Assembly (NCBI GenBank): GCA_973895155.1
Contig: OZ316894.1
Coordinates: 17,886,563 to 17,950,562, forward strand
Reading direction: 5' to 3'
Source: Marsupella aquatica
Taxonomy: Eukaryota; Plantae; Marchantiophyta
DNA: 64,000 bases
Made by a program: the position numbers and the translations under genes. The first letter of the stretch is position 1. Every line of letters begins with the position of its first letter. This document shows, one piece after another, positions 1 through 64,000 of the stretch. Under the pieces are notes generated by a model. The model was not told the origin of the DNA, searched no databases, and worked only from the letters and a program-made list of their open reading frames with translations.

Positions 1-420
1 TTTGATCACCTTGACATATTTTGCTCACCTTGACATCTTTTGCTCTCCTTTACATCTTTTATCACATTCATATCTTTTGCTCACCTTTGTTAGGGTTTTG
101 ACTCAACCTCGGCTAGGTTATCTAGAGTTAACATTAGTTGACTAGACTCTTCATGAAGGGGTAACCCTCTTTGTATCCCTTGGAGAAACAACACTTAGAT
201 GAAAACTTTATGTGAGAGAGAAAAAGATGTGAGAGAGAAAAAGCTTGGAGCTATGGTGATATGTACTTTTTGTGTTCATAGTGAAGCTCTTGGTGCGGCC
301 ATGGACGTAGCCCAAACGGGATGAACCATGTATCTTTGTGTTGGTATACATGTGTGTTATATGAGTGGTGATGTTGAGACATCATGCTGACTAATTTGAT
401 CCCACAATTGGTATCAAAGC
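1..420 (+). mobile_element. 3' end of an LTR followed by a tRNA-iMet primer-binding site (LTR retrotransposon remnant)
   Basis: CCCACA (401-406), a 2-nt spacer, then TGGTATCAAAGC (409-420), one mismatch from the canonical iMet PBS TGGTATCAGAGC. ~20-bp tandem repeats at 1-90. No gag ORF follows. Confidence 0.6.
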
Positions 421-2108
421 TTTGGTATGGGATTAGTTGATGTCTCAATGGTTTATCGTGACTGACTGACAATTTTTTGGGATGAAATTTAGAAATCTGA
501 ATGTTCTCATACAAAGCGATGGTCGGATTAGCAATTATATGGAGTACACAATTGCACGTTTAATTGAGAGAATGATTAATTATGATCGAGCAATTTTAAT
601 TTTCAGTTTAGACAATTTTTGAGATCCCAACTTAATTTCTAAAGAGAACATGGCATATGTGATGTTATTTTGATTTGTTTTGAGATGTTAATAACCATTG
701 TGTAAGAAACCGTCAACTCCATACAAGACAACAATGTAGAACATGAGAGCACTCAATCTCACACTACACCAACAAGACACCATGATGCATGGAGAATGAT
801 CCAAAGCTCATGAGAAAGTATATGTGAAGAATGAGGGAAAGAATGCATTCCCTTAAACCTATACCCCCCAAGGGGAATTGAAATGTGTGGGCCTAAATAA
901 GTGGATCTTATCCTAAACTAACCAAGGGTCAACTAACCCTAGTAAGGCCAAACTAACTAAAGCTTGGAACTCAAGTCAATTCCTAACCCATTGAAGATAA
1001 CTTGATCGGGGTCCCGATCGGGGTGATACACCTATGAAGCATGATTGTGGAAAAAGTGGTAAATTGAGCTGCAGTCCACGAGAGTGCAATCCACGGGACT
1101 TGATCAAAAATAGTGAATGTCACACCATTTAGAGTGGTAGTAAAGTATATCGTACTATCTAGGTATAGAGGTTTTGTATGTATGCTACATGAGCACTATG
1201 TTTAGTTTGAGTTGGTGTGAGGGATAGTTATCCCCTTGTGTTGGCTCAAAGGCCTCATCTTTCAATGTTGAGCCTTTGAGCATGAGCTTGGTGGCTATGG
1301 TGTGGCTGACCAGGTTGTGTGCATGTAACGTGGATTCCTTGAAGCACAAGGTGCGTTGGGCTTGACATACATGTGTGATCGCGTCGGATGGAATCGTTGT
1401 TGGATTAGCACCGATCGTTGTTCGATTTGCACTATTGAAGAAGATTATATTGAAAGATGACCTTCAAATTTTGATGTACGGATTGTGCAAAAGAAGTTCG
1501 ATTTCGTTGTGGTTTTGTTGTTGACGATTCGTGGTATCTCGGATCGGGTTTTGTTGTTGAACGGATTGCTGGTATCTCGATCTGTTACAAGTTGGTGTTG
1601 AGAAAGCTCGAGTGAATGCGGAGCTTTGAGTTGTTGAGTTGCGCATTTGGAGTTGCGGTTTGCATCGGTCGACACTGCAGCATTTTGGAGGGCTGAGTGT
1701 GCAGTCGATGATCGGAAGTTGCCGTCGACTATTGTGCGCAGATTACTGAGAGTATTTGCTGCGGTTTTGTGAAGGCAAGTCGGTCAGACTTGTGATTGTT
1801 TGTGATTCTGGTTGGGGATGGTTCCAATCGGGAATTGATAGTTGAAGTTGTATCTTGCGGATTTGAGATTCGTCAAGCTTGATGCCGACGGATAGTGCAT
1901 TTCTTTGAAGAAAGCGACATTTGATGTTGGCAAATTGCATTGCCTACGGCAACGTAGCGCACTGCGGAGAGGCGACGTAGCGCATCACGGAGAGGCGAGG
2001 TGCAGCGGCGACCTAGGGCACAAGGAAAACGACAAAGTTAGTGAACAGTGACTTTGTCCGGGAATTGCGGTGGGGTTTTTGCAGCAACAAGGTTGTGAAG
2101 GTCTTTCA

Positions 2109-2471
2109 CGGAACACTGTTCTGTTGAGAGGGCATATTGGAGATTCGTCATGGTAGTTTTGGGAAGATTGGTCTTCCACAGAACACTGTTCCGTCGTGGG
2201 TGCACATTGAATATTGGTCTACCCCAGCACACGTCTTGTCTGCGTTGTGAAGAAGGGTTGGTTGCGGAACACTGTCCCGCAACTAGGCAACTCACGGAAC
2301 ACTATTCCGCCAATCAGCTTGGCTATTGGTGATGGAAGGTTGCGGAACACTATCCCGCAACTAAGTAATTTACGGAACACCGTTCCGCCAATTGTCTTGG
2401 AGATTGGTGGTGGTGCATCATGGAACACCGTTCCGCGATTGAGTGATTGGTATCCGCGGAACACTGTTCCG
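2109..2471. repeat. Array of 8 palindromic 15-bp motifs (consensus CGGAACAC-TGTTCCG) in the retroelement leader
   Basis: Copies start at 2109, 2179, 2265, 2295, 2343, 2373, 2421 and 2457. CGGAACA and TGTTCCG are reverse complements. Confidence 0.9.
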
Positions 2472-5208
2472 CCAATCGGTTGATTATTGATAGTGGTGAG
2501 TTGATGGTGACCATTTAGGGAAAATTGGTCATCACGGAGTTCTCTGGTGATACGGGGCTACCCGAGGGACGATGGTCTGGTTTTACTCGGAGTGGAGTGC
2601 AATTTCGGCCGACAACATTGTTAGTGGCTACAAGTGGGGTTTCAGATAGTGATTTTGACGAGGAGTTAGTAGCCAGTTCTCCTCGACATCAAGTGACTGT
2701 TCCATTGTTGTGGGATATGGAAGAGATGTATGGGGCACGAAAGGACCGAGGAGATACTCTGGTGCAGTTGGCACGATTGATTTGGATGATTTCATCCAAG
2801 AGTTTGATACGTGGTGTGATATGCAGACAATGCGTAATGTCACATTGTTCACACCTTTCATGGCTTGGAAAGGGTTGTTTCAGCATTTGGAGGGGCCATC
2901 CATGGATGACTACCATGAGTTTCGAAAGGCTCATTTAGTGGATATTGAGGCATGGAGACAGCATTGGTCACCAAACTATGTGTCCATCACTTATGGCACA
3001 AGTGCGGTTTCCCAACCCATTGCTATAGCTGCGGCTTCTTCTAGCAGCACTAGCCAGAGTGGCACTCAATCAACATCCACCGCTACTCCTACCGGTGTGA
3101 TTGTGGCTGGGAGTGGAGCTGCGCCAATATTTAACCCTGTGATGAAGTTCTTTGAAGTATTGAAGCAGAACTACCAGGGTGTGAGAACCGATAAGTTGAA
3201 GGGTCTTCAGGAGTTCCAGCGCAAGACTAGAGAGAGCCTACGTGAGGCATACACTCATATGCGAAGATTGATTACGGTCACACAAGGAGTGACAGAGGCC
3301 CAAGCGGTCCAATTCTGGTATGCAATTCTGGATAGGGAGTTGCGTCGTAGAGTGAGAGATGCCACTCTATTGAGGGATTCAGATCCCACATTGGCTATAG
3401 TTTTTGCACTTGCTGAGCGCATTGAGCTCAATATGGTGAATGAGAAGGTGGTGACTTCCGGATTTGCCAAGGAAGCACCAAAGGTTGCATCGACGCCCAC
3501 ACCGCAACCTTCTGCACGTAAGAGCCAGAGAGAGAAGCCTACAACACGGGAATCTACTAGTCAGAGACCTGTGCCTTCTTATGCTGGACAACAATCAGGA
3601 TGTTGGACTTGTGGTGGGGATCATGCACAAAGATATTGCCCGGATAATAGGGGGCAAGGAGGGGCATCTACACCTGATCAACGACAATGTGATCATTGTG
3701 AAGTTTCTGGACACACCAAAGATAGGTGTTTTGTACTTCATCCTGAACTACGACGGGGAGGACCACGTGCGTATGATCAGGGAAGAGGAGGTAGAGGTGG
3801 TGGACGTGGTCGAGGCATGCCACATGCAGGAAGACAAGGAGGTGATGTTGCTCCTACCGTTACCACAGATCCTAAGGATGCAAAGATTGCTCAATTGGAG
3901 CAACAACTAGCTGCAATGGCTAGTTCTCAAGTTAGACCTAGTGCTAGTGATGGAGCTTCTACATCCTACGGAGCTTCAACCTCTTATGGAGCTGATGGAG
4001 ATCTTGCCACCATGGGATTTATGTGTGGCACTGCGCATGTTGATGCATCAACAACTTTGACTCGAGGAGCAGCAAAAGCCCTTGAGCCACGAGGAGCAGT
4101 GGTAGAATTGGATCCGCAAAGAGGGGATATTCGTCGTCAAACAAAGCTTCCCCAATCGTTTACATTGTTAGAGGCAGTTCAAACTACCTCTATGAACCCG
4201 ATTCGGACTAACCTAGGTGGGGGTAAGTTGGCGGAATCAAGTGATGTTGTGACAGGGATGACAAGTACCTTGTTGGGGGCGACCACTACTATAGTGCGCA
4301 CGCCATTATTTTCAGCTACGGATATGTTGACATTGGGAGTTAGTCTAGCAGAGGTGTTCAGATTGGCGGCCACATTATGCGAGGACACTCCAGCTGTTGC
4401 TTCACGTGCAGAAGCAATGCCCTATTCTGAAGTAGTGGAGTTGCATCCACCTATTGCCAGTAATGAAACATGGCATGCAGCAGCGGCAAGGTTGATAGAT
4501 TTACCAACGCGCCCTGCTTATGAGAGGACTAGGTTTAAACCTAGCGTCATATCATTGGATAATTGGAGTGGTATCTTCCGATTAGTTGGGCCTTCTGGAG
4601 CAATATACCAGCCAGAGCGAGTGTTACTGGATACTGGTGCTCAGCCCTTGATGTTGGGTAAGTCTGCGATAAGAGGATTGGGATTGCGTCCTGATGACTT
4701 GGAGGAGTGTCCCTTTCCCATTCAAACTTCATTGGGAGGACCTACACCCACACAACATATCACTCGACGAGCACTTGAACTTAGGATTCAAGAGGATCAT
4801 TCAAAGGATAATTCACAGATCCAGGCTCGAGCTATTCTGACTAAGGCTGAGTCATATGATGTCTTGGTGGGATGTACAGTTCTCTATCCTATGGGATTTG
4901 TTCTTGATTTTTGGAATGAATCGGTGTCGTATCGACCCGATTGGCAATCTGGAGATGCTCGATTGAGCCAATTGCCAGTGCAATTTAGTGGACCTGTTGG
5001 CGGCCCCAAATCTACACCATTATCTTTGGCAGCATTTAGTAGTTTGATTATTGGGGCTGATGATTTGATTGAGGGTAACGCACATGCAGCAGATGTTCCT
5101 ATGGTGGAGGAGACACATGAGGAACACGGGATGCATGGATTGCCCATTGATAGTGTTGTGACACCAGTATGGGGTACTGGACAGGCCTTGCCATAAAGTG
5201 CGGCCCGG

Positions 5209-6474
5209 TTGATACATGATGCATGGCGTCATGCTTTTACACCGCAATCAGGAGTAGAGCAGTCAATTGCAAATGGACCAGTGACTCTTTCCCCATTGGA
5301 CACTACTCCTATTGCATGGCAATATCCACATGAGGGTATTTGTTTGTTGGATTTATTTGGGGGAATTAGCACTGGATTGGCTAACGTTCTTCAAGCCGGC
5401 ATTCCGGTGCGTCGTTATTTGTATGTGGAGACTGATGAGACAGCACGTAGAGTCTCATTACATCATGTGGCATTGTTGGTCGAACGCTACCCACAATTGT
5501 TGCCAGTGGATGCCGTTCGTGGTTATCAGCATGCATTACCAGCTGACATTTCATTGTTGGGGGCGGATCATCTGGATCGCGTTGGCCCCATTGATTTGGT
5601 GATTGCAGGTTGGCCATGTCAGGGTCAATCTAGAGCTGGAGTTGGACATGGACTTCATGATCCAAGATCTGCATTGTTTTGGGAGATGTTACGGGTGTTG
5701 CGTCATCTTCAGTTGCATCAGACACATTCTCCTGCCTATATTTTGGAGAATGTGCCATTATTGGGTGATGATCGTCATCGACTTGTTGCCAGCATTCATC
5801 AAGTTAAGTCTTGGATTGGACCTGCTGTGTTATTGGATGCTGCACGTGTGGGTTCTCGTGCACATCGTCCACACTTGTGGTGGACTAATTTGTTACCTTG
5901 TGAGGTGTTGAAGTGAGCATTTGATAGCATTCCTCGCTCAGCAACCTTGGTGGTGGATGATATTTTGGATCCAGGGCATTGTGCACAAGGTGTGACCCAA
6001 CCTGACAGACCTCCATTGGCAGTGGTCAATGTAGTTGGTCGCCCACGTTGTGCATTACCCACTTTTGTGAGCCATTCTGCTTCATATGCATTCAGAGCAG
6101 GTGGGCTTGGACTTGTATGGGATACATCTCTACAGCAGTTAGTGGAACCTACTGCTGATGAAAGAGAGAGTGCTATGGGATTTTTGACAGGCACTACTGC
6201 AGTTGCTTCTGTGTCAGAGAGTTCACGCCGCCAGGTCCTTGGTCAAGCCATGGATTTGAATTGCTTGACTTGGATTATCAGCTTGGGATTAGCTGAACAA
6301 TTGTGGATGCGCTCTTTTGATGTTACTGATCGTCCATTGGTGAGCTTGTGGTCTACTGAGACAGTAGCGACCACAGCTGGGGGCGAGCACACAGTCCATG
6401 GACCTATGGCAGGATTGGCCAAGGCAGGACAGATTGTTGAGCAGGTTGGGACTGCTCAAATTGTTGCTAAATAG
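5209..6474 (+). pseudogene. DNMT3-like C5-cytosine DNA methyltransferase domain within the retroelement polyprotein
   Basis: Motifs in canonical order: I LLDLFGGISTG; II YVETDETA; IV DLVIAGWPCQGQS (catalytic PC); V DPRSALFWE; VI ILENVP; VIII DAARVGSRAHRPHLWWTN; IX EPTADERESAMGF; X RRQVLGQAMD. One internal TGA at 5914. Confidence 0.92.
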
Positions 6475-9453
6475 CAACCACCGACTATCTCTTCAACCCC
6501 AAAGGAAGACATCACAGCTTTGATGGAGAGTTGGGAGCCACAAATTGGCCCTAAGTTGACAGGGGGTGAGAGACGTCGAATGTATCAATTCTTGAAGAGT
6601 TACTGGAATTGTTTTGCATTTAGCGATTTGGGAACATTGAAGGGCCCTGGTATTCAGATTGAATTGGCTAGTGATGCGCCAATCTTTCGACGACCATATC
6701 GATATAGTGATATGGAGAGGGCATTGATCCAAAGTAGAACTCAAGATTTGTTGGAAGCTGGTTTGGTGGAGATTTCATACGGAGAGTATGCATCTGCCAC
6801 AGTGATGCCAGCCAAGAAGGATGTGCATGGCAATTACATGGATAGGCGAATGTGCGGTGATTACCGGCCTATTAATCGTCAAACAAAATCTGATCGATAT
6901 GCCATGCCCACACCAGAGGAGATCTTTGATGCAGTGGGGCATGCAAGGATTTTTAGTTCGTTGGACCTCAGAGCGGGGTACCATCAGTTGCCAATTAGGC
7001 ATTCTGACAAGTCCAAGACAACATTTTGGGGGATTGATTCTTATGGCAAAGATCATTTGTATCAGTGGTTGTTCTTACCATTTGGGTTGAAGAATACACC
7101 AGCTGAGTTCCAGAGAGTCATGGATCGAATCCTTGCAGGTTTGGATTTTGTCAGATGTTATATTGATGATATTTTGGTTTATTCTTCTACTGTGGAAGAA
7201 TATCAGAGACACTTGCAGATTGTGTTTGAGAGATTGAGGGAACATGGATTGAAGCTCCATCCCGGCAAGTGTAAGTTCTTTCAAGAGAAGATTGAGTATT
7301 TGGGCCACACTATCTACCCAGGAGGATTGGGTGTGCAACAGACTAAGGTGGAGGTCATTACACAGATTCCTCATCCTACTGATGTGAGCAGAGTTTGTGC
7401 ATTCTTGGGATTGGCGAGCTACTATAGGAGGTATGTTAAAGGATTTAGCCAGCTTGCTAAACCTTTAACTATACTCACTAAGTTGGATTAGGAGTGGATT
7501 TGGGGAGACGACCAGGAGCATGCTTTCCAAGAGTTGAAGGAAAGACTGGCGTCAACACCTATTTTGAGAAGACCCATTTCAGGGCGACCATTTCAGCTTC
7601 ACACTGATTGGAGTGGAGTAGGGCTTGGAGCAGTGTTGACTCAGAAGGATGATGAGGGGAATGAGTTTGTTGTGGCGTATGCTAGTAGATCCAACAATTC
7701 AGCAGAGGCTAAGTATAGCTCTTATGAGGGAGAATGTTTGGCAGCAGTGTGGGCTGTGGCACATTTCCGTTGCTATTTGTTTGGTAATTTGTTCATCTTG
7801 ATCACTGATCATCAACCTCTCAAGTGGTTAATGGAGTCTGACAAGCTTAGAGGGAAGCTTGCACGATGGGCATTGTTGTTGCAGGAGTATGATTTTCAGG
7901 TTGTGCATAGACCTAGAAAATTGAATTTGGATGCGGATGGGTTGAGCCGCAATCCATGTACCAGTCAAGAGGATGAGACTGGAGCCCGATGGCATGATGA
8001 GACGGATAAGGAGATGGTGCCAGGATGACATGCGTCTGCTTTCCTTTGTTGGGTGCCAGTATGTAGTGGATATGTAGACTCTACTTCATTGGATAGAGTA
8101 GATGATGAGTCTTCCGATATGGATGTTGGTGATGTAGTTTTTGGACAACAAGATATTCACAACGATGTGAGAGTGTTGGAATATTTGCGTGTTGGCTCCA
8201 TTGGTGGCAATGTTGATGCTAAGGAGCGTGATAGGGTTCTACAACGAGCCAAGAGATTTCAATGGGAAGGAAACCATCTTTTAAGGGTACTACGTGATGG
8301 GAAGGTGTTGGTTGTACCAAAACCATCACAACGAGTACATTTGGTGCGACATGCGCACGAAGAGTTAGGGCACTTTGGTGTGAAGCGCACTTATAGCTTG
8401 CTGCAGACACAGTATTGGTGGCGTGGTATGCACACTAATGTCCAACAATTGATAGCTAAGTGTGTGGTTTGTGATCGAGTGCGAGCATCGTTCAATGCTC
8501 CCACTCCCCAGTTGCATCCGCTACCGATCATGGGTTTGGGATATCGATGGAGTTTGGACTTTGCTGGTCCATTGCCTCTTACCCAACGTCACAATCGGTA
8601 TGTTTTGGTTATGGTGGAGCACTTCTCCAAGTGGATTGAACTAGTGGCATTGCCAGATAAAGCTAGTGGAGGAGTGGCTACCACATTTTTGGATCGAGTA
8701 CTCAGTCACTTTGGAGCACCAGCTGAGGTGTTGACTAATCAGGGCACAGAATTCCGTGGAGATTTTGAGGGTTTGTGTGAGCAAGATCTGATTGATCATC
8801 GTACTACTTCTCGCGATCATCCTGAGGCAGATGGATTGGCAGAGAGAGTTGTACAAACTATGAAGAGAGGATTGCGTAAGTACGGCTTGCAGGTTGGTCA
8901 TTTGGGAGACTGGGATCTCCAACTACCTTGGTTAGCTATGGGCTACCATTTTAGTCGACAAGTATCACTTGCATCCTTCTCACCTTATTTCTTGCTCTAT
9001 GGTAGAGAGCCAGATTTGCCAGTGGCTATTCGTTGTGATGTTGCAACTGTTGTGAATTTGGATGATCCAGATGTTTGGGTCAAGGTTTGTTCAGAGAGGG
9101 CACAAGTTTTTGAGAGAGTTATGCCCATGGCCTTTGACAACCTTGCTATTGCCCAACATCGTGATACTTTGCGGTATGCTACTATTCGTGGAGGAGGTTA
9201 TTGCACGAGGATTAGAAGATTTCATCTTGGAGATTATGTGTATTTGCAGCAGACAGCACCAACGATGCTTGATGTGACCGCAGGGTGGACAATCTTACGT
9301 GTGCATGAAGTGTTGCCTTCTGGAGTCCTTATATTGGAAGGACGTGATGGTATGGTTTGGAAGGATCATATGCGTAATTGTGCGCCATGTCATCTTCCAA
9401 ACATTGATGGTACTATGGATCCAAGCTTGGCACATGTTCGTGCTGGCTTGAAG

Positions 9454-9591
9454 TGTATGTTGTGTGGATCTGCTCAGGGAGCAGCTACTATGTTGATTTG
9501 TGATCGGTGTTCTAGAGGATGGCACATGTCGTGTTTGACACCACCCTTGCACATGATTCCTAGTGGATCATGGTTGTGTCCTCAATGTCGG
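9454..9591 (+). other. PHD finger (C4HC3) at the integrase C-terminus
   Basis: CMLC-x10-CDRC-x4-HMSC-x11-GSWLCPQC, including the typical LTPPL and W-x-C-P-x-C signature. Confidence 0.9.
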
Positions 9592-9990
9592 TGATGCCGA
9601 CTAGTTATCATTCGTGTTCTCATGGAAGATATACATTGCAGGTAGGTGATCGATGGGGCTCACTTGCACCCGGCCTCCTGATCTTCACACCTAAAAAGGT
9701 GTATATCAACCTTGTAGAACTCATGGCTAGCTAGAGTTAGGGGACCTCACTTCCAGCTAGGGGGGCGATTGTGGGTTTTGGGCATGTATGGACATGGGTT
9801 CCATTTGTAGATCATTCTCTGAGGTTTGTGTCGTTAGATTGTGACTATGCTTGGATATGTGACAAACGATGTATGTTGTGTAGCGATGTGTATGCGCACG
9901 ACATGAAGGGGAGACAGTCACTTGGATTTATTCAAGTGCACATGAGTGTTGTTTGTACACAAAGAGAATGAATGATGAAACTTTTGGTTT

Positions 9991-11385
9991 TATTTACGGA
10001 CCCCACTAGAGGTCCCTTCCAAAATTCCTGGCACCAGAGCGTGCCACGTCGACAACAACCGCAACAAACAAGACTTGTTAGTTTTGTGAATCAAACTTGG
10101 GTTTTGCTTCATGTTTGCGTCAATTTGGGTGTAAATTTTGGGACGCCATGCCGTAAAAAGAAATGTAAAATTTTAGAAATGCAAAGAGCGAGACGGGTAA
10201 AAGTGTCACTATGTAACCGTTTTAGTTACGTATCCAATTTTAGAAATTAAATTCAAAGATTTGAAATGTATTTTTCATATAATAAACAATGACTAATAAC
10301 TAACTTGATAACTTCCTTGTTAACAGGTAACTAGCACATGGAGTAAGATTTCCAGCCTTTTGCAATTCATGCAAAATGCCATGGTTGAAATTTGAACTCA
10401 ATGAATTGATACAATTCATTTGATCAGACATTGATCTGGTTTCAATTGGACTTGCCATGAATTGACTATTGACTCTCTTGAGAATTTGGTTGCATGTAGC
10501 CAAAAGGGCTGATTTTGACAATTGTTTGTGATAAATCACGTTGTCGACTTAAGCCTACAAAGCAAAGTATTCATGTGGCACTTGTGGCAGTTGAAAAAAA
10601 TATCAAACTGCTCAAGCCATACTTGAATGGGTCCACAATGATTTTGTGAGAAAATCTATCCTACTTGTTCAACACAACATGACTACCAGCTTCCCTTCCT
10701 TATGAGACTTCTTTCTTCTCAAAACTAGTTTTGCCCTTCTCCATTTGGTGAATAGCTGCATCAAGATCATGAGGCTATTAACCTCTAATTCAAAACTAGC
10801 CAAAGTCAGGCTTTAGTGATGAAATCTCCAGAATTTCCAATTTTTTGAAAGTACATTGACAAATCTTTTACAAATTAACAGGGCTCAACAACTAGAAAGC
10901 TTAGGGTTAGTTGTTGAGAAGAGCAGTCTTCTCAATTGATCTTGAGAAAGTAATTTTCTCAACTCAAAGTGCCTTCTAAACTCAAGGCACTTTAGTGGTC
11001 GAATATAGTGCCATCCAATGCCCAAATCAACTAACTAAAAAAACTGTGCCTTGGGTTTATTAATGTTCTAAAATTAGCTAAAATATCTTAAGTGTTTTAA
11101 CGCCTGCTAGCAGAGCATTATGAACCATATTAGCCTCTCAAAACTCAAGCTAAAAGCCCTCATTTTACTGGTCATTATGAAGACTATTGCAAAATCACAT
11201 TTGGATGAGGTAATTTATCCTATATTTTTACTAAAATTTGTAAAACTATCTCAGCATAATAGCATGTGTTACCAGATCATTTTGGACCATAATAAACTCA
11301 CACAACTTGAGCTAAAACTAGTATAACATACATTATTTTTACTCAAACAAGGCCTAAAAAATGTAGCTAGAGGATCCACGAACTA
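9991..11385. mobile_element. Non-autonomous TIR transposon, TAGTTACGGACCCC family, copy A
   Basis: Left end TATTTACGGACCCC and right end AGGATCCACGAACTA. The first ~330 bp are near-identical to 38508-38845. Confidence 0.65.
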
Positions 11386-13515
11386 ATTTTCTAGTTCTTT
11401 ATGTGAATAATATGCTCATAGTAGCAAAAAATAAATATGATGTTACTAAATTTAATATGAAATATTTGGATACATGCTAAGCAAATATTGGGACTGTCAA
11501 CAAAATATAGTCACTAGTTGGTTAATGAAATGATAAATATAATATAATGTATATGATCATTTTAATAATCATACATAACATATCATCCTCCTTCCTATGC
11601 ACATTTCTCTTTCCATGTACATATATATGGGTGGGGCCCTAGAGTCACAGTCTAGAGGTTTCACTTTAGAAGCCTGGACCTCAACTCTAGCTTCTATGTG
11701 CCTTTAAAAGTTAGATGGGAACCACATATGGAATAGTCTTTAAATTGGTGGATACTGTTTTTATAGGAAACTTTCAATTATTTTGAAGATGAAAAAATTA
11801 TCACCTGGGTGGAACCTCCTTGGCCAGGAGATTGGACCTGGGATAGACAAGTCTCAAGGTCAACTGCAAGAATGGCTTTGGGTTGTGTAATAAAAGAAGG
11901 CACCTTAGAGTATGGAGGAGAGTTCATGGGAAACTAATTATTGTTGTCCATTGGGTCTTGCCTTTCAATGTTGCCTGCTATAGTGCACAAAAGGTGAAAA
12001 TATGAGGGAGTATGTCATCAGGTTTCCAAATGACACCTACCATGCATGGATTTGCCATTTGCACAAGTGCAGAGCATTTGGGCATTAGGTGTCCCAGGAA
12101 ATGTAGCAGAGCTGTAGCAGTTATTCATTGTAACAAGTAATATTCTACATCAAGTTTCAAAAGTCAACCAGCATTAATTTGCACAAGTCCCATCCCAAAA
12201 TACTTGACACTAGCAAAATTAGAGGTCATTCTCTTATTGCCGAAATGGAAACATGCAAGCAAAAGCTATATTCAGAAACCTTTTGACAGAAAGCTGTTGA
12301 GATATTGTTAAAATGCGGTTATTCAGAAACCTTTCGACAGGAAGCTGTTGAGATATTTGTTTGAAAGTGGGATTTACTAGATTGTCATTCTTTTCCATCT
12401 ATTTATCACATTGCCATCCCTGGCCCTAATGCAGTACCAACACCAGCCACCTCAAGTCCCCACTGTCCTCTATGCACAAGAATCTCATGTTTCACAGCAT
12501 GACCTTGGACATCAGAGAATGAAGCCTGAATTGAAACATATCTCAGATCTGCTGCATTATGCTTGTACTGGTAGACTTCTACATTTTAGAAAGCAGTGTT
12601 ATGCTGTGGCTAGGGGTCGGAACCTGGTCTGTACAAATGCTAGGAGTAAGCTTTGCAGACAGTGTCTGGTTATAGGGCCAACAAACAAAAAAACTTTTCT
12701 TCTACATATGGAGGAGAGGAATAGTTAAGGTTTCACATTCTCACTCATATGGAGGTTATGGTGCGTAGTCTTGTCATATGATTTAGACTTCAGTACAGTG
12801 TATGAATTTAGGCACCAATCCTAATTTTGGATTTTTGCTGAGGTTTTGGCGGGATGTCTTCTTGTTGGAGTGAGTCAGCTCTTACATTTTGCAAAAAATC
12901 GTAGGTTCTATTGTTGGTGTGTGACGTCTATATACTTTTCACTATTATTCCTTTTTGGCCTTTGCCCTCAGATGTTGATATGTGACCTTTTCCAGGTCTT
13001 ACCCGTTACTCCCTATTTATTGGGTTTTACTTTTCTCAAAAGTAAAGTGTTCCCTTGAAGAAAATAACAGGGAAAAATGTTTCTCTGCTTCATGCCACAA
13101 GGTCACATTCACCATGGCCAAAAAGAAAAAATATTAAAACTAAAGTACCCATTATTGCAACATCAAAATATGATAATATATGGTGTATTATAATAACATT
13201 CAATTATTTTAACAAAATAATTGGGTTTATCATGGTATAGAGTGACATAGTACACTATATATTACCTCATTTTGATGAGCAATTATAGGGCTACATTTGG
13301 ATGTGTAATCAAGCTATTTTTCTTTGTAAGTTTCGTCTTGGTGGGTAACGTTTTGGTTACTTTCGCTCTTGCTTTTACCCTTGTCCTTGGGTCTGAATGC
13401 TTTTTGGGCTGTGGGTGTTTCACCTTCCATTTCACTGTATTTTATTTCTCTGAAATGTAAAGTGCTCCTTTCAAGATAAAATAAAAATTAAGTTGCCATC
13501 AGGTAGGGCCTTCCC

Positions 13516-13858
13516 GTACTGTGTACCAATACTCTACAGGGATCAGCAGGGCCGGTCAGCCTGTGGTGCACGCAACCCGGCAAATTGGGGACGGACACCC
13601 GTAAAGACAAATACCGCGGCCTTCCTTCACCACTCACTCGAGCCGCTCAAGGCCACAAGACCAGTACGGTATTTATGTACACTTAAACGTAAAATACGTA
13701 CATATCCCTGTACATTTAACAGTACATACGGCTCCGTCCCGTGACGCAATGAGCGACGGTATTGTCGTCACTGCAGTCCCTTGATTCTTGTCCCGTCGAT
13801 CGATTGACGGTGTGAGATGGTTCCCCGTCTCGACTCTCGACGGTGCGCTGGGTATAAA
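13516..13858 (+). promoter_or_regulatory. Metallothionein promoter with 7 GTAC cores (CuRE/SBP-box type), an MRE-like TGCACGC and a TATA box
   Basis: GTAC at 13516, 13523, 13664, 13677, 13698, 13710 and 13722; TGCACGC at 13567; TATAAA at 13853, ~150 bp upstream of the ATG. Confidence 0.65.
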
Positions 13859-14006
13859 GTCGCAGATCGGGTGTCCGGCTGCCAGACGATCGATCATCGT
13901 GCTTTGTAATTCAGAACTCTCCATATAGTTGTTCGATCAGCGACTTCGGAATTTGGAATTCCTTCGTTGTGTGTCTCTCTCTCTGTTGCTTCGTCGACCA
14001 GGAACG

Positions 14007-15337
14007 ATGTCGGGCTGCGGAAATGATAAGTGCACCTGTGGATCCGGCTGCAACGGCTGCAGGTTTGTGATCGATGGCTGGCTGGCTGGATGGATCGAAT
14101 TTTCGCTGCTTGAATGATAGTTTCTGAGACGATGGAATGACTGATTGTGTCGTTTCGTTTGTTCGATGAGTGCCCGAATTAGAAGAGTTCGTGAGACGAT
14201 GGAATGGTTGACCAGTGTTGTGTTTCGGATATTCGATGAGTGTTTTGTCGACGTGGGTGTGAGTCTGCTTTGGTGGTGTCGTGAGTCAATTGCAGCTTTT
14301 CAGTCAATTGTATTGATGATACTTGAAAATTTGCGGCCAGCTTGGGAGAACAATTGACTGAATGGCAGATTGATCGATTTATTGGTTGATTTTGTTCACC
14401 GTGAACGTCTATGGACGTGGGATTGGTGGTTTCGGCGTCAGATGATTTCGACGATTGAGTTGTCGCTGCTTTCAATTTGGCTTCCTTCGAGTCCGGAGTT
14501 TTGTTTAACCGATTCATGCTGGCTTTGTTTGGACGTCGTCGATCGAGTTTGGCTAGTTTCAAGTTTCTGTTCGAGCCCTGATATGGAGTGCATCAAATCG
14601 CTGCTACGGAGTGCTTACTGTGTTAGTGACTGATGGGTGACTGTACAATTAACGGATTATGGTTTACTCCCCTGTTCTCGGATGGATATTTTGCGCACGT
14701 AGAATTGTCTTGATTTTGATTTTGATCTGTTCCGAGGGTCTCTGGTACTCTCATCAAAATATATCTCGGACTCTAAGTTCTCATCCCTCTTTGACTATCG
14801 TTACCTGTTGATTTTGTTGACCTTTCCTTGGGTGTCCAAAATGACAGAGGCACATTGTGAATAAGAATTGACTTTTAGATTCCTGTGATCTGTTTGGCAT
14901 CTTAGTTGAGCTTGTCGGGACAGATGCTTACCATTGATCACTTGTACAGCAACGCCAGTCCTGTCAATTGTATGTTCGCTAACTCATGAATCGTCTCTTA
15001 TTGCAGCTGCAGCAGGAACATGGACGACTCCATGCTGACCGTGGGGTCAGTATTCAAGTTCCCTGAGGCGATTGCTGCCTTATGCCTTCGTTTTCATCCG
15101 CGTGATCGTCTATTCGTTGGAGAGGGTCGCGTCATGAACATTATTTGTACAATTGCTTCCTTTCGGGCGTAGACTGACTTTGTCATTTAGAATTGCGGCA
15201 AGTTTGCGAACTAATTTTTGGCGCTTGTGAATATGGTACTGCGCAGCTTTGAATGCGACAAGGACGGATGCTCCTGCTCTTCCTGCAGCAATTGCGCACC
15301 AAGCTGCAGCTGCACCTCGTGCTCGTCTGCCCACTGA
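14007..15337 (+). CDS. Metallothionein, 61 aa, 3 exons (14007-14062, 15007-15045, 15247-15337)
   Basis: GT-AG introns splice in frame to MSGCGNDKCTCGSGCNGCSCSRNMDDSMLTVGFECDKDGCSCSSCSNCAPSCSCTSCSSAH*, with 14 Cys in two clusters. Confidence 0.9.
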
Positions 15338-17214
15338 ACCGTAGGGTGTGCGATATAGTGACAGGACGTGTACGAATCGCCCGTGAAGGCAGTTCATACC
15401 ATTAGCTCCAAAACTCTAACATCTCAGGAACGGCTCAATTTACGATTCAGGGACGGTTCAGTTCACGATTCTTCCAAGGCAAAGTCACCTGCGAAGGTTC
15501 TCTACCCTTTCTGGACGAGGTGTCGCACCTTGGAAAACTGTACTTGGATTTTCGAACATAAACTTGTGTAAAGTCTGACTTCAGTGGTGTCGCTGATCGT
15601 TCCTGCATACTTCGCCACTTTTTGTCTGTTTTAAGTTTTGAGTTGCGTGATTTTTACGGGACTAGTCTCCCATGTTCTTACTCTGTCGTGAGTGATCAAT
15701 CTTGAAGCATAAGTGGTACCAACTCTGATTTTGCGTAGAGATATCGGGCAAAGCTAATCTGAAGCTGTGATTGCCCTTCTACTGGGAAGCTCGAAGTAAG
15801 AAGCTCCAGTAGTGAAATGTCCTTTCGCTTAGGACTGGGTAAGGCATTTGCTGTAATTTGCGTCTATTTTGCGAAAATCCGCTATTCATGCAGCTCAGCC
15901 CAGGCAGCTGCTGCTTGAAGTCCTCAATGACATTCCCGACCAAATTTCGCTTGACATATCCTTTGAGATGGCCTGCGTTACAATACGCGTGGTTCTACAT
16001 AATCCCAAAATCTGCTATCAATGCGTGCAGCTCAGCCCTTATATTTTAATTAGTTTTTTCTATGCCGTTGAATTGATAGCTGCTTAAAAGTCCTAGTGAC
16101 ATCTCCCCACCTGCACATGCAGGAGATTACCTGGGTTACAAAAGGCGGGATTTGACGTGTACCGTATGGTCTTTGTATCGCAAGCGTCCCTGGTGGGAAA
16201 AGCTCTTACTATCATCAATACAATATTTCCATCGGGCTTTATAGCCTCAAAACTTTCCATCGGCTGGGAGAATTACAGATCTTCCATTCAGTTGAGCCGG
16301 TTCTCCAAAAGGCAGAATCCCGTCAGAATCTGATGAGCTTTTGTGTATCTTCATCGATCAGTCAACGCATGCTTGAATTCTCATCGTTAAATGGATGGTT
16401 GTACAACATTCAGCTGTACCCACCATGATTCCCTTGAAGGACAACGGTGCGATGGGATAATGACGGCTTCGATCACATGCCTGTAACAAAGCAAAGATGC
16501 ATCTGAACAGGCAAGAATCTAAAAGAGAAGTAGCCTGTCATTAAAAAGAAGAATCAAACTTCATCTACCGAGTAAAGTACACAGGAAAGTCTTGCTAACC
16601 GCGGGAAGTCTTCCGTTCCCCCGGGCTAACTTGGACAAAGACACATGAAATGCACCACTTTCAATCAGTTCTTTGAAGTTGGTGAAACTCAACATTGGAA
16701 CAACTGAAGTTGACTTGACATCCTGAAACTCGACACTTCTAGTGGAAATCGAGCTCTCGCAAATCATTTCGGGGGGGGGGAGGTTCTTAGGTGTTTGTCC
16801 CTGAACACCGCTTTACCGAGTTGAAGGAGCCCTTATATAGTTAAGGGCAGTGCTGATTGCATTGATCGAATAATAGAACCGGGCAACAACAACGTTTTGC
16901 AGGGCTTGAAAATATCTACAATTCATATTTCTCGGTTGGGGTTCAAACGATTTTGAGCCGAATTTTGGAGATTCCGGCGAAAATCGTAAGAAATGTGAAT
17001 TTCCGTGTGCAAGTGTATAAAATCTTGACGCATTAGCTTTTTAAGCTGCCAATCTAGTGCTCTTAATTCACGCCCATTGCAAATTCTATTTCTGCGTTGG
17101 ATCCAACGTCCAATCATCTTGCAGCAGTTGGCAGAGACTCACTCAGTTACCTTCCGAAGAAACTGTCTGTAGATGCGAATGTTTATCTACATGGCATCAC
17201 AGACTAGAACGCGT

Positions 17215-17765
17215 CCTTTGCGTGAACCAGGTGTTTCATCGAAATCGATTATTGAGCGGATGACATCACAGGTAAGAATGCCACCATTGTCTGAACCAAA
17301 TGCCTCGTCGAAATCGTCTAATCGAATTGGTTATTGAGTAGTGCAGCGTGTACGACAGGGAAAATGGCTGGCATGCATCCTTTGTCTGAACCAAGTGGCT
17401 CGTCGAAATCGTGTCCAATCGAAATAGACTTCAGCTCTTCAGCTTCTACAAAAGGCTGATGATGACACCACAGGCTAGAATGCATCGTCTGTCTGAACCA
17501 AGTGCCTCGTCGAAATCGTCCAATCGAAATCGGTTATTGAGTAGTTTCAGCGTCTTCAAATGGGGAAAATGACAACACAGTACAATTCATTCGTTATCTA
17601 GCTGAACCAGGTACCTCTTCGAAATCGTCCAATCAAAATCTGTTATTGAGCAGTTCAGCATCTACAGAAAGGCAAATGACGACAGACTAAGCGTATCCTT
17701 TGTCCGAACCAGGTGTCTTCGTTGACTTCGTCCAAACGAGATCGGTTGTTGAGCATTTCAGCGGC
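17215..17765. repeat. Six degenerate ~70-110-bp tandem units, possibly a decayed LRR-like coding region on the minus strand
   Basis: Recurring TGTCTGAACCAAGTGCCTCGTCGAAATCGTCCAATCGAAATCGGTTATTGAG. Minus-strand translation gives FPHLKTLKLLNNRF-like units, with stops and frameshifts. Confidence 0.6.
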
Positions 17766-19078
17766 TATGGATGTACTGTCTGCTGAAACCTCTCAATCCA
17801 AGTATGGATACGGTATCCAAGCGGGCAATTTGGTAAACAGATCGCTGATCGACTGCCGGAAACAGAGGGAATTAGTTCATGTTGAAAGCCCATATTCTGA
17901 GAACCCACCCACTCCCCAGAAGGTTGAGGGGAGGATTCTGGCTCTTCAAAGTTCGGGTTGGAGTCCATACCGGGGAGTAGAGCCAAGCAATGGCAGGGAT
18001 TCTTTCGAAGCCATTTCGAGTGACGTAGTACGTCGTCCAGCCTTTCAGCGTTTGGTGGCAATCTTGTTCGAAGATTGTACTAGAGGTTGAGGTCAAAGGC
18101 GTTGAGCTTAAGCTAGGCAAACAGTGTCATCAATTGATAGCATCCTCAATCCCATCTTGGAAGTACAATATTGGATTTGTCATGGAGGGTACCAATTTTC
18201 CTCCAAGCAATAGCAAGTTCACATGTGCAGGTTGATGAAAAGGAACTTTTCAGCTCATCCGGAGGAGTGGCTATGACCACTGCATTGTCTGGCCTGTGAA
18301 GAAGCCCCGTTTCATCGATACCTTACCTGCAGCACATGTGACGGACAGAGATTGTTCTTTGAGATTCGGACTACAGTTTGTGTAATTTAGCAGACCCTCG
18401 GGAATCTTCCAATTTCCCTTTTTGACTTGTCAAAGGTCATCTCCAAAACCTTCTATTGACATTGACCCAGCCAGGCCACTAAGAGGGCGACCCAGCCATG
18501 CCACTAATAGGGCGTATCAAAGCTGACAAATTATGGATCCATCAAAGATGACAAATTATAGATGATGAGCCATAAAGGGATGGTCATAACTCTTGCATAA
18601 GGTAGTGCTAAAAGATTTTTAAATTTTTTTTCACCAGTCTCTACAGTGACTAGTGGTAATGACTGACCAATTCTTATGGTAATTTTTGAAGCTGCTATAT
18701 GGTGAATCCAACTCTCATGTTTTGTCTTATTCATATTTGTGTATCATGAATTTTTATTTGAATGTACCTTAACAAGGGGCATCCTTTGTATCACATATAT
18801 TTTTAATTCATTTTTGGACCCCTTTAAATTTTTGGTATTCTATAGTGTTTTGAATTTATTTTGGCAGCCCCCTTAATTTGTATAATTTGTAAACTTTGTT
18901 AAGTCCTAGAGAGAAAACTAAGGGTTTCATTTTCTACCCCTTTTAAGTATACTCATGAGTGAGAGGAATGATTCTAAGAAATGTCAGCACATCCTGTCTT
19001 AAGCTCCCCTTGTGTCTTTCTTTCCTAAGTTTATGGTTTTTATTGAATAAGAGTCATTAATAAGACACACTGAAATAC

Positions 19079-19278
19079 GTGCACAACTCATAGTATCTTT
19101 GTGTAATAGAATTGTACTTTCCATTGGTCACTATGTGCTTTTATTACATGTGCTTTATTGATGTTATTTGATTTCATTGTGCACAACTCGTAGCAACTTT
19201 GTGTAATGAAATTGTACTTTCCATTGGTCACTATGTGCTTTTATTGTATGTACTTTATTTATATTATTTGATTTCATT
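19079..19278. repeat. 100-bp tandem duplication (2 copies)
   Basis: GTGCACAACTC...ATTTGATTTCATT at 19079 and 19179. Confidence 0.9.
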
Positions 19279-21469
19279 CACATTTAATATGTATTCTAGT
19301 CTTACTCTTTAATTTTGTCCACTTAATATCACTACAAGACAAAAAGTAAAACATGTTCCAGGATGAGCATGCTATATGGCAAAAAGTTATGGACTATGAA
19401 TTTTTTGATCCTTAACTTCTTGTGTCTTTAGCCTGTAACTAGTGAGTTAAAGTCCATCAAGTTATCAGCTTTGAGAAACCCTAATACTAACATTGTGCCC
19501 ATAATTGATACTCAACATAAATGAGTGATGGCACATTGATACTCTTCGTCTTAGAGTTGGTAAGAAATGAACAAGAAAGAAGAGTAACAAATAGTCAATT
19601 GAACAGGGTCTCGTCGAAGCTGTGGATAATGTAAAATCCATGGCCTGTTGTTAGCAAAAAACCCCGGGCAAAAAAGTGCTGTTGCCAACTCGGGGTTCTG
19701 CATACTTTGAGTCTGTATCCCGCACCATGAAATCTCGTTCCAACTAAAAGTCCTCTCCATTAAAGTTTGAGATGCCCTAATGAAGGGGGGGCAACCAAAG
19801 TGCAGGAAAACCCTAGGGACCAGGCAAAAGCCCACAACAAATAGTCGGGAGTAGTTATATATCGTTTCAACGATTGTCCGGGTATTAGGGTTTTGTAGAT
19901 TAGGGTTTGGATATTAGGGTTATGGACAGGGAATAGCGTGGCCGACTGTTAACTTACTAATAAAAATGCAGGCTCGAAGTCATTGTTGAACGCAGCTCAA
20001 ACCCTTCACTCCAACCGAGCCCAGGAGCAGAGGCTACTGGGTGGTGGCAGACTTCTGAACTTTTTGTTTCGACGGAGCCTCTCTGATTGTTTCTTCAGTG
20101 TGGGATTTACTCTCCTTCTTCCGGTTTTGGTTTTGCTATCCGTATTGGTCCTTCTTTCGTTTTGGTTTCGACTGCATTTTTATTTTTTTTGGCGTAAGGT
20201 TTTTGATCCTTCTTCTTGTTTCTATACTTACCCAACCTTTTTTCATCTTTTTTCTTGTCTGTTGAATCACCCAATCGTCTCTGTACATGTCGTTGATAGT
20301 CTTTCTCTCGTGAATATAGTCATTTGACATTCGCGGACCATTGATGTATGGACTTCGGACGGAGCCTTGAATGATAAGGAATCATGATATCAAGGGCGTC
20401 AAGGTTTTGTCAATATGGTAGTGTGGCTAGTTGACAGCTGATGATTGTATTTCTAACGGAGCCTGTATTGTAGTCTGATTACGACTGCCAAGGTTGTAGT
20501 AGAGGGTTACTGGTTCAAGTTTGATTTGTCTTCACCGCTGGAAGGCATCGATGATTGGGGATCTTCTCTACAGTGAAAATCTGTGATCATTCGGATGCCA
20601 ATAACAACCGCTCCAGAAATTTCTGGAGCAGCGGCCAGACAACCGTAGGGCTATTTCCACAGAGCTTGAGTGCATTTGTCCTCCTGTTCTACTAAAGTCA
20701 CAGCCCAAATTTCCTTCTCTTGCGGATTAGATTATCTTCTCTCGCACCCGTTATGTTCTTGATGTATTTCATTCCCCTTAGCTTTTCAGCAAAGGATATC
20801 GTATGCGTATGCGACAAGTAGTGTGCCAGTCGATTTTTAATTATCCGTTGACGATGGCATTGTGATGAGACCGGTTTTCAAGAATCTTGACTCCCGTCCT
20901 TCGGCCCGCCGAGATACGCATTTCGTTGTGCATTTGGGGCAGTCGATCGCCTTGGCTGATCTTGTGGCGGGTCAGGGAACGGCGTGAGTCCCTGTCAAAC
21001 CCACTTTTGGTCCCTGCTACCTGATTGCTGTGTACCCACGTTTAACCGTGACAGTTGTGCTTGCTTGCTTGTTTGTTTACAGAGTTAAACGTGCAGTTTA
21101 GGGAGTTCATTAGCATATATGTATGCTGACTTCGCGGTGTTGGTTTTAGCGAGTGTGCTGAAGTCATGTAGTTCTACAAATCCTGTCTGGGCGATTGACC
21201 TCCCTTACGGTTCAGATGCAGAGGGATATGCTCACTTACAACATAATTATCTTTGAACGTTTCAGCGAAGACTGACCTGGAAGTGTACACAATCATCACG
21301 ACGAGCTCCGTTCTTCCATGGACTGTCTTCACATTAGCAACAGGGAGAACGCATCTTTTAATGGATGACAACAGCAGTGAGAAAAATAGATTCAATGAAT
21401 GATAATAGCAGTGTGAAAAATACCCCATAGGATTTATGCAGCTTTACATTAGATAGTGCAGAAACGCCC

Positions 21470-22420
21470 TACTTGGAGGCCAATGAAACACCGGCCACTG
21501 TTACTCTGTCAGGGCTCCCTATCAATGTCGATGCTTTTCAAATTGTTTGTGTTGCAGAAGGGGAGCTTTCGATCTTAGTTGATCATTTATCGATACATTT
21601 TTGTGGCAGCAGTATGGGCACTCTGAGGTTGGACATTAGTCTTCGGCCATTTCCCGCAGGTTGTCAAATTTGTTTGACTGCAGGAGGGGTGCAGTGCATT
21701 CAACCTCACTGTTCTTCCTGAATGCCACCTTGGGTCAGTCGGGTTTGTTAATCATGCTGTGTTTGTGTTTATTATGTTTGATGTTGAATGGTTTTCGCCT
21801 GGAGGATGTCTCCTTCTCCTCTTTTGCAGCCAGTCATTTTGAATACGCCAACATTACTGTCTTCGAATCAATTGAACGAAAAATCCTGGAATGGATTGTA
21901 TGGATCAGTTCCATTTGATTGTAGGGAGAGGTGAATTATGACTTTGAGCCCAACCGGTAGCTGCTCGTACTTCATGGTGTCACGGGTGGATAATTAAGAG
22001 TAGCAAAGGAATAGATTGTGTTCCCATCAACACAATGACTCCCTAAACTTTTGCCATTGTGTTGATGTGAAGGCAAGCATGTCTTTGCGTGCAGAGCAAG
22101 TTTCCACAAGCTTTGGTCATTTGCATCATTTGCTGCTTTGCAAACGCAGAGGAATGTTATGCACACACTTTGAGCCCAAAGAAGTCGAACTTTGATGTTG
22201 TACGATGACTACAAGGAGTCGAAGCTTGAGCAGAAGGCTGTAAGAGTATTGCAACTGCCACTAGAGACCTGGTCTTTTTGTAGGAGAGCCCAATTTTGTG
22301 GATTGCTTCCACAAAGTCAGAGCATGGCTGATGGATATGCAAGAAAAGCTGTATGTGCTACATCCATTTCATTTCCAACAATGTCTGCCTCTAATGTCTC
22401 TACACTTGATTCTTAATGTG
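21470..22420 (+). pseudogene. Possible decayed BTB/POZ(-BACK)-like gene fragments
   Basis: Weak resemblance only: EANETPATVTLSGLPINVDAFQIV..GELSI, ASHFEYA and VLQLPLE lie in broken frames. Confidence 0.25.
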
Positions 22421-23329
22421 TGAGCAATGTGTGCAAGCTGGTCTGAATGAAGACCCAGATGAACACCTCCGATGGCAGTGATTAGGAGCCTAGGCCTAAG
22501 AAGTGAGTTAGATGATGAACCGAAAGCCTGACAGTAATATACTCCAAACATGCACATTACTTTACGGCTTGTGCCGTTTATATATATCCACTAGCATCCA
22601 AAGTCCAGAGATCTGAGTTCAGATTCTATTGCAATATGCCACTCCAAGACCTACATGCGCATGCAATTTGATAGCAGGATACCTTTCGCCTTTGGCAAAT
22701 ATTCAACGATTGATTCCCGTCTACTTATGCTGTGTGAGCCTCGAATACCGGAAAGTTTTTCCTGATAGACCTCTCCTCTTGTGTCGCCTGTCAAGGGCAG
22801 TTGGTCCTTGCCAAGCACAAAGCCATAATTGCAAAGAACCAAGGCAATGTGAAGTATTTAAAATACTTGGTGCACATGAGCACTAGCTTTTGGAGAAAGG
22901 AGCAGCTACCACATTAGATGATCAGGCTTAAAAATATGAACTTGAATCGGGGCAAAATTTCCACCACACAGCACAGAGTAAGCTTAGTTAGAAAGACAAC
23001 ATTCGAGCGCGCGATGCACACAAGATAAGTTGGAGCCTCTTCAGCTGGCTCCAAGACCTGGTCAAAGAATGCTATGAAAAGTATAGCCAGAACTGAGTGA
23101 CACCTTTTGTCCACGTACAGGAATGATTTGCACTTAGGTGTCAGATAATACCTCTTGGGGCTCGTCAACACAAACCCTTTGTGGAGACTTTGATTAAAAT
23201 AATCATCAAATCATTTCACATTACAATTGAGTATGAATTAGACTGTACCCATAACTTTTTGTAGTTATCTGGTTCCTGAGTATCATACGACACTTCCCCT
23301 TGCAAGGATATTCTCAGCTGTCAGAGTAA

Positions 23330-24727
23330 CTATTGAACCCAAGTTTGGCTTTGTTCACCGACATTTGCTGGAGTGGAAGGTACAGTATTCGTTCCAGTGG
23401 TCACCAAGGAGCTTCTGCTTTGGTGGCCATTAACTCCTGTCGTTTTCCAACTCTTGACGTCGTTAAAGGACTTCCAGTCTACATTGCCATCAAGATCCTC
23501 TTTTGGTGGCGCAACACGGAGGCAAAAGATGCATTCAAGTCTCGTGAAGGCCAACTCCTTCTTTTTAGCCGCTGCAAAGTACTTCTTTCCCTGTGTGAGA
23601 ATGGCAGCCTTCTCCTTCGAAATGAACTCCATCGTCTCCTTCAAAAACTCTACAGACTTTTTATGATGCTTGACTATATACGCCTTTTCCTTGGACACAA
23701 ATTTCTCAAAGGCTACTTTCCAAAGTTCTCTCGTCTCCAACTTCTCTGCATCCTTCACTATGAGCTGTCCGACTGCAATGGACTCCCTCTGCTGGCTGAA
23801 GACATGAATTGTCTTTTCTCTTGAGAAAGTGTTTGTTGGTCCTGAGAAAGAGTCAATGAGGTCCGATGTGTCACCTGAGAAACTCTTCCGCAGGACTACT
23901 GAGGTGTCAATTGGGATGTCTTTTTCTGGAGGAGGGGTGGCCGTTAGTTGAGCTACGGCAGCAGTAGAAGCAGTAGTAGAAAAGACAGCCCTCGCATAAA
24001 TGCCTGTATTATCCAAATATCTGCGAGGGACTCTCAATTTTGGTGTTGAGGGTGCTGGCCTATAAGGTCGGTTTGTGTGCATTCTTGCAAGAGCATCCTT
24101 TGCTCTTGCTAGAGCTTCTGCGGGCAAACAAGGTGTCGAACATCTTGACTCTGACAACCTGTCGAAAGAGTCTATGGATGAGCCCGGTCCGGATTTTGTC
24201 ACTATGTCAGTCATCTGCTGCACTCTTGCCACAGCCTCCTTTGCTCTTGCGAGGGCTTCTGAGGCTGAAGATGGTGTGGTGCATCTAGATTCCACCAATT
24301 TCTCAGAGGCTTCTGGGGACGAGAGTTGTCTCGCCTTTGTTGTTCCCTCAGACGGTTCTGGGGACGAGAGTTGTCTCGCCTTTGTTGTCCCCTCAGACGG
24401 TTCTGGGGACTGCCTTGTCTTCGTTGTTGTCTTAGAAGCGTCTGTGGAGGAAAGGTGTCTGGTCGTTGTTGTTTCGGAGGCGTCTGTGGACGAAAGGTGT
24501 CTAGTCTTTGTTCCTGTTTCTGAGCCTTGCGCAGGTGACTCTGGTCTGGAGCATCTAGCTTTGGTGTCTGTCTCTGGGACTTGGATGGGCGAGACCGGCC
24601 TAGAGCACCTCACCTTGATTGCCAACTCAAAGTCTTCTGAGCTTGCTGGCGATCCGGGTGGCCTCTGGCATTTCACCTTTATGACCCTCGTGTCTGCAAC
24701 GGTATTACATTCAGTGTCAAGAAGCAA
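23330..24727 (-). CDS. Uncharacterised Ser/Thr/Pro-rich repeat protein (large exon; start probably upstream)
   Basis: 465-codon open frame with internal repeats (CSRPxSP, TKARQLSSPEPSEGT, SRCxTP..EALARAK) and a basic, helical-looking C-terminal part. No ATG at the ORF start. Confidence 0.6.
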   Translation of the reverse strand: MLLDTECNTVADTRVIKVKCQRPPGSPASSEDFELAIKVRCSRPVSPIQVPETDTKARCSRPESPAQGSETGTKTRHLSSTDASETTTTRHLSSTDASKTTTKTRQSPEPSEGTTKARQLSSPEPSEGTTKARQLSSPEASEKLVESRCTTPSSASEALARAKEAVARVQQMTDIVTKSGPGSSIDSFDRLSESRCSTPCLPAEALARAKDALARMHTNRPYRPAPSTPKLRVPRRYLDNTGIYARAVFSTTASTAAVAQLTATPPPEKDIPIDTSVVLRKSFSGDTSDLIDSFSGPTNTFSREKTIHVFSQQRESIAVGQLIVKDAEKLETRELWKVAFEKFVSKEKAYIVKHHKKSVEFLKETMEFISKEKAAILTQGKKYFAAAKKKELAFTRLECIFCLRVAPPKEDLDGNVDWKSFNDVKSWKTTGVNGHQSRSSLVTTGTNTVPSTPANVGEQSQTWVQ

Positions 24728-26108
24728 AACGCAAGACCTGACGAAACTTTGGTCCCTTTCTTTCCGTGGGGAGTAGGAAGACAGAGGAGCACCATTTAAT
24801 CAGTTTGGGTTTCCTGACGCCAGGGTGCCTTTGAGGCGCTACACTTGGCTCTTGAAGCACTCTTGTTTAGAGTTCCAGAAGAGAGATTCCTGCCCCTCAC
24901 AGTTAACTCGAGAAGTGCCCTGACTGATCAGACGCCAATTATGGTTTAAATAATCTGTACCGAACTCGAGAACATAGGCTGTGTCGAGTAAAGAAGTAAA
25001 TGCCCAACGGCTACATTTCCCGTACAGGTTGCTTGGTGCATCCATTGGGCCGGAGGGACTCATAGCACAGGCTCACATGACCAGGCATATACCTCCTAAT
25101 TATTCATCTTTATCTGTATGAGCCATATTATTCCCAAAACTGTGTACCGAGAATTTCAATTAAATCCATGATATTCTTTTGCGATGTTGCCTAATGCAGT
25201 TAAACCCTTTAGAGTGGAGTCAGTTTTGGTTCTTCAGATAAAGATTGAGAGTTGTAGGCAGCTTCTTGTGACATTTATTCCCCTCAAAACACATACAAAA
25301 CGGTTTCAATGGTATGGGTAAGAAGCATCCCAAAGAATGACAGAAGATGAATCATAGTCCCCGTCCCACAGTAGAGTTGCATGAATTCTGTGTAAACCCT
25401 CGTAGGTTCTTTGGGAGCTCACGCTTGACGGGAAAAACGAAATTCCAAACCCAAACCCAAATCAAACTCCAAACCCTCGTGAGTTCTCTCTTTGGAATGT
25501 CGTCCTTCTCAGGAAGAATGTCATCAAAAGAATGAACCCGAGGGGATACGCATGAGTTGTCTAGAGCATCCTAGGGGAGGTTTTGAAGATTCAACCTGAA
25601 CCTGCTCGAGCCGAACCAGATTGAACCAACCCATCCATTGACATTGGCTGAAGCGCTGCCGAAACCTGAAGAGCACAAAACACCTCACTTGAGCCTCAAA
25701 CCATAACTAAGTTATTGAAGCCAACCAACATCTCGGGTATCCAACGACTGCCAAAAACTTGCTATCAAGCCGTGAAGTTAAGCAATCAAACTCAATTGCA
25801 AGATGCAAACATTTTAGCTAAATAACTAAATCTTTCAAAGAACAGTTGAAATTGTCCAATTTGCAGCCCAATGCATTACAACACAGACATTCTCAGACAA
25901 GTATCTACTTTTCATCACACATTTACGACAAACATCGTCAGCTTCTTCCACAGCAGAGCAATCTCTTTGCACGACATCAATCAAATTGAATTTACAGGAG
26001 GAACCTAGACGGGTTGCAGGCCGTGCTGCATAGGCCGGAGAACAGGAATGATCAATGCATGATAGACTCTCTTGGGCAGCAGAAAAAGTTTGTAAGAAGA
26101 AGAAGAAA

Positions 26109-26720
26109 TCAAATGAATTGACAGACATATTTGCTGCTGGAGTTCTCCTGTCGCTTGTAGCTTTTGTTGTCGACGCCCTTGTTGTGGTTGCTGTTTTGGG
26201 AGGAATGACATTGGCAAATATTAATGCCCGCCATCTGAAAAGAAGAGATAGCAGAGGCTGCTTGCGAAGGAGAAGACGACGACAACAGCAGCTCCTCCCT
26301 GTTCGGCCCACCGTTGTTGTTGTTGTACTCGTTGGCACTGCAGATCGCTTGATTTGCTTGCGACCCCCGAATCGCCTTGTGCAATTGGAGATGGCTGTTT
26401 TCATGCTCCTTGCCACGGCCCGCCGGGTACCAGTGCGTTTTCCAGAATTTGTAGGGAATCACGGTCTTCAAAGTATGCCCGTCACACCAGAAGCCCCACC
26501 TTGTGTCCTCCTGTTTGCTCACCGGCTGGTACTCGATCTCCACTTCTTCGGCGTACTCGTTGTAGACGTGCAGGATCAGGTTGGCCACTCCATCGCCATC
26601 GCGGTCGTCGTCATCATCGTCGTCGTCGTAGTAGACGTCTCTGTTGTTGCTGCCGATGATGCTTCTTCTGATCGGGGGTGGTCTCGGTGGCCCGATTTCA
26701 ATTCCCCCGTCCTTAAGCTG
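26109..26720 (-). CDS. Putative exon of an unknown protein (poly-Asp/Asn/Ser tracts, Trp-rich core)
   Basis: 224-codon open frame. Acceptor-like TGTGCAGTGCAG precedes LKDGG. A possible further exon lies at ~27860-27976. Family not recognised. Confidence 0.35.
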   Translation of the reverse strand, partial: QLKDGGIEIGPPRPPPIRRSIIGSNNRDVYYDDDDDDDDRDGDGVANLILHVYNEYAEEVEIEYQPVSKQEDTRWGFWCDGHTLKTVIPYKFWKTHWYPAGRGKEHENSHLQLHKAIRGSQANQAICSANEYNNNNGGPNREELLLSSSSPSQAASAISSFQMAGINICQCHSSQNSNHNKGVDNKSYKRQENSSSKYVCQFI

Positions 26721-28196
26721 CACTGCACAGAAGATGTGAGGGCTCAGAACTGAACTTGAAATGGATTTCCAAGTTGTCCTCAAATGAAGAATTATCGAGG
26801 GAAAACAATGTCAACAGTTGTATCGTATCTCAACAATACCAGTCCGAAATTGTTGATTAAGAAGAAAAATATGCTGTGATTGTTCAACGCGCGCAGAAGG
26901 GAACCGTACTCAATCCATCGATCGAATGAGCTTAAAAGAGCGGTATCCCAAATTTCTTTGGAATGCACACAAAATTAAGAGAACTTGAAACATACTTATT
27001 GGCCCTAAATTGATGACTCAGAAAGAGTTTCTTATCATGCAAAGCAGACAGGGATGGAAATCAATCCATCGAGCCGAAGAGCTTAATTGAGAGATTTTTT
27101 CGGTATCATATAGATTTTCCGTCCTTGAGCTCAAATGGAACGCGCAGACGAATCTGTTGCCCTGGTCATTAAGAAAACAGAATTTCTAATCGTCGAAAGC
27201 GGCAGGTGATGTGTTTAACATCAATGTCCGGTCAAATGTCTGGCATCAAAACAATTGCCAGTTCTTTCGTGCTGCACCAGACGCACAAGAGGAGGAGAAT
27301 ATATCCCCAACCAAGTTTTACATAACGGTGACTCGAAATTGACATCCTGGCTATTTCGCCGTGAATTGAAGACGTTCGACAGGAATCAATGTGCTCTCAG
27401 ATATCTTCGCATTCAAGACGTATTGAATGTCCCTGAAACTTCAACAAGAATTTTCTGGTATCAATCAGATATCTTCTCGTTCACAATGAATTGATCATCT
27501 GTGAGGCGCCTCGAATACATAGGACAAATCAAGTTCGCTCGACAACTATGGATATCACAGACAGCCTGCTTTTGGAGTGACTTCGCGAGAGAGGGAGGGA
27601 AAAATACTGTTAAGGTCAGCGATGAAATGTAACAATTAACAATGGCCCTTTCTTGGTCACATTTAGCAACAATTTTGAGTTTCATTCGTCAACCTCCAAA
27701 GTCTATTTGACAACCAGGACGAAGCTGCTCAACATCTCCACGTCGATGCTTCAGCGGAAATGGGGACGGACTCAATCACGCACGCATGGAGGACAGACAG
27801 AGACGAAACTGGAATTGAAAATGAGTATACAAAACGTATGTACATCTGATGGAAACTAGCTTGTAATCAACGGGGAAACCATTCAACAACACATCTGCCA
27901 TATCGAGTTCCATTCTCGCTATTTCTCCGATGAATCTACGATTCTCTCGTATGCCACAGATCGTAACGATGCGCACAGTGATATCGATCCTCCTGGCTCA
28001 GCAGGCAAAGCTCCGCCCTGGCGCGGGCTAAACAAATTATTCGTTTTCTCATTCTCATTGTTGCATTTTTACTTACCAGCCAGCCAGCCAGCCCCCTCGC
28101 CTGTCTTGGCAGTTGATCAGTCGCCTAATTCTCCGCCGCCGGTCCATCAGCAAAACAATTCCCACGAACTATCACCTAGAAACTTTAAACACCAGC

Positions 28197-29217
28197 TTCA
28201 TTGCGTTGTCTTCCTGATGCAGTCTCGCCAACAACCAATATAACCTGATTCTCTCGCACAATCTGCAGTGTCCACAGACATTGGACAGGAAAGGAAAAGT
28301 CGGCCTTAATAGATAGTAACCTACAACATAATTCACATCACATTGTGCAGTTCAAGGGGTAATAATGACAAGATATCGATTCCAGGAGAACTAATGCAAT
28401 GTCAGTTAGAAGTCAGTTAGCGCTGCTTAAGAGACTTGTGTCTCTTAAGTCCCGCACACTGTCCAGTCATCAGAATGTCTGGGTTACCGACAGAAAAAGT
28501 TGGAACTGTGTCTTATTGAGGACCGTCTTAAATTTTCGAATTGAAGCTCCACCACTTTCAAGGTTCTCCCAGGAACTATCCTATTTGTATTGACAGTGAA
28601 AATCAACTTCATAATGACCACAGAGAGGTAGAATGTTTACTTGGAATAGTTCATCTCGCACTGAGAACATGGGGAGATATTGCAGTTGCTCTTTCAATGT
28701 TTTTGACTTTGAAAAATCACTTGCTGCTTCTTCTTTCTCTTCATGTGGGTTGCAAACTTAGCATTTTCCTTCGAGTGTACCACACCCTCTGCCCCAACAT
28801 CTTGTATTTCGGCATCAATCTGCTACAATTGCATTCAGTATGACTTGTAAGGTGAATTATACAACGGCTCAACAATATGAGTAGACAAGGTATCTAAAAT
28901 TCTCGAAGTATCATAGGATGCGCAATCACAGCCTACTTTCAAACTAACAGACACACCTAGTCCAAGTTTAAACAAAACTCTAAATTCAAATACCTGTTCT
29001 TTAATCTTTTCATCACCAAGAAGATTGCCAAGTTTGGAACCAGCAAGCTCCCAGAATCGCTGCCGGGACTTATTCTGACTGTGTTCCTCTCGTACTTCTC
29101 GCAGAAAAGCTGATCCCTTCCTTGCAATGACGGCCCTGTTTTTGTGGGGTCTTTGACGGGTAGAACGAGCTCAGCTTGCTTCGCGTACCTTCCGTCCAGA
29201 AATGGTGGTTTCGTGTC
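28197..29217 (-). pseudogene. PRP16: Intron-containing fragment of the PRP16/DHX38 DEAH-box splicing helicase
   Basis: DTKPPFLDGR..KQAE.VLPVKDPT; frameshifted ARKGS..REVRE..SQNKSRQRFWELAGSKLGNLLG; KFATHMK..SDFSKSKTLKEQLQYLPMFSVRDEL; IVRENQVILVVGETASG-KTTQ, where the Walker A motif carries a 1-bp deletion. Confidence 0.85.
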
Positions 29218-30188
29218 TATTATAGCACAATCCCCACAACTCAAGGGAGCTCTAGATTGTCTGAGAACTTGAACTTGCCGTATTGCTTCCCTTGCATGGC
29301 AAATCAAATATCAGAAAGGAAGAGGACAACAACAACACACATATGTACTAGAAGTATAACGATTCTCATCTTCATCATCAAACTCTGTTTGCAGCTCTGT
29401 TCCACGCACAGCCGCAGATCGAAGAAGCTGCCGGCCCTCCCACTGTGCATCATCAGCACTTAACTGGGACAGCACCGGAACGTCGTACCATCTCTAAGAG
29501 TGCTCACTATGGCCCCCGATCCGAGATCCACACCTGGGTTGCAGCCGTCGGCCGCGCAGCAACGGATTCGAGTACAGCACCGACCATCGTAGCGGAACCC
29601 CCGGCCATCTCCAGCAACAATAACAACAGCTGAAACGAACTGGTAACACAGTCGCAACCCAACTCTTGCCCTGCTCTGCTCCGCTCTTCTTGGCCGAGAG
29701 CAACGCCTCAACAAAACCTGCCTCCGATGATTCTCCTGGTATCACTGTACTCTAAACTTCAGCCCCAGCAAGCACATTCCGCCGTTTTCTTCTCATGCAC
29801 CTAAATCTTCTTCGTCTCCTACTGAGATGGTTGTTTTCTCTGGTTGTTTTCTCTGCTGATGCGATTACCGCCTTAAAGTTTTGACCTCTCGGTTGGAGCA
29901 AATTTGGTTACTGTCATATCTAAACATCAAGTATGCTTTCAAGGTTCCTCCCTTGCATGTCTTACGGAATGGCCTAATTCTTCCTTTGTTCCAGAGGAAC
30001 GTAATTGGGTTACTGTACCGCAGTTCTGACCAAATATAATAACTTGCTGCGGCGAGATTCTGTTTCTTAAGTAAGCACTGTATCTAAGAATAACCCTTAG
30101 GTGATGAGTGTTATGCACCTGTGGTGTAGAAATTAAGCCATCTTGAAAATCTCTATCCCAGAGGTTACTTACGTCTGTTTGGCTACAG

Positions 30189-32063
30189 ATACTCAGGAAG
30201 GCAGAGTTCTTGAATCCTGGAGGATCGGGTGGCAGTGAGCATCATTGAGGAGGTCTGTCACTCAGAGTAACAACACCGGTGCAATCTTCGTCTGTGTTAG
30301 GCTCAAACGTGAAGAGATTGGTTTTTGTTGGCAAGAATATGTTTTCTCCTGAATTCGACAAGGGCCCGTCTTTCTCATTAGCAATTCAACTAAAACACGG
30401 CAGTGAATGCATATCATTGGCTAATCTTGAGATAACTTCTACTAAAATTTGGTTTGAGGAATTGTGTGTATTATAGAAACCGAAGTTCAATTGTAAGATT
30501 ATTTGAATGACTGGACAAGAACACTACTTTCAGGAGAGTTTCCAGCACTTGTTTTGGCATTGTTGCTTCGTTTCTCCTTACGGATGTCATTTTTGTATCA
30601 TTATATGTTATAACCTGACTATTGTCTTTCTTGCTGTGTCGAATCTTTTAATATGGATATGTTCCTACGTGATTGGTACTTTGGTTGAACTCCTTCAGGG
30701 TCAGCTATTACCCACTGTTGAGCGTGTAAGGTCAGTTTCAATCTCACACAAGGAACACTCTGTGAACATTGCAAGGCGGAGGGCAATGGAAGCTAACATG
30801 TCCACGAACCAGACCGGAAGTCAAATTTCAGAACTGGCTGCGTTATGTAAAAGCTGAAATGGCCGGTTGTAGCGGGATTGTAGATCAACGTGAGACAAGA
30901 AATCAAGGGAGGTGAACTATATACAGAAATGAAGGAGTAGAGAAGGACGCCAATCTAAACAACCAGGAAAATAATGAGGAAGGATTTTTCGCCGAGCAGT
31001 TTGAGAACCCAGCAAATTTTAGGGCTCATTATGAAGGCACAGGACCTGAGATATGGGCACAGACTGGTGGGGCTTTGCGTGCGTTCATGGCAGCTGCGAG
31101 TAGCGGGGGAGCAGTTGCAGGAATATCCTGCTTTCTCAAGGTGAGATTTGATTATCTATTCGGATCCCTTAACAAAGCTACTTGATGGGTGCCTGGTTTG
31201 TGGAGAGGTCCTAAAAAGGATTTAATAATTTATAGTCTTTATTGCTTGTTCCAAACGCCACTGTAGTAGATTTCAAAGCTTTGCAAATCACCTTGTGGTA
31301 TTTGACGAGGCTCAGAATGTTTCCTTGTCGTAGAAGGTCTTAAGTGCCTCCGATTGAACTGATGGGAAACTAGCCTAGCTGCAGGAACACAATTTTAATA
31401 TTAAGTGCCGCTTGAGTGACCCACCAGGGTCTGGTCTATTTAATCGGGTAACACTGGGTGTCATGTATACTCGCGAGGAAGCAGAGGGCAAGAGACTAAA
31501 AAAATCATTTTGACACTATCACAGAAGGTATTGGAATAAACCGTCTGACGCAAAATTTCAACCTTGCACAATTAGATGGAGCGTTTAGAGGCACAGATAG
31601 ATAAGCTGTGGAAATGTCAAGGTGCAACCCAGTTCTTAAAAACTCCCTCTCCATGGAGTCCGCGCTTGTGTATGGTAATAAGTGTCACTACACAACAACT
31701 CTGGTCAGTAACATTGGTCACGTTGTTATCGAATGCAGACATGAGTTCGTATAGAAGTAGGGGTCAGCCTGAGCGCATTAGTATTACTCAACTTCTGCTT
31801 AGATTACTTTTAAGCAGCGCTAAATGAGAACTGCTTGCGATGCAGGTTTTTGCTGAAAATTTGACGGATTGTTTATTGGCAGTTCCTCTGCGATGAATTG
31901 AGTTGGGGATGTTCGTCTGGCACGCTTGCTTCGCCCTGGCCACACCTTAGTAACAATACTGTGTGACAGTGGGTCTCGCCACCTTAGCAAATTCCAGAAT
32001 CCAGAGTATTCAGCTGCACATGGATTGACACCCTCTGCCAGTGAGCTGATTGTCGAAGGCTAA
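30189..32063 (+). pseudogene. Cysteine synthase-like (PLP-dependent, CysK2/cysteine synthase 2-type) pseudogene
   Basis: Exon remnants ILRKAEFLNPGG/DRVAVSIIEE; TVERVRSVSISHKEHSVNIARRRA; GFFAEQFENPANFRAHYEGTGPEIWAQTGG; DPPGSGLFNRVTLGVMYTREEAEGKRL; TEGIGINRLTQNF; GHTLVTILCDSGSRHLSKF. Multiple deletions, frameshifts and stops. Confidence 0.88.
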
Positions 32064-33879
32064 GGATGTCTTCGTTAGATCAAGTGTTCACAAATCTGAA
32101 AGAGAATGAAGGGAGAAGATCACTTCCAGGAGACCTGTTATTTTCTTACACTGTAGTTGCGAGATTAGTGACATTGTGATTGATTTCCCTCACAAGTCTC
32201 CAAGTCTGATGGCCTAAGATAAGACACTACTTTGCATTATTCTACCCAAGAACTAAAGATCATGTTCCTTCTTTTCTCTTCCAAAGAATGTTGAGCATAG
32301 ACGACATTTGTAACAGCAAGCCCATGAACCATCCAACGCACAATAGTCGACACAGAGAGATACGTGGTTCACCTCCACATGAGACTACGTCCACGGGAAT
32401 ACACAAGAGTTTTACTGCACTCTAGACTGACAGGCCATACCAAATATCCACAGCACAAGCTCTTCCTATCTCTCAACGAGCTCCGTAACAATGAGCCTAA
32501 GTTCCACCAGGGTCTGGCATCAGCCCTGGCTATATGCACAACAGCACTACCGCTAACATTAGCTAAGTCCTAACCCGAGTTAGACTAATTGTGGTTAGCT
32601 CATGAGTCACAAGACTAGAACAATATCTAACAAAGAATGGTAAAGTGACTTACCAGTTGGAAGAAATTGAGCCATAGCATAAAGTGCGAACCACTTGATT
32701 GGCAGAAGGATATTGTATTTGAACCATGCAAATCTCAAAGCATGATTGCAGGCATTCTTTCATCGTGTCTTTCCTACCGTTTCCGAGCGAGCAAAGTGGT
32801 CAGCGAGAGAAAGAGGGGGGATAGAAGTACAGCACTTGGCAGAGCCTAAGCTTGGGCTGAGGTCTTGTGTAGAATGCTGTCTTTTTGGTAACTATATTTG
32901 ATGTGCACTTGAAGAGAAAAAACTTGGCTGAGTTTATGCTTGTAGAATCTTTTGTTTGTAACTATAATCATCTGTAGTGCAAGAGAGTCATCCTTTTCGT
33001 TCGATGGCAGGATTGGGCAGCAAAGTATGGCATTAGTCCCAAGATGGTGGTAAGCCTAGGGGAAAGCATTGAGCTTGCTTTTCCACCTCAAACAAACAAG
33101 CATGTAGAGAGTTCGGAGCCATAAGTGAAGGTTGGAAAATGGCTTTTGTTATCCCAAGCATCACACACTTTGGTATTGCACAAACCACTAAGGTGGACAT
33201 CAAGGGGGATAATCTTTTTTTTTGTAGGGCTCTCATCGTATGACCCAGGTGGGTTTGTAGGTTTGTGTGTTTTGTTTGATGATTACAATTTGTATGGATT
33301 TAATTAGTTGTGATGTGGCCCAATGTACTTTCAATTTAATTCTTGAACCCCCCCCCCTTGACCCTTTCTTGAATGGACATTATTTTTCTTCTTAATTGCT
33401 AGACAAATTTGGGATCTTTGTAAATTATTTGACAATCAATAGCAAGTTTGACTTTTTGACAACAATCTAAATACACGTTAGCCTCCTTTCCTGTCAAGAA
33501 TTGTGATTCCTAATAGTTTTGTGTGATAAACCAATATCAGTCATTTATTCAGTTTCAAGATTTCACCTCTAGTCTATCAATTGGTGATCATTATATCTGG
33601 ATTAAAACCAAAAGTATAAATTTCTAACTTTTAACATTCTGATATTCAGATCTAAACGTATATAGTGTACTATTTGACCAGAAAATTGGGGCTTTATATT
33701 TGGCTTGTACATGTATTTTCAAACTTTGACAAATGAAAAAAATGTAAACATCAATATTGTATACAAGGCCCAATATAAGGAAACATGAATACTCTATCAA
33801 GCAACTTTGCTACAAAGAAAGGCATAAGAATACTTTAGATTGAGAGGTATTCCCTTCTGTCCCTATTCCAATTGAAATA

Positions 33880-35670
33880 AACACGATTTCGGACCGACCG
33901 AGAAGTGTGTCGGAGTTCTCGTTTAGCCCGATCCCGTTTTTTTTCTAAGGCAATGCAATGACCGATAAAACTGGCAAAAACTCTCCGAAACGCCATTTTC
34001 CTCCATTGCATCGCCGCGGGAATGCAGGGAGCGATACGTGCATCGGGTTTTACATTCCGTCAGTGAAAAAGTCCGAACTGCGAGTAACTTGGTCTGAACC
34101 GCGTAATCCAGGAACGACCATGCACTAACCCAGGTAAAGGGGAAACTTAACCATGGTTAAGGGGAAATTAACCATGGTTTAGAGCGTCTCCTATATAAAG
34201 AGGAGCGGGCTGCCCATAAAACGTTTGCTTTTGCCAGAGCAAATATCTCCTGACTGAGAGCGAATACCAAACTCCCATCGAGTCTTACATTCCTCCCAAG
34301 CGATTCGACTCTTTCTACCGAAAACCCGATAAATTTATCGGAACAGCCATTCCTGTTCAAGTTCTCCATGTAAGACTAACTAGTCATTTACTGTAAAATG
34401 TCCAGATCCGAGCGGACTGCGATAAATTTATCGCATTCTGCATTCCTCTATTGCAATCATTTGATCCAGTGTTTAGAGAGGTGTTGCCTTCATTCCGATA
34501 AATTTATCGGAGTCTTCATTCCTTTCATGGAAAGAGGAGTAATTGAGAATCCGATAAATTTATCGGAGTTGTCATTTTTGTGAAAGATTGAATTCAGGGC
34601 TTAGGTGTCTGAGGAAGTCATATTTTCAATTCGAATGCGGAGTGCGATAAACTTATCGCATCCTCCTGTGCGAAAAACTTATCGGCGGTGGCCCTTTTAT
34701 AGTGTATGTTGAGGGGTTGGCCCACGTGTCCACTTTTGATTGGCTGTCACCCTAAACGACAAAATAGCAGAAAAGGGTATATTTCTTGGATTTCCAATTT
34801 CATTCTCACACGTGCATCGTGGCAAAATTATATAGTTTTGAAATTGAAGCGATAAATTTATCTGATGTTGGTATTGCAAAAGTGGTTCCTTCATATGAAA
34901 GTTGCAATTTGAAATTGAAGCGATAAATTTATCTGATGTTGGTATTGCAAAAGTGGTTCCTTCATATGGAAGTTGCAATTTTGAAATTGAAGCGATAAAT
35001 TTATCTGATGTTGGTATTGCGAAGAGTTTTCTTCATATGGATAGGAATTTTAAAATTTAACCGATGAACCGAAGGATCTTAGTATTGTCGACTAGTATTT
35101 TTGTCGCCCGTAGTTTTCGCGATAATTTTATCGGACTGCGCATTGCTGTTGAAAGAATGGCATGTTGACTATGGTCACTTGCGGAGGTAACTGGTCAATT
35201 GCGGAGGTAACTGCAAGGTAAGTTTGACGAACCGTGCAGTAATTCTTATCGACTGTGATGTAAAATATTTTTGGTAAATATCCAAAAACTGAGAAAACTG
35301 AGATTGGGTCAGAGCTTTCATGGCTCAAATCTGGAGTCCGATACAGTTATCGCACTTGGCTCGAAACGTGGATATGGATTTATATATAAGACCTTTCATA
35401 TATCTTCAAAGAGCGTGAATATGAGGTTGAGGAGAAAGTTTTTCGGATCTAATTGTTCCTTGATAATATGAATGTTTGTTAGCATGAATTTCATTGGTTT
35501 TGATCATTATTAAATTTGCTGTTCCAATCCGAACTCCGATACGAATTACATTATTTCCCCAAAAATGTGTTTTTAATGAAAAAAACTGCCGATTTCGCGA
35601 GATTCGGCGGAAAATGAAAATACACTTCTCGTTTAGAGGAAATAGTTCTCGTTCGGTCCGAAATCGTGTT
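33880..35670. mobile_element. Non-autonomous TIR DNA transposon (~1.8 kb) with a 4-bp AATA target duplication
   Basis: TIR AACACGATTTCGGACCGACCGAGAA / TTCTCGTTCGGTCCGAAATCGTGTT; AATA at 33876-33879 and 35671-35674. Ten internal CGATAAATTTATCG-like palindromes and a 71-72-bp triple repeat at ~34840-35040. Confidence 0.85.
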
Positions 35671-35754
35671 AATAGCTAAAGCAGATCAACATTTGATACT
35701 ACTCTTAACATAATAAACATACAATTTGGCTAAAATCAAGAATATTACAAGTAA

Positions 35755-36895
35755 AGCCATAGTGGTGCACGGATTTGTAAAGGTCAATGTACTTCTTGAC
35801 AAGTTAAGGCATTCTGGTGCACACATCCGCAAGGCCGGTGTACTCTTTTACCCCAATTGTAACTTAAAATTGATAAGGTTACAAGTTAAGGCATTATGAT
35901 GCACACATCCGCAAGGGTCAGTGTATTGTTTGATCCCAATTGTAACTTTAAAATTGACAAGGTTACTAGTTAAGGCATTGTGGTGAACACATACGCAAGG
36001 GTCAGTGTACTGTTTGACCTCAATTGTAACTTTAAAATTGATAAGATTGCAAAGCAGAACATTCTAGTGAATACATCGCAAAGGTTGGCATCGTGTTTAA
36101 CCCAAATTGTAACTTTAAAATTGATAAGTTGGTACAAGTGAAGGCATTCAGGTGCATACCTTGGCAAGGGACATTGGTGTATTGTTTGCCCCCAATTATA
36201 ACTTTAATATTGATAAGGTTAGAAGTTAAGGCATTGTGATGCACACACCCGCAAGGGTCAGCGTACCCCAATTGTAACTTTAAAATTGACAAGGTTACAA
36301 GTTAAGGCATTCTAGTGCACACATTTGCAAAGGTCGGTTATTGTTTGACTTGAATTGTAACTTTAAAATGGAGAAGGTTGCAAGTTAGGACATTCTAGTG
36401 AACACATTGCTAAGGTTGGCGTAGTGTTTAACCCCAATTGTAGCTTTAAAATTGATAAGGTTAACACAAGTTAAGCCATTCTGGTGCACACATTGGCAAG
36501 GGACATCGGTGTACTGTTTGACCATAGTTATAACTTTAATATTGATAAGGTTAGAAGTTAAGGCATTCTGATGCACATCCGCAAGGGTCAGTATATTGTT
36601 TGATCCCAATTGTAACTTTAAAATTGACAAGGTTACAAGTTAAGGCATTCTGGTGCACACATATGCAACGTTCGTTGTGTAGTTTGACCTCAATTATAAC
36701 TTTAAAGTTGATAAAGTTAGCACAAAACACATCGGCAAGGGACATCAATGTACTGTTTGCTCGACTATTTGACCCCAATTATAGCTTTAATATTGATAAG
36801 GTTACAAGTTAAGGCATTCTTATGCACACATCCGCAAAGGTCGGTGTATTGTTTGACCCCAATTGTAACTTGAAAATTGACAAGGTTGCAAATTA
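35755..36895. repeat. Minisatellite, ~84-bp unit, ~13-14 degenerate copies
   Basis: Unit ACAAGTTAAGGCATTCTGGTGCACACATCCGCAAGGGTCAGTGTATTGTTTGACCCCAATTGTAACTTTAAAATTGATAAGGTT. Confidence 0.92.
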
Positions 36896-36998
36896 AAACT
36901 ATGAATGTGGTTGGCTTAGGGTTGACTTAATTCAAATAAAGTTGAGGTATACCTTTATTAGCGCTTCACTGATTTGCCCCACATTACTGGCCCATATT

Positions 36999-37455
36999 TA
37001 ATTACAGACCCCCATGGGAAGTTACTTCCAAATCCCTGGAAGCACTTGCAGCCACTATGGATATTAAAGGAACACCAATTAAGAAACCCTTTGGAAAAAG
37101 GAACACCAAGGGAACATAAGAAAACCTTTGACTCCTATGGATAAAGGAATACCAATTAAGAAACCCTTTGGAAAAGGAACACCAATGGAACATAAGAAAC
37201 ATTTTGACCACTATGGATAAAGGAATCCCAAAGGAATGTAATGAAGAAACACATTGGCTTCTATAGCATTTTGCATGGGCTCTATGGACATAGGAGTACC
37301 AAGGAAACGTTGTGCATACACTTCTTCCATGAATAACCTACTCATTTTTCTTCTCATCTCTATATTCAAATCTAATCCAATATACAACTCTTCATGTGTT
37401 CTAACTGAGTTATCGAATACCATCAAACTTACATAACCAAGGGGTCCTTGAACTA
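36999..37455. mobile_element. TAGTTACGGACCCC-family TIR element, copy B
   Basis: ATT|TAATTACAGACCCC ... GGGGTCCTTGAACTA|ATT, with internal CTATGGATAAAGGAATACCAA subrepeats. An inverted relative lies at 48753-49435. Confidence 0.7.
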
Positions 37456-38507
37456 ATTACTCTTTACTAGTTCTTGATCGAATGACGACTAGCATAGATT
37501 TGACATGTGTTATAATTCTTACACACATTACCATTCTCGCATGTGTTTCCTTTCTCACACGCATGACAATTCTTACACAAGTTTATTGTGCATCACTCCA
37601 CATGATCTTACAGTTCTCATCGTTGATCAATAAACATCATTCAATGACTAAGAATGACTTGTTGTCTTATTTTATTGTCCAAAGTACTATCCAAGCTTCT
37701 ATGTAATTTTGGCATCAAAGAATGTGTATCATTCCTGCAAATGAAGCAACACGCTTGCCACATGGGTGTCTTCAATCGTAGCACAAATGATAAGGCACAT
37801 TGCACAATCTCCACCACCGATAAGTAAAATCCAATGGATATGAATTGATTGATGACATAATTTTCTCCATATTCATAAATTTGCAAGAGTCTCTAACACG
37901 ACCAGTTGAGTGCAATCAAAGCCATTCTTCCAAAAACTTCCCGTGAACATGTTTACATGTATCTTATATTTTTCCTGGCAGTTTGCATAGATGCAAGTTA
38001 TGTTCACTAAAAATCAGATATACAAGTGCAAACCACACTAAAGTGTATATTTGCAATTCCCCACAAGTGCAAGAGAGATGAGTGACATCTTTATTAATGA
38101 GAACAGGCACTTTATTGCTTATTACCTTATATAGTAAACTAATCCATGAATTATGCTACCTAATCCTAGCCATCCTCCAGGTGGTATGTTACTATAAAAG
38201 GGCCAACAAAGTCTACTTTTAAGAGCCTAGGTCTAGAGTGAAGTCTCTAGACAGGAACTCTATGACCATCATGTGCGTGGAATGGTTATCATGTACATGG
38301 GAAAAACTAATGACTATGATGAATGTCAACTGATACATACAAAAATTTTATGATAATTTTTAAATATTTACATTAAAGAAAGGCGCACTCTGGCCCCCCC
38401 ACAATATATGTGCATACAAAGACTAAGGTGCATACAAAGAAGAGTGATATATTATGACTATTAAGCAAAATGATATATTATGACTAGTGATGGTTTTTTT
38501 TAATATT

Positions 38508-39343
38508 TAGTTACGGACCCCACTAGAGGTCCCTTCCAAAATTCCTGGCACCACAGCGTGCCACGTCAACAACAACCGCAACAAACAAGACTCGTCGGTT
38601 TTGTGAATTAAACGTATAGTTTTTATTCGTGTTTGTGTCAATTTGGGTGTAAATTTTGGGACGTCGTGCCATAAAAAGAAAAGTAAAAACATTGGAAATG
38701 CAAAGAGCAAGACAGTTAAAACTGTCACTATGTAACCGTTTTAGTTACATTTCCAATTTTAAAACTTAAATTCAAAGATTTATATAAAATATTTTTCATA
38801 TAATAAATAATGATTAATAACTAACTTGATAACTTCCTTGTTAAACCGCAACTCCCGGTATGTAAGGACCTCTTGTATTGTACGGCCATTAATACTGGGA
38901 AGAGCACATAGAAACCCATGATCGGGGAGGAGGAATGGCTGGAATCTTGAAAGTTCATTGAATTTTATACTCAAAACTATTTACTCATTCTCAAAACAAA
39001 AAATACCCAATCGTAGATCTCATTGAGATCTTTCTTTTGCACCCTAGATTGCCTTCTAACATGGATGAAAAGATTTTTAGAGGCGTTACAAAATGGATGG
39101 CAAAGATCGTAAAATCAATAAAATCGACGACTAGGAAGGCTTGATTTGTTTAATTTTTCATTTGAAAAATATTAACCCATTTGCAAAACGGACAGAACCC
39201 ATCCATAGATGTATTTGAGATGTTTCTTTTGAGCCATAGATTGGCCATTATGATGGACGGACGAGATTTCCGAAGATAAGAAATGGAGACGGTTCAGATC
39301 AACTCTTCCCCCTGATTTTATTAGCCAAGGGGTCCACGAACTA
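38508..39343. mobile_element. TAGTTACGGACCCC-family TIR element, copy C
   Basis: ATT|TAGTTACGGACCCC ... GGGGTCCACGAACTA|ATT. Shares ~330 bp with 9991-10323. Confidence 0.75.
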
Positions 39344-40323
39344 ATTAACATTCAATTCAAAGAATATGAATAGATAATATATTTTGATAATATTTTTATT
39401 TTACTCTCCCTATTCAAGTTCAAAGAATGGGTCGAGGAGGCTATTAAACTAAAGTTTGGAGTGCAAAGCACCTATCCAAAGTAGGTAAAATGGAAACTAT
39501 CCATGAGTGAGAAACAGGACCTTCATCCTGGGCCTTGTCTGATCAGACCACGGTTAACTTATTTTATAGTTCACCTGATTTACTTGGGTGTGAGTCTTCT
39601 AGATTTTGGGACAACTTCCGAAGGATTATGTTTGTACTCCAATATTTGTAAAGGATTGCAAATTACAGAGATTCACATATAACGAATCAGAAAAATCGAG
39701 CTAGTTCATATTGTATTGGCTAAAAGACCATCCTAAATCTTCAGGAAATACCTCACCACAAATCACCTCACAGTAATTTCACTGCAAGTCATCATCATGA
39801 GCGCATGCAATTTTAGCAGGAATTGATTGTGTACGATGGTCCCTCCAGTAGAAGCAGAAGGCAGGAAATTGTATGATGGCCCCGCACAATTGAAGCTTAA
39901 TACGAGATAATACCGCAGAATTCGAGGGACGAGCACTTCGTCTCACTTCAACTTCCAGTCATGTGGAGGCAAATGCCAATGTACAGTGTTATTTAACCTC
40001 AAAGAATGTCACTAGACCCACTTCAATGAATGCCGAAACTGCCCTAACACCTCCTACAACGGATTCCAAGCTTGGTTACGATGTATGACAGTAGGTCTTT
40101 GACAAATAACTATCATGCTCTCAAAAGGCTCCCCTAAACAAAATCAGGGAGCAGAATTTGTTTACATACATACTTTGGAGCATCTCCTCTCCCCACTCAA
40201 AGGGGCAAAAAATGTGAATATGTAGCCAATGCTGGTCTTCCAGAGAACCTAAAGAATACCCAACAGATTTGGCTGCCGTGGCCGCATGCTGATTGAACAT
40301 GCGAATATATGGACAATGACGGT

Positions 40324-43300
40324 TTAATTCTTTGGATTACTTCTTGGCTCTTCTTGTTTGGATGCATATGAATCCACTATGGAAAGACACTTGCTAATTG
40401 TTGGACCATCCACAAGATGATGGTTCCATAATTTCACCAGAAACAGCATCAGACACCTGCACACGTACATGAATGGATAATGGTAATGTTCAAATACACC
40501 AGGCTTACTAATAGTTAGGGCCAGAAACTGGCTAAATTTTAGGTTTGCCGCCTCAAAGACTGTACAAGTTGCAAGATGGCAGATGGCCAGAAAATATGAA
40601 TACATGAAAGGTTACTGGGAAGAAAAATAATCAAGAAGAACCTCTATTACCCCTACCTTCGAAGAGCTGGATTCTCCCCAAACCGTTGCCCATTTTCCCT
40701 AGAAAACTCTCCACATGCCCATGGACAATGACCGTCTGCCACCACTCTACAGACAATACAAGACAAAAAGAAGGAATCAGTCACAGCAACGATATGGGTC
40801 CTTTAACACCGCTCGTTCTTCGACTTCTGTACAACCGATGGTAAATGCAATCGCACATTTCAGACATACCGATTGCGACGGACAAACGAGTTCCAAAGAT
40901 GCATGATCTCCTTCTCCTCAGGAGTGACGTCCACAAAATCATCCAACATCTGTGATGATGTCCAAAGATAAAGCATAAGGGTACAGTCAGTTAAAATGAA
41001 GTCCAAGTAAAAGACGGCTTTTGAAATTCTTATTTCCTGAAATGTAAACCGTTGGCAACGAAAAATCTCAGCAGGAACTTCAATTTCCAACCAAAATGGT
41101 TCAGTAGCTCACCCGGCGATCCTCCAAGTCTGCAATGACAGGATCAACTTCGTCCTCACTGTCCCTGTCCGCAAAGAGTTGCTCCACATCCATAGGCTGC
41201 AAAGTTATTCCACGGGTTACATCCTACCACAGATCTTACAGTCTTCAAAAGTAATCAACAACCTAACGAAATTTGGTCAGAAAACTTGCAACACATCCGG
41301 GAAGACAGAAAAATTGGGAGAATGACCCTATCAGGCAATTGTTGAATTGGGACAGAAGATGAGATATAAAGAGCACACCTGAGCAGTATGCGAATGGAAA
41401 TATTGGCGTTTTTGCAGAAGAGCATGTCTGGGACCGATATTACAAACATAAAGGTGGGGTTAGATACAATGTGAGGCGAGCTTAATCATGGGAAGGCAAA
41501 TATCAAATATTGAAGCAAATCTAGAAGTCAAGCTTCCTTACGTGCGTGGGACGTCCGGGCGATCAGCAGCAGCCTTGTTCGGGATAGATAAACCTTGTTG
41601 CTGCCCACAATCATCTAAATCCTGCCCACCAGCAGAAGCACATGCTCCTCCAAAAGTAGGGCCTGGATGAGACCGGGAATGTGCCCTCTCCCCTAAAACA
41701 CCTTTCATGCGTTGCCTTTTTTGGGCTTGTGCACTTCGCTGTTTCCCTACAAGTCCTAGGCCATCTGTATCTAGTGGTTTTCTGTGTTCCTGTTCCAAAG
41801 AAATGTTGTCCCCATGCTGCTGCAACCCGTTCATGCTGATTCCATTGGGGACTTTAGTGCTGGGTTTTATTGAATCTCCCAAACGTGTCTCAGGATGAAC
41901 CAAATCAGCAGTTGCAAGGGGAGCATTCCAATTATGATCAATTAGTTCTCCGGTTTGGTGCAAGATGGGCCCCCCTTGCACGTGTGGTTTCTCAGCAAGG
42001 TCAGAAGCTCCCTGTAACCGCAAAGTGTGTGGTGATTGCCCATTTTGTAAGTCACTTGAACTTATTGGTAGCCTTCTGCGTCTTAGCGGACTTTGCGGAA
42101 ACCTGTTTAGTCAGGAAAATATCAATAAAGTATACAAACGCAACAGTAATTGAACTTCTGAGTCATAATTACTAAAGGAACCTCACCAATAGGAGAAATT
42201 TTTCACGCGAGGGTCACTTAGACCATCCACATCCCGAATATTGCCCTGCAATCACAAGGTATAAAAACTTTAGCCCCCATCACCACACTCTAAATTGTCA
42301 AGGGCAACCAAGAACTACACGGTATACTAAAACAAAGCTTCCTTCGTTTCGTTTAAAGTGCATACGGAGCACAATTATGCAAAGCGCTTCAAAATCCCTA
42401 AACGAAGACCGGCGACAAAAAGCATTTAAGGTGAGAGAAACCTTCAATCCTTCACCGGCAGCCAACATTCGACAGCATAAAATTAAGAAACCAGATAACT
42501 ATCGAAAACAAGTATCCGAGCTTTCGAACGGCTAGGCAGGCAGCATCAAAAAATTAGGCAAGTAGATCACCTGAGGACCCACCACCTCAGGACGACATGT
42601 GACATTCACCACCTGAAGCTCTCCAGATACCTGGAAATTTATTCAAAAGTCACTGGGATTAAAGATTTTATCATAGTAAAGAAATTACACGCCAACATCC
42701 ATGAGAAGAAAATATAGACTAGCCGTTGAAAAGTATACAGAACTTGTGGCTTTTTGGATAGTGCTTCCATAACACTGACCAAGTACTCAAAGTTGAAGAG
42801 GTCGTGGGAAGCATTTAAATGACCCCGCAAACCCTACAAACCAAAACAAAAAAGAACAGGGTACAAACACGTTAAAAACAATCCACATATAGATAATTTG
42901 GAAACGTGCAAGTGGCATAAACATACTGGAACATACAAATACAAGAAATTGGGAAGGGAGAGAACTCAATAACTTAACACCACTTTCAATGATCTGAACT
43001 TAATCTCTATGCAATCCTTTCATCTAGCCAATGTGTCATTTATTTTCCAAAAGTGGAAAGAGGGGCACCTTGAAGCTAGCACACCGATTTAGACAAAAAG
43101 GACACGAGAAGTTTTCAGTAACTGCAATATGCCAAATTCACAACCAGCAGGAAGATTAATTTCTCCCCAAAGTGACCACACCTAACGTAACCATCTCCAG
43201 AAGTGAGACTACAGACATTTCTATCCACGAGTCACGACATATCCACACTTCCGTGAAGGTGGTCTACCTATTTTCAGATAACATTATACACAATTTAGCA

Positions 43301-46300
43301 GTGTTTCATCAAGCATTAGGACTCAACATAAACATAAACATCGATAGAATAAGGACTACTGTCCACATGTTGATAATGTGAATAAAAATACCTAGAATTT
43401 TCTTAACCAAAGATAAGCAGGTAAATTCTGAACTAATTAAAAGGTTTTCAACTCTGACCTTCTGTTTTTCGCAGCATCCCATGGTAGTACAGGTAATGAA
43501 AAACCACTCTTCCAATCCGTGGCCTGCTGTTCGTAAGAACCAAAATGGCACAATCACAGTGAGATCCAAAACATTTCACCCAAGCATGGCCATTGTGATG
43601 CACCTCAGGGGCTTGGGAAGGGAGACAAGTACCAGATGACCAACGAAGAGAAGCTACGAATCAAACCAAATTGCAAGCTTTCCAAACGAGCCTTTACCTC
43701 CATGCATGTGAGAGGGAGTGAGGCACAGCGGGCTTGGGAATTGTTCCATTGGTAGGTCTTCCCTTAGGTGAGGTCTGTCCAACTTCCGCTCCAAAAAGTA
43801 GGACTTGAAGTTGCACCTGCAGATACTTACCCGAACGTGAAACCCTTTTAAGTACAAACGAATAACTTAACGATTGTAGAAACTAGAGAAATCTCGAGTT
43901 ACAATCCCCCTTGACGATCGATTATGCCGGTCGAAGTAGCTGAACACGCACTCCAATGAGACTCAATATGACTGGCCCCTGAACTCAAACGTAAACTTGT
44001 CGACAGAGTATAAGGACAGCAGAAAGCCAGAGCGACGAAGGTCGACGCAGCAACTAGCGATACATATATGAAGACCGAAACTTTTTCAATTAAGCTGCTT
44101 TATCATTCTCAACACATGCAAAACCCGGCTCTATAGACATCTAACTGCTTAACTGAAAGTTAAGCTCCCACCAGACTCCTCTCTGTGCTTGTTTTGGCCA
44201 TTGTTGAGATCCTAATAGTCTTGCCCGCGATTGAATCTTCATGCTGAAGTCACAAAATACGAAGTCTGACATGTGAGTGCACGTCCCAAGCAAAAATTAG
44301 GAGACCCGCACAGCAAACGCACCACCAAAATCAGAGCGGGAGAAGATGGAAACCATATGAGGTTAACTTATAACAGAGTCATGGGGACTGTCATTTACAT
44401 GCGGGCATGAGCAACAAAGTACAAAACGCCATAACGTTACATACTAAGACATCTCTTACCAGGTAAGATACACTACAACATTTCTTTTGTTCTTCACAAG
44501 CTACCCTCAGAATCCCAAAATCAAGTGATGAGACAATGATCAAAGATGAGCAACCTGCAAATTTCCATGCCGTAGGTCGACATTTACAGTGCTCTCTACA
44601 CCATTCCCATCAAGTGTATTTTGTTGGGCATTGTCCTTGGTACTCCTCAGCCACTTCAGACATAGAGACGAAATTGCCAATTTTCCCCAGACAACAGGTC
44701 CAGTGGAATTGTCTGAAAGGAATTAAAAGTATGGGGTCAGGATACGGGAAATATACTCAATACAGAACTAAAATACCATTTTTTCCCGTGGCTAAGAAAT
44801 GAGAGGATTGCAAGTCATCGTTCTTCATTTTCAATTCACCAGTTCATCTTCGGGTGGGAAAAACACTAGAAAAAGGGGTTGGTTTCGCCGCCTTGGGAGT
44901 CAAACTCCAGAATCTGGTATTCAAGGATGAGGATATGGTTCAATCCTCGAAAGCCACAAATAATAGCAAACTTATTGAAAATAAATTCTCACCAACGGTT
45001 GCCGCTGGCGAGCCTCTCCCAACATCAGAGTCTGGAAGAGAAAGGAACCAAACTTGAGTCCATCGGCCTTTACGCTTAAGGTGCAAAGTTGTGATCAACC
45101 TAAATTGGTAAAATGATACCAAACTCCAAAGAAACCCTACCCTATGTGATGAAGAAGGAATGATAACCATACATGTTGAGCAGGTTTCTTACCACCAATA
45201 ACAAAGAGGACAACGTCGTCATTATTTGCATCCTGCACCAACTTTCTGAGCTCTCGAAGGATAAATGAGACTCCACCTGATGACGAGTGGTGACTTCCTC
45301 CAAAATTCAAAGTCTGCGTTGGTCGTAGTTGGTACACAACTTGGTCCTATACACCCCTATCCATCAGTCTGTGCTTCAATCTATACGGAATTTTTTTAAC
45401 TTCTCTATACAAAGTCTTAGTCGTTGTAATGAAAAATAATATATTTCGGACGAGAAAGCACTCAATGGTGGACAATAAAGTTCACCTCTGAGGGAAACCC
45501 TGAAGGCACTGGTCGCGTCACCATCATCAACACAGAACGCATAAAAGTCCCATTGCTTGGCACTGCTTCCTTTCCCTTTGGTCTTCCCGTTGCATACCCA
45601 CTGACTGAGATAGTCAATTTTATCCTGGCATCAATTAGAGCGCGGTAATGAAAAATTCGCTGAATTGTAGTGGGGTAGATTTCAAACTCCTCGTTCCTCT
45701 TAACTGTTAGGAAAACGGTTCATGAAAAAGGTAATTTTATCAAAGCCACCAGGTATACAGCCAAAGAAGTTTTGAAATCTATTGGAAGACAACCACAAAC
45801 ATCGGCTGTACTTCGCAAGTAGTTTCAAAAACTCCGCACACATTTAGAAGATTTTAAGACAGCGCACCTGCGTCGCAAAGCTGCATTTATTTTGTAGCTC
45901 AGACATCGCTGGAGGAACAGAGGCTGCGATAAGAAAAAACCAACTTTACTCAGGAGAACATGTGCAGATAAGAACGTACTATTCGGGATAAAAACATAAC
46001 ACCTACTGGAGACACCTTGCCACTAACGCACAGATCTAGGCATCAGGGCTATCCTTCAACAGCTAGAAATTGTTGTAAAAAGAATAACCATAGCTGGCGA
46101 ATCATTCCATAGTAGAGACAAGTTTGGCACTTCATTTATTAGAGATTAAGTAGTGGAATGGTGCTTCTACGAATTGTCAACCAGAGCTCTAGTTCAAGTA
46201 AAAAGGTTGACATCTCTTCAATTGCACTGTATGGTCCCGAGGAGATGAAGTTATAAGTTAAGAAACCTTTTGAAAAAAACTATATTGTGACTAGGATGAA

Positions 46301-46764
46301 TATCGCCCCGAACGCATCTTTAGTCAGGATAGAGAAATTCACTGTAACCATCTGGTGAGCAACAGGATAAAGCTCTCAATCAAAAGGCATCGAAAGTAGT
46401 TATAGTGGGATCAGCCACCGATTCCAATTGCCACCAGAAGAAATAAATTCCGAAAGCAGAATATGGGTCTGTGGGACACATAGGGGCTGCGAGAATGTGT
46501 TCAGTGTATTTACTCGGTGGGGAAGAGACCTACTTGTTGCTTAGACCGCTCTTGGATGATATTGTACAGCTCTACTGGTTTGCAGTATAATGAGAGACTT
46601 TCTTCTGCCTGTTTCTCGTCCAGCGAGCTGATCCAGTGAGTGCCCTTAGTTCCATTGGGTAAGTCCTTGGGAACCCCATTTCTGTAAGAATTAATCTTCT
46701 CCATTTGGTCCACATTTTTTACGCAAGTAGCACGGGGTTGGTATCCCCGAGGTCCACCATTCAT
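40324..46764 (-). CDS. EMF2: Polycomb PRC2 subunit Su(z)12 homolog (EMF2/VRN2 family; C2H2 zinc finger plus VEFS box), multi-exon
   Basis: ATG at 46764; AEESLSLYCKPVELYNIIQER; PLFLQRCLSYKI; VTENFSCPFC...GLRGHLNASHDLFNFEY; LLQKRQYFHSHTAQ; DRDSEDEVD..IADLEDRR; MLDDFVDVTPEEKEIMHLWNSFVRRNR; VVADGHCPWAC; LVKLWNHHLVD; stop at 40324. The motif-bearing exons are bounded by GT-AG. Confidence 0.93.
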
Positions 46765-48752
46765 CCGTTCCAATCACCTGCAAAACAAATGCAGATGCAC
46801 TGACAATTTAGGGCAGTGCCAGATTCTTAGAGTGAAAGATGTACATCACCAGGAACGTCCATGAGGTGCGAGCTGCCTTGACGGAGGCTGTACTTAATTT
46901 CAACACACTGAGGATCTGCCGAAAGCCCCTTCGAAGCTGAGAACGTAGCTGGCGTTTTGTGACTCAGGTTGAAAAGTCGGGAACCTAAACCCTGACCGAG
47001 AGGTTTGAGCGGCAGTGAACTCAAGTAGTGAGTGCAGGTGGCCAGCAGAATAGAATCAAAGATAATAAATTTGCTTTCTGTCAATTAAGCAACGACGAGA
47101 CTAGCTGAAAATACACCGAAGGACCTCACGGCTTGTAGGAAGAACGTTAAATTTCGAATCTCCCAATGTTCGCCAGGAATAACAAAGCTGAAGAGCGCCG
47201 TCACAATCTTAATCGAACGCCTAAATTTGCCCCAACACACAAACTTCGGCCTGGTCTCAATGAAGTAAAACAATCCCAAGCAAAAACAAAGGAAGCGCTA
47301 CTTCGGCACTCTTTACATTCCGGGAATGGGAATGCAGGTGCGCTCGAAAAATAGACAGCCTGATCCAAACGGAGAAAACATTGACGCAGACCAGACATTC
47401 TACCTCCTCCGCCACAAAACATTCTACGAGTACAGTGTAAGCATTGTTGCAGACAAGTCGGGCCCAACTCCTCGACCTAAACTTCACGAAACGGAAGAAT
47501 TGTTCGAAGAAAAGTCAATAGCAACTCACTTGTTAAACATGCGACCGGGGCAGTTCAGATGGACTCTGCTGCTGCCGTTTTTTCGTACTGAGGGCTCCTT
47601 CCCTCGATCGGGGACGCACTATCCAAGCATTCCCCAAAACCAACTTCCTACCAGCACCACCACGCACGTGCGCTCGCCAATCCCGTGCTGCTGCGCGCTG
47701 AAGGCCACCAATTGGACTCAAGGAAAAAGAACTGCTGTATTCCGATAACGATCGTCAGCGAGAAGTCATTCTCTCCTCCCCCGACATTCTTTACAACCTT
47801 CGGGTTCTCATCTTCTTACAGCATTACTCCTCGAGCACGCCAAGCCATGCCAAGCCACGCCACGCTACGAAACGCAACGGGCATTGACGACGGCAGAGGC
47901 CTCAACTCGACTCAACTCAACACAAACTCTCAACTCTCAACTCACCGAACATCAATCTTTAGCGCGCCCTTCCACCTCTTTCAAACCCAAAAAAAACCTC
48001 GAGCTGCACATGACGCACACCTACAGTAGTAGTAGTAGTAGTACACGCACCTACTTCAACCGCTCGCTGCCTCGCTCGCTTCCCTTCCCTTCCCTTCCCA
48101 CTACTGCGAACCGCCAAACCTGGCGACAGATGAGAGAGCGCACATTAGGTGCAGAAGTTAGTGCAGAAAGAACGATTAGCTTTGGGCTTCGTCTGCCACG
48201 GACATGCTCGATTCCGCGGTTCCGCCCCCCTCCCCTCACGGGCGACCACGACAGATCACTGACTGCTGTAATGTGGCAGCCAGCAAGCAACAACTGAGAC
48301 TCGTCCGTAACAATAAATTAGTAATTGTTTATGCTTCTGGACTACGACTTTGGCCCATTTATAGTGACACTGTACTTTTCCCAGACTTTACTCTCGTCGC
48401 TTCCACTCTCTCGATCTTCTCGTGACGACCGACCTATCGTTAGCCCAATGCCCCAATCGTGTAGTGTATTATTTTTCTCCCTTTTTTAAGACCTCGTTAG
48501 AAGTTTGATCGGGTCACTAGCATATCATATCTTAATCGTAGTGCCCTGGTGATTTTTCTCTTTCTATCTCAGGGCAATTCTCGGAGCATATTGCCCATGG
48601 TAATTTTTCCCCTTTGCAGGGCATTCTCAGAGCACAACGCCCTTGTCATATAGCAGTGTCATACCATGGGTATTTGGGAAAGTAAGGATTTGTCAATATG
48701 GATCATTTCTTTAGTAAGATTCTACTCTACTTTTACTAAAGTTAGAAAAAAT

Positions 48753-49435
48753 TAGTTCAAGGACCCCTTGGTTATGTATGTTTGACATTATTTGGAACCA
48801 TCATGAAGAGTTGCCTATTGGAATAGGTCTCAAATGGAGATGAGTGGACAAAAAGAGAAGATTATTTGTGTTAATAGTCCATGCAAAATGTTCTTTAAGC
48901 ACTATTGTATGTGGGCATGCAGTCTATGTGATATTCCATAGAGTCCATGCAAATTATTAAAGTAGCTGAAACGTTTCTTATGCTCCCTTGGTATTGTTGT
49001 GTCCATAGTACCAGAAAGGTTTCTTATTGTCCCTTATATATTCCCTTGTCTGTAGTAGCCAAAGGGTTTCTCAGTGTTCCTTGGTATCCCTTTGTCCTTA
49101 GTAGCCAAAATGTTTCTTATGTTCTTTGGTATTCCTTTGTCCATAGTAGCCAAAGGGTTTCTCACCGTTCTTTGGTATTCTTTTGTCCATAATAGGCAAA
49201 GCATTTCTTATGTTGCCTTGCCTTGGCAAATATTACAGTAGGTGAAGAGTTTCTTTCTATCCATAGTTGTTAAAAAAATTGTCAATTAAATAGAATTTAG
49301 ATCGACAATTTACTGGAAAAACTGATTCATCAAACGTGGCTCATCCAACAATTATTTTCTTTCAACCCTCTCTTTATTTATTTGAAGTGTTACTTTTCTC
49401 TTTTCTATTGTTTTTATAGTTACGGGGTCTAACCA
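48753..49435. mobile_element. Inverted relative of the TAGTT..GGACCCC TIR family (copy D)
   Basis: TAGTTCAAGGACCCCTTGGTTATGT is the reverse complement of 37431-37455. It carries the same subrepeats in inverted orientation. Confidence 0.65.
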
Positions 49436-49599
49436 TTTTTCTTTGTCTGGCTTGCCTCAAATAAAAATAGTCATGTTTGGTTCTTCTTGCATAATTAACT
49501 ATTCTTGTTTGTGACCAATAGTGCTGATGTGATTGCACTTGCTTTCAGTGCTTTTGGAAAGAATTCCCATGGAGGTACCCAAATAAATTTCTCAAATCT

Positions 49600-50350
49600 T
49601 TACGGACCCCCATGGAAGTTCCTTCCAAAATTTCTAGCATCACGTTGAGCCACATCGTCAGTTTCACTCACAACCCAGAACAATGATGTTTTCAAGAAGG
49701 AGCAAACACTTAGAAACTAAGGAATTCCTACTACGAATTGAAAGGTCCTTGACAAAATCTATGAATGTTAGGTTCATTGGAAAGCTAAAGAAACTAAAAA
49801 ATTCATCATCTCTTAGTATTTGACAACTCTTTCAATGTTACTTTCATTGGAAAGCTAGAGAAATTCAGAAACTAATGATCTCTCTTATACTTGAAGAATA
49901 ATCCCAATGTCACACATTAGGAAGCTAGAGAAATTGAAAAACTCATGATTGATCTCTTTAGTACTTGACAAAATCTGACATGAAATTTGTCAAGTTGGAC
50001 TCAATGCTAGAAAGCTAAAAGAATTCATGAACTAGTGATCTTTATAATACTTGACAAAATTTCTTAATGTCACATTCATTGGAAAGGCAGATAAATTCAA
50101 AATCTCATTTGATAAAATTTTGCCAATATGAGGCTCAATGGAAACCTAGAAAATTGGTAAACTCGTGATTTCCTTGGTACTTGACAAAATGTACCAATGT
50201 GATGCTCATTCCAAACCAACATAAATTCAGAAAATTATGATCTAGTTTCTCACTCAACTTCCAATAAACCTTTTGTGCTAAACACTTGAGAGACATTTTA
50301 GAAAATCATAACATTGAGAATGAATCTAACATTGACAGATTTTTTGATGG
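49600..50350. repeat. Transposon-derived ~60-70-bp subterminal repeats (CATTGGAAAGCTAGAGAAATT / ACTTGACAAAAT)
   Basis: Starts with TTACGGACCCC like the TIR family, followed by ~7-8 degenerate units. Confidence 0.6.
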
Positions 50351-50807
50351 TCAACAAGATCATGGACCCTCAACCCATTTGGTTCCTATAACTTTGAGAA
50401 ATGGGTTGAGGGCCATTTGGACTCAAACTTCCAAGTTAACTACAATAAAATATTGAGAGGAATAAAAAAGAATCTGGAAATGACATTCCCCTATTGGAAT
50501 GTTTGGGTTGGATTCATAATTACACAATGATTTGGAGACAGGTAGTAGATAATTCACGAGTGACTATATGGAGAGGATCTATGATGAAGTTGAGTTAGAC
50601 AATTAACTTCAACTATCGTGAATGTACAAGGGATTCAAAATTAGGGAGAAGTAGGATGAGCCCTAATACCGAGAATGATGCAAATTCTTTCTCTTCCAAG
50701 TTGCTCAATGATTCTATATACATGTTTTGTTCACATGATCGTAGGTGGTCACGTACATAAGACTCATGCAACAAGGCATATGACCCCGCACATAACTTTG
50801 ATACAAT

Positions 50808-52204
50808 AAACCTATCCGTAAACTGGTCTAACCCTGGACCAGTCGTGCGCGATGAGCAAAAATTGGTGCACGGAATCCAAAATTAAGCATCAACAGTTTC
50901 CCGCAATCCAATGCCGCACGAAACTTTTTTTCGGACCAAATTTACTCAAAAAAACTTTCGCAAAAGTTAACCTTAGTTTGTTGACTCCGGTTAGAGTATG
51001 AGTTTAGGGCATCGTTCAGTTGTTCCCCTCTTCTCCTCCCGGGCCCCGCACTGGCTTTCTTTGGGATCAGGAGCTGATGAGCGACCGGGCCCCGCACTGG
51101 CTTTCTTTGAGAGCTGATGAGCGACGGGAAGAAAAGCGAGCGCGAGAGCAAGATTGAAGCTATGGATCCAAGCACAGGTAGAATATCCTCAATCTGGTTC
51201 AGGTGCATGGCTAGATGATTGAATTGTTTTCCTTCAATTTGGCTACCATTGGTGCATTTTTTGCGCTTTTTGGCTGTCTGTGGAAAGGTTCACTTTGAGT
51301 ATCCGTTGTCCAGTTTGAGTATCATGGGATTGCAATTGGTAGACACAGGAGGTCTTTCTCTTTCTTGGTGCACAAAGTAGGACCTATCATGAATCACTTG
51401 TCTAGCTAGCGGAGTGTGTCTGTCTCGGTGTCCGTGATCAAATTAAAAAACTCTTGCTGGATGGAGCCGTCTCGAAATGGATTTTTTTGGAAAACTGAAA
51501 AACTAATCATTAATCTAGAAAACTCTCTCGTCGTAGCTTGACTGAATGACAAAAGATAAGCAGAATCTTTGGGCCCTACTCTGGCTACTCTGAAGCACTC
51601 ACTTCACTTTAGTGGTTAGCTCAAGAATCTTGGGGCTGGATCAAAATTTACCAATTGCTTGCTTTGTGCAAATCAGGATGAATCAATTTTGATGTACGTC
51701 TGCAGTCAGGTTCCTCTTGATCTCAATTCCTATTGCGCTTCCATCACACTGCCATTAAGCTTCTATTCGAATTAGCATTTCCTATTGCACTTCCATCACA
51801 CTACCAAGCTTCTATTCGAATTAGCACTTACTAAAGTCCCGTTGCTGAATCATTCCCTGCTCCCGCAAGCGCGGGGAATTAAGCGATGCGGAAGGCAAGC
51901 GCAGGGCAATTCTCATTCATTCTTAATTAAGAGTCAAAGATTGTCCAAAGTCTTTGGAATCATCAACGCCATTCCAAGAAATCCCATCCACTTAGAGACT
52001 TACATGTGTCGCACTCTGGACTTGCCCATGGTTACATTGAGTCAAAGTTAATTAACCTGGGTCAAATTTAACTACTAGTTTGAACTCTTTTCAAAGATGT
52101 ATGAAACGTGCTGGCAGTTTACGTATAGTAAGGGGCTGACAAAGTTTAGGAGAAAAAAAGCAAAAATGTGCACTGAACAATGGATTAAGTTTACGGATAG
52201 GTTT
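50808..52204. mobile_element. Non-autonomous TIR DNA transposon (~1.4 kb)
   Basis: Perfect 17-bp TIR AAACCTATCCGTAAACT / AGTTTACGGATAGGTTT, flanked by AAT(A) on both sides. Internal short tandem duplications at ~51040-51125 and ~51728-51830. Confidence 0.8.
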
Positions 52205-53614
52205 AATACTTAAATTGTTTTCCATGGACTAAGTCTCTCATTGAAATTAAGAATATTTATAGGGAGATGGGGTGTACAAACTCATTAAATGTAGTATGAT
52301 CCTGTTTTCAAAGCCTCACAAAACACAAACTAGCCTCACAAACTAGCCAAACAAAATGTTTTGAAAACAAAACACAAACTAGCCTCACAAACTCATTTGT
52401 ATACATTTGTATACTAGTTTGTGTTTTGAAAACAGGATCATTTTTCAGAGTATTATATCCCATGATGCCCTGTGAACAGGATGTTTATATATATAATAGA
52501 ATATATATAATGCTTTAATGTAATACATGACAAATGAAATGCCAATGAGTGTGTCATAATTAAGCTCATACGTCTCGTGCAAAATTACGTGAAGGCATTT
52601 CTGGTTCCACACAAAACCCCCAATGTTTTATTGTGAGTACGTAGTTTGATCATTTTATTTTCCAAGCTGTTGTTGGATAGGTCCCAAGCAGTCACTTGAA
52701 GAAGGGTCATATAATTTCCTAAAATTCTTTTCAATTAAATTCCATTCTGGAAATTTTGAGGTGGTCGCTTTTGCCCACCAGACCACCTACGCCACATAGA
52801 TCAGTGAATAGGGCATGCCCATAAAGGCCCTGATAAGAGGACCCTCTCTCTCAGAAATTCTACCCCCCTCGAGAAATGAGGTTTCTGTCAGCTCCTTCTG
52901 GTAGTCCTGTTTTGACATGTGCTTGACCTGACAGGAGAGGCGGCTCTGCTAATCCGTTTGTTTTGCAGGCGAATAATACTTGATGAAAAGAAGTTGAAGA
53001 TAGACTTATGGTTTGGCGAGGGTGCTACAGTAGCGAGGGAGAGGGAAGAGTGAGGTCAATAAATGTATCTAAAGGATTCGTGAAACTTTTTTCTTTCTTT
53101 CATTTTTGATTACTTGAATCCTTCCAATATGCTTCCCTTAAATTTTGTTATGGCCAGGCTCCTTGCCCCTTTTTCTTGGGGTTGGGGTGTGGTGGAGAAG
53201 CTGACCACTATTCCAATGAGCATTTGGTCATTTAGGCTGGGCGAGAAATTAAAAATTTGACAGCAAAAGGTTTGCAGTTTCCCATTTGACTGAATTTATT
53301 TATGTTGGGTTGGAAAAGGAAGGATACCCACTCTCGGAATCTTATCCCTTGCAACTGGAAAAACCAATTTTAGGCCTAGAAGAATTCCTAGTCAATGCTA
53401 GATAGGGCCTGAAGGGAAACTTTAATTCACCTGATGGCCCAAAAGTTAAAGCTGTCTTGATGGGCAATGGTCCTATCTCCAAAATAGCACGAGACAGTTT
53501 TTTTTCTAATCCGCAAAATCATTATTTTCAAAAGACTTTTTTGTGAACCTAAAATTGAAAACATATATCATGGATATTGGCTAAATGTTTTGCCTTGGAA
53601 AAAACAATTCAATT

Positions 53615-54032
53615 TCATTCAAACAGCTTTTTAATAACCTGCTCCCCAAACTACCTAATATTATTAACATACCCCCCCAAACAAAATTATTTATCAGCCT
53701 GACCCCATTTTGTATACTGGTTAGTATGAACTTGAGACCGGGTTCCCATTGCCATGTGGCCAAGCATCATTGGCTAGCCTTAACCCAGCCGCGACCCCCC
53801 TTGGTCCCCCTTCCGCACTGCAGGGCCTACGACTGTGCCCTGCAATGGGGAAGGGGAAATGGAGGGGGTCACGGTGGGTTAAGGGTTGCCAATGCCAACA
53901 AGAACCCAGTCATGTGTCAATAATAAGGTTCAAGTATACTATATGGGGGGCAGGTTGATAATTAATTTATTTTGGGGGCACATTAGTAATTGGGATAGTT
54001 TGGGGGAGAGGTTACTAAAAGCCTGTTCATCC
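53615..54032. mobile_element. Foldback/MITE-like element with ~110-bp imperfect inverted arms
   Basis: 53620-53720 (AACAGCTTTTTAATAACC..CCCCAAACTA..GTATAC) is inversely matched by 53933-54030. Confidence 0.6.
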
Positions 54033-54959
54033 AAAAGACCACCAGACAACGTTAGTGGCACACAAAGAAGGTCGGCACCAGTGCCCAAAGGACCAGTGAG
54101 ACCTGACCAGTACCAGGAGAGAAACAAGACCAAAAATGAGAAACTAAACCATAAATTTAACTTCTGCAGGAGGAGGAGGAGCGGCAACATTTCATATTGG
54201 CTAATTCTAATTGAAAAACTGATTGAGAAGGCAAATTTATTATATTGTGCACGGATTCTTTTTCGTTTTGCTGGGCTGAGGTTTAGTGTACACTATAGTA
54301 ATAGTATCAATAGAATCAGCCGAGCTTGAGTTGGGTCAAGCAGAAGGAGAGCAGGGGTTTCGACTTCGTTGTCATTTTGTTGGAGCTGTTTCTGGTTGGA
54401 GATGGCCGCGGTTTCATCTCGGACCGTCCGTGCTGTCCTCGGATCCGTCTACCGTTTCCCCATTTTTCCCAATTCAGGTGGGTTACGGTGTTCTTATCTC
54501 CTGTAATAGAGGTGATCATTCAAGCGAAGCTTTTCTATGGTCGACAAAAAATTTTGATCTAGAATGTATGGCGTCGTCATCTGTTGGAGTCTATGTAAAG
54601 ATATCTTTCTTGCTACCTGTCTGCAATCTGTGCCGGGCCGTGCCGTGTATCATGGAAATTTGTTTCCGAGTGTTTTCTGGAAGTCTGTGAACAGTGTCCT
54701 TGAGATCGTTTCTTGTTCGTAGCAGAAGCTATTGTCAAATCTCAAGCTGAAACTGGCGAAATTAATAGAAATTAAGACAGGCCTTGGACTTCAGAGGTAG
54801 AGCTCAAGTCGTGTGTATTTCTCTCGAGATTGTGGTGGACGTGTCCACGTAGAATGAGAACTGCTTCACTTGAGAGTTGACGATCTAAAAGCATAGCATG
54901 TTCCTTAAGAGGCGTCACTAGCTCGGGAATCTAATGTTTGAGACTTGTGAAGTCGAATG

Positions 54960-56000
54960 TGTTTCAGATGATCACTGATTTTTGATAGTGGTGACGAGGG
55001 ATCAGATGCTGGCGCTGGAGTAGTAGGAACAGGGGCCTGGTCCTTACTGCTGAGGAGATAGGCCACCAATAAAGCTGGAGGATCTTCTCAAAATGGCCGA
55101 GATTCATTGCCAAAGAGTTTGGGAGTGAAGAAGTTTGGGGGTCAGGTAGGTGAAGAAAAGGTTTCTTAATCCAGCTGGCCATTCAGTCTTTGTGAATGGA
55201 ATTCAAAAAGATCTTTCAAGGCAAAAATTGTGGGATTCCATAGAGATTTGTGTAATGAAGGGCCTCATGAACAAGTGATGTTTATGATTGCTGCAGAAAG
55301 TAATTCCTGGAAATATCGTGGTTTGTCAGCGAGGCACCAGGTTCCACCCCGGAAACTTCACACATTGTTCGCTCTTGTAGCAGGGCATGTGCGGTTTGAG
55401 AAAATCCTCGTACGAAACGAAAGTGGGTTCATGTGCATCCAGAAGGCGGCATTCCCGTTCATCCATTCTTTCAAACTTCCAAGCCTGACCCTACTGTGAG
55501 TGCTGCAACCACAGAAAATATTGCACTATAGCTGTCTTGGGCAAATTCCATAAAGATTGTAGGAACTTTATTTGACAGGGAAACCAATTTTGGAAGATTG
55601 TGTTCTGCACAGGGCCGAAATAGTTGTCACAACCAAATTCCGTGACATTGTGACACGATTTTTAGCAAATTGTCTTCAGCTCTATAGGACCTCAATAGTC
55701 GCAGTCACGAAATTCTATCAGGGTTCTAGAGATTTCAGCTAATGGTGACAGGAGTATAACAGATGGTCTTCACCTTTTAAGGACCTCAATCGCTGCAGCA
55801 ACCTGGTGATCAGGGTTCTAGACCGTTGAGCTATTTGGGACACGCTTTGTAGCAGATTCTCTTCGGCTGCATATCATTTCAGGAACTGTCGTAGTGTAAT
55901 TCTTTAGTGACATTCCGTGGGGCTTTCGAACTTTTGGCTCTTGCTGAGACCTTAATGAATTGTCTTCAGCTCCATACGACCTGGAATGCCCTTCAGGAGA
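54960..56000 (-). pseudogene. Possible decayed LRR (NLR/F-box-type) remnant
   Basis: Minus-strand fragments [27 protein letters not shown] and ELKTI..SCHNVTEF, plus a three-fold TGTCTTCAGCT..GACCT repeat. Many stops. Confidence 0.25.
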
Positions 56001-57478
56001 GTTTTACAAGTTTGAGTCACGTTGTCGTCCTTTTCACGGCTAGTGGTCGTCACCATCATGAAACTCACTGGCACTTTAATTGTAATGGCTTGATTGGAAT
56101 CATACACAAAGTTTGATGTCCCCCTCCCGATAAGCGCCCATCCCAGAAAAAGCAAAAGCAAGTGAAATTTTTTTAGTACATGTCTCACCACACAATACCG
56201 ACTAAAAAAAGCTCACAGGCTTCTAGTTTTTTGGGGGGAGTGCTTGTTGAAAGTGGGGACAATACATCCTGCAGCTTGAAAAATATAAATGCAGCAATGG
56301 TACCTCTTGTTTTGTGTTGATCATCCTCTTTAGCCATTGAGGCTGGTTAATAACGACTTGTATAGCTTTCGTCTATTTTGTTCAAGCTTGGGGATAGATG
56401 ATGCACTCTCGGGACCGTTTAGTGGTGCCCTCTGCAGGACTGGTACCGTTGTGTAATTATCTGAAGTTCCTAAATCAGGGACGCTAGCAGCTGGGAAGGA
56501 ATGACCACAAGTAAGTTCAGACTTATCAGCACAATACGCTGCTTTCTCCGGCTAGTTCCAATCCTGAATGTGCATTAGATCAGTAGATCATCACTAAAAA
56601 CATGGAGCACTATGAGCAAGTCATATGGATTTGCCATATAGCAGTGTCAAAAAATAGTCATCATACTTTGGAGAGAGAGACTTTATTTTTTTCTTTTTTG
56701 TTCTTTCTAGGTTATTGGGTTGACATTTGCCCTCTTTGAGTTTGTCCCCTGTGATTTGTTTTCTCTCCACTGTACTTGTTTTATTTTTATAGTAAATAAA
56801 CTAGCCTGACTTATATTCTTTGAACATGAATAGCATTTCATGAGTCCATTTTTCAAAACTGTCATCCTCAACCTGAGCCTAAACCCAGTTCCCTTTTTAA
56901 CACACTTTTTTCACCCGGCCCCAAAAGCACCCCAACTAAAGTGATCCCTCAGAGTTATGGTCTAGAGACTTTGAGTTATGGTCTAGAGAAAAGTAACTTT
57001 TCTTCGTGCTTTGTTAGTAAGGTTGGTGGATTTTCTTCTTCTAATGGAAACGTAAGACAGTGTTGGACTTTTACTAAAGACTTGGTTTCTACTGGTCCCC
57101 CATTGGTCCGCCTGAGTCTACCTAAAATAATGCCTGCATCACTCTTGACTTTCCTACTAGTGGAAGTTGGAATCCAGTAAGAGTGGAGGTAGGCTAACTA
57201 GAATGGAATCAATAAGTCAACAATGCTGAGAGCACTATCTTTGTACTCAAACCATGCTGTCAACTTGGTCATGATTTTTCCCTTGTAATTTTCAGGGCAT
57301 TATTGGAGAACACTACACATTCAAGTAATGGATAAACTATTTACCTCATTTGAAAAGGGAACCGACCGTGATTTTGAATATCTCAATCTGCCAAAAAAAC
57401 AAAAGGTGCCAAATGAGGAGACATGACCCCAAAGGCAAATGACACAATCAAAGGGAGACAACAAAAAAGCCAAAACAA

Positions 57479-57678
57479 TTTTTAACTACATTGTCACTAA
57501 AGGTGGTTGAATTTATAATTGTATTTACAAAAATGTCACGGTTTTTGTATATATAGTTCCCCTAATTACCTTGGTAAACTTGTTATCTGTATACAAAATA
57601 GTGACATTTTTATAAATACAGAAAAAATAGTGGCATTATTATGAATTAAAACATCCTTAGTGGCAAAGTAATCAAAAA
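57479..57678. mobile_element. ~200-bp MITE-like inverted-repeat element
   Basis: TTTTAACTACATTGTCACTAAAGG..AAAATGTCAC pairs with GTGACATTTT..CCTTAGTGGCAAAGTAATCAAAA. Confidence 0.55.
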
Positions 57679-60099
57679 CTGAAATCCAAAAAGGCCAGGG
57701 GGACCAAACACAGGCCCGATCCCAAAGGTGACAAAACATTATGGAAATTCTCCTCTATTTGTACTAAAGTGAAACAAAATAAGAATATCTCAGGCTTTAA
57801 TTGTGTTAAGGTCTTGTTCCAAGAACATTATTGTGGCTGACTCTTCCCTTTCTGTGGAGTTTCACAGATTTCCCCTTAAAATTTATTTAAAAAATAAAAT
57901 ATTATTGGCAATAAGGGCCTCTCAAAAAGTCAATTGAAGCTCTCCTTTTGCAGGGAATTATAACAAACAATGCATTATAAACTGGAATTTCTATATACAA
58001 TGAACATTGCTGATATTTAGTGCATAATTTTTGGGGCATAGAGAGGTTGTTCAAAATCTCTCAAAGCCATGGGATGTGATTGCATGATCCAGATGAAGTA
58101 GTGGAGGTAAGCAGTAGTACTCATTTGATAATTTGTACAATGGTGTGAATGAAAGAGAATTTTAGATTATGTACGATCTCATAGGCAATCTCCCAGAATG
58201 TAGATCTCACCCTAATTTCCATAAAAATTGAGTTAAAAAAATCTAATTATAACCATAGATATCTACAGTAGGTCTCCACAAATAAACTGAATCCAAAAAT
58301 ATCTCATATTTTCTTAATAAATCTACGAAAACAAAATCTTCCCACAGATTCTCAAATTCTCGGGGCTGAATTTCTCAAAAAACTACCTGGGTTCTGAGTA
58401 ACATTCGGCCTTTATTTAACTCGTGGCCGACAATACAGGCTAATGATATACACTCTTGTATACAACAATACCTGTCAGTCTGTCATCCGTCTGGAGACAG
58501 GATCGACGGTAATAACGGAAGGTAGATGGCCCGGTCGACCACCATCACCGTCGATGATATTGTCGTTGGTGACGCTTACATTCAAGGATCAACTGTCGTT
58601 ACTTTGTCATATAGGTTGGACCGCGCGATGCGGCCAAGAGTGACAGTTGACATGTCATCAGCAGCTCTCAGCGGGGGAGGCGGGAAGATAACAATCGGAA
58701 ATTCAGAACAGGTCAGGATTGAACCCTGTTCCTCATTGAAGCTAGGATCAGACTGATCAGTCGTGGCACAGAATTTGTAGACACTCCTGTCATAGAAGTC
58801 ACGTAGGTGCTGAGAGTATTGAAGGCAAGACTGTCGTCCGTAGCTCCAATCTATCACGGGTGTGCAAAGGACAAAAACACTTGGATAGGCTTTCGCGCTT
58901 GCAAGTTAGTACACCCTTCTTAGTTCCTTTTCAATTTGAAGTAACTTACAGGAGTGTAAAGCATTAGCCTGTATATTCACATTGCTGTAGCCATATTACT
59001 CTCTGCACTAGCAGCAAAATTGTAGCCATATCACTCTCTGCACTACCGTAGCACGCTTTAAAAACTTAATAGCTCTGTGATTCTTCTCTTTGTATTTTTT
59101 GATGCATTTTTGTAGGAAAATGCCTTGTCACTATTTGGATCACCTCTTTAGTACTAATTTCCTCTACTTTAAAATGAATGATTGAAAATAAACTTCTCTC
59201 AGGCCTTTGAGTGCATTAAAGTCTGTAAATGGCAATGATGACACTCAAAATTTAAGTTCCAGTTCTTGGTTTTTTTACCTTATTTGATTAATAATTTGCT
59301 ATGAAAACTCACAGTGTTGGGGTCTACAGTAGGTTTCTAGAGTGAAGTAGCTAGACAATGACTTTGGAACCCCACCAAAATACATATGGATGCAAAGTTA
59401 ATATCTAAGTTTCTAGAGAGAAGAATCTAGACAATGATTTTAGGACCTACCAAAATGAAGATAATGATTTTTTTCTTCATTTTTATTACTATTCAAAATG
59501 AACATTTAGGCAAGTATACATTCACTTTGGAGTTCTTTCAAGAATTAGGGGCATGGTCCATTTATGGCGCTGACTGTTTTGAAGGCAGGAGTTCCATTCC
59601 ATTTTGAAGGCAGCACCACCTTGGCATTTACATCAAGCCAGGATTTGTAATGGAAAATCCACCTATGTGAAGCTCACCAACATATGTCACTGGACTAGGG
59701 TACCTGGGCTGGTCCATGGGAGATTCATGAAGACAACTTCAAGTCCAGCCGGTCCTTGACATCCCCCATGTGTCCCCCTTCAGTCTGCTGGTTTTGGGGC
59801 TGCATTGCACGTAGACTTGCATGTAGACTGATAGAGTTGATCTTTATTGTGAACCCACTGTAGTGCGACCTTGCCGGTGAGCAATGGCAGGTCTTTTAGA
59901 GTGTGCTACTTCTTCTCTAGTTTTCTAAACTTCTGGTTTTGTTTTCAATTTCCTTGTGAGGCTCAGGTCCTTCTCTGGTTCAGGTTTTTCCCATCTGGAC
60001 CCATTGACCTTTGGTCTTTTGGGTTAGTGTCCCAAATTTCGGCCCCCCATGTTATATGCTGGCTATCTTAAGGAAATTCATTTGGTTTTTTGAATAGGA

Positions 60100-60185
60100 T
60101 AATGTCCTGGTTAGAGGGCATTGTGGGATATAATGCCCTGAAAAACAAGGGCATTATTTCCATAATGCCCATAACTAGGACATTA
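60100..60185. repeat. 86-bp imperfect palindrome with nested GGGCATT..AATGCCC hairpins
   Basis: Arms 60100-60140 and 60146-60185 are near reverse complements around an AAAAA loop. Confidence 0.8.
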
Positions 60186-63049
60186 ATATAAGTAAAAACT
60201 TGAGTGACTTTTAGGTAACAGACAAAAAAAAGTGAATCTCTAAAATAGAAAATTCAGATTAAAAGGTCATCCAAGAAGTGATTACTATGAAATTGGCCAA
60301 AAATATACATTCTTGAGTTATATTAGATTCTATTCACAGATATCATATAAGTTTTGTTTATCATCTTGAGATCTTGACTAAATTTAATTTTTTTTGTGTA
60401 TGATAAAACTATATTTAATTTTTATTTTTATTATATATATGGTGTTTTGTATAATCCTTTCCTAAAAAAAAAGGGTGTATTATGAAGAATTAATGCATTC
60501 AAATATACAAAGAGAAAAGTCATGAAAGGTTTTACGGAGGCCCGACAAAAAGAGTTCCATTTTGGAGGGAAAAAAAGAGAGTTCCATTCCGTAGCTCCAT
60601 TCGTCCGTAGCTCCATTCGTGGCACGGCAGTGGAAACACAGCGAAGATTGGCCGATTTGGGGGTTGCCAGTACAGCTCAGTGCATGCCGCGCAAGACATA
60701 CACAGTCGGGCATATGATTGTACAGAATTCAATCAGTAGACCAGTAGTAGTAGTGAGTAGTCCTTTCATGGCACTGGGCCACTGGTAGAGTTGCCGCAGC
60801 TCGAGTCATGGCACTGGGCCACTGGTAGACTTGTCGCAGCTCGAATCGTAGCACGGGTGTGTAACAGACACGAATGACCTTGGATTGTCTCACGCGATTG
60901 CCTCACGCGATTGCCAGTCAGGAACAGCAGAGCATGCCAAGCAACTAATCAAGAGACAGGCACAGTCGGACCCAGTAGCTTCTGCGAGCTACGGGAGTGC
61001 AGGAGCTGCAGAGGCGCTTCCAGGAGTAGCATGGAAGCAGCAGAGGAAAAAGAGGAACAGCAGAGGAGCAGCAGAGGAGCGACCTGGTGGCTGGTGCCAT
61101 CCTACGGCAGTCTATTTGGACACTAGTTGGTTTCTATCTGTGCTCTGTGTGCTTTTCTTCGAGTCGTGTGTTTAGTTGTTAAATGCCCGCCGCAGATGCT
61201 GCTGCCTCTGCTGCAGTCTCTGGTGTATGCCTGCAGGGCACCGTACATTTTACTACTTCCAGCTCGTCGTTTTCTTCGCGTTCCGCAATGGCTCTCTGTT
61301 CGAATGGTTCAGTGGAACGCAATACGGGCAATTGTCCTCGCTTAATTTGAATATCGTGCGAAGCACTGCATAACCGTGATGGAACGACGCGGCTTCGGAA
61401 TTATTTTAGGTTGTCTGCTTCTGGCACAAGCGTCAGGAGGAGGTTTGTTCTGGGAACGCGGGATGATTTCGCCAGGTTTTCTTGCTGTCAGTCCAGGGGC
61501 AAGGAATTTTGAGGACGAGGATACGACGGGGGAGCTTTCAATGAAGAGATGTTGTGCATATTTTGGAACTCTTCTATCGTTCGCCGGAGCAGGCCAACAG
61601 GTTTGGTGACTCGTCCTAGCCGGGAATTTTCATCGTTCTATTTCCCTTGCCCGGATAGTGTAGAGAACGAATAATGGTGATAGTTTACAGTGATTGGTGA
61701 TAGTTTACAGTGATTGGATGGGCCTTGAATTCTTGGCCATGCTGTTTGGTTCTGGACCTGCGTACACAGCTTGTCGGTGACCCCCCGGGAATCAATGCAT
61801 CTATCTGGACGATGCCCCGTCGGAGTCGCTGTTCCATCGAGCATTGTTGTGTCTCAAATGTCTCTGGTAGGAAAAGAGGAATTTCTGCAAATACCCGGGG
61901 AGGCATTCGAGTTTCTTCGACTCAAAGCTAGTTCACTGATCTTTTTCATTTCCGGGTGAACGCCAACGTAGTTTACAGGGATCATCTAACTCACTCGGAT
62001 GTTACGAGCATCAGCTGTTTAGTTTTCAAATTAATGACCCTAGAATCGGAGTTACTCTGCTGGACCTATATATTTCAATTGTGGAGAAGAGAACACACTG
62101 AAGATTGGTCGGCGCTATATGTACGCCAGTTGTCGGAGTTACTTTGAAAGTATGGGTGGTGTTGATTTATGGACGTCCTCAGTTTGGACGATCAGGCGAC
62201 TCGGATCTTTGATCGCGAAGTCTGGAATGTGAATATCATGTCACATGTTTGTCTTGAATTTTAAACAATGCTCGCGTCCCTTATGACAAAAATGATACCA
62301 TTCGAATATCATGTCACGAAGATTGGTAGTCATACAGCGATTGAGACTAGCAAAATTTATGAATTAGACCCCACTCTGCATCCCCAGGTGATGATACAAG
62401 ACGCAGAGAAGAGGCTTGGATACATGAGCACAGGGTTGGTTGTGAGCACATGTGAAAAATCTTCGGAGTTGTAACGAATGACCTACGGGTGAGTAAGAAA
62501 ATGATGTGGATACCTTCCACCATGGACAGGAAGGGTAGGAATTGGCACCAGCTGGAAGAGGCCACGAGGTTTCACTGAGGTTTGACGATATGATAAGCAG
62601 AGGAGGGACGTTTTCTACATTTTCGCGTCTGGCATTGCGACCCTTGCCAGCAATCATAGGTTTGGTTTGTTGCGACTCAAAGATCCAGAAGACGCTCCTC
62701 TGGCTTCTGTATGTTGAAGGGTCCAGATTAGATGTACATATTGTTATTAAAGAAGTTTGCGAATACAAAACTCGTCCATAAAATGCCCACCAATTGGCAG
62801 ATTAGAGCGCATTCTATTGTCAATCTCAAATCTCCATCACTGCCCTCTCTAAATTATCTTCTCCACTCACAGGCCTTCTCAGTATTGTCGTCCAGAGGTG
62901 GCGCACGACTCCGGTTACTCCGGTTTTCCTCTCTCCCTTTCTCCTCATAGGAGGCAATTAACAGCCGTTACGATTTTCTTGAGAAAAATTTGTTTCCGCA
63001 ATCTACTTTTCTCCGGCAGGCCTTCGGAACAATGCAATAGGAAGACGCA

Positions 63050-63640
63050 ATGCGGGAGTTGGATTTGGGAAACGGACTTGGAGTTTCGACTCTAACAAAC
63101 ATGTCGACGCCCACCAGGGCAGCAGGCATTCCATTGAAGCGAGCGACCTCGGCTGATCGCGGAGCTGCAGGGAAAGGGAAGCAAAACCTTAATTCTACAG
63201 GAAAAGGGAATGGCAAGTACAACCGTGAATCGTTCATGCAGCACGCAACACGCGAACCGCTCCCGTTCAATTACAGAAGCAGAAGCGCTCTGTTCAGGAC
63301 GTTGAAAGGAGGAGCAATGGATGGTGGATTGTTCAAAAGCGCTCATGGACTTTACAAGATAGCGATCTTTATCATCGCACTCTGCTTCTTGACAATCACC
63401 GTGATGCAAGGCTCGGTCATGTTCATTGTGAAGTATACAGATTTCCTGACAATTCCGAAAGATGAAGCCTCCAGAACTTCCGACACCTACTGGTTGCCAG
63501 GGCCGCAGGGTATATCCGACTGCGAAACAGCGCTGAGGAGTGCAGTGGAGAACTTCGCGGAACATCTTTCGCTGAAGGCTACAGTTCCAGAGTTGTCGAA
63601 ATTGGAGCGTGGTGCGCGCCGCCCTCCGCGACTCGCGTTG
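63050..63640 (+). CDS. First coding exon of a probable type II membrane glycosyltransferase (plant GT4/'glycosyl transferase family 1' group); gene runs off the window
   Basis: ATG at 63050 after an acceptor CAG (~63019). Basic N-terminal tail, TM helix IAIFIIALCFLTITVM, and RRPPRLAL before a GT donor at 63641. RxPRLALV is recalled as typical of this plant family. The catalytic domain is not in the window. Confidence 0.6.
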
Positions 63641-64000
63641 GTACAATAATCTGCCTAAGGCTGTGTTTGTTGTTCGTTCTTATGATCGCGTTTGGAAGGC
63701 AAGGCTGAACTGGAGATTGCCCGAAAGCAGCATCACTGGATCTTATCTTTCCATTCCGTCAGTAATGCCTGTTTGATCGCGGATAATTGTCATACTAGTT
63801 TGATGAAAATGAATCATACAGCGACATGATCCAGAGGATACCTTGGAACATTAGTATTATGATACAGAGCATTACATACAGAGCTCAAAATGTAGAGGAT
63901 ACTGATGATGTCCTACTGAGTGTAAAATGTGAGAACTGTTCGAGCGGAAAAGAATGCTACACGTTGGTTGAAGCTGTTTTTTTGAAATCTGCTGAGTAGT

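Follow-up and report, generated by a model that had tools for sequence, protein, structure and literature searches.

What a retrotransposon does with a cytosine methyltransferase of its own has been a question since 2018, partly because the hosts concerned, Symbiodinium and Klebsormidium, are hard to work with. A locus of the liverwort Marsupella aquatica raises it again. Within the window, i.e., the whole 64-kb stretch of DNA analysed here, a Ty3/Gypsy element carries a DNMT3-like domain between its protease (PR) and its reverse transcriptase (RT). How would this enzyme be produced, and on which DNA would it act? The model that we hold with moderate confidence, as read from sequence, is that of a green-plant Ty3/Gypsy element, present here as a broken copy, whose ORF1 encodes Gag, PR and the methyltransferase (DNMT), and whose leaky stop codon would give access to RT, RNase H (RH), integrase (IN) and a PHD finger. 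The DNMT would then be packaged at capsid level and methylate CG sites of the element's own cDNA before insertion.

Structure of the element

Six stop-to-stop ORFs share a single frame of the + strand (2659-9594), as an earlier sequence-only reading had noted, and their coding order is Gag-PR-DNMT3-like-RT-RH-IN-PHD. That reading had identified a Ty3/Gypsy element with a DNMT3-like domain between PR and RT, which Pfam, the reading of motifs and related loci all support. Its span of 2710..9594 falls short of the element, which runs from 1118 to 9903; the single Gag-to-PHD polyprotein that it reconstructed is not supported either, since a conserved stop at 6472 splits ORF1 from ORF2. The probable start lies in another frame. 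The features are as follows.

1118-9903, +: Ty3/Gypsy element, decayed copy, with a 4-bp target duplication on both sides
2110..2469, +: 5′ leader, short near-palindromic motif GGAACAC..TYC, present eight times
2717..6474, +: ORF1, Gag-PR-DNMT, interrupted by two stops (5194, 5914) and a frameshift (near 2735-2740)
2725..3729, +: Gag, from the sequence, with a pair of CCHC-like knuckles
4531..4968, +: aspartic protease, LLDTGA at 4624, from Pfam and related loci
5311..6303, +: DNMT3-like C5 cytosine methyltransferase, non-permuted
6472..6480, +: conserved stop in a readthrough-type context, TAG CAA CCA
6475..9594, +: ORF2, in frame with ORF1
6676-7488, +: RT, in ORF2
7492-7953, +: RNase H, in ORF2
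8296-9168, +: integrase, in ORF2
9442-9591, +: PHD finger, at the end of ORF2

Pfam places PR, RT, RH and a DDE integrase in Ty3/Gypsy order, with matches to RVT_1 (E 1e-32), RT_RNaseH (E 4e-37), both Integrase_H2C2 and rve, and PHD (E 2e-10); the aspartyl protease match falls under the cut-off (E 0.003). The DNA_methylase profile PF00145, proposed earlier as a check on the translation, matches at E 2e-11. As for Gag, the N-terminus of a Marchantia homolog resembles Retrotrans_gag/Ty3_capsid clusters (0.92-0.94), which is a lead only. The leader motif matches 10 times, at 8 sites, where 2.0 matches are expected, and 0 of 100 shuffles reached this number. Downstream of the integrase, Pfam finds a PHD finger in the place of a chromodomain, which is absent. 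Gypsy-7a_cRei of Chlamydomonas is likewise a green-lineage Gypsy element with a PHD finger; it differs in having LTRs at both ends and its PHD between RNase H and integrase, and its description in PMC9940879 lists no methyltransferase. Membership in DIRS/Ngaro was ruled out by the rve integrase, the lack of a tyrosine recombinase match and the target duplications.

The 64-kb window contains intron-rich plant genes. A scan of the window gave Pfam matches in 2 of 145 ORFs and one snoRNA; no tRNA gene was found in it.

This copy is decayed. The probable start codon at 2717 sits outside the main frame, which, by comparison with the N-termini of relatives, places a frameshift near 2735-2740 in the window copy. 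Four of its five internal stops (5194, 5914, 7489 and 8026) are read as decay. Motif VIII of the DNMT has lost its second Arg, and the integrase triad its second acidic residue.

A DNMT3-like domain under purifying selection

The methyltransferase motifs were located by direct reading in linear order from I to X: motif I at 5341-5373, IV (GWPCQ) at 5608-5622, VI (ENV) at 5746-5754, VIII at 5860-5889, IX at about 6160-6183 and X at 6238-6258, which agrees with the non-permuted order claimed previously. Profile searches with the domain rank DNMT3A first (E 1e-20), ahead of HaeIII (2e-6) and DRM-type enzymes (6e-8 and 2e-4), and DNMT3A is also the best structural match in Foldseek (E 4e-17). A permuted enzyme of DRM type was ruled out by motif order and profile search. 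Phage enzymes match the domain up to E 1e-15, and the DNMT tree has two phage sequences as its only outgroups, host DNMT3, DRM and MET1 lying outside its sample.

The domain is under purifying selection. Its dN/dS is 0.13 between the window and the related loci of group A, the result of a comparison across copies suggested earlier, and 0.14 between the related loci L043 and L044 (RT 0.09); between lineages it spans 0.13-0.22, at dS values near saturation. Decayed copies compared with one another give 0.30-0.56 (integrase 0.42-0.56).

A one-off nested capture, or a passenger evolving neutrally, is hardly credible as an account of the DNMT. The window DNMT is indeed broken, with its stop at 5914 and its altered motif VIII, but the position and order of the domain recur in related loci, so that it belongs to the whole family, the main groups of the RT and DNMT trees agree, contigs of four runs span DNMT together with RT and integrase, and the dN/dS between lineages is low (0.13-0.22).

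A conserved stop codon downstream of the methyltransferase

Judged against its relatives, the stop at 6472 is the conserved end of ORF1 and not a scar of decay, and a reading of all internal stops as decay was rejected because a stop followed by CAR is kept at this site in relatives. The coding region consequently forms two in-frame ORFs instead of one polyprotein. The ORF1 of relatives (1278-1451 aa) terminates 3′ of the DNMT, P0100 terminates at the same residue as the window ORF1, and for Marchantia the ORF1 stop is inferred from protein ends alone. A stop followed by CAR occupies the homologous site in 28 of the 31 loci of group A, or in 25 when distinct insertions (at most 28) are counted, as well as in 2 of 2 group-B loci and the window; by comparison, it occurs at 19 of 574 decay stops within domains. 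The conserved stop is absent from group C (0 of 11 loci).

Plants decode UAG-CAR-YYA as a readthrough signal (PMC2754532, PMC2194720), and TAG-CAA-CCA in the window fits it. Perfect matches are found in the window (CAA CCA), in L043, L044 (CAG TTA) and in L069 (CAA TCA). The sequence 3′ of the stop showed no conserved stem. Retroelements are described as setting a Gag:Pol ratio of about 20:1 via such sites (PMC2194720), and the TMV-type leaky stop has counterparts in SIRE1, Tca2 and MuLV, which, as here, combine an in-frame stop, CAR-YY and a polymerase 3′ of it. The stops of those elements lie right after gag or before env in these accounts (PMC2754532, PMC2194720), whereas the one described here lies after PR and DNMT. 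The RT-IN part is likely to be the readthrough product of the ORF1 stop, in which case the DNMT would be made in capsid-level amounts.

ORF2 could instead have its own route of production, whether reinitiation at a nearby AUG, splicing or an internal promoter, and the DNMT would still be co-expressed with Gag. An in-frame ATG lies 3′ of the stop at codon +2 in group A, +4 in L044 and +16 in the window, so that reinitiation would be possible in group A and in the window; the group-A context, CAA CCC, falls short of the full CAR-YYA, and the fungal Tca2 provides a precedent in which an in-frame gag stop need not mean simple readthrough, according to PMC2194720. We nonetheless consider separate production fairly unlikely. 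In L043, this codon is the sole stop from the start of a 1369-aa ORF to the end of a 1047-aa ORF, and the first Met 3′ of it is codon +116, within RT; ORF2 of L069 has no Met in its first 20 codons. Moreover, both the frame and the stop with its CAR are maintained between lineages whose synonymous sites are near saturation.

Distribution and origin

A land-plant family of methyltransferase-carrying Ty3 elements, which the sequence-only reading could only surmise, does exist: relatives occur in liverworts and mosses, among them Marchantia, Riccia, Calypogeia and Sphagnum. Marchantia has at least five ORF1 proteins of 1278-1281 aa, annotated as hypothetical genes, so that counts of bryophyte DNMT genes need care; because Marchantia polymorpha is a genetic model, the role of the DNMT becomes testable. 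Mp4g09160 is an example of a Marchantia annotation that contains a natural DNMT domain. No relative was found in the viral contigs searched. One related contig lies in a cyanobacterial bin, which is attributed to mis-binning of an element; it assembles as a circle, but this was not accepted as real and may be a repeat collapse.

A Gypsy element of PR-DNMT-RT order with split repeats has already been published for the alga Klebsormidium nitens as KnitGypsy-Dnmt3 (de Mendoza et al. 2018, PMC5890265). It shares with the present family the Gypsy domains, a non-permuted Dnmt3-like domain, DIRS-like split repeats and purifying selection. The Klebsormidium protein KFL_009030040 (P0296), of PR-DNMT-RT-RH-IN order and taken as a member of that family, falls in the same RT clade, which holds 46 rows with an SH-aLRT of 100 in a quick LG+G4 tree of 57 of 147 rows built without the named Tcn1, Phygy and Selgy references. 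In KnitGypsy-Dnmt3 the DNMT sits in the Pol ORF with RT, as in group C, whereas a stop lies between the two in the window and in groups A and B. DNMT and RT likewise share a single ORF in Klebsormidium, Closterium and P0237, so a capsid-level DNMT is not required clade-wide.

The RTs of DNMT-bearing elements from chlorophytes, charophytes and bryophytes group in a single clade, within which the DNMT occupies three positions; this suggests that green plants acquired it long ago and that it was later relocated. The text of PMC5890265 presents the acquisition as confined to the K. nitens lineage, but the family described here is also found in land plants. In the literature outside subscription papers, Repbase reports and theses, PMC5890265 and the papers citing it were the relevant ones for land-plant DNMT Gypsy elements, split-repeat Gypsy elements or such a recoding site. 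The passages of PMC5890265 on KnitGypsy-Dnmt3 mention neither a target duplication or junction nor a mode of priming or a recoding site. The conserved readthrough-type stop, the 4-bp duplications and palindromic junction together with split repeats, and self-priming were not found in print there, although the supplementary figures of PMC5890265 may bear on their novelty.

Split repeats and integration

No terminal repeat pair, i.e., no two full direct LTRs, is present in the window. The ends of the element are organized as follows.

1114..1117, +: left target-site duplication TGAA, repeated at 9904-9907
1118..1448, +: part A of the terminal repeat, beginning TGTCA; corresponds in position to repeat A of related loci; promoter, R and U5 are predicted within it
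9755..9768, +: polypurine tract, from the sequence; the same tract precedes B in related loci
9769..9903, +: terminal repeat part B, ending CACGACA
9904..9907, +: right target-site duplication TGAA, from the sequence

The family layout is A-coding-B(-A-B), complete as A-coding-B-A-B in L004, L009, L057 and L062. The window copy, A-coding-B, is missing the final A-B, but both joints occur in contigs, which link 1446 to 9768 and 9903 to 1120. In 9 of 18 loci an A follows B, and B precedes the first A in 0 of 20. Elements end in TG...CA, and the 4-bp duplications of the 11 elements with both ends are perfect in 8, carry one mismatch in 2 and are absent in 1. The internal B/A junction is palindromic, GACA-NN-TGTC.

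Together, split repeats, 4-bp duplications and this palindromic junction suggest integration from circles, a little-studied route. There is precedent in the foamy virus integrase, which cleaves a palindromic circle junction (PMC1180852). The 2-LTR junction described there is also a palindrome ending in CA on both strands and a possible integrase substrate; the junction here differs in lying inside the terminal repeat, having a 2-nt spacer and defining where all copies seen end. If two-repeat circles were cut at random, A-B-A-coding-B would be expected too, and the circle model leaves the absence of this form (0 of 20 loci) unexplained. The A2/B2 junction sequences are highly uniform, and formation anew in each cycle is not demonstrable from them. 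Alternatively, A-coding-B could stem from recombination between B copies after insertion. Split repeats would probably let such elements escape LTR finders.

Priming of reverse transcription

Two segments of the 5′ region are complementary.

1255..1266, +: predicted RNA 5′ end and self-primer, exactly complementary over 12 nt to 1449-1460
1449..1460, +: primer-binding site, not tRNA-like, with its complement in repeat A of the element itself

An equally long self-complement arose in 0 of 200 shuffles, 10 of the 12 self-primer bases are paired in the minimum-energy fold, and a primer duplex of 10-17 nt is predicted in 7 of 7 elements tested. Priming is likely to be self-priming, as in Tf1. Tf1/Sushi and Tcn1 similarly have a primer site complementary to their own repeat instead of a tRNA, but are presented in PMC6317226 as chromoviruses with ordinary LTRs, whereas the window element combines split repeats with a PHD finger and a DNMT.

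Role of the methyltransferase

In the model that we favour, the RNA would start within repeat A and prime itself. Most ribosomes would halt after the DNMT while a minority read through, and the protease would release the DNMT inside the particle. Reverse transcription would yield DNA with a terminal B+A repeat that closes to a circle, in which the integrase would cut the internal GACA-NN-TGTC junction. A two-repeat circle would give A-coding-B-A-B and a one-repeat circle the A-coding-B form of the window, a dead end without its 3′ copy of A. The new copy would arrive methylated and be either hidden from the host or limited in its own activity. The recoding site 3′ of the DNMT in one branch implies selection for abundant enzyme, which argues for a role in the particle.

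According to PMC5890265, the related DNMT3s of SymbioDIRS perform de novo CG methylation in yeast, while the KnitGypsy-Dnmt3 domain gave none there, a result that its authors call inconclusive. SymbioDIRS-Dnmt3 and Dam-bearing DIRS resemble the window element in harbouring a methyltransferase within A-coding-B-A-B repeats and differ in using a tyrosine recombinase, as opposed to a DDE integrase with 4-bp duplications (PMC5890265). CG at codon junctions is at 0.32-0.54 of expectation, the uninterrupted L043 included, in a comparison without a DNMT-less control from the same host. Host MET1 explains this depletion equally well, and dinucleotide bias cannot separate self-methylation from host methylation.

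The DNMT may also act like a restriction-modification methylase, methylating the CG of CACGACA, deciding which junction the integrase cuts and shielding chromosomal junctions. All four lineages retain the CG-containing end while coding CG is depleted, chromosomal copies have an intact palindromic junction, only one of two possible permutations is seen, and split repeats are common to methyltransferase-bearing DIRS and Gypsy elements in the account of PMC5890265. Integrase recognition alone would nevertheless conserve the end sequence, and the CG of the CACGACA site has decayed in several old copies, which leaves such a role improbable.

A third proposal, distinctly unlikely in our estimation, is that the ORF1 product acts mainly on host chromatin, methylating insertion sites or other loci, or competing with host DNMT3/DRM, under the guidance of the PHD finger. 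The predicted Gag-level expression exceeds the apparent need of one cDNA, ORF2 ends in a PHD finger and the Marchantia ORF1 proteins are annotated as genes; yet the PHD is on the side of the integrase and not on the DNMT, and PMC5890265 describes the Klebsormidium methylome as ordinary despite such elements.

Cytosine methylation of cDNA in the particle, our favoured role, and steering of the integrase could also be parts of one scheme, quite unlikely as a whole: an ancient green-plant Ty3 lineage would integrate from circles cut at a palindromic junction, and in its bryophyte branch the DNMT of each capsid precursor would methylate both the cDNA and the junction CG, directing the integrase by a restriction-modification logic.

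Structure of the element and published relatives

The methyltransferase-bearing element is a real feature of the window. As the sequence-only reading had proposed, six ORFs in a single frame (2659-9594) encode Gypsy and DNMT domains. The Pfam order is a weak protease, PF00145 (E 2e-11), RT, RNase H, integrase and PHD, and the C5-methyltransferase motifs I, IV, VI, VIII, IX and X follow one another linearly, without permutation, when stops are translated as X. The element starts with TGTCA at 1118, ends with CACGACA at 9903 and is flanked on both sides by TGAA. This copy is dead, as it contains four decay stops, an out-of-frame start codon (2717), an altered DNMT motif VIII and an altered integrase triad.

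DNMT-bearing Gypsy elements as such are already known. According to the available part of PMC5890265, KnitGypsy-Dnmt3 of Klebsormidium nitens carries its DNMT in Pol, has DIRS-like repeats and showed no activity in yeast; an excerpt of PMC12344493 gives the same account for streptophytes, without detail. The Gypsy in the accessible text of PMC9940879 has a PHD but no methylase, and the portions available of PMC6453930, PMC5784723, PMC11982613 and PMC2864245 do not mention such elements in bryophytes. Searches of the open literature turned up no report from land plants and neither a recoding site nor a model of integration. The additions made here are a capsid-side DNMT ahead of a conserved stop, ends that are permuted and bear target duplications, probable self-priming, and presence in Marchantia.

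A conserved stop between DNMT and RT

The earlier reading had ascribed all internal stops to decay and placed DNMT and RT in a single polyprotein. Neither view holds for the stop at 6472, which is conserved across relatives together with a following CAR codon and closes a separate Gag-PR-DNMT ORF. ORF1 proteins of relatives terminate 97-162 residues past motif X; five from Marchantia are 1278-1281 aa long, all three checkable ones ending at the same place, and the 88% identical protein P0100 continues past the sites of 5194 and 5914 to terminate exactly at 6472. Among 45 sequences spanning the DNMT end to the RT start (31, 2 and 11 from locus groups A, B and C, plus the window), stop and CAR occupy the homologous site in the window, in 28/31 of group A, in 2/2 of group B and in 0/11 of group C, the background being CAR after 19 of 574 stops inside domains. 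Nine pairs were checked for shared insertions, and three group-A pairs proved to be one insertion each, which brings the group-A figure to 25 of at most 28. The group-A contexts are TAG CAA CCC (20), TAA CAA CCC (7) and TAG CAA CCT (1); L069 has TAG CAA TCA, and in L043 the sole separator between 1369 and 1047 codons is TAG CAG TTA.

UAG followed by CAR-YYA is the TMV-type readthrough signal, as described in the available parts of PMC2754532 and PMC2194720. The conserved stop is probably read through, although group A lacks the last consensus base and has an ATG two codons past the stop. Separate initiation of ORF2, to which that ATG might lend itself, appears unlikely, and L043 has no Met between stop and RT. 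With or without readthrough, a single ORF holds Gag, PR and DNMT, and the product under separate control is RT-IN. In several group-C copies (L062 8415-9514, L064, L065), gag and PR-DNMT-RT lie in different frames, perhaps reflecting a frameshift site that places DNMT on the Pol side; these copies are too decayed to locate it.

Class and selection of the methyltransferase

With a DNMT profile built from 33 relatives, the match to DNMT3A has E 1e-20, against 6e-8 and 2e-4 for DRM-type entries and 2e-6 for HaeIII, and the predicted structure of the uninterrupted relative P0101 (pLDDT 79.5) matches DNMT3A at E 4e-17. Because phage methylases also give matches, at up to E 1e-15 (24-31% identity), and host DNMT3 is not among the rows of the DNMT tree, the basis for a putative derivation from host DNMT3 is these rankings together with the part of PMC5890265 available. 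Several lineages (L053, L062, P0019, P0233, P0322 and others) have GWECQ or GFECQ at motif IV rather than GWPCQ, with the Cys retained.

Median DNMT dN/dS is 0.13 between the window and 40 group-A copies, at a dS of about 1.9, near saturation; for L043 versus L044 it is 0.14 (RT 0.09), and decayed copies among themselves give 0.30-0.56, with similar integrase values. That the DNMT is a mere passenger is extremely improbable.

Split repeats and integration

The terminal repeat has two parts, A (1118-1448) and B (9769-9903). L004, L009, L057 and L062 show an A-coding-B-A-B layout; where B is visible (18 loci), nine (8 distinct) run on into A and nine end after B, as in the window. Elements with both ends (n=11) have a 4-bp target duplication that is perfect in eight, has one mismatch in two and is absent from one.

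B sits after the polypurine tract and A before the primer site, so that B+A corresponds to an ordinary LTR. The integrated form then equals, in circularly permuted order, a two-LTR circle that has been opened at the B|A junction. This internal junction reads GACA-NN-TGTC, palindromic if NN is GC; cutting after CA on both strands would yield integrase-ready ends, and the part of PMC1180852 available offers a precedent for integrase cleavage at such a junction. That the enzyme controls integrase by methylating the junction is doubtful. B precedes the first A in 0/20 loci (17 distinct; fewer than 200 upstream bases in three), and the missing mirror permutation is unexplained by circle integration. 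A-coding-B could also be produced through recombination between B copies.

Probable self-priming and the proposed cycle

The sequence following A does not resemble a tRNA; in 7/7 elements it is complementary over 10-17 nt to a stretch inside A (0/200 shuffles per element), located 137-170 bases into A in six and best at 255 in L004. Group C has a TATA-like box some 30 bases upstream, and the RNA predicted for the window's copy has its 5' end folded onto the primer site (z -2.2). Self-priming is known in Tf1/Sushi and predicted for Tcn1, according to the text available of PMC6317226.

Most likely, a self-primed RNA would yield much Gag-PR-DNMT and, through readthrough, little RT-IN; DNMT freed inside the particle would methylate CG in the cDNA, which would then insert from a circle. 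Codon-junction CG is 0.32-0.54 of the synonymous-shuffle expectation (CC 0.89-1.21, CT about 1), a depletion that fits cDNA methylation but would fit methylation by the host as well. Action of the DNMT on host chromatin is improbable, if marginally less so than the junction role.

The 5' leader (1461-2716) retains CG (observed/expected 1.06, against 0.49 for the coding region). It contains eight near-palindromic GGAACAC..TYC repeats that are absent from group-A leaders; these repeats may be protein-binding or packaging sites.

Distribution among relatives

Among the best 120 of 425 matches listed, named ones with up to 71% identity across the whole domain belong to Marchantia polymorpha, M. 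paleacea, Riccia sorocarpa, Calypogeia fissa and three Sphagnum species. A metagenome scan, based on the best 80 of 340 relatives, retained 66 loci, which sort into groups A (near Sphagnum proteins), B and C and mostly keep the domain order unchanged.

In a quick RT tree (57 rows picked from 147), every DNMT-bearing row falls in one 46-row clade (SH-aLRT 100) alongside Klebsormidium, Closterium, Coleochaete and chlorophyte sequences, many rows being ORF2-only calls that are silent on DNMT presence; the window groups with Calypogeia, Marchantia and group A (SH-aLRT 99). The DNMT tree repeats the main groups, with long-branch warnings on four rows. DNMT takes three positions: ahead of RT within a single ORF in Klebsormidium P0296, Closterium and group C; behind RNase H in chlorophyte-like rows; and ahead of the conserved stop in the window and in groups A and B.

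P0021-P0031, P0299, P0322, P0323 and P0334 have DNMT between RNase H and integrase, and a Cymbomonas protein among such relatives is DNMT-IN; no description of this arrangement was found in the literature examined. P0224, an ORF2-like Coleochaete scutata transcript product 70% identical across RT-RH, nests in the window's RT subclade. Family members tagged cyanobacterial MAG (P0133, P0341, P0431, L069) are likely mis-binned plant or algal DNA. Outside the DNMT clade of the RT tree, the Ty3-type polyproteins P0327 and P0335 carry the annotation PF05869, the Dam-type adenine methylase family, and may represent Gypsy elements that encode an adenine methyltransferase.

Genomic surroundings

Four runs related to the organism of the window have contigs over the DNMT just as over RT and integrase. 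The window carries intron-rich plant genes, and the element's relatives suggest a bryophyte host. Its host genes are:

about 40400-42110, minus strand: VEFS-box Polycomb gene, intron-rich
30916-31182, plus strand: PALP-family exon
20543-20712, plus strand: snoR143

Inverted repeat arms (37085-37458 and 48750-49214), about 11.3-12 kb apart, flank the Polycomb gene, and tandem arrays occupy 35820-36967 and 17190-17758. A dispersed repeat beginning 85 bases past the element (9989-10323) recurs at 38506-38844 (89% identical), with a weaker part near 49599. Positions 1-420 are repetitive, and their final part, TGGTATCAAAGC (409-420), resembles a tRNA-Met primer site, which would belong to another LTR element just upstream.
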